Shown here in pieces: positions 1 to 52,606 of a stretch of DNA of 52,606 nt. The first letter of the stretch is position 1, and the number at the start of each line of letters is the position of its first letter. This DNA comes from Amoebidium appalachense (taxonomy: Eukaryota > Protista > Ichthyosporea), in the NCBI GenBank assembly GCA_963693365.1, contig CAVNZM010000019.1, positions 230,121 to 282,726 of the forward strand. The letters are read 5' to 3'. Under the pieces are notes generated by a model that did no database searches, was not told where the DNA came from, and saw only the letters and a program-made list of their open reading frames with translations. The translations under genes were made by a program, and so were the position numbers.

Positions 1-1068
1 GATCTCCAGCACATGGACGTCCTGCAGCGCCCAGTTGTGGGCGGGATGGAAGCACTCGAACTCGCGGGCGCCGGCCACAAGCAGCCGGTTGCCTGGGTAG
101 TCACTGGGGCCGTCCGCAACGGTGGTGATCTCGATGTCGCGCACCTCCTTGCCGATCTGGACGCTGGTGCACCCGCGCAGCGTGCCGCGGGCCTGTGAGC
201 ACAGCAGCTCGACACGGTGGGCGCGACTGATGGTGTCGAACACCACCATGCCAAAGACGCACACGTGCACATTGCGCATGTTGACGCAGGACTCGATGTT
301 GTGGATGTTGTGGATACCGGGAGCGGAGCCGCCGCTGCCGTAGCCGTACTGGTGGCCGCACATGGAGCGGAAGCGGTAGTCCAGATGCAGTTTCACAAGG
401 CCCGCAGGCACATGCAGCGCCGTGCTGGGGATGGCGTAGATGTTAGAGGGGTTCACACGCGTGCACAGGTGGACGTGCAGATGGGCCAGGTTTTCGAGCG
501 CAGTGAGATCCATGACTACACCAGGTGTGGGCCTGGGAGTGGCAGAGAAGGCAAGGGTCAGACTCGTCAGGTTCTGGATAGCGCGGCCCAGCAAGGCGAA
601 GGGGGCGACAAGGGGGGTGCGGCACTTGAAGGAGTTGACCTCTGCGACCTTGAGGTTGGGAAACAGGTCTGGGTAGATGGGCTCCGTGCTGGTGTAGCGG
701 TGGTTATGGGCAGCCTTTGCATGGTGGTTGGCCAGGTCCCGGTACTCATCAAGAACCATGTGGAGAACGAAGCGCATGGGCGGAAGCTCGGCAAGGCGCT
801 TGTAGTCAGCAGTGGTGGCAAGGACGTGGGTGGCACGGACGCGCGTGGCAAACTCGATTGACTTCGGACCCTTGGACAGGTCGACGCGCATGTGGCTGTT
901 CGGGCGCGCCAGCTCTGCCTCGTGTACGTGGCGAAGCGCTCGGCAGGTGAGCGCAATGCTGCGACGTGAGCGTGCATCCAGGAAGGAGCAGATGTACAGA
1001 AGCAGGTAGTGGTTGCCCAAGACCAGCTGTTGCGCGCTGGGAGAAAGGGTGGACTGATCGGCGCCCAT
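1..1068 (-). CDS. F-box protein, copy A (3' part outside window)
   Basis: Reverse complement of the 27831 and 46143 genes; ATG at 1068 (MGADQSTLSP...); frame open to the window edge. Confidence 0.8.
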   Translation of the reverse strand, partial: MGADQSTLSPSAQQLVLGNHYLLLYICSFLDARSRRSIALTCRALRHVHEAELARPNSHMRVDLSKGPKSIEFATRVRATHVLATTADYKRLAELPPMRFVLHMVLDEYRDLANHHAKAAHNHRYTSTEPIYPDLFPNLKVAEVNSFKCRTPLVAPFALLGRAIQNLTSLTLAFSATPRPTPGVVMDLTALENLAHLHVHLCTRVNPSNIYAIPSTALHVPAGLVKLHLDYRFRSMCGHQYGYGSGGSAPGIHNIHNIESCVNMRNVHVCVFGMVVFDTISRAHRVELLCSQARGTLRGCTSVQIGKEVRDIEITTVADGPSDYPGNRLLVAGAREFECFHPAHNWALQDVHVLEI

Positions 1069-1162
1069 TGTGATGAACGCGCCGTGAGTTCGTTTGGAGA
1101 GTGAAGTTTGAAAGCTGAGCTGTGGTATACCCCTCCCTGAGAGCCGGCCACCAATAGCGCGC

Positions 1163-1248
1163 TGACCAATCAGACGCGTTGACCAATCAGACGTACCGAC
1201 CAATCAGACGTTTGGAATTTTGACCAATCAGCGTGATGACCAATCGGA
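1163..1248. promoter_or_regulatory. Array of five CCAAT boxes (GACCAATCAG) upstream of the F-box gene
   Basis: Repeated GACCAATCAGACG units; mirrored as CTGATTGGTC at ~27658-27742 and ~45964-46048. Confidence 0.6.
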
Positions 1249-1816
1249 TAGAGGGTCTTGTATTCCTGTGGAAGATGACCGAAGGGTCTGTAGCCAAGGC
1301 ATGCAGCGTCTGATTGGCTCAGTTACAGCATTTGTGTTATTTTAAAATTGACTGGTTATGATACAGTATTGATGTGATGTGAACGTCGTGATTTACAACA
1401 CTCCAAGCACGTCAATTTGAAAACAAAACCGAAATATATAAAACCGTTTAATAAGAACATTTTTGCCATTGTTTTCCTATTGAACAGGCTGTTGTTTTAG
1501 TTTCTACTCAGAGTTCGGAAATGTGACTCGCGGTCAGGGTTACAACCGAATCGAGATCCCTGAAACAAAAACCCTATATACAATAGGATGTCTGTTTTGT
1601 TTAAATCAATTTGACCGAGTTCCTCTCGTTGTGTGGCTTTCACAACAGTTGATTATTCTATAGATTATTCATTTCGTTTCATTTCAGTTGCAAATCTACT
1701 GCGCCGAAGGACAATTGCGCACCCTGGCAAAGCCACTGGGACCAGTCTAATTGGCTATAGGACCCATATAACCCCATCACGGCTTCGGATGCTGCCAGTC
1801 TTGCAAACATGCAGCT

Positions 1817-2866
1817 ATGAACCACAAGCCAAACGTTAACCTGTGGCGCCTGCGCGACAAGCTCTTCCAAGCGACAACACCGGCCAGCGAGGCAGCGCTC
1901 ATGGGCGTTCCCGTCTTCGGCGAATTCGACATGCACTCGCCCCCAGCCAACATGCACTCGTTCCCCGCCAACACAAAACCTGCACGCGCAATACCGCCCA
2001 AAGACGACTGCGTGCATGCACAGCCCTCCCAACCCCCTTTTGCAGTTGTGCACGCACCGCCCCTGTGCAGCAAGGACGTGCGAGTGTACCCGTTGCAGAC
2101 AACATGGCCACCACCACCGGGCAAGATTCCGCTACGCAGGATTCTCCCGTACAAGACTTCAGGTACTGCGGCCAGCGACGTGGAACAAAAGCAACGGGAT
2201 GTATTTTATTGGAAGGCAGGGGCGAATCCAACTAGACGTGGACGGTACTTACGCAAAAACAAGATGGGGGCCTCCAAAAAACTCACCTCCCCGCGCCTAC
2301 CAGTGGCAGTCAACGCCGAACCCACAGCGCCCTGGCGACCACTCTCTTTTCCGGATTTGGACACGGAAGAGACCACAGAGGCAGCGGATAGGGAGAACGC
2401 AGCAGCGCCCCCAAGCAGCCAGGTGTGCGAAGCAGCAGCGCCCCCAAGCAGCCAGGTGTGCGAAGCAGCAGCGCCCCCAAGCAGCCAGGTGTGCGAAGCA
2501 GCACGCGAGCCGCTCGTGTACGAGGACCACAGTTCCGTCGACGTCGACGACCAGGTGGCCTTCACGGGGCAGATGGTATCCACGAGCAGCCCCCAGTCGG
2601 AGACAACGGGAGAGCAGTGCGAGATCTGGGTGTCTGTCGATCGATCTCCGCACCCCCCATACATCTACTACAACGTGAAGCATGTCATAGTGCAAGTAAC
2701 AAACAAGGGTTCTAAAATACACATCGCATACGAGGAGGCCTCCTCCAACCAGCTGTGGCAACTGCAATTTAAGGACAACAAGAAGCCTTTGCATGTAGTC
2801 ATAGGAGGCAATGGAGAAAACACTGTTGCGGTGAATGAGGTGTGGGTGTGCATTCGACCAGGATAG
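1817..2866 (+). CDS. Hypothetical 349-aa protein with 3 x AAAPPSSQVCE repeat, copy A
   Basis: ATG-started ORF, intact in all three copies; indels between copies are in-frame (one 33-bp unit); AT-rich TATA-like CCCATATAA upstream. Confidence 0.7.
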   Translation: MNHKPNVNLWRLRDKLFQATTPASEAALMGVPVFGEFDMHSPPANMHSFPANTKPARAIPPKDDCVHAQPSQPPFAVVHAPPLCSKDVRVYPLQTTWPPPPGKIPLRRILPYKTSGTAASDVEQKQRDVFYWKAGANPTRRGRYLRKNKMGASKKLTSPRLPVAVNAEPTAPWRPLSFPDLDTEETTEAADRENAAAPPSSQVCEAAAPPSSQVCEAAAPPSSQVCEAAREPLVYEDHSSVDVDDQVAFTGQMVSTSSPQSETTGEQCEIWVSVDRSPHPPYIYYNVKHVIVQVTNKGSKIHIAYEEASSNQLWQLQFKDNKKPLHVVIGGNGENTVAVNEVWVCIRPG

Positions 2867-3353
2867 TGGTGTGGGGTGTTTGCTGGGTGGGTGAATGTGT
2901 ATGGGAGAGAGGAATGCTATACCCATAATATAGACAGGGCAGTGTGTACAAGTACCACAATGTGATATGCTATGATATGCCCCAACCCATACATGTGCAA
3001 ATGTGCAAACCAGCGCAAATATCCCATCGTTTGTTTCTTACGATGTCTTCTCGTAAGCACGATTTGGTGCAAACATCATCTATGTATCTGAACCCTAACA
3101 TGTAAGCGAGACTTCACGACAGCAAGAGTGAATAAACACAAAAGTCAATACATAACCACACTTGGACGTATCTGAAACATGCATGTGCGTATGTGTGTGT
3201 GGTGTGCATGTGTGGTGTGTGTGTGTGTGGTGTGTGTGTGTGTGTGTGGTGTGTGTGTGGTGTGTGCGTATGTGTGTGTGGTGTGTGTGTGGTGTGTGTG
3301 TGTGGGTGTGTGTGTGTGTGTGGTGTGTGTGTGGTGTGTGCGTATGTGTGTGT

Positions 3354-3392
<39 letters not shown>

Positions 3393-3427
3393 CTGTGTGT
3401 GCGTACAGATGTACAGATGCCAAGTCT

Positions 3428-4607
3428 TCACGATTTATTTTGCGGGGTGCCCGGGGTGGCCGGCACCCACACATTTTGCCACCCAGAGGGGAAAAGCATC
3501 CACAACCACTCACCCTGGGGGGAGTTGGGGTCTTCAACTTCTAAATTCTCGCATACAGTATCTGTAACAGGCGGTGTGAGCGGGCTTGGGGATGGGTATG
3601 GGCTTGGTGGAAGACATGTGCATGGTGGGGGTTGGGGAGAGAAATGGGTGTTTGTGTGGGCTTGTGGGGCAGGAACAAGTCTTCGGGGGGCCAAGCCCGG
3701 TCGCAGCTGTCGTCTACGGCCAACAAGCCTCCTCGCGCAGCCGTCCACACCATGCTGATGCTGCAGGACGAGTGTGTGGCAGTCGGCACACACGAGCACG
3801 GTGGCAGGGCGTGCAAAGACGTGCACGCAGTGTGGACAAGGACAGGAATGGAAGCGGAGGGGGGAGGTCGGCGGCCACGTAGGCCTGGGGTGTGCCGGGC
3901 GAAGCTGGGCGGCGGCGGCAGCTGCACAAGGGGCAGTATTCGAGGGCGGGGGTGTACATGTCAGTGACAAGGTGGCGCAGGCGACCCGCACACATGTGAG
4001 CGAGAAAGGCCTCCGCATTGCGGTAGTGTGTGCATGCACAGGCCGGGGAGGCACATTCGGGCACGGGAGCGGGGAAGCCAACGTGCCACATGGCACATGC
4101 AGGGTTGTGCGGGGCCATGCGGTGGGCGGTGGGGAGGGGGTCTGGGATGTCGGGTATGCACGTGCATGGGACGGGTATGGTGGTCAGCAGGGAGTAGACG
4201 GCATTCCAAGCCCGCCGACGCTGTGTGTTGATATAGTTGTGGGTGCGACGGGCGATGCGGAAGGCACAGTGGGTGCCGCTACGGCATGTGTCGCAGCAGC
4301 CGGGGAGGCCGGGCATGGGAGAAGAGTGAGTCGACAGCGAGGTGAAGCACGAACTACACAGACGGGGAACACTTGTTGCCGCAAGGGTCAGGCAGTGGTC
4401 GCAGCCACAAACAAAATGGGTGATGGCGGGGAAGTGTTTTGCCTTCGTCTTGAGATGTGGGGTGTTGTGGTAACCGCAGACGGCACACGCGTCGGAGGAG
4501 CCGTCACAGACGCGAAGGTCTGTGCAACGAGTGCATTCACACCCTTCAACGGGCTTTGGGGGTGAAGGGAGGGGAGGGGGAGGTGGGTGGGGGAGTGGGG
4601 GGTTCAT
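3428..4607 (-). CDS. Cys-rich (many CxxC) Pro-rich protein, copy A, with a frameshift in the G/C run near 3860
   Basis: ORFs 3714..4751 and 3428..4096 join to match the intact ORFs in B and C; the break lies in a homopolymer, so possibly a sequencing error. Confidence 0.6.
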
Positions 4608-5088
4608 GTTTTGCAAGGGTGGGTGAAGAGAAGTCACTGTGAGCGAAAGGTGAAAAAACGAAAAGGTGAACAAACGAACCCGATTGGAGTGAGAGTTGAT
4701 GTCCATGTGACACTGTTTGCCTGTCACACAATCTTCAATTAAAAATGCCATCGCGTCATGGAAATCTCCCGCAAGCGACCAAAACAGTGGGGTTTATTGA
4801 TGAAACACAATTTACATGGCAATCCGCGCCGCGGAATGCGATTTAATCAGACAAGCTCGATAAACCCCCCTTTCTCCTCAACGATCAAAGGGTGGTGATC
4901 AGACGCCAAACGATCTGATTGGTCAGCTTTATATCACGTGACATGATAAGATTATGACACATTTGATAAGCAGGAATTGGGTTATTGGGGCTGTCGAGCT
5001 CAAGTGTGAGACAACGCGCAACGTTTGGTGGCTATTGTTGATGATTATGTAGGTGTATATAAAGACTGAAATGCCAACAGAAGAGGCC

Positions 5089-5400
5089 ATGGCTCCAACA
5101 CAAAACCCCAAACCGGCTGCACCTACGATGCCGAACCTAAAAGCAGCAAAGCCCAAACCCACATGCACAAGCGCACTCAAACCGGCTGCACCTACGATGC
5201 CGAACCTAAAAGCAGCAAAGCCCAAACCCACATGCACAAGCGCACTCAAACCGGCTAAAAAAAAGTATGTATCCCAGGACAAGTGCCCCAACAACTCCAA
5301 ATCGTGCAAGCTTGCACGGCGCTGCCCCGTGTGCACAGGACTCGTGCGACGCATCCATCCGTACATGTCCGCCCAACCTAAAGACTCCGATCCATCCTGA
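5089..5400 (+). CDS. Small Lys/Pro/Ala-rich basic protein with 23-aa duplication and C-terminal Cys4 cluster, copy A
   Basis: TATATAAA at ~5056 then an ATG conserved in B and C; 69-bp internal tandem repeat; CPNNSKSCKLARRCPVC. Confidence 0.55.
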   Translation: MAPTQNPKPAAPTMPNLKAAKPKPTCTSALKPAAPTMPNLKAAKPKPTCTSALKPAKKKYVSQDKCPNNSKSCKLARRCPVCTGLVRRIHPYMSAQPKDSDPS

Positions 5401-6329
5401 AGCATGCACACTCTTCGTGTCCGGCCGGGGTGTCCGGGCGCTCCTGCATGGCATAGAAGAAGGACTTGGGCTCCATGGGCAACTGCTGTATGCCGGCAAA
5501 GGCCTTCTCCAGGGACCGACCCAGCTTCCCCAGGTCGCGCAGCTGGGGGTCCATGAAGGTGCTGCTGGCTGGGACGCCGTGTGGATGGTGCACGTCAACG
5601 TCCAGAGCCTCAAGGGCACGCGAGAGAAACGTGTAGAGGTGCAACGTGTTGATGTCGAGCGCAGACGTTATCGAAACGCCCGTGTCTATATTGATGCGCT
5701 GGGCAAGCACCTTGAAAACCAGCGCCTCGGCGTGCTGGGCGCAGATGTTGCGGGTCTTGAAGCGGGAAGTGACTTGCACGTTTGCGACCTTTTCAAGGAT
5801 GGTCACCAGGCTGTGGACGTCAAGCACGGATGTCGAGCTGAGTGTGGCCACCAGGAAACCGACAAAGGTAGCGCGAATGTGGCGGGTGGCATCCAGAGGG
5901 GTGGTGGAAGGGCGCGCGCCACGGGTCTTCTCGTAGAGCCGGGTTTCGTGCAAGTGCAGCGCCTTGCTGCGGGCGCTGTTAAACCACCCCAGAAAATCGA
6001 GGGCCAGGGGGGACTCGTACAAGACCTGGGTGGTCAGGTGAAGAAACGCAGCCGGCGAGACCAGTATGATGTTACCCTTTTTGCAGTAGTGTGGGGTACC
6101 CTGTAGGGATCATCAAAGATCAGCATGGATTGAGTATGGTGGGGGTGGGTCACCCTTCGGATCCGAGAACACGGGAAAGAGATAGTCAAGGATACTGAGA
6201 AAGAACATACCCACGCAAAAAGCTACCGCCGCCACGGCCACTATGGTGCCCGGATCCACCATTTAGTAGGGGTGTTGATAAAGTGCCGAGCAACAATTAG
6301 CTTTTTGTGTGTGTGTGTGTGTGTGCGTG

Positions 6330-6389
<60 letters not shown>

Positions 6390-7131
6390 GGGGGCTGCCT
6401 ACCGGGTCTGTGCTTGGCACACCGCCGACGACGTTGGCGATTTTGGCCTGGTCCAGACGGTCCCGGATCTCATTGATGTCCCTGTAGCCGAGAAGCGCAC
6501 AGATACTACCAGCGTCCAGGTAGAAGAGGTTGTCCCTGCTCGCGGCATACGGGAGCGTGCAGTTGACGAACGGTACAAAGCACAGCGGGTGAAGTCTGTC
6601 GAACGCCTGTTTCAACAGCTGCGAAACGGACTGGGGTGCAAGATGGCGCCTCCAATCACTAGCTGTGGCAATCGCTTTGATTTCACCGGGTGGCTTTCTG
6701 GTCATTGAAATGTTAGCGCGCGGGCGCTTTGATTGTCTCGTGTCAGAATCGTGGTTCTTGGCAGACCCGAGCTGGTCAAACCATGTTGTGGCTGGCGTGG
6801 TTGTGGTGGGTGGTAGCGTGGGGGCTTGAGTGGCGACCGCTTGCAGATGCAGATGTGTGGGAACAGGACGCGCCGCCGGGGAGAGGGGGATTGTCTCGCC
6901 GCAGACCATGTCGAAGTCGAAGACGTGGTTCTGGCCGTGGCTCGTGGCTGTCGTCGGGGTGGGGGCATAGAGCATGGAGCCATCACCTAGTTGGTTGTCA
7001 AAAGCAGAAAAATCGTCGGCGGTCAGCGGAACGAAGTCGGTACTGTGTATGATACCCAGGTCGGGTTGTGGGGTGGGTGGAAACGTGAAGGTGCTGTATG
7101 AGACAGGCGCAGCGCCATGTGTCGTGTACAT
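5378..7131 (-). CDS. Two-exon Bro-N-like protein, copy A (exons 7131-6403 and 6100-5378, ~483 aa)
   Basis: Phase-0 GTAGGC...CCTACAG intron joins two ORFs in frame; spliced YLDAGSICALLGYRD...LVSPAAFLHL...SPLALDFLGWF resembles the Bro-N pattern. Confidence 0.7.
6101..6402 (-). other. GT-AG intron of Bro-N-like gene containing poly-C and (CA)n
   Basis: Donor and acceptor at the same codon in all copies (B 22522-22962, C 40151-40637); removal restores the frame. Confidence 0.75.
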
Positions 7132-7882
7132 TTTGCCTGTGTTGCCTGAGTATCTGTGTTTGTAGAATGCAATGGCATCGGCCGAGTGGATGTGACCTTA
7201 TATACTTGCTTGGCAATTTCGCGACATATGATTGGATGTCAGACTTTGTTATTTGAGTGGATTCTATTGGCAGCCACGCTGGATTGGCTTTTTGGTAATC
7301 TTAGTCCCAGAGTAGTGCAAAAGGACTCAGGATGTTTCTGAGCCCCTCATGCACTCAATGTTTACAAATGCAACATCAAAACATTGACGTAGTACCTACA
7401 GTTTCTCGGATGGTTTAACCTTCTTTGATTTAATCGAGTTAAACACAACCTTTTACCCATCAAACATTTCATCACCAAGGGCTTCTTTGAAATCGATGCT
7501 CGACCAATCGCAGACAACCAATCAGAATTAACCAATCAGATATGAATAGAATGTTCACTGAAGTCTTAAGCCAAAGAGCACAAGTTCGATATCCAGTAAA
7601 TTCGCGCTTCACATATGAACCCACTATGTTATCATGATTTTTATTGTTTATTTCCCATATATACAGACATACATGTTCCCACATAATTTCATGCAGATAC
7701 AGTTGAACCTACCATCCTTTCCTAATCTTGCCAACATGACCACGAGTCATGAAGGAGCTAGCCTCACCCCCTTGTGAGCCACATGCTGGGTCCAGGGCGC
7801 CACAGCACCAACGTTGCCGACAGCGGGTGACGTCATAATGACGTCACAAACGACGATCCTATCTCAGCGCTCGGAGTTTTTT

Positions 7883-8071
<189 letters not shown>

Positions 8072-8089
8072 TTGGGGGGGGGGGGGGGA

Positions 8090-8945
<856 letters not shown>

Positions 8946-8966
8946 CTCCAGCGCTTTGCACTAACA

Positions 8967-9010
<44 letters not shown>

Positions 9011-9084
9011 CTGCCGAAGGCGCTACACAACTCTAGCGCTATACACTAACACCCCCAAGCGACCAGCGCTACACAACCCACACT

Positions 9085-10973
9085 TCACTCACTATCACTG
9101 TCCGCAATCACCACAACATCAACGGGCCCCTCGTGCTTCTGCAGGTGCGCGACCTTGCGGCGACGCCCCAGCCGCCCGCGCTGCACATACACGTCGAGCT
9201 GTGTCTGCCCCTTGATCTGCTCGCCGCGATCGGCCAGGGGCGTGTCGAGGCTGACAGTGCGCCCGAGGTCCAGGGGGCGGATGTTGGGGAACTTGTCCTG
9301 GATAGCGCCCAGCCAGACGGCCATCTCAATTGGCACCCCGATGTCTGTGGGGACCACCACCTTGTCGTCAAGGGTGGACTGGAACAGCTGTCCCCTGCAG
9401 AAGCCGACGTACCAGCCCACAAAGTTGTTCATAAACGTGTAGAGCTGCTGCGTGGTCATGTCCATCCAGCAGGTCAGCACGTGTCCGGTCCACAGGCGGA
9501 TGCGCTCCTTGATGGCGCGCTGCAGCCCGTTGGTTGCCGCCGCAACCGACAACACATTGGTCGGGAACAGCACGCACACACCGGTAACGGCCATCACCAT
9601 ACTTGTGTACTTGCCGGCACAGCGCACTTCGTGGCCTTCCAACGTCCCCACACACATGGAGATGAATGCCCGAACCAGGCGCCGGAAGTCGGTGTTGTCA
9701 ATGTACTTGGCATCGGTTGACTGCGGCCCCAGCTTGACGCGTTCGAGGGCGGCGACCAGGGGCGCGAGCGCCTCATCCAGTGCGGTCTCGGCTGCCTGCT
9801 TGGGATCCTCAAGGGATCCACGAGCCTCCGCAGCAGCGACAGCTTCGGCCTCTGCAGCGGCAAGAGTTGCCAAGAAGGCCGTGTACTTCCCGTCGTTGAA
9901 GTTGTGCATGAGACGTGCAAACCCCTTTTCGATGTCAAGGGCCAGCCCACGGAAATCGCGAGCCAGCCAGCCCGAGTTCGCATCCGAGCCCATGATAGAG
10001 GCCATCCGTAACCCCTCTGGTTTCAAAAGGTGATCTTGTTCAGTACGACCACCGATGCTCTGTGGACAAGAAGGTTAGCCGCGAGTCTTTTTTTTTTCGG
10101 GTCATATATGGAGCCCTACAACGATGGATTACCCCTATAACAGCGAAAGATTGATGAGCGAGCTAAACCTTACATGGGGAAGAGCGCAGGAAGCCATAAA
10201 AAGAGCAATCATCCGAAATAAATGGAAGAACAACAAGGATTACCGAAGCAAACCCATGCCATCAACTGGGGGGCGGCCAAGAATTTCCTACAAGTTTACA
10301 CGCCAAACATTTGAAACAATTGTAAAAAGCTTCAGACCACCAGGCAAACAAGCAGAAGAAATTGTTCGCATGCAGCTGCAACAACGAGAGGGCGGGAAAA
10401 AGCAACGAATAGCCCGTGGGGAGATTGATCTCTTAACCGATAAAGATGTAATCGAAGTGAAACATGTTCGTGGTTGGAAAGGTGCACTCGGACAAATTAT
10501 GGTGTACGGGTTGGAATTTCCAAAGCACACAAGAAGAATCCATCTCTTTGGAGAGGCGCCACCCAGCTATTACGCAGACGTTGTTGCCTGTCTACTGAGG
10601 TTTGGAATCTCCGTTTCCATAGAGCCTGGGGAATGCGATATAGCAAAACTCAACGAATACCTCAACAACTCACCTTCTCAACCACCCGGTATTTGTGGGC
10701 AGGCATCGCAGCAGGAACACCATTCTGCCCCTTGAACATGACCCTCACGAAGTCATTGTAGCTCCGGTACCCCAGCAAGCGGAACACAGCACGCCCGGAG
10801 ATGGTCTCGGCGCTGTCCAGCAGGAACGGGTTGAGGAAGCGCAGCACCTTGACCACCACGTCGTCGCCCACGGTGCCCAGCAGGCGCTCGAGCTCGGGAG
10901 AGATGGGAGGGAAGCCGGCCTCTTTGGCACCGGCAATGTTGAGGCGCTCGTAGATGGCATAGGTGGAAGCCAT
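9085..10973 (-). CDS. Two-exon AntA/MSV199-like DNA-binding protein with coiled coil, copy A (exons 10973-10674 and 10059-9085, ~424 aa)
   Basis: Exon 1 is exactly 100 codons ending AAG|GTGAGT; acceptor GCTAAC...CTTCTTGTCCACAG; spliced ISGRAVFRLLGY...YRVVEK|SIGGRTEQDHLLKPEGL resembles antirepressor/MSV199-type domains. Confidence 0.75.
10060..10673 (-). other. 614-nt GT-AG intron harbouring an antisense nuclease ORF
   Basis: GTGAGT donor, CTAAC branch-like site, pyrimidine tract and CAG; phase 0. Confidence 0.75.
10124..10735 (+). CDS. Intron-nested AntA-like + PD-(D/E)XK nuclease-like protein (203 aa), copy A
   Basis: N-terminal DYRS...GGRPRISYKFT motif; C-terminal GEIDLLTDKDVIEVK...WKGALGQIMVY...RIHLF (D...EVK plus QxxxY). 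Confidence 0.8.
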   Translation: MDYPYNSERLMSELNLTWGRAQEAIKRAIIRNKWKNNKDYRSKPMPSTGGRPRISYKFTRQTFETIVKSFRPPGKQAEEIVRMQLQQREGGKKQRIARGEIDLLTDKDVIEVKHVRGWKGALGQIMVYGLEFPKHTRRIHLFGEAPPSYYADVVACLLRFGISVSIEPGECDIAKLNEYLNNSPSQPPGICGQASQQEHHSAP

Positions 10974-11371
10974 GGTCGCTGGTGGAAGAGTTGGGGCTTT
11001 GGGTTTGGGGGTTGAGTGCTGTGTGTGTACCGTAAAGGTGCTGGCTGTCCAGCGCTTGCTGTGATTATATAGGGAGGCGTCCGGCGCTTCATTGGTTGTA
11101 CGCTTCATTGGTTGTAGGAGGAGAGGAATGGAATCCAGCATTCGATTGGAGCGGATTGCAAGAGAATACTGGTCCCAGATGATTGGGTCGATTTGTTCGG
11201 CGCTACGTGCACTTTTTACACATATGCTGCATGCCATTCCCCTGACCAATCGAATGCTGCATTCCACCCCCCCCCCCCAATGAAGCGCTGCTTTACGGTG
11301 CTCACACACCCGTCACAACCCCTAGTGCCAACTTTTCAATTCTAATTGATAATAGCGCTATCATCGGTAAG

Positions 11372-11527
<156 letters not shown>

Positions 11528-11570
11528 TGTGTGTGTGTGTGGTGACGGTGTGGGGGATGGGGGGTGGGGG

Positions 11571-11709
11571 GAGGGAGGGAGCGCAGATCCTTGCTTTGCA
11601 CACTTTGTACCGTCTGTAATCACTTACCTGCTCACTCAAGTGAATTCGAAGCACACAGATGTGATGGTGTGTGTGTGCGTCTGTGTGCACACGTGTGTGT
11701 GTGTGTGTG

Positions 11710-11786
<77 letters not shown>

Positions 11787-11950
11787 CACGTGTGTGTGTG
11801 TGGTGACGGTGTGGGGGATGGGGGGTGGGGGGAGGGAGGGAGCGCAGATCCTTGCTTTGCACACTTTGTACCGTCTGTAATCACTTACCTGCTCACTCAA
11901 GTGAATTCGAAGCACACAGACGTGATGGTGTGTGTGTGCGTCTGTGTGCA

Positions 11951-12029
<79 letters not shown>

Positions 12030-12183
12030 TGTGTGGTGACGGTGTGGGGGATGGGGGGTGGGGGGAGGGAGGGAGCGCAGATCCTTGCTTTGCACACTTT
12101 GTACCGTCTGTAATCACTTACCTGCTCACTCAAGTGAATTCGAAGCACACAGATGTGATGGTGTGTGTGTGCGTCTGTGTGCA

Positions 12184-12271
<88 letters not shown>

Positions 12272-12592
12272 GGGTGGAGGGGGGGGGGTGTGTGTGTGTG
12301 TGTGTGTGGTGACGGTGTGGGGATGGGGGGGGGGGGGGAGGGAGGGAGCGCAGATCCTTGCTTTGCACACTTTGTACCGTCTGTAATCACTTACCTGCTC
12401 ACTCAAGTGAATTCGAAGCACACAGATGTGATGGGTGTGTGTGTGTGTGTGTGTGGAGGTGTGGGGAGGGGGGGGGGGGGGAGGGAGCGCAGATCCTTGC
12501 TTTGCACACTTTGTACCGTCTGTAATCACTTACCGCTCACTCAAGTGAACGAAGCACACAGATGTGATGTGTGTGTGTGCGTTGTGTCAATT

Positions 12593-12655
<63 letters not shown>

Positions 12656-12946
12656 TGACGGTGTGGGGAGGGGGGGGGGAGGGAGCGCAGATCCTTGCTT
12701 TGCACACTTTGTACCGTCTGTAATCACTTACCTGCTCACTCAAGTGAATTCGAAGCACACAGATGTGATGGTGTGTGTGTGTGTGTGTGTGTGGTGACGG
12801 TGTGGGGATGGGGGGTGGGGGGAGGGAGGGAGCGCAGATCCTTGCTTTGCACACTTTGTACCGTCTGTAATCACTTACCTGCTCACTCAAGTGAATTCGA
12901 AGCACACAGATGTGATGGTGTGTGTGTGCGTCTGTGTGCACACGTG

Positions 12947-13020
<74 letters not shown>

Positions 13021-13108
13021 TGACGGTGTGGGGAGGGGGGGGAGGAGGAGATCCTGTTTGCACATGTACCTTCACTACCCCACAAGGAAGAAGCACACAG
13101 ATGTGATG
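11571..13108 (+). repeat. Repeat family R1: seven ~95-bp cores plus one degenerate copy, spaced by variable (TG)n/poly-G
   Basis: Core GGGAGCGCAGATCCTTGCTTTGCACACTTTGTACCGTCTGTAATCACTTACCTGCTCACTCAAGTGAATTCGAAGCACACAGATGTGATGG. Confidence 0.9.
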
Positions 13109-13135
13109 GGGGGAGGGGGCGAGGCAGATAGTTTG

Positions 13136-13215
<80 letters not shown>

Positions 13216-13390
13216 TGGAAACACAGAGTGATGGTGTGTGTGTGCGTGTGTAAGTGTGTGTGTGTAATGTAGGGTGTGTGTGGTTGTGTGTGTGTGTGTG
13301 TGTGTGTGTGTTTTTTGATTTTTATTTGGGGGGAGGGGGTGTTGTGTGTGTTTTTTTTTTGATTTTTTTATTTTTGTTTGGGGGGGGGGG

Positions 13391-13427
<37 letters not shown>

Positions 13428-13458
13428 TTGATTTTTTTATTTTTGTTTGGGGGGGGGG

Positions 13459-13498
<40 letters not shown>

Positions 13499-13679
13499 TG
13501 GGGGGCAGGGCACAAAAGCACATACACACGGGCGGGGGGGGGGACTCTGCCGGGCGAGGACTCCTGTTCAGACCGAACCGGACCAGACTGCGGTCCAAAG
13601 GGGTCGGACCGGACCGGAAGGGGGTGTTTTAATGCATTTTTACAACCACGTTTTCACTTCGCCAAGCCCGTTGGCCTTA

Positions 13680-14429
13680 TCAAGCACACACCAGATTCCC
13701 GAGAAAGTACCCTCTTGCCTTATGGCACGGATAGCCGGGCTTTCCTAAACGGTTCCTAGGGAATTTCACAGCATAAACTTCCCCTTTTTTATGGCGCATC
13801 ACCTCTATCTTGTCTATAGCCCTAAAATACACAGTTACCTGCTTGCCCAAAAACCTAGCTACTTCATCCGTAGACAGAGGCGCTCGTGCGAAAGTCCTGC
13901 TCTCACTGCTAGCCTTCTTGTGGAACAGGTCCCTGAGGTGACGAAGAAGATAGACAGCACCACAGGGGGCCGATTCCTTGAGCCGATTGAAGAATTTGCT
14001 AACTAGCCGCTCCCTGTGAGTGGGCGTCCTCTTGGTGCGCTTAGCACTTCTGGTGTCGGCGGCGCGGGTGTCCGAAGCAGGGCGCTTTTGGGGTGCTGTG
14101 TGCTGCGCGTCGGCCTTGGCGAGAAGCCCCTGGATCTCGTCGACAACCCGTTTTCCTTTGGCGCGGACGATATCCGTGTCCGTGCTATCCCGCACGCCGT
14201 CGACCAGTAGGATGAGGCTCTCCAGTGTCTGCTGATAAAATACAAGGATGCGGTTGACGCCGCGTTCGTCGTAGACGGGGTTGTCATAAATTTCATCGCG
14301 GTAGGCCCGCTCGAACCCTCGGGCACTGCTGATAATATCTTGCAGCCGTTTCAGTTTATCCTCTTGCGCGGCACGCCGTTCCTCTGTCACTGTGCTCTCC
14401 TGTTCGTGTTCCGTCTCCTTTACATCCAT
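13680..14429 (-). CDS. BAG-domain-like protein with basic C-terminal region (~249 aa)
   Basis: QQTLESLILLVDGVRDSTDTDIVRAKGKRVVDEIQGLLAKAD resembles BAG helices 2-3 (E.L...LL.LD.V...VR..RK..V..IQ.LL...D); first in-frame ATG at 14429. Confidence 0.6.
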   Translation of the reverse strand: MDVKETEHEQESTVTEERRAAQEDKLKRLQDIISSARGFERAYRDEIYDNPVYDERGVNRILVFYQQTLESLILLVDGVRDSTDTDIVRAKGKRVVDEIQGLLAKADAQHTAPQKRPASDTRAADTRSAKRTKRTPTHRERLVSKFFNRLKESAPCGAVYLLRHLRDLFHKKASSESRTFARAPLSTDEVARFLGKQVTVYFRAIDKIEVMRHKKGEVYAVKFPRNRLGKPGYPCHKARGYFLGNLVCA

Positions 14430-14464
14430 CTCCTCGTTATCACAGTCGTTACACAACGGATGAT

Positions 14465-16497
14465 CCTGTTGGAAGTAGAGTCCGCTGTGACTAGGGTCGT
14501 CGTGGCGCGCTTGGGCGCTGACCCGTTTTTTACTGCTTTCAGTGTGTTAACTCCATGACTGAACTCCATGACTTAACTCCATGACTTAACTCCATGTCTG
14601 CACCTGGCAGAGACGTGGCTTATATACCCGTGGGGCAGCAGTCTGGAATGTAATCCGGATGCCAGGCGCTAATCGGATTGGTTACTTTCATTTAGATATC
14701 TCTGGGACCAGTGAACCAATCGTTTGCAGTCAAAACACAATTGGCAACATTCCTCAACTATGCAGATGTGCATGTGGTGATCGAGTGTCAGCATGTGTCT
14801 ATGTACACGGAACCAATTGTAAAGCTAACATACACATATAGTGGAGTGAGCGTAAGTCTGCACTCCAACACCCCTACCCAATTGGAGAAGTGTACACACC
14901 ACTAGAGAAGAGAGAGTGAGTGTGGCTGCTTGCAGGGTAGACCGGGGTGTGCATTCCACTGTGGTGCGTGCCCCGCCAATGAAGTGGAATACTTGACGTT
15001 GATGTCGCAGGCTGCTGCGGATGGAGTTTGTGGAAGCGAAAGTCTCTACTTCACGGAAATACGCTCGCGGGTGTAGGGTACAGCCTAGAAGTCGGTTTCT
15101 GGGCTCCTCCGTTCAAGGCGTCGTAGGGGACGTGAAGTTAGAGGCCGCGGTGTCGTGTCTGGGCCCATAACCCTGTTGGAAGTAGAGTCCGCTGTGACTA
15201 GGGTCGTCGTGGCGCGCTTGGGCGCTGACCCGTTTTTTTTACTGCTTTCAGTGTGTTAACTCCATGACTGAACTCCATGACTGAACTCCATGACTGAACT
15301 CCATGACTGAACTCCATGACTGAACTCCATGACTGAACTCCATGACTAAACTCCATGACTGAACTCCATGACTTAACTCCATGACTGAACTCCATGACTG
15401 AACTCCATGACTGAACTCCATGACTGAACTCCATGACTGAACTCCATGACTGAACTCCATGACTGAACTCCATGACTGAACTCCATGTCTGAACTCCATG
15501 TCTGCACCTGGCAGAGACGTGGCTTATATACCCGTGGGGCAGCAGTCTGGAATGTAATCCGGATGCCAGGTGCTAATCGGATTGGTTACTTTCATTTAGA
15601 GATCTCTGGGACCAGTGAACCAATCGTTTGCAGTCAAAACACAATTGGCAACATTCCTCAACTATGCAGATGTGCATGTGGTGATCGAGTGTCAGCGTGT
15701 GTCTGTGTACACGGAACCAATTGTAAAGCTAACATACACATATTGTGGAGTGAGCGTAAGTCTGCACTCCAACACCCCTACCCAATTGGAGAAGTGTACA
15801 CACCACTGTAGAGAAGAGAGAGTGAGTGTGGCTGCTTGCAGGGTAGACCGGGGTGTGCATTCCACTGTGGTGCGTGCCCCGCCAATGAAGTGGAATACTT
15901 GACGTTGATGTCGCAGGCTGCTGCGGATGGAGTTTGTGGAAGCGAAAGTCTCTACTTCACGGAAATACGCTCGCGGGTGTAGGGTACAGCCTAGAAGTCG
16001 GTTTCTGGGCTCCTCCGTTCAAGGCGTCGTAGGGGACGTGAAGTTAGAGGCCGCGGTGTCGTGTCTGGGCCCATAACCCTGTTGGAAGTAGAGTCCGCTG
16101 TGACTAGGGTCGTCGTGGCGCGCTTGGGCGCTGACCCGTTTTTTACTGCTTTCAGTGTGTTAACTCCATGACTGAACTCCATGACTGAACTCCATGACTG
16201 AACTCCATGACTGAACTCCATGACTGCACCTGGCAGAGACGTGGCTTATATACCCGTGGGGCAGCAGTCTGAAATGTAATCCGGATGCCAGGCGCTAATC
16301 GGATTGGTTACTTTCATTTAGATATCTCTGGGACCAGTGAACCAATCGTTTGCAGTCAAAACACAATTGGCAACATTCCTCAACTATGCAGATGTGCATG
16401 TGGTGATCGAGTGTCAGCGTGTGTCTGTGTACACGGAACCAATTGTAAAGCTAACATACACATATTGTGGAGTGAGCGTAAGTCTGCACTCCAACAT
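14465..16497. repeat. Tandem triplication of a ~0.7-0.9-kb unit (14465-15171, 15172-16077, truncated 16078-16497)
   Basis: Near-identical units, each with minus-strand GGTATATAAG and CCAAT-type motifs oriented toward the BAG-like gene. Confidence 0.9.
15258..15503. repeat. 13-bp minisatellite (AACTCCATGACTG)n, ~19 units; shorter arrays at ~14549-14600 and ~16162-16226
   Basis: Directly visible; about 4, 19 and 5 units in the three triplicated copies. Confidence 0.95.
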
Positions 16498-16511
16498 CCC
16501 CAAAAAACCAC

Positions 16512-16543
<32 letters not shown>

Positions 16544-16614
16544 CACCCCCACCCCCCCACACACACACACACCGTGACACCCCCCCCCCCACACACACAC
16601 ACACACCGTGACAC

Positions 16615-17240
16615 ACACACACAGACAAACACACACACAAGTCACTGCCACGGTGAGCATGTAACAGTCGATACTATACGGTACATACTGTGCCTGAACA
16701 GCCCTTCCTCCTCCCACTCCTACCCCTCCCCCCCCCCCACACACACACCCTCCCCCCCCCCACACACACACACCCCCACCCCCCCCCCCCCCACACACAC
16801 ACACACCGTGACACCCCCCCCCACAGACACACACACACACCGTGACACACACACACACACAAACACACACACAAGTCACTGCCACGGTGAGCATGTAACA
16901 GTCGATACTATACGGTACATACTGTGCCTGAACAGCCCTTCCTCCTCCCCACTCCTACCCCTCCCCCCCCCACACACACACCCTCCCCCCCCCACACACA
17001 CACACCCTCACCCCCCACCCCCCCCCCCCACACACACACACCGTGACACCCCCCCCCCACACACACACACACACCGTGACACACACACACACACAAACAC
17101 ACACACAAGTCACTGCCACGGTGAGCATGTAACAGTCGATACTATACGGTACATACTGTGCCTGAACAGCCCTTCCTCCTCCCACTCCTACCCCCTCCCC
17201 CCCCCCACACACACACACCGAACAGCCCTTCCTCCTCCCC
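16615..17240 (+). repeat. Repeat family R3: three ~90-bp cores spaced by (CA)n/poly-C
   Basis: Core ACAAGTCACTGCCACGGTGAGCATGTAACAGTCGATACTATACGGTACATACTGTGCCTGAACAGCCCTTCC. Confidence 0.9.
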
Positions 17241-17265
17241 CCCCCCCCCATCCCCCACACCGTCA

Positions 17266-17324
<59 letters not shown>

Positions 17325-17344
17325 CACACACACACACACACACA

Positions 17345-17468
17345 CACCATCACATCTGTGTGCTTCGAATTCACTTGAGTGAGAGGTAAGTGATTACAGA
17401 CGGTACAAAGTGTGCAAAGCAAGGATCTGCGCTCCCTCCCTCCCCCCCCCCCATCCCCCACACCGTCA

Positions 17469-17521
<53 letters not shown>

Positions 17522-17669
17522 TCACACACACACACACACACACACCATCACATCTGTGTGCTTCGAATTCACTTGAGTGAGCAGGTAAGTGATTACAGAC
17601 GGTACAAAGTGTGCAAAGCAAGGATCTGCGCTCCCTCCCTCCCCCCCCCCCCCATCCCCCACACCGTCA

Positions 17670-17719
<50 letters not shown>

Positions 17720-17866
17720 GTGACACACACACGCACACACACACCATCACATCTGTGTGCTTCGAATTCACTTGAGTGAGCAGGTAAGTGATTACAGACG
17801 GTACAAAGTGTGCAAAGCAAGGATCTGCGCTCCCTCCCTCCCCCCCCCCCATCCCCCACACCGTCA

Positions 17867-17943
<77 letters not shown>

Positions 17944-18004
17944 ATCACATCTGATGCGCTATTATCGAATTGCACTTGAGTTAGCAGGTAGTGGTTACAG
18001 ACGG
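17345..18004 (-). repeat. Repeat family R1, inverted array (three cores plus a degenerate copy) at the left of copy B
   Basis: Reverse complement of the 11571-13108 cores. Confidence 0.9.
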
Positions 18005-18202
18005 TGTGTGAGCACCGTAAAGCGGTGCTTCATTGGGTGTAGAAGGAATGCAGCATTCGATTGGAGAGGAGAATGGCATGCAGCATATGTGTAAAAAGTG
18101 CACGTAGCGCCGAACAAGCCGAACAAATCGACCCAATCATCTGGGACCAGTATTCTCTTGCAATCCTCTCCAATCGAATGCTGGATTCCATTCCTCTCCT
18201 CC

Positions 18203-18255
18203 TACAACCAATGAAGCGTACAACCAATGAAGCGCCGGACGCCTCCCTATATAAA
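18203..18255 (+). promoter_or_regulatory. Tandem CCAAT boxes plus TATA box of the AntA/MSV199-like gene
   Basis: (ACAACCAATGAAGCG)x2 then TATATAAA at 18248, ~95 nt before the ATG; same at ~35045-35096 and inverted in A. Confidence 0.65.
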
Positions 18256-18345
18256 CACAGCAAGCGCTGGACAGCCAGCACCTTTACGGTACACACACAG
18301 CACTCAACCCCCAAACCCAAAGCCCCAACTCTTCCACCAGCGACC

Positions 18346-20281
18346 ATGGCTTCCACCTACGCCATCTACGAGCGCCTCAACATTGCCGGTGCCAAAGAGG
18401 CCGGCTTCCCTCCCATCTCTCCCGAGCTCGAGCGCCTGCTGGGCACCGTGGGCGACGACGTGGTGGTCAAGGTGCTGCGCTTCCTCAACCCGTTCCTGCT
18501 GGACAGCGCCGAGACCATCTCCGGGCGTGCTGTGTTCCGCTTGCTGGGGTACCGGAGCTACAATGACTTCGTGAGGGTCATGTTCAAGGGGCAGAATGGT
18601 GTTCCTGCTGCGATGCCTGCCCACAAATACCGGGTGGTTGAGAAGGTGAGTGTGTTGAGGTATTCGTTGAGTTTTGCTATATCGCATTCCCCGGGCTCTA
18701 TGGAAACGGAGATTCCAAACCTCAGTAGACAGCCAACAACGTCTGCGTAATAGCTGGGTGGCGCCTCTCCAAAGAGATGGATTCTTCTTGTGTGCTTTGG
18801 AAATTCCAACTCAAACGTACACCATAATTTGTCCGAGTGCACCTTTCCAACCACGAACATGTTTCACTTCGATTACATCTTTTTATCGGTTAAGAGATCA
18901 ATCTCCCCACGGGCTATTCGTTGCTTTTTCCCGCCCTCTCGTTGTTGCAGCTGCATGCGAACAATTTCTTCTGCTTGTTTGCCTGGTGGTCTGAAGCTTT
19001 TTACAATTGTTTCAAATGCTTGGCGTGTAAACTTGTAGGAAATTCTTGGCCGCCCCCCAGTTGATGGCATGGGTTTGCTTCGGTAATCCTTGTTGTTCTT
19101 CCATTTATTTCGGATGATTGCTCTTTTTATGGCTTCCTGCGCTCTTCCCCATGTAAGGTTTAGCTCGCTCATCAATCTTTCGCTGTTATAGGGGTAATCC
19201 ATCGTTGTAGGGCTCCATATATGACCCAAAAAAAAAGACTCGCGGCTAACCTTCTTGTCCACAGAGCATCGGTGGTCGTACTGAACAAGATCACCTTTTG
19301 AAACCAGAGGGGTTACGGATGGCCTCTATCATGGGCTCGGATGCGAACTCGGGCTGGCTGGCTCGCGATTTCCGTGGGCTGGCCCTTGACATCGAAAAGG
19401 GGTTTGCACGTCTCATGCACAACTTCAAGGCGACGGGAAGTACACGGCCTTCTTGGCAACTCTTGCCGCTGCAGAGGCGGAAGCTGTCGCTGCTGCCGCG
19501 AGGCTCGTGCGCTGCTCCCTTGAGGACCGGCGCCGAGCCAAGCAGGCAGCCGAGACCGCACTGGACGAGGCGCTCGCCCCCCTGGTCGCCGCCCTCGCAC
19601 GCGTCAAGCTGGGGCCACTCATCGAGCCGCATGCCTCAACCGACGCCAAGTACATTGACAACACCGACTTCCGGCGCCTGGTTCGGGCATTCATCTCCAT
19701 GTGTGGTGGGGACGTTGGAAGGCCACGAAGTGCGCTGTGCCGGCAAGTACACAAGTATGGTGATGGCCGTTACCGGTGTGTGCGTGCTGTTCCCGTCCAA
19801 TGTGTTTTCCGGGTTGCGGCGGCAACCAACGGGCTGCAGCGCGCCATCAAGGAGCGCATCCGCCTGTGGACCGGACACGTGCTGACCTGCTGGATGGACA
19901 TGACCACGCAGCAGCTCTACACGTTTATGAACAACTTTGTGGGCTGGTACGTCGGCTTCTGCAGGGGACAGCTGTTCCAGTCCACCCTTGACAAGGCGGA
20001 CAAGGTGGTGGTTCCCACAGACATCGGGGTGCCAATTGAGATGGCCGTCTGGCTGGGCGCCATCCAGGACAAGTTCCCCAACATCCGCCCCCTGGACCTC
20101 GGGCGCACTGTCAGCCTCGACACGCCCCCTGGCCGATCGCGGCGAGCAGATCAAGGGGCAGACACAGCTCGACGTGTATGTGCAGCGCGGGCGGCTGGGG
20201 CGTCGCCGCAAGGTCGCGCACCTGCAGAAGCCCAAGGGGCCCGTTGATGTTGTTGTGATTGCGGACAGTGATAGTGAGTGA
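18346..20281 (+). pseudogene. Two-exon AntA/MSV199-like gene, copy B (intron 18646-19264), exon 2 broken by several frameshifts
   Basis: Same splice sites as A; exon 2 is split across ORFs 19298, 19453 and 19937. Could be real decay or consensus error. Confidence 0.6.
18584..19202 (-). pseudogene. Intron-nested AntA-like + PD-(D/E)XK nuclease, copy B, frameshifted
   Basis: Near-identical to 10124..10735 but split into ORFs 18873..19262 and 18558..18860 by small indels. Confidence 0.6.
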
Positions 20282-20380
20282 TATGAGAATTGTGTAGCGC
20301 TGGTCGATTGGGGGTGTTAGTGTATAGCGCTAGAGTTGTGTGTAGCGTAGCTTTCGTAGCTTCGTAGTAGTGTAGCTTTC

Positions 20381-20429
<49 letters not shown>

Positions 20430-20647
20430 TGTGTAGCGCTGGTGGCTCGGTTGTGTCAGGCTGTGTTGCGTTAGTGTAACCCTGACCAAAAACCAAAAGT
20501 GATGACGTAACTCGGTGCCACCAGACCCAATAAAAAAAGTCCCGCTCCCGGAGCGGAACTTTTGTGATTGGACAGACTCGCATCAATGATGTCATGGCTA
20601 ACCCTGACCAAAAACCAAAAGTGATGACGCAACTCGGTCACCCACCC

Positions 20648-20887
<240 letters not shown>

Positions 20888-21753
20888 CTTACCGATGATA
20901 GCGCTATTATAAATTAGAATTGAGTTGTGTGTGTGTGTGTGCTTGCTCGGAATTGTGTCAGGCTGTGCAGCGCTAGAGCGCAGCGCCAGCGCGCCTGCCG
21001 GCGGGTGTTCTTTGTTATCAGAGTAGATATGTCATCATATGCGTTGACGTCATTTTGACGTCATCCGCTTACTTAAATAGACTTGGTTGGCGCTGGGGAT
21101 GATGGGCCATCTGCATCATGTAGTTCTGCGCTGTACGTGGGAATAACCTGTGCAACATAAGCTCTCAATTGTAATTACAATAAATGCAAAAAATCTTGAA
21201 TTGTATTTTTCATGGTGGGTGCATAAGCGTGAGACTTTCCATCATGGGTTCATCAATATGCAAATTGTTCTCTTGGGGCTGAGACTTCATCCAATCGGTT
21301 TTCGGTAGAATTTGATTGGCCTAACCTGGATTTCCAAATGTTCTCTTGGAAGCCGTTATTTGGTGGGGGGATAGATGCGTAGATGCGTAAAACACGATTT
21401 AATTCAAGCAAAATCGCGAGAGAGAAAATGGATTGCTGCGCCAAAGAGTTCATGGTATATTTGTAAACATTTAGGCAGTCAAGGGCTCCGAAATGGCTTC
21501 AGTCCTTTTGCACTCACTCCCAATACTGAGATCACCAAAAAGCCAATCAAGCGTTACTGCCAATCGCGTGCACTCCAGGAACAAATGCAGCATCCAATTG
21601 TATCACCGGTTGTTTCGATTGGTCATTCAATAACCAATAAAAAAACATGTTCTCAATTGGCTCACCAGGTGGCGCAGCCAGCTATTTAAGTCAACATCTC
21701 GTAGGCCTCTGCCATCATTCTACAACCACAGACACTCAGGTGACACATACAAA

Positions 21754-22542
21754 ATGTACATGTCACAGACACTGCACACCGCGATGGAAATCGGCGCTCC
21801 TGGCGCTGCGCCTGTCTCCCAGCCGGCCGTATTCAACACCTTCACGTTTCCACCCACCCCACAACCCGACCTGGACATCATACAGAGTACCGACTTCATT
21901 CCGCTGACGTCCGACGATTTTGCTGCTTTTGACAACCAACTAGGTGACGGCTCCATGCTCCATGCGCCCACCCCGACGACGGCTAAGAGCCACGGCCAGC
22001 ACCACGTCTTCGACTTCGACATGGTCTGCGGCGAGACAATCCCCCCCTCTCCGGCGCGTCCTGTTCCCGCACGTCTGCATCTGCAAGCGGTCTCCTCTCA
22101 CGCCCCCACGCTGCCACCCACCACAACCACGCCAGCAACAACATGGTTTGGCCGGCTCAGGTCTGCCGAGAACCAGGATTCCGATACGAGACAATGGAAG
22201 CGCTCGCGCGCTAACATCTCAATGACCAAAAAGCCACCTGGTGAAATCAAAGCCCTCGCCACTGCTGGTGATTGGAGGCGCCATCTTGCACCCCTGCCTG
22301 TTTCACAGATGTTGGGCGAGGCGCTCGACAGACTTAGCCCGTTGTGCCTTGTACCGTTCATCAGCTGCACGCTCCCTTTTGCAGCTAGCAAAGAGCAGCT
22401 CTCCTACCTCGACGCTGGTAGCATCTGTGCGCTTCTCGGCTTCAGGGACATCGATGAGATACGCGACCGTCTCGATCAGGCCAAAATCGCAAACGCCCGT
22501 GATGTACCAGGCACAGAAGCGGTAGGAGGCCCCCCCCCCCCC

Positions 22543-22579
<37 letters not shown>

Positions 22580-22646
22580 GGCTTCCACACACACACACAC
22601 ACACACACACAAGGCTTCCACACACACACACACACACACAAGGCTT

Positions 22647-22720
<74 letters not shown>

Positions 22721-23685
22721 GGCTTCCACACACACACACACACACACACACACAATTTTTGAAGCTTCCACCGACACTTTATCGACACCCCTACTAAATG
22801 GTGGATCCGGGCACCATAGTGGTCGTGGCTACGGTGGCGTTTTGCGTGGGCATGTTCTTTCTCAGTGTCCTTGACTATCTCTTCCCCGTGTTCTCGGAAC
22901 CGATTAAGGGGGACCCACCCCCGCCATACTCAATCCATGCTGATACTTGGTGATTCCTACAGGGTTCCCCGCACTACTACAAGGAGGGCAACTTCATGCT
23001 GGTCTCGCCCGCTGCGTTTCTTCACCTGACCACCCAGGTCTTGTACGAGTCCCCCCTGGCCCTCGATTTTCTGGGATGGTTTAACAGCGCCCGCAACAAG
23101 GAGCTGCACTTGCACGAAACCCGGCTCTATGAGAAGACCCGCGGCGCGCCCCCTTCCACCACCCCTCTGGATGCCACCCGCCACATTCGCGCTACCTTTG
23201 TCGGTTTCCTGGTGGCCACACTCAGCTCGACATCCGTGCTTGACGTCCACAGCCTGGTGACCATCCTTGAAAAGGTGGCCAATGTGCAAGTCACTTCACG
23301 CTTCAAGACCCGCAACATCTGCGCCCCGCACGCCGAGGCGCTGGTTTTCAAGGTGCTTGCCCAGCGCATCAATATAGACACGGGCGTTTCGATAGCGTCT
23401 GCGCTCGACATCAACACGTTGCACCTCTACACGTTTCTCTCGCGCGCCCTTGAGGCTCTGGATGTTGACGTACCCCATCCACACGGCGTCCCAGCCAGCA
23501 GCACCCACAAGGACCCCCAGCTGCGCGACCTGAGGAAGCTGGGTCGCTCCCTCGAGAAGGACTTTGCCGGCATACGCCAGTTGCCCCTGGAGCCCAAGTC
23601 CTTCTTCTATGCCATGCCGGAGCGCCAGGACACCCCGGCCGGACACGAAGTGTGCGCGTGCTTCAGGATGGATCGGAGTCTTTAG
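21754..23685 (+). CDS. Two-exon Bro-N-like protein, copy B (exons 21754-22521 and 22963-23685)
   Basis: GCG|GTAGGA donor and TTCCTACAG|GGT acceptor in frame; different N-terminus and promoter from A and C. Confidence 0.7.
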
Positions 23686-23974
23686 GTTGGGCGGACATGT
23701 ACGGATGGATGCGTCGCACGAGTCCTGTGCACACGGGGCAGCGCCGTGCAAGCTTGCACGATTTGGAGTTGTTAGGGCACTTGTCCTGGGATACATACTT
23801 TTTTTTAGCTGGCTTGAGTGCGCTTGTACTGGTGGGTTTGGGCTTTGCTCCGTTTAGCTTCGGCATCGTAAGCGCAGCCGGTTTGGGCGCGCTTGTACTG
23901 GTGGGTTTGGGCTTTGCTCCGTTTAGCTTCGGCATAGTAAGCGCAGCCGGTTTGTGATTTTGTGTTTGCGCCAT
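23663..23974 (-). CDS. Small basic protein with Cys4 cluster, copy B
   Basis: Homologue of 5089..5400; intact; 3' end overlaps the Bro-N-like gene by 23 nt. Confidence 0.55.
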   Translation of the reverse strand: MAQTQNHKPAALTMPKLNGAKPKPTSTSAPKPAALTMPKLNGAKPKPTSTSALKPAKKKYVSQDKCPNNSKSCKLARRCPVCTGLVRRIHPYMSAQPKDSDPS

Positions 23975-24445
23975 GGCCTCTTCTGTTGGGATTTCAGTCT
24001 TTATATACACCTACATAATCATCAACAATAGCCGCTAAACATTGCGCGTTGTCTCGCGTGTGAGCTTTTGCAACCTTGTTTGTATATTGACAGGCCCAAT
24101 GCCTGCTTATCAAATGTGTCATAATCTTATCATGTCACGTGATATAAAACTGACCAATCAGATCATTTGGCGTCTGATCACCACCCTTTGATCGCTGTAG
24201 AGGAAGGGGGGTTTATCGATCTTGTCTGGATAAATCGCATTCCGCGGCGCGGATTGCCATGCAAATTGTGTTTCATTAATAAACCCCACTGTTTTTGTCG
24301 CTTGCGGGAGATTTTCATGACGCGATGGCATTTTTAATTGAAGATTTGTGACAGGCAAACAGTGTCACATGGACATCAACTCTCACCTTTTCGTTTTTTT
24401 CACCTTTCGCTCACAGCGATTTCTCTTCACCCACCCTTGCAAAAC

Positions 24446-25624
24446 ATGAACTCCCCACTCCCCCACCCACTCCCCCCTCCCCTCCCTTCACCCCCAAAGC
24501 CCGTTGAAGGGTGTGAATGCACTCGTTGCACAGACCTTCGCGTCTGTGACGGCTCCTCCGACGCGTGTGCCGTCTGCGGTTACCACAACACCCCACATCT
24601 CAAGACGAAGGCAAAACACTTCCCCGCCATCACCCATTTTGTTTGTGGCTGCGACCACTGCCTGACCCTTGCGGCAACAAGTGTTCCCCGTCTGTGTAGT
24701 TCGTGCTTCACCTCGCTGTCGACTCACTCTTCTCCCATGCCCGGCCTCCCCGGCTGCTGCGACACATGCCGTAGCGGCACCCACTGTGCCTTCCGCATCG
24801 CCCGTCGCACCCACAACTATATCAACACACAGCGTCGGCGGGCTTGGAATGCCGTCTACTCCCTGCTGACCACCATACCCGTCCCATGCACGTGCATACC
24901 CGACATCCCAGACCCCCTCCCCACCGCCCACCGCATGGCCCCGCACAACCCTGCATGTGCCATGTGGCACGTTGGCTTCCCCGCTCCCGTGCCCGAATGT
25001 GCCTCCCCCGTCTGTGCATGCACACACTACCGCAATGCGGAGGCCTTTCTCGCTCACATGTGTGCGGGTCGCCTGCGCCACCTTGTCACTGACATGTACA
25101 CCCCCGCCCTCGAATACTGCCCCTTGTGCAGCTGCCGCCGCCGCCCAGCTTCGCCCGGCACACCCCAGGCCTACGTGGCCGCCGACCTCCCCCTCCGCTT
25201 CCATTCCTGTCCTTGTCCACACTGCGTGCACGTCTTTGCACGCCCTGCCACCGTGCTCGTGTGTGCCGACTGCCACACACTCGTCCTGCAGCATCAGCAT
25301 GGTGTGGACGGCTGCGCGAGGAGGCTTGTTGGCCGTAGACGACAGCTGCGACCGGGTTTGGCCCCCCGAAGACTTGTTCCTGCCCCACAAGCCCACACAA
25401 ACACCCATTTCTCTCCCCAACCCCCACCATGCACATCTCTTCCACCAAGCCCATACCCATCCCCAAGCCCGCTCACACCGCCTGTTAAAGATACTGTATG
25501 CAAGAATTTAGAAGTTGAAGATCCCAACTCCCCCCAGGGTGAGTGGTTGTGGATGCTTTTCCCCTCTGGGTGGCAAAATGTGTGGGTGCCGGCCACCCCG
25601 GGCACCCCGCAAAAAAAAACGTGA
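24446..25624 (+). CDS. Cys-rich (many CxxC) protein with Pro-rich ends, copy B
   Basis: Intact ORF with CECTRC, CAVC, CGCDHC, CSSC, CDTC, CPLCSC, CPCPHC, CADC; probable metal binding. Confidence 0.7.
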   Translation: MNSPLPHPLPPPLPSPPKPVEGCECTRCTDLRVCDGSSDACAVCGYHNTPHLKTKAKHFPAITHFVCGCDHCLTLAATSVPRLCSSCFTSLSTHSSPMPGLPGCCDTCRSGTHCAFRIARRTHNYINTQRRRAWNAVYSLLTTIPVPCTCIPDIPDPLPTAHRMAPHNPACAMWHVGFPAPVPECASPVCACTHYRNAEAFLAHMCAGRLRHLVTDMYTPALEYCPLCSCRRRPASPGTPQAYVAADLPLRFHSCPCPHCVHVFARPATVLVCADCHTLVLQHQHGVDGCARRLVGRRRQLRPGLAPRRLVPAPQAHTNTHFSPQPPPCTSLPPSPYPSPSPLTPPVKDTVCKNLEVEDPNSPQGEWLWMLFPSGWQNVWVPATPGTPQKKT

Positions 25625-25665
25625 AGACTTGGCATCTGTACATCTGTACACACACACACACCACA

Positions 25666-25696
<31 letters not shown>

Positions 25697-26074
25697 CACA
25701 CCACACACATGCACACACACACACACACACACACCACACACGCATACGCACATGCATGTTTCAGATACGTCCAAGTGTGGTTATGTATTGACTTTTGTGT
25801 TTATTCACTCTTGCTGGCGTTAAGTCTCGCTTACATGTTAGGGTTCAGATACATAGATGATGTTTGCACCAAATCGTGCTTATGAGAAGACATCGTAAGA
25901 AACAAACGATGGGATATTTGCGCTGGTTTGCACATTTGCACATGTATGGGTTGGGGCATATCATAGCATATCACATTGTGGTACTTGTACACACTGCCCT
26001 GTCTATATTTGTCTATGGGTATAGCATTCCTCTCTCCCATACACACTCACCCACCCAGCAAACACCCCACACCA

Positions 26075-27091
26075 CTATCCTGGTCGAATGCACACCCACA
26101 CCTCATTCACCGCAACGGTGTTTTCTCCATTGCCTCCTATGACTACACGCAAAGGTTTCTCGTTGTCCTTAAATTGCAGTTGCCACAGCTGCTTGGAGGT
26201 GGCCTCGTCGGATGCGATGTGTATTTTAGAACCCTTGTTTGTTACTTGCACTATGACATGCTTCACGTTGTAGTAGATGTATGGGGGGTGCGGAGATCGA
26301 TCGACAGACACCCAGATCTCGCACTGCTCTCCCGCTGTCTCCGACTGGGGGCTGCTTGTGGCTACCACCTGCTCCGTGAACGCCACCTGGTCGTCGACGT
26401 CGACGGACCTGTGGTCCTCGGACACGAGCGGCTCGCGTGCTGCTTCGCACACCTGGCTGCTTGGGGGCGCTGCTGCTTCGCACACCTGGCTGCTTGGGGG
26501 CGCTGCTGCTTTCTCCTTATCCGCTGCCTCTGTGGTCTCTTCCGTGTCCAAATCCGGAAAATAGAGTGGTCGCCAGGGCGCATTGGGTTCGGGGTTGACT
26601 GCCACTGGTAGGCGCAGGGACGGGACTTTTTTGGAGGCCCCCATCTTGTTTTGGCGGAAGTGGCGCCCACATCTTTTTGGATTCGCCCCTGCCTTCCAAT
26701 AAAATGCATCCCGTTGCTTTTGTACCACGTCGCTGGCCGCGGCACCCGAAGTCTTGCACGGGAGAATCCTGCGTAGCGGAATCTTGCCCGGTGGTGGTGG
26801 CCATGTTGTCTGCAACGGGTACACTCGCACGTCCTTGCTGCACAGGGGCGGTGCGTGCACAGCTGCAAAAGGGGGTTGGGAAGGCTGTGCATGCACGCAG
26901 TCGTCTTTGGGCGGTATTGCGCGTGCAGGTTTTGTGTTGGCGGGGAACGAGTGCATGTTGGCTGGGGGCGAGTGCATGTCGAATTCGCCGAAGACGGGAA
27001 CGCCCATGAGCGCTGCCTCGCTGGCCGGTGTTGTCGCTTGGAAGAGCTTGTCGCGCAGGCGCCACAGGTTAACGTTTGGCTTGTGGTTCAT
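26075..27091 (-). CDS. Hypothetical 338-aa protein, copy B
   Basis: Homologue of 1817..2866 with two instead of three 11-aa repeats. Confidence 0.7.
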   Translation of the reverse strand: MNHKPNVNLWRLRDKLFQATTPASEAALMGVPVFGEFDMHSPPANMHSFPANTKPARAIPPKDDCVHAQPSQPPFAAVHAPPLCSKDVRVYPLQTTWPPPPGKIPLRRILPCKTSGAAASDVVQKQRDAFYWKAGANPKRCGRHFRQNKMGASKKVPSLRLPVAVNPEPNAPWRPLYFPDLDTEETTEAADKEKAAAPPSSQVCEAAAPPSSQVCEAAREPLVSEDHRSVDVDDQVAFTEQVVATSSPQSETAGEQCEIWVSVDRSPHPPYIYYNVKHVIVQVTNKGSKIHIASDEATSKQLWQLQFKDNEKPLRVVIGGNGENTVAVNEVWVCIRPG

Positions 27092-27830
27092 AGCTGCAGG
27101 TTTGCAAGACTGGCAGCATCCGAAGCAGTGATGGTGTTATATGGGTCCTATAGCCAATTTGATTGGTCCAGTGGCTTTGCCAGGGTGCGAAAGAGTCCTT
27201 CGGCGCAATAAAATGCAACCGAAATGAAACGAAATGATTAAGCTAGAAGAAGTAAATTTTGAAAGCCACAAGAATGGGAGGAACTCCGTCATTGATTTAA
27301 CGAAACAGACATCATATTGTATATAAACTGGGGTTTTTGTTTCAGGGATCCCAATTCGGTTATAACCCTGACCGCGAGTCGCTTTTCCGAACTCTGAGTA
27401 GAAACTAAAACAACAACCTGTTCAATAGGAAAACAATGGCAAAAATGTTCTTATAAATCGAGTTTAAATATTTCTGTTTTGTTTTCAAATTAATATTTCG
27501 GTTTTGTTTTCAAATTGGCGTTCACATCACATCAATACTGTATCATAACCAGTCAATTTTAAAATAACACAATTGCTGTATCTGAGCCAATCAGACGCTG
27601 CATGCCTTGGCTACAGATCCTTCGGTCATCTTCCACAGGAATACAAGACCCTCTATCCGATTGGACATCACGCTGATTGGTCGGCAACTCCAAACGTCTG
27701 ATTGGTCAACGCGTCTGATTGGTCAACGCGTCTGATTGGTCGGCGCGCTATTGGTGGGGTGGCTCTCAGGGAGGGGTATACCACAGCACAGCTTTCAAAC
27801 TTCACTCTCCATACGAGCGCGTTCATCACA

Positions 27831-29339
27831 ATGGGCGCCGATCAGTCCACCCTTTCTCCCAGCGCGCAACAGCTGGTCTTGGGCAACCACTACCTGCTTC
27901 TGTACATCTGCTCCTTCCTGGATGCACGCTCACGTCGCAGCATTGCGCTCACCTGCCGAGCGCTTCGCCACGTACACGAGGCAGAGCTGGCGCGCCCGAA
28001 CAGCCACATGCGCGTCGACCTGTCCAAGGGTCCGAAGTCAATCGAGTTTGCCACGCGCGTCCGTGCCACCCACGTCCTTGCCACCACTGCTGACTACAAG
28101 CGCCTTGCCGAGCTTCCGCCCATGCGCTTCGTTCTCCACATGGTTCTTGATGAGTACCGGGACCTGGCCAACCACCATGCAAAGGCTGCCCATAACCACC
28201 GCTACACCAGCACGGAGCCCATCTACCCAGACCTGTTTCCCAACCTCAAGGTCGCAGAGGTCAACTCCTTCAAGTGCCGCACCCCCCTTGTCGCCCCCTT
28301 CGCCTTGCTGGGCCGCGCTATCCAGAACCTGACGAGTCTGACCCTTGCCTTCTCTGCCACTCCCAGGCCCACACCTGGTGTAGTCATGGATCTTGCTGCG
28401 CTCGAAAACCTGGCCCATCTGCACGTCCACCTGTGCACGCGTGTGAACCCCTCTAACATCTACGCCATCCCCAGCACGGCGCTGCATGTGCCTGCGGGCC
28501 TTGTGAAACTGCATCTGGACTACCGCTTCCGCTCCATGTGCGGCCACCAGTACGGCTACGGCAGCGGCGGCTCCGCTCCCGGTATCCACAACATCCACAA
28601 CATCGAGTCCTGCGTCAACATGCGCAATGTGCACGTGTGCGTCTTTGGCATGGTGGTGTTCGACACCATCAATCGCGCCCACCGTGTCGAGCTGCTGTGC
28701 TCACAGGCCCGCGGCACGCTGCGCGGGTGCACCAGCGTCCAGATCGGCAAGGAGGTGCGCGACATCGAGATCACCACCACCGGGGACAGCGCCAGTGACT
28801 ACCCAGGCAACCGGCTCCTTGTGGCCGGCGCCCGCGAGTTCGAGTGCTTCCATCCCGCCCACAACTGGGCGCTGCAGGACGTCCATGTGCTGGAGATCAT
28901 GCACGTGCCCCACAGCCCGCGCGCGCTGGCGGCCATCGCGCAGGCCGTCAACCTGCGCTCGCTGACCGTCACGGCGCCCATGTTCAGCGACAGGGAGCTC
29001 GTCTACCACATGCCCCCGACCATCGAGATGGTGAACTTCAGGCACGTGCGCCTGGTCGTGCTCGCAGACCCCAGCGGGCTCATCCGCCCGCTTGTGTTTT
29101 CCAGCGACTGCGACCTGGTCCTCTACAACCACTGGCTCCTGCGTGCGGCCGGGTTCCTGATGGACTCGAAGTGGGACCGGTTCATGACACGGCTGCTCCA
29201 CATCACGCAGTGCGACATGCCGTGGGCGCTCGGGCGGAAGCTGAAGTACATGGGCGACAAGTCGTACAGGCACCTGCCGTTCCCCGAGGGGGGGGGGGGG
29301 TGTAGGGGGGGGGGGGTGTTTAGAGCCCTAGACACTTAG
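27831..29339 (+). CDS. F-box protein with MGxxxS N-terminus and LRR-like body, copy B
   Basis: LLLYICSFLDARSRRSIALTCRALR fits the F-box pattern; LxxL-type segments follow; the stop is displaced by poly-G length relative to copy C. Confidence 0.8.
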   Translation: MGADQSTLSPSAQQLVLGNHYLLLYICSFLDARSRRSIALTCRALRHVHEAELARPNSHMRVDLSKGPKSIEFATRVRATHVLATTADYKRLAELPPMRFVLHMVLDEYRDLANHHAKAAHNHRYTSTEPIYPDLFPNLKVAEVNSFKCRTPLVAPFALLGRAIQNLTSLTLAFSATPRPTPGVVMDLAALENLAHLHVHLCTRVNPSNIYAIPSTALHVPAGLVKLHLDYRFRSMCGHQYGYGSGGSAPGIHNIHNIESCVNMRNVHVCVFGMVVFDTINRAHRVELLCSQARGTLRGCTSVQIGKEVRDIEITTTGDSASDYPGNRLLVAGAREFECFHPAHNWALQDVHVLEIMHVPHSPRALAAIAQAVNLRSLTVTAPMFSDRELVYHMPPTIEMVNFRHVRLVVLADPSGLIRPLVFSSDCDLVLYNHWLLRAAGFLMDSKWDRFMTRLLHITQCDMPWALGRKLKYMGDKSYRHLPFPEGGGGCRGGGVFRALDT

Positions 29340-29952
29340 TCATGTGATTGTAGTCGAATCTGTGGGCCTTGATGGTCACCTTGTTTGCACTTAGTTTCTT
29401 TGTACTTACTGGTTTCATCATGAATATGTGCCTCAGAACTTTGCCAAATACACATAGGTTCATGTGAACCTCCATGTCTGACCCTTGTCGTCTCACCCAT
29501 TCGGAGTACAGTGCATAGAGAGATGATGTTTTTACGGGGGATCCCGGGGGGAACTTGTGCCTGTTGTTTTCGTCTTTCAAAAATTCAATAAAAAACTGCT
29601 TGACCAGCTCGTATCCCTTGCTGTGTCGCAGATTGGAGTCTTTTTTCCACGGCCTTGTTATCCACTCGCCTATCCTATCGTCAATAAGTATGCGCACCCC
29701 CCGTGACTTCCCGTCGTCCAAGGCAGACTTGTATGCACGCCACGGGCAGTGGCCGTACAAATAAAGTGTTGGGCGATGGTTGGGGTATGTGCTCTGTCTT
29801 GCAAGGATTGTTTGTAGGCCGTCTACGAATCGGGTGATGTGGACCACCAGTATCACGTCGGTTCCCGTCAGCACGCAGTCCTCCCCGAGCTTTGTGGTTT
29901 CCGGTTGGTATAAAAGGCGTGTTACGATTTCAGACCCATCACTTTCAGTCAT
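29320..29952 (-). CDS. 210-aa protein with C-terminal D5-C-like winged helix, copy B
   Basis: SSLYALYSEWVRRQG...MNLCVFGKVLRHIF parallels SSGLFQLYQDWHRLN...PSLRSFGIAIKKIL in the adjacent helicase; TATAAAAG upstream. Confidence 0.65.
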   Translation of the reverse strand: MTESDGSEIVTRLLYQPETTKLGEDCVLTGTDVILVVHITRFVDGLQTILARQSTYPNHRPTLYLYGHCPWRAYKSALDDGKSRGVRILIDDRIGEWITRPWKKDSNLRHSKGYELVKQFFIEFLKDENNRHKFPPGSPVKTSSLYALYSEWVRRQGSDMEVHMNLCVFGKVLRHIFMMKPVSTKKLSANKVTIKAHRFDYNHMTKCLGL

Positions 29953-30048
29953 CTTAGAGTAGTGAACAAAAATATTGGAGGTGGGCCTTTTATAGGTTTT
30001 GGGTGGGTGGGGGTGGGTCATCGATTATTTTCTGTGCTACAAGGAAGG

Positions 30049-31560
30049 ATGCAGGCGGCCATGACATTGTTTTCCGGTGGTGTGTCGACACAGGAGCTCG
30101 ACAAGGTAGTTGCACGGACCCTCCGTCTGTTTGATGCATTTGAGAACACTGAGATGAGGGGTCTTCCGTTCATGCCTGCATCCTGTGACCTCCGGCTGTG
30201 GAAGAAATCGGAGGTGGAAGAGTTTATTGGATCACATGTTGCGCATATTCAAGGGACAAAACTGTATGTGATGAAGGCATTTTGCCCCATACGTCTCAGC
30301 TATGCTTTCAAGTTGGTCAGCAAGGAGGAGCTGTCCATTTCACTCTCTGGATACTCCTTCCCCCAACCACCCGAGAAGGTGGGAAAGGGAACAAAGGCCC
30401 TTCCGCCCATCAACGGCACCGATGTTCTTCGTTCATCCGCCATTCCCAAGTACATGGGCATACTGTTCGACCCCTCTGACCCTGACCCTCGCACCGGTGC
30501 AAAGGCGGCCGCCACGTCTGGGATGTACCGTATGTACAACCCGTTCCGGGGGCTGCCCATTGTGTTCAACCCACAGTACCCCCTCAATTTTGATTTGACC
30601 GGTCCATTCAACAGACATGGGTTGGAGATTCTGTGCAACGGGCGTGCGGAGGAGTATGAATACCTGCGGATGTGGGTTGCTCACATGTTCCAGCATCCCA
30701 AGAGCAAGCCCGGCACCGCCCTGCTTTTTCAGTCTGAGCAGGGAGCGGGGAAGAACGTGTGGTGGCAGGCACTCATGGATATACTGAGCCCGGAGTACTG
30801 TGCTTATATCATCCACAAGGAACACATCGCAGGCAAGTTTAATCAGCACCTGGCAAACAAACTTCTGGTTGTGTGCGACGAGGTGGTCTGGGGTGGTTCT
30901 CACGAACTCAACAACATCATGAAGGCCCGCATCACACAGTCAACCATGATGCTGGAAAAGAAAGGGTGTGATGCGGTAAACATTGACTGCTACGAGAGGT
31001 ACGTCATGCTGTCGAACGAAGAGTGGCCTGTCCGGATCGAGCAGTCATGCCGCAGATACGCCTGCTTTAGGGCAAGCTCCGCCCGCATTGGGGACCACCA
31101 GTACTTTGATTTCCTGGTTTCCCATCTCAAGCAGCCTGCCGTTTTGGAGGCCATTTATCACGAGTTCATGGCAGTTCAGAACGTCCCTGGGACTATGCCA
31201 CGCCCACTTGAGAACGACGTGAAGCAGACACTGAGAGGCATAAGCCGATGTGACGAGGCACAGTTCCTGCGAGACCTCTTGGACCATCAGAATGGATGTG
31301 AGAATATGACCTTCATTCAGGACAACGCATATGTCACATCAAGTGGCCTCTTCCAGTTGTACCAAGATTGGCACCGTCTCAATGCAAGGGACCGCAACAT
31401 GCCCAGCCTCAGGAGTTTCGGGATCGCCATTAAGAAGATACTCGGGGAGAGGAAGTGTGTGCGCAGTGTACATACCACACGGTGGGACAGCCATCCACCT
31501 ATGGCATCTGAAAACGTCTCCTGCTACTGTCTCAATAGGTCTGCTGTATTCAAACACTAG
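30049..31560 (+). CDS. D5-like/DUF5906-type SF3 helicase with C-terminal winged helix (~503 aa), copy B
   Basis: Walker A SEQGAGKN, Walker B LLVVCDE, KARIT, motif C VMLSN and RRY arginine finger; no primase domain recognised. Confidence 0.9.
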   Translation: MQAAMTLFSGGVSTQELDKVVARTLRLFDAFENTEMRGLPFMPASCDLRLWKKSEVEEFIGSHVAHIQGTKLYVMKAFCPIRLSYAFKLVSKEELSISLSGYSFPQPPEKVGKGTKALPPINGTDVLRSSAIPKYMGILFDPSDPDPRTGAKAAATSGMYRMYNPFRGLPIVFNPQYPLNFDLTGPFNRHGLEILCNGRAEEYEYLRMWVAHMFQHPKSKPGTALLFQSEQGAGKNVWWQALMDILSPEYCAYIIHKEHIAGKFNQHLANKLLVVCDEVVWGGSHELNNIMKARITQSTMMLEKKGCDAVNIDCYERYVMLSNEEWPVRIEQSCRRYACFRASSARIGDHQYFDFLVSHLKQPAVLEAIYHEFMAVQNVPGTMPRPLENDVKQTLRGISRCDEAQFLRDLLDHQNGCENMTFIQDNAYVTSSGLFQLYQDWHRLNARDRNMPSLRSFGIAIKKILGERKCVRSVHTTRWDSHPPMASENVSCYCLNRSAVFKH

Positions 31561-32112
31561 GCGGTTCTGACTATTATACGCATATATATTCAGAATGTAT
31601 TCGGAATTCTGATTGGCTGGTTGGGATCACGTGACCCACTGAGCCAATCATATTCTTTCTTTTCTTTTTTGTATTCAGATAGTCAGAATATACAGTAAAA
31701 TAGAGGTCGCTGGGGGGTGAAAAAGGGTCGAATACTTGCATTTGATTGGTGGATATAAATAGATTTCGTAGAATGGGGAGGTCTTGGATTATCTGTATAT
31801 TCTGCCTAAACGAATACGAACAATTTACTCACCGGAAATTCTGAAATCGTGAATTTCCGGAATCGCAGCGTCCCCTGCTTTAGAACATTTGGCATTCTTT
31901 TACAAAATTTCGTGTTTAAACAAACACAAAGTCCTGTATATTGTGGTTTGAGAATTCCTCCTCCCTCCCTCCCCCCACTTCCTTATCAACGACACAACCG
32001 TGCCGTGCACGACCGACAAATAGTGTGTGTTTGTGTATCAGTAAGTAGTGTGTGTTTGTGTGTGTGTGTTTGTGTGTGTGTGTGGGTGTGTGTATGACAC
32101 GTGTGTGTGTGT

Positions 32113-32143
<31 letters not shown>

Positions 32144-32160
32144 GGGGGATGGGGGGGGGG

Positions 32161-32913
<753 letters not shown>

Positions 32914-33125
32914 TATATACATGTACCTGTCTCTACATAGTATAACATCGGCATACATAGTGTACTTTTACATCCATACTAATGTTTATATTTAAAATAA
33001 AAGTATATGTATATATATATATATGTATGATGATAAATATGACTATGTCTTCAATATAGATAGTCATACAGAGCGCACCGATGATGTCATCGATAAGGTA
33101 GAAAGTAATAAAAAGCCTAATGTTT

Positions 33126-33562
33126 ACCCTTTAATCTCATATTTATCTAATAGCGCTACGATTGGTAAGTGTGATGCCACTCACCGACTATCCAATCAAA
33201 TCACTGGAATGACTTCATCGGCGCTTTCATTATTCAAACTGTCGGGATGCGCGCGATTTGATTGGTGAGTCGAAGAGTTGCTACAGAAACCGACTTTCCA
33301 TACCCCACACACCACACACACATACATCTATATATATCATACACATATACATACAAGCGTACATATTTTTATACATATGTATACTTATATACACATAATA
33401 TATATATTTCTTTGTATTCTAATTTTTATTTGTATACACTGACCTTTTGATATTCTTCTAACCTACTTCCAAAAGGATCATGTAGTGATACTAGTTCAAT
33501 GTTCATTTATTATAAATAAATATTTACAAAAGTGAAGTTCATATGTCTTTTATTTTAGTATA

Positions 33563-33609
<47 letters not shown>

Positions 33610-34357
33610 GATACCTACACATATACAAGAATGATACTGTAACATACGTATACAATGTAGGTGTATGGTGTATGGTGTGTGGTGTGTGGGGTATGGAAAG
33701 TCGGTTTCTGTAGCAACTCTTCGACTCACCAATCAAATCGCGCGCATCCCGACAGTTTGAATAATGAAAGCGCCACTGACCTCATTGCAGTGATTTGATT
33801 GGATAGTCGGTGAGTGGCATCACACTTGAATATGAGATTAAAGGGTTTATATATCAAAAAAAGCAAAAAACGCGAAAGCTTTGACCAATGCAATCGCTGT
33901 ATTAATATATAAACCCTTTAATCTCATATTTATCTAATAGCGCTATGATTGGTAAGTGTGATGCCACTCACCGACTATCCAATCAAATCACTGCAATGAG
34001 GTCAGTGGCGCTTTCATTATTCAAACTGTCGGGATGCGCGCGATTTGATTGGTGAGTTGAAGAGTTGCTACAGAAACCGACTTTCCATACCCCACACACC
34101 ACACACACATACATCTATATATATCATACACATATACATACAAGCATACATATTTTTATACATATGTATACTTATATACACATAATATATATATATATAT
34201 ATTTCTTTGTATTCTAATTTTTATTTGTATACACTGACCTTTTGATATTCTTCTAACCTACTTCCAAAAGGATCATGTAGTGATACTAGTTCAATGTTCA
34301 TTTATTATAAATAAATATTTACAAAAGTGAAGTTCATATGTCTTTTATTTTAGTATA

Positions 34358-34398
<41 letters not shown>

Positions 34399-34634
34399 TA
34401 TATTTATATAGATACCTACACATATACAAGAATGATACTGTAACATACGTATACATGTAGGTGTATGGTGTATGGTGTGTGGTGTGTGGGGTATGGAAAG
34501 TCGGTTTCTGTAGCAACTCTTCAACTCACCAATCAAATCGCGCGCATCCCGACAGTTTGAATAATGAAAGCGCCACTGACCTCATTGCAGTGATTTGATT
34601 GGATAGTCGGTGAGTGGCATCACACTTACCAATG
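33126..34634. repeat. Duplicated AT-rich palindromic unit: four ~160-bp arms in alternating orientation
   Basis: Arm ATTGGTAAGTGTGATGCCACTCACC...TTTCCATACCCCACACACC is forward at ~33160 and ~33948 and reverse ending at ~33827 and ~34633; (TA)n-rich spacers. Confidence 0.9.
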
Positions 34635-34691
34635 CAATTGCTGTATTACCTTCATAATTCGCTTTCAGCGCTACACAACTCTAGCGCTATG

Positions 34692-34805
<114 letters not shown>

Positions 34806-35186
34806 CTTACCGATGATAGCGCTATTATCAATTAGAATTGAAAAGTTGGCACTAGGGGTTGTGACGGGTGTGTGAGCACCGTAAAGCAGCGCTTCATTGG
34901 GGGGGGTGGAATGCAGCATTCGATTGGTCAGGGCATATGTGTAAAAAGTGCACGTAGCGCCGAACAAATCGACCCAATCATCTGGGACCAGTATTCTCTT
35001 GCAATCCTCTCCAATCGAATGCTGGATTCCATTCCTCTCCTCCTACAACCAATGAAGCGTACAACCAATGAAGCGCCGGACGCCTCCCTATATAAACACA
35101 GCAAGCGCTGGACAGCCAGCACCTTTACGGTACACACACAGCACTCAACCCCCAAACCCAAAGCCCCAACTCTTCCACCAGCGACC

Positions 35187-37376
35187 ATGGCTTCCACCTA
35201 TGCCATCTACGAGCGCCTCAACATTGCCGGTGCCAAAGAGGCCGGCTTCCCTCCCATCTCCCCCGAGCTCGAGCGCCTGCTGGGCACCGTGGGCGACGAC
35301 GTGGTGGTCAAGGTGCTGCGCTTCCTCGACCCGTTCCTGTATGACTGCAAGGAGACCATCTCCGGGCGCGCCGTGTTCCGCCTGCTGGGATACGGCAACT
35401 ACAACGAGTTTGTGAGAGCCATGTTCAAGGGGCGCAATGGGTCGCGTGGTTTTGTCCCTGTCGGAAACTACCGTGTTGTCGAGATGGAGGTATGAACATT
35501 CCCTCTGACGCAAGTGCAACCGTGGCTAGCATGTCGAGCTTGCTTTTAGATGAGCGTGTCAAATTTCTTGCTATGCTAACTGTATCACAACAACCTGGTT
35601 CAACAGACACAATTACACCGTGTTCCATGATTGACTCTATAACAAACAAGTAGAACGAGTTGGGCGCTCTACCAAACAAGTGGATTCGTTTGCGATGATC
35701 GGAATAGTACTTTCCATAGACAAGGATCTCTCCAAGCGAATGTTTCCATGAGCGCACATGCTTCACTTCGATTACATCACTATCTGTTAACAAGTCTATT
35801 TCCCCAGCAGGCACTGTTCTTTTCCCGCCTCCTTCTCTTTTCTGTAGATTTGCACAGATCTTCTCCTCTGGCTGGTTCTTTCCGAGTGTCTGTTCGAGCC
35901 TTTTAGCCAGTTTGCTGTAAGCACGATCAGTTAGAAAAAACGATTTGCCTGGCATGCCCCTGCTGCCTGTGCGTACTCTTGTAACTCTGTAATCTACATT
36001 CTCTACCCAGCCCAGTCGTCTTATGGTCCGTATTATATTCTCAGTCATTCTATTTCTTGAGAGCCCATACTTGCGCGCTATGGTATCCGCGCTCATTTGG
36101 ATACTCACCATACTCTTTGTATAGAAAAAATAGACGACTCTATTTGCTGCTAAAACTCTGACGTCAAAATGACGTGTCAGCTACAAGAGCTGAGACGTCA
36201 TCACTTTTCAGCTTTGCAGCTGAAAAGTTTTGATTGGTGCTGGGGGTATCAGGATGATGTCAACACTTTTCAGCATTTTGGCTGAAAAGTTTCGATTGGC
36301 TCCTGTGGCATCTGATGACGTCATCACTTTTGACATTCTCAACTCAAAACTCTAACGTTAACCAACCATGCTCTCATTTTACACAGAGTACCATAGGACG
36401 TCCTGGTATGGACCACCTACTGACTGCCGATGGCTTCCTTGTTGCTGCTCTGGCTTCTCCAGCCCTGGTCGGCAACACTGTTCGTGTGTGGGTCCTTGGT
36501 GTCAAGAACGCCTTTGCCCGCATGGCTGATACCAACAAGGATGAAGCTCTCTCCGCCCTGCGCGCCACCCTTGCTGCGGCCGAGGCCCGTGCTGCTGAGA
36601 CTGCCACCGAGCGCGACCAGGCCATCAACGACAAGGAGGCCGCGGAGGCCGCCCAGGCCGAGGCACTCGCCACCCTCGCTGCCGCTCTCGCCCGCGTGAA
36701 GCTCGAACCACTCACCCTCCCGACCCGCATGCCTCTCACAACCGGCGGCACGTACACGGACAACCATAAGTTCAAGCGCCTGACGCGCGCGTTCGCGTAT
36801 GTGTGCGTGGACACGCTGTACGGCGAAGGCGTGCGCTGCGCTAGCACGTACACGGGCATGATCATGGCCACCACGGGCGTGTGCTTTGTGTTCCCGTCGG
36901 GGGAGATTTCCAACATCATCGCCACCACCGGGCTGCAGAAGGCCATGAAGGAGCGCATCCGGCTGTGGACCGGCGAGGAGCCCAAGTACTCGACCGACAT
37001 GACCACGCAGCAGCTGTACACCTTTGTCTACAACTACACGCGCTGGTACGTCGAGTACTGCAAGGCGCCGGTGCTGCGCCAGTCGACCATCAACAACGCG
37101 GACACGGGCGCTGCCGAGTACGAGGTGCACGTCGAGCTGGCGTCGTGGCTGGAGGCCATCCAGGACAAGTTCCCCGACATCGAGCCGCTGGAGCTCGGGC
37201 GCACCGTCAGCCTCAACGACCCCCTTGTCGAGCGCGGCGAGCAGCTCAAGGGGCAGACCCAGCTGGACGTGTATGTGCAGCGCGGGCGGCTGGGGCGGAA
37301 GCGCAAGGTCGCCCGCCTGCAGAAGCCCGAGGGCCCCGTTGATGTTGTGGTGATTGCGGACAGTGATAGTGAGTGA
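35187..37376 (+). CDS. Two-exon AntA/MSV199-like protein, copy C, divergent allele (exons 35187-35489 and 36387-37376, ~430 aa)
   Basis: GAG|GTATGA donor and CATTTTACACAG|AGT acceptor, phase 0; spliced NYRVVEME|STIGRPGMDHLLTADGFLVAAL. Confidence 0.75.
35425..36111 (-). CDS. Intron-nested AntA-like + PD-(D/E)XK nuclease-like protein (228 aa), copy C paralogue
   Basis: WVENVDYRVTRVRTGSRGMPGKSFFLT and GEIDLLTDSDVIEVKHVRSWKHSLGEILVY...RIHLF. Confidence 0.8.
   Translation of the reverse strand: MVSIQMSADTIARKYGLSRNRMTENIIRTIRRLGWVENVDYRVTRVRTGSRGMPGKSFFLTDRAYSKLAKRLEQTLGKNQPEEKICANLQKREGGGKRTVPAGEIDLLTDSDVIEVKHVRSWKHSLGEILVYGKYYSDHRKRIHLFGRAPNSFYLFVIESIMEHGVIVSVEPGCCDTVSIARNLTRSSKSKLDMLATVALASEGMFIPPSRQHGSFRQGQNHATHCAP
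35490..36386 (+). other. 897-nt GT-AG intron harbouring a divergent antisense nuclease ORF
   Basis: Equivalent position to the A/B intron; CTAAC upstream of the acceptor; sequence otherwise very different. Confidence 0.7.
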
Positions 37377-37447
37377 AGTGTGAGTTGTGTAGCGCTGGTC
37401 GATTGGGGGTGTTAGTGTATAAGAGTTGTGTAGCGCTTTCGACGGGA

Positions 37448-37491
<44 letters not shown>

Positions 37492-37531
37492 GTGTATAAG
37501 AGTTGTGTAGCGCTTTCGACGGGAGTGTGCG

Positions 37532-37566
<35 letters not shown>

Positions 37567-37654
37567 TAGTGCAAAGCGCTGGAGTTGTGTAGCGCCAGGC
37601 ACTTGGTGTTAGTGCATAGCGCTAGCGTTGTGTAGCGCCAGACACTTGGTGGTA

Positions 37655-37917
37655 GCGCATCAGTGTTTTTTTTTTTTCATACAAATAGAACGAGCAAACC
37701 GATCCGCCCGAACCACCTCTGGTGCTCTGTGTAAATGACGGAAAAATGATAATGTCCCCAGAGCCGATCAGAGAGTTCCAGGCATAGTGCAGGGATTTGA
37801 TCCAAGACTTAAGAATAAACTCTCGTTACTGTGAACCAATAACCAGATACAGATACAGTTGAACCTACCATCCTTTCCTACACCACAGCCCCCCCCCCCC
37901 CCCCACACACACACCCC

Positions 37918-37993
<76 letters not shown>

Positions 37994-38238
37994 GCATCAG
38001 TGTTTTTTTCATACAAATAGAACGAGCAAACCGATCCGCCCGAACCACCTCTGGTGCTCTGTGTAAATGACGGAAAAATGATAATGTCCCCAGAGCCGAT
38101 CAGAGAGTTCCAGGCATAGTGCAGGGATTTGATCCAAGACTTAAGAATAAACTCTCGTTAATGTGAACCAATAACCAGATACAGATACAGTTGAACCTAC
38201 CATCCTTTCCTACACCACAGCCCCCCCCCCCCCCCCAA

Positions 38239-38307
<69 letters not shown>

Positions 38308-52606: not shown

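Follow-up and report, generated by a model that had tools for sequence, protein, structure and literature searches.

A GT-AG intron carrying an antisense gene for a predicted PD-(D/E)XK nuclease in a virus-like repeat of Amoebidium appalachense: a possible spliceosomal homing intron

The homing endonucleases of group I/II introns are encoded by genes hidden in sequence that is removed from the RNA. Homing is not known as a way in which spliceosomal introns spread. In the literature searched, the sole candidates are the shintrons, spliceosomal homing introns of metagenomic mirusviruses (Nat Microbiol 2025, PMC12768974). That paper reports 334 endonuclease genes of four types in spliceosomal introns, 15 of them PD-(D/E)XK, and notes that counterparts seem to be missing from the genomes of eukaryotes and from other viruses; homing is inferred there, not demonstrated. 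Its supplementary file 2 (part 3 of 9) has 45 rows in which an id is given for the nested gene, and 44 of these label that gene as lying on the opposite strand, although some of the ids lie outside the listed intron; the PD-(D/E)XK rows with an id seen in this file are on the opposite strand in 4 of 4 cases. As far as this part of the file goes, the antisense layout is therefore the rule in shintrons. Two further kinds of virus-derived or virus-like regions in eukaryote genomes are relevant. Endogenous giant-virus genes of punuiviruses possess host-type introns averaging 176 bp, and the words 'nested' and 'homing' do not occur in the available text (PMC13692296). The 'giant repeats' of a protist genome are described, in the available part of PMC11244446, as intron-poor tandem clusters of up to 50 kb that are rich in tyrosine recombinases.

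The DNA analyzed here, referred to as the window, is a stretch of 52,606 nt from the ichthyosporean Amoebidium appalachense. A sequence-only reading of it had proposed that two ORFs are joined in frame by a phase-0 GT-AG intron which is nearly filled by an opposite-strand ORF overlapping exon 1 by about 60 nt. Both parts of this proposal are borne out, the second with an ORF of 203 aa and an overlap of 62 nt. The split gene, called the host gene below, has the following features in copy A.

11065-11186, minus strand: putative Pol II promoter of the host gene, with a TATA-like box at 11065-11071 and four CCAAT boxes
10973-10674, minus strand: exon 1 of the host gene, 100 codons, ending in VVEK, GC3 0.82
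10673-10060, minus strand: GT-AG intron, 614 nt, phase 0
10059-9085, minus strand: exon 2 of the host gene, 324 codons plus stop
10124-10735, plus strand: nested antisense gene, 203 aa, overlapping exon 1 by 62 nt

The joined exons form a gene of 424 codons. Its splice sites consist of the donor AAG|GTGAGT, a branch-like GCTAAC at 10079-10074, a pyrimidine tract and the acceptor CAG|AGC. There are 8 in-frame stops in the intron; the exon-1 frame meets a stop 9 nt past the donor and the exon-2 frame opens 15 nt ahead of the acceptor, so both splice sites lie at the limits of the reading frames. The nested ORF fills the intron except for 64 nt. Searches with exon 1 gave no Pfam or NCBIfam match and a weak PHROG repressor match (E 0.006). 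No homologues of the host gene were found in the protein database (searched with exon 2, and with exon 1 among longer proteins), in viral contigs or in metagenomes, and the Atlas gave no usable match. By these searches the host protein is an orphan of no known family. The region 11065-11186 is likely its Pol II promoter, as judged from its sequence motifs.

Eight public sequencing runs were compared for evidence of removal of the intron. A contig of run X10 joins position 10059 to 10674 and skips exactly 614 nt (10060-10673), with ends CT..AC on the plus strand; it has a depth of 42.8 and 0 other letters over 9850-10059. The VVEK|SIGG junction, which the sequence-only reading had put forward for checking, is thereby present, exactly joined, in a single contig whose short side has 30 letters against the tool's bridging standard of 31 (likeness set at 80), from a run whose type is not on record and for which the tool's guess is 'DNA?'. 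X10 comprises 52 million letters, with 12 records aligned. No joint was detected in the deep runs X2 and X3 (119 and 158 records) or in the thin runs X19, X4, X15 and X18; in X3, which has the same organism code as X10, the intron is covered throughout. The eighth run, X23, which is guessed to be RNA, gave no aligned record, a result that does not bear on expression. Since X10 is small, with depths of 42-52 over the exons and 0-21 over the intron, and X3 shows the intron without a joint, X10 is probably RNA. If it is DNA, the joined form is the intron-less allele that homing needs. Another record of X10 (record 2) is a variant copy of the intron, in which five bases differ around the branch site (10070-10088) and CTAAC and the acceptor are kept. 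The public runs hold many variants of the host gene: the summed depth in X2 and X3 is about 10 times higher over the 5' part of exon 1 than over the intron, a ratio that is not a copy number, and several different loose ends occur. Zero Rfam families reached the gathering score in the window, and the A intron, with a folding z of +1.49, is less folded than 20 of 20 shuffles. Self-splicing is therefore unlikely, and the intron is likely removed by the host spliceosome.

Two more copies of the host gene are present in the window. Copy C, which was absent from the earlier reading, represents a diverged type.

18346-20281, plus strand: host gene, copy B; exon 1 18346-18645, intron 18646-19264, exon 2 19265-20281
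18558-19202, minus strand: nested nuclease gene, copy B, with its frame broken by small insertions
35187-37376, plus strand: host gene, copy C; exon 1 35187-35489, intron 35490-36386, exon 2 36387-37376
35425-36111, minus strand: nested antisense nuclease gene, copy C, 228 aa, 40% identical to that of A
36112-36386, minus strand: promoter-like region in the C intron, 275 nt long and upstream of the nested ATG, with 2 CCAAT boxes, 6 TGACGT half-sites and three repeats of about 62 nt

The B intron is 99% like that of A. The junction at 18646-19264, which had been recognized before as the same as in A, holds, and the nested frame and exon 2 of B are not intact, the latter being frameshifted by small indels. 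The small insertions possibly represent decay or assembly error; the indels are absent from the listed indels of the public runs compared, so assembly error is possible. The C intron has a length of 897 nt (GAG|GTATGA ... ACACAG|AGT) and lies at the same site relative to exon 2 as that of A, the identity of exon 2 between A and C being 55%. The pattern GT..CTAAC..CAG is shared by all three copies, and the stop codon of the nested gene lies inside exon 1 in both types. All three window copies carry the intron, and the search for intron-less alleles suggested earlier has accordingly yielded no such allele in DNA. Units A and C are about 100% identical up to 10834, 50-77% identical over 10833-9274 and about 90% identical at the end of the gene, and the remainder of the unit is mostly 87-97% alike. 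With the drop in identity confined to 10833-9274, the intron-bearing middle of the gene stands out as a diverged patch within otherwise similar units; the patch extends about 850 nt into exon 2.

Region 36112-36386 is likely the promoter of the nested gene in C, to judge from its motif content: the TGACGT count was reached in 0 of 2000 resamples and the CCAAT count in 104 of 2000. The A intron has no room for a promoter-like region of this kind. The three repeats of about 62 nt are located at 36194-36349 and nowhere else in the window. Two of them have the palindrome ACTTTTCAGC-N6-GCTGAAAAGT, and they are a candidate operator for the predicted DNA-binding domain of the nested protein.

The protein encoded by the nested gene of copy A can be divided as follows.

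Residues ~1-70: likely DNA-binding domain
Residues 71-171: predicted PD-(D/E)XK domain
Remainder: low-confidence tail, with the stop codon in exon 1

The motif consists of D102, E111-V-K113 and Q124-x-x-x-Y128. E78, D102, E111 and K113 are present in both nested A and nested C; an alignment of 137 sequences shows no variation at E78, E111 or K113 and has D102, Q124 and Y128 in at least 90% of its rows. The AlphaFold model of nested A has a pLDDT of 84.8, with 95-98 in the core. The top VIA-align match of residues 71-171 is the Pyrococcus repair endonuclease NucS (2vld, Z 9.8, rmsd 2.6, 88 aligned), followed by 1y88 (Z 8.4) and 4g6u (Z 8.3), and the top rows are nearly all PD-(D/E)XK-type nucleases. 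Foldseek against the PDB was weak, with only E above 0.03 (EndoMS, XPF), and a PDB sequence search with the family profile gave no meaningful match. Based on the model and the alignment, the nested protein is predicted to be a PD-(D/E)XK nuclease with intact catalytic residues, in agreement with the motif noticed from the sequence alone. The label 'AntA-like' given to its N-terminus at that time fared less well: the match to the PHROG anti-repressor Ant has E 0.097, antirepressor rows of BFVD have E ~0.03, there is no Pfam match, and a 13-sequence profile of the N-termini of homologues gave E 1e-6 and 4e-8.

In the nuclease core, the comparison of A with C gave a pS of 0.91, where silent sites are saturated, and a pN of 0.31; the nested frame is thus under purifying selection. 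Judged by GC3, which is 0.44 in the nested genes and 0.76-0.82 in the exons, the codon composition of the nested genes is foreign to the host gene. A quick tree of 74 rows was built from the best 70 of 150 database rows plus the 4 window rows. Nested A and C are sisters in it (SH-aLRT 92), and the tree, with few columns and 3 of 71 branches starred, is otherwise poorly resolved. A relative of 508 aa (P0011), listed with a Daphnia assembly, falls close to the nested proteins in this tree, at a branching without resolution.

An exhaustive search found 1350 representatives of the nuclease family at E 0.001 or better. The N-terminal domains of the relatives are swapped, KilA-N being present in 15 of 137. 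Giant viruses and phages have small PD-(D/E)XK domains joined to KilA-N, Rha, Bro-N, HTH or zinc fingers; the domain and motif are the same and the N-terminus is variable, with examples in BFVD from Megavirus, Tetraselmis virus 1 and FirrV-1-A34. The viral models closest to the nested protein in BFVD are KilA-N-type proteins of giant viruses. In the Atlas all matches of the nested protein are under 0.8, no Pfam, NCBIfam or PHROG model covers the nuclease domain, and no paper on the activity of this small nuclease family was found in the literature. At 22 viral loci, judged by ORF lists, none has an evident split gene around the nuclease; the viral relatives look free-standing, whereas the nuclease genes of copies A to C are nested antisense in an intron. 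In several phage contigs (L004-L009) the family lies, as seen by eye, two genes upstream of a terminase-like ORF. Such a place two genes upstream of the terminase is typical of free-standing homing endonucleases.

The window contains three copies of a unit of about 17-18 kb, with A inverted, B and C direct and CA-rich arrays between them. The unit contains DUF5906/D5-like helicases, a weak F-box-like gene, a C2H2 zinc-finger ORF and orphans, as found with Pfam and PHROG.

30049-31560, plus strand: DUF5906 / D5-like SF3 helicase (Pfam E 3e-19; PHROG DNA primase E 2e-28)
48468-49640 and 49719-51254: further SF3 helicases
52276-52606, plus strand: intact non-nested nuclease paralogue with the catalytic motif kept, cut by the window end, on the same strand as the preceding C2H2 zinc-finger ORF
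29320-30021, minus strand: degenerate nuclease paralogue without D/E/K, fused to a weak Pox_D5-like domain, head to head with the helicase

A second copy of the degenerate paralogue is located at 47735-48367. For the degenerate paralogue the hhalign probability is 90% (E 1.5e-6), and the Pfam family PF03288 matches with E 0.02 and 0.003. No capsid, polymerase, integrase or mirusvirus hallmark gene was recognized in 21 ORFs scanned by Pfam, and neither the helicase nor the nested genes have close relatives among the viral contigs searched. The unit is likely an endogenous virus-like repeat in a eukaryote, in a probable nuclear genome.

Several other features of the unit were observed. In 29320-31560 and 47735-51254 an SF3 helicase stands beside the dead nuclease/Pox_D5-like fusion without a recognized primase domain, and unit C has two helicases in tandem; the fusion is possibly a co-opted replication partner. 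Tandem CA-rich repeats of about 200-260 nt occur at 11627-12878 (minus strand, 6 times), 17386-17784 (plus strand, 3 times) and 32217-32873 (minus strand, 4 times). Each of these repeat units has a perfect donor-like AG|GTAAGT, and those of A and B share the strand of the host gene and are situated upstream of it; they may be a terminal repeat or micro-exons in repeated form. A further gene belonging to the unit, at 39428-41360 (also 21754-23685 and 7131-5270), is apparently split by an ordinary CA-rich intron at about 40150-40638, as placed by eye. Its junction resembles by eye the same kind of DNA-binding domain, and the profile gave no score. Between units B and C, the AT-rich region 33126-34633 has two copies of about 700 nt, each an imperfect palindrome; an origin or a hairpin end is conceivable here. 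At 14465-16500, between units A and B, which diverge from each other, three repeats of about 900 nt adjoin a TATA-like box and hold a 13-nt tandem array (TGAACTCCATGAC), which is longest at 15193-15555.

Compared with the shintrons as described in the available text, the present intron likewise is a GT-AG intron nearly filled by an antisense endonuclease gene and has no group I/II signature. It appears to share those of their defining features that are testable here. Unlike the mirusvirus genomes in which shintrons reside, the window has no mirusvirus or capsid gene recognized among 21 ORFs by Pfam, and consists of tandem and inverted repeats of about 17-18 kb in a likely nuclear genome. The shintron hosts given in that text are mostly virion genes (MCP, terminase, portal and jelly-roll), whereas here the host is an orphan gene, and the nucleases of 203-228 aa are shorter than the 345-563 aa in the five listed PD-(D/E)XK shintron rows. 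The MING-1 introns of mirusvirus terminases, described in the same source (PMC12768974), are likewise gene-carrying spliceosomal introns at one site across diverged hosts; according to that source they are without a recognizable nuclease active site, whereas the present protein keeps a predicted one. Introns of groups I and II have a ribozyme core, and here none was found by Rfam or folding; removal would need the spliceosome. The unit resembles the punuivirus genes and the giant repeats in being a virus-derived or virus-like region of a eukaryote genome, and differs from the giant repeats, as far as their available description goes, in that no tyrosine recombinase was recognized in the window. 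The novelty that the sequence-only reading had implied for an endonuclease in a GT-AG intron does not hold, as the concept is already known from the mirusvirus shintrons (PMC12768974, as far as its text was available). What is new is the third, diverged copy C, with the intron at the same site and a 40%-identical nuclease under purifying selection.

We consider the chances about even that the intron works as a spliceosomal homing intron in the manner of shintrons. Beyond the anatomy, the joined form, the site shared by two diverged types and the selection on the nested frame, this mechanism would involve the joined form as mRNA, expression of the nuclease, cleavage of the junction and conversion of the flanks. 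The host spliceosome would remove the intron and so hide the insertion. An antisense transcript of its own would serve to express the nuclease, and the reverse orientation would keep its codons out of the host pre-mRNA. The nuclease would then cut the exon-exon junction of intron-free gene copies in sister elements; repair would copy the intron in and co-convert the flanks, and this conversion would be the source of the diverged patch around the intron. As the nested stop codon is taken from exon 1 in both types, the gene is tied to one site, as expected from homing and not from free transposition. The dip in identity centred on the intron-bearing part of the host gene was counted as support for homing, and the one intact non-nested paralogue and two dead ones in the window were counted against it.

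Homing has its most serious competitor in a reading that we hold to be quite possible, though short of an even chance: the intron is real and its cargo gene nested, and there is no homing. A viral DNA-binding/nuclease gene would have landed antisense once, would have been tolerated via cryptic splice sites, and would since have passed on by vertical descent, being retained because it serves the element in some way such as DNA processing, competition or regulation. Free-standing relatives in phages, giant viruses and this window are in line with such an origin, as are the presence of the intron in every copy seen, the single origin of A and C, and the apparent ordinary CA-rich intron (~40150-40638) of the other unit gene, by which the element uses host splicing anyway. 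Part of this evidence does not discriminate, since finding the intron in all copies seen is expected from a fixed homing intron and from a cargo gene alike; long-term retention at one site fits vertical descent just as well as homing, and the diverged patch could come from ordinary recombination between repeats. Against a mere cargo gene, the unit already has non-nested paralogues, the arrangement is close to that of shintrons, and A and C differ most around the part of the gene that bears the intron.

The remaining explanations concern the nature of the intron itself. It is improbable that the joined form in X10 is an intron-less DNA allele and not mRNA, the intron being a DNA insertion with splice-like ends and the allele its homing target. 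The tool's guess 'DNA?' and the fact that no listed run is on record as RNA speak for this, but X10 is a small run with an exon depth of 42-52 against 0-21 in the intron, X3 with the same organism code has the intron throughout and no joint, and the cut falls exactly at GT..AG. Still less credit is due to the view that functional splicing is absent and that three independent genes are present, namely exon 1, the nuclease gene and exon 2, which is largely refuted by the exact X10 joint. It can draw on an in-frame Met 18 codons into exon 2 of copy A and on the profile of related N-terminal domains across the exon junction, which scored 0.8 and -4.3 bits, not above the shuffle top of 1.6; besides the joint, it conflicts with the same splice geometry in two diverged types and with the residues (GR..DHLL..G) conserved between A and C ahead of the first Met in exon 2. 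It is scarcely credible that the intron splices itself as a member of group I or II and has a homing endonuclease of that kind. The C intron does fold better than its shuffles (z -3.2), but the palindromes of its promoter-like part are the likely source of this signal, no Rfam family matches, all 20 of 20 shuffles are more folded than the A intron, which has 64 nt outside the ORF, and the GT/AG ends come with CTAAC. Introners are intron-generating transposons that have terminal inverted repeats and whose copies, nearly identical to one another, occupy unrelated sites. An introner was rejected here: no repeat pairs the two intron ends, and within the window copies occur only at the homologous site.

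The mirusvirus shintrons are untested for want of cultures, while the present case likely lies in a eukaryote's own repeated DNA. Its exons are found precisely joined in a public run, its site is occupied by two alleles of deep divergence, and its nuclease is under selection and only about 200 aa long. The intron is a small system for testing whether an exon-exon junction is cut, and a candidate for the way in which cargo genes for nucleases give rise to new introns. A more far-reaching proposal, which we regard as rather doubtful, is that a spliceosomal homing intron is active here in an element that is nuclear, multi-copy and not a mirusvirus. A small KilA/AntA-type PD-(D/E)XK nuclease, recruited from among the cargo of the element itself, would cut paralogues that are free of the intron, and would thereby drive the spread of the intron as well as the turnover of the middle of the host gene. 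If this is true, homing of spliceosomal introns would be testable in an organism with several sequenced samples, and such introns would arise independently from any nuclease cargo gene landing antisense.

Follow-up and report, generated by a model that had tools for sequence, protein, structure and literature searches.

A spliceosomal-type intron with an antisense gene for a predicted nuclease exists in two diverged types at one site of a repeated gene in Amoebidium appalachense

Results

The window, i.e. the whole analysed stretch of 52,606 nucleotides from Amoebidium appalachense, contains three related multi-gene units at 1-11484 (minus strand), 17868-31197 and 34693-49619 (plus strand). 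Each unit opens with the same two-exon gene, here called the host gene, in copies A, B and C respectively. The units also encode an F-box-like protein and D5/primase-type helicases, which match DUF5906 and phrog_1156, with (CA)n/(GT)n arrays between the genes. A C2H2 protein is also found among the neighbours, and the matches of the F-box-like and BAG-like neighbour proteins are both under the cut-off. No capsid, integrase or transposase was recognised among the neighbouring ORFs, and no HK97-type capsid, terminase or portal module was found in 15 ORFs with Pfam or in 12 each with PHROGs and NCBIfam, libraries that may miss such modules in a window that is itself a fragment. The repeat is likely a virus-derived or mobile element of the eukaryotic nucleus.

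The helicase genes at 29914-31560, 48381-49640 and 49641-51254 form an arrangement in which a truncated-looking copy is directly followed by a ~70%-alike paralogue, and oppositely oriented ORFs with weak D5 winged-helix matches lie at 29320-30024 and 47735-48436 (minus). Between units 2 and 3, helicase identity is 97% as far as 31197/49619 and is lost beyond this point, which constitutes another mosaic junction. A multi-copy ORF without database match (39362-40549, 21634-22797 and 6241-7197, the last on the minus strand) extends into a (CA)n array and contains a motif that looks like BRO-N, and a single-copy ORF amid repeat arrays at 13680-14546 (minus) has a weak BAG-domain match (E 0.035). 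Tandem arrays with 140-340-nt units composed of (CA)n and a unique core are found between the gene units at 11400-13200, 16500-18000, 32000-32900, 37650-38640 and 15258-15504 (including satellite), and so is a 13-nt satellite in 19 copies; these arrays and the satellite are possible recombination hot spots. An AT-rich inverted repeat of ~700 nt (33126-33827 against 33913-34627, 96.5%; span 33126-34627) is situated right upstream of copy C.

Copy C lies on the plus strand with exon 1 at 35187-35489 (101 codons), a predicted GT-AG intron of 897 nt in phase 0 at 35490-36386 and exon 2 at 36387-37376 (329 codons and stop). Alignment of the copies places the exons of copy A, on the minus strand, at 10674-10973 (exon 1, 100 codons) and 9085-10059 (exon 2, 324 codons and stop), separated by a GT-AG intron of 614 nt, also in phase 0, at 10060-10673. 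Copy B (18346-20281, plus strand) is of the A type, with exon 1 at 18346-18645 and an intron of 619 nt at 18646-19264, and has frameshifting indels in both the nested ORF and exon 2 that represent either a decayed copy or an assembly error. The 5' leader common to all three copies (34960-35186 in front of copy C, plus strand) is 99-100% identical among them and has CCAAT-like boxes and TATATAAA at 35089-35096, motifs which suggest that it acts as a promoter.

The introns of A and C interrupt the same aligned codon boundary. The signals are GTATGA, branch-like CTAAC/TTAAC and ACAG in C, and GTGAGT, CTAAC and ACAG in A. When a profile built from 11 nuclease N-domains was applied, the proposed C splice scored best among the alternatives, but at only 1.2 bits. 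No Rfam family matched at gathering score in the window, where one chance match (E 0.94) was found around intron C. A group I or group II intron was rejected because of the GT-AG ends, the antisense ORF that nearly fills the intron (64 nt are free in A) and the missing Rfam match.

The preliminary description of copy C had reported a 897-nt intron with a GTATGA donor against 614 nt in A, and the same position, phase and antisense orientation with a ~60-nt overlap with exon 1; all of this is confirmed, with an overlap of 62-65 nt. It had also called the C intron a different intron, which holds in the sense of strong divergence. The interiors of the A and C introns are homologous along the nuclease ORF (44-67% of nucleotides), and sequence specific to C amounts to only ~210 extra non-coding bases near the acceptor; thus the C intron is a diverged relative of the A intron and not an unrelated one.

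The last stretch of the C intron (36112-36386) is non-coding and, read on the minus strand, precedes the start of the nuclease gene. It contains two TGACGTCA motifs (36159 and 36316), two antisense CCAAT boxes (36233 and 36295) and an internal duplication (36194-36270/36256-36331). This block, which varies in length among C-type copies, is a candidate promoter of the nuclease gene. A 38-nt stretch of it consisting of a TGACGTCA-like motif and its flank (36295-36332) recurs with 79% identity 3' of copy B at 20494-20531.

The gene nested in the C intron (35425-36111, minus strand) encodes 228 amino acids with a putative KilA/AntA/Rha-like N-terminal DNA-binding domain and a PD-(D/E)XK nuclease domain, and its counterpart in A (10124-10735, plus strand, 203 amino acids) has retained the catalytic residues. 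The end of the nested ORF overlaps exon 1 by 65 nt in C and 62 nt in A. The two ORFs are 42% identical with near-saturated third codon positions, and GC3 is 0.44 in the nested ORFs versus 0.78-0.82 in the host gene.

A phmmer search gave 1350 relatives of the nuclease at E<=0.001; the family is thus very common and its presence alone is no proof of homing. Seven residues (E82, G103, D106, E115, K117, W122 and G127) do not vary across an alignment of 68 proteins, which comprised A, C and 66 of the 150 matches listed. The resulting motif E..D..ExK is the pattern of PD-(D/E)XK nucleases. The structure model (pLDDT 83.8) has a restriction-endonuclease-like fold according to its top matches (Z 9.2 to 8.1), with PspGI as the best (Z 9.2, rmsd 5.9, 159 aligned) followed by AF1548 (Z 8.5), a Pyrococcus repair endonuclease (8.2) and Can2 (8.1). 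It also matches giant-virus KilA-N proteins (E 1e-8 to 3e-5), and Foldseek against PDB gave nothing at E<=0.001. Searches of Pfam, NCBIfam and PDB sequences give the nuclease no name, and PHROGs rendered a weak anti-repressor hint for the A nuclease only (E 0.097). The N-domains of the relatives are swappable, with KilA-N in 6 and Rha in 3 of the 68 proteins.

The A and C nucleases are each other's best match (138 bits versus <99 for others). They form a clade, with an SH-aLRT of 92 in a quickly built tree with 67 rows. A tree of the catalytic domain, for which the domain filter dropped four of 152 rows and left 148, supports the clade at 100/97, although its bootstrap had not settled. Since the nucleases are sisters, one nesting event suffices. 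Independent capture of two unrelated nucleases was rejected on the tree of 148 domains. In the nuclease core, 56, 71 and 30 of 96 sites are identical at codon positions 1, 2 and 3 (p=2e-8), and by this codon-position pattern the core is shown to be under long-term purifying selection. The N-domain (34, 36 and 27 of 75, p=0.15) has no such signal. The branch leading to the nuclease is 0.54 long for A versus 0.30 for C. The preliminary description considered the nested architecture old and selected, which is borne out by the core and by the sister nucleases; as for purifying selection on the nested ORF, also raised there, the codon positions give a signal in the core and none in the N-domain.

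In the host protein, the beginning of exon 2 resembles the tail of an AntA-like domain and is followed by a coiled coil and a helical domain of no named family. When the spliced N-domain was aligned to the AntA/KilA-N/Rha family over 55 columns, the score was 14.1 versus 14.2 for shuffled sequences, and neither exon 1 nor exon 2 alone had an AntA/KilA-N/Rha-type match in Pfam. Atlas features for exon 2 point to AntA/Rha/KilA-N at 0.81-0.83, as a lead only. An AntA/KilA-like N-domain split by the intron is a possible assignment at a non-significant score. The exon-2 model is of low confidence (pLDDT 51), with generic helices as the only structural matches. A search for exon 1 among longer proteins gave no match, which is weak evidence, and the outside homologues P0002-P0004 of the host protein are without the exon-1 part, which is only suggestive. 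Searches of viral_contigs with nuclease C, nuclease A, the exon-2 alignment and the helicase confirmed no related locus, and neither did searches of metagenome_contigs with the exon-2 alignment and with an exon-1 pattern of 24 bases.

The divergence between A and C is distributed around the intron. The host proteins are 100% identical in codons 1-46, 67% in codons 47-101, 45% in codons 102-260, 57% in codons 261-395 and 91% in codons 396-430, while pS in the same segments is 0.03, 0.40, 0.63, 0.36 and 0.13. A two-sided logistic fitted to the 251 codons with the same residue places the peak of synonymous differences at codon 100-105 (75-125 within 2 log-likelihood units), compared with an intron position of 101/102. 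Across exon 2, synonymous differences become fewer with distance from the intron (rho -0.39, p=2e-7, 171 codons). The 5' edge is abrupt, with differences beginning at 35328-35351, ~150 nt from the donor and after codon 46-47, whereas the 3' side fades gradually over ~900 nt without a block edge. Other genes of the units are 82-100% identical between units versus 45-74% over most of the host gene (300-nt windows), which makes the host gene the only deep coding trough of the repeated unit. Identity is also low in a non-coding spacer between units 2 and 3 (55-77%).

These results agree with the preliminary description in that C matches A/B in the promoter, in the first ~46 codons and in the last ~35 codons, that the nested ORF and most of exon 2 (45-57%) are strongly diverged, and that the divergence is centred on the intron. 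Its idea of a swapped block holds for the sharp 5' edge and fails for the gradual 3' side. The copies are of mosaic make-up. In the flank just upstream, A and C are identical (100%) and B differs (68%); inside, A and B agree (99%) and C is at ~50%, so that flanks and centre differ in history. A conversion tract, as proposed earlier, does not by itself separate active homing from passive homogenisation.

Comparison with the outside homologues P0002 and P0003, with the caveat that these were found with C as query, gave 30:11 and 36:7 sites where C rather than A matches the outsider in codons 102-330, and 7:8 and 5:4 in codons 331-430. Because of the counts in codons 102-330 and the longer nuclease branch of A, the A/B type looks, at the level of aligned sites, like the derived and faster-evolving one, or like one with a central block from a more distant relative. 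The earlier view of C as the odd, swapped copy is not upheld, because, relative to the outside homologues, most changes in codons 102-330 are on the side of A, and because both types occur, with variants, in independent sequencing runs. In the part of exon 2 at 36587-36746, compared with 19500-19640, B agrees with C against A at nine sites and in additional codons, and A has deletions of its own.

Contigs from public sequencing runs give further information about the introns. Two contigs of run X9 join 10059 to 10674 so that exactly 614 nt, with CT..AC ends, are skipped; one has 0 differences from A on both sides and a depth of 71, and the other has 20 differences on the listed piece and a depth of 8. 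The A intron is covered only partly in X9, at a depth of ~10, and the kind of this run is guessed to be DNA. No joint skipping the A intron was found in runs X1, X3 and X8, i.e. the exact joint occurs in one of the four runs aligned to A. The simpler and more probable reading of the joint is spliced RNA, because X3 with the same organism label is without it; the alternative is an empty DNA allele. Either way the joint supports the boundaries of the A intron. For the C intron, the four runs compared were X1, X3, X23 and X24; the last two, which are guessed to be RNA, gave no C match, and the contigs of X1 and X3 contain no skipping joint.

Public contigs match stretches of both the C and the A intron with 0 differences. 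An assembly chimera was rejected because independent runs contain both intron types. The C intron is represented by several variants among the contigs of X1 and X3, including some with shorter non-coding 3' blocks, and the A intron is covered at least partly by all four runs (X1, X3, X8 and X9). According to the loose ends of contigs, the common 5' end is also followed by other types of exon 1, at least two in number; contig depth was not taken as copy number. Among the 40 C-type variants listed out of 293, a biased subset scored singly with one change each time, 14 are non-synonymous and 5 synonymous in the nested ORF, without stops, compared with 5 and 10 in exon 2. The excess in the nested ORF may reflect either relaxed or diversifying selection.

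Discussion

The host gene of this repeat contains, at one site, two old and diverged types (A/B and C) of what is, on balance and with modest confidence, a shintron-like element with co-converted exon flanks. According to this explanation, the GT-AG intron of a multi-copy gene would work as a spliceosomal homing intron. The predicted PD-(D/E)XK nuclease, possibly transcribed from its own promoter in the 3' end of the intron, would cut other gene copies near the insertion site, and repair of the cut copies would bring in the intron together with adjoining exon DNA. The intron itself would be removed by the host spliceosome. Exon sequence near the intron might become tied to the intron type by co-conversion and by selection against being cut, while ordinary recombination between units might keep both ends of the gene, its promoter and the remaining genes near-identical. 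The divergence centred on the intron is likely the footprint expected of such self-spreading ("homing") introns. Against homing stand the exact intron-less joint for A in only one of four runs, where it is more simply spliced RNA, the lack of a joint skipping the C intron in the runs compared with C, and a host that is a multi-copy non-core gene, unlike most hosts of mirusvirus shintrons. The variant counts in the nested ORF and the low identity of the non-coding spacer between units 2 and 3 also count against it.

The same gradient is expected if the intron is a passive barrier, and the sequence evidence does not discriminate between the two explanations. The nuclease might have been captured once long ago and kept for another job of the element, for example DNA processing; after duplication of the gene, ectopic conversion would even out everything except the region of the heterologous introns, which conversion tracts could not cross. 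The units are mosaic throughout, a single nesting event is enough for the sister nucleases, and the A lineage seems the faster one both for the host block (36:7 and 30:11 sites) and for the nuclease (0.54 versus 0.30), so that block and nuclease appear to have been inherited together, as a congruent history predicts. Nevertheless, a barrier gives by itself no reason why the sole deep trough coincides with the nuclease-bearing intron, and it leaves both the shintron-typical layout and the origin of 50% divergence between neighbours that are otherwise 82-100% alike unaccounted for. It is regarded as rather improbable, though as the most likely of the rival explanations.

Two further explanations are less likely. 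In a special case of homing, the nuclease of one type would attack gene copies that contain the intron of the other type, and vice versa. Exon sequence beside the intron would then change to evade cleavage, and the DNA-binding domains would change in pursuit. The N-domain of the nuclease is indeed far more diverged than the core (17-38% versus 60-76% per 25 codons), exon amino-acid divergence peaks directly 3' of the intron (20-48%), and cleavage of intron-plus alleles has a precedent in I-HmuI and I-HmuII of phages SPO1 and SP82 (PMC3428280). However, dN/dS of the host gene is below 1 in the diverged parts (0.35-0.66, NG86) and variable N-domains are common in modular nucleases anyway, which leaves this competition doubtful to a high degree. 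The broader claim that two rival homing spliceosomal introns contest one site in a single eukaryotic genome, in an arms race that drove the flanking exons 50% apart while the remainder of the repeat stayed uniform, is unlikely; if true, it would be a nuclear counterpart of the intron competition of phages SPO1 and SP82, in a non-mirusvirus element. Hardly probable at all is a cognate toxin-antidote pair in which the host protein neutralises the nested nuclease and matched pairs co-diverge. The host gene and the nested gene are inseparable and both apparently faster in the A lineage, and an AntA/KilA-like domain is perhaps, on weak evidence, present in both proteins, but the divergence predicted for such a pair would be at a protein interface, which a smooth gradient of synonymous changes around the intron does not fit.

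The proposal of shintrons, i.e. spliceosomal homing introns, dates from 2025 and was based on mirusvirus genomes from metagenomes. That report (PMC12768974) lists 334 nested endonucleases of the HNH, GIY-YIG, VSR and PD-(D/E)XK classes, of which 15 are PD-(D/E)XK, with 64% of the shintrons in morphogenesis genes. It was the sole relevant paper found in literature on spliceosomal homing or homing introns since 2023. The present introns share with the shintrons described there a GT-AG intron of 0.6-0.9 kb that is filled by an antisense endonuclease gene, here PD-(D/E)XK, and spliceosomal signals of the form GT...CTAAC...YAG in both A and C without a group I/II signature. The coordinates of the nested genes often enter the flanking exon in mirusviruses as well (PMC12768974). 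In the first of the nine parts of that paper's supplementary file 2 (56 rows), the nested gene is antisense in 52 of the 52 rows with a nested-gene id. The 5 PD-(D/E)XK rows of the file include 4 with an id, and all 4 are antisense. Within these rows, orientation and exon overlap are thus features of the shintron class and not peculiarities of the present locus.

There are also differences. At the present locus the intron interrupts a non-core gene that occurs in several copies within a repeat cluster containing eukaryote-type microsatellites, and the scan of ORFs found no morphogenesis gene of mirusviruses. The nuclease has 203-228 amino acids and a KilA/AntA-like N-domain, compared with 345-563 amino acids for the mirusvirus PD-(D/E)XK enzymes in morphogenesis genes, all of them nested in MCP (5 rows, PMC12768974). 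A likeness is that, according to the legend of Extended Data Figure 5 in PMC12768974, MCP genes can differ in the intron that they contain at a given site. At the present locus two types occupy one site in one window and the exon gradient is measurable. Cleavage and homing are a proposal for the mirusvirus shintrons too.

The DNA polymerase group I introns of SPO1 and SP82, with I-HmuI and I-HmuII, likewise have diverged nucleases at one insertion site (PMC3428280). Phage homing introns such as the T4 td intron cause co-conversion of the flanking exons with a side bias (PMC2988022), and side-biased co-conversion and marker exclusion are features of the SPO1/SP82 and T4 td introns (PMC3428280, PMC2988022 and PMC11620839) that the present locus would share. 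In the phage systems the introns belong to the self-splicing group I and contain HNH or GIY-YIG genes in sense orientation, unlike the spliceosomal signals and antisense PD-(D/E)XK genes found here. The same two-domain build and catalytic motif are found in giant-virus proteins of KilA-N type with a nuclease (Megavirus L7Y5M1, Heterosigma akashiwo virus A0A1C9C549 and FirrV-1 A34) and in related small nucleases of metagenomes; here the gene is nested in an intron. The tandem clusters of repeated genes of up to ~50 kb known as 'Giant repeats' of an ichthyosporean genome, which are intron-poor (PMC11244446), resemble the present repeat in layout only, and the available parts of PMC11244446 and bioRxiv 10.64898/2026.07.28.741200 contain no match to this type of element.

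No description of two intron types at one site within one genome was found in the literature searched, and the footprint of two types at one site is what this locus adds to the shintron class. PMC12768974 calls for cultures in which the shintron mechanism can be tested. The present locus offers two intact, small and selected nucleases, one defined site, a base-exact junction for one of the types and an exon gradient as predicted by homing. Target specificity and intron-versus-intron competition thereby become directly testable.
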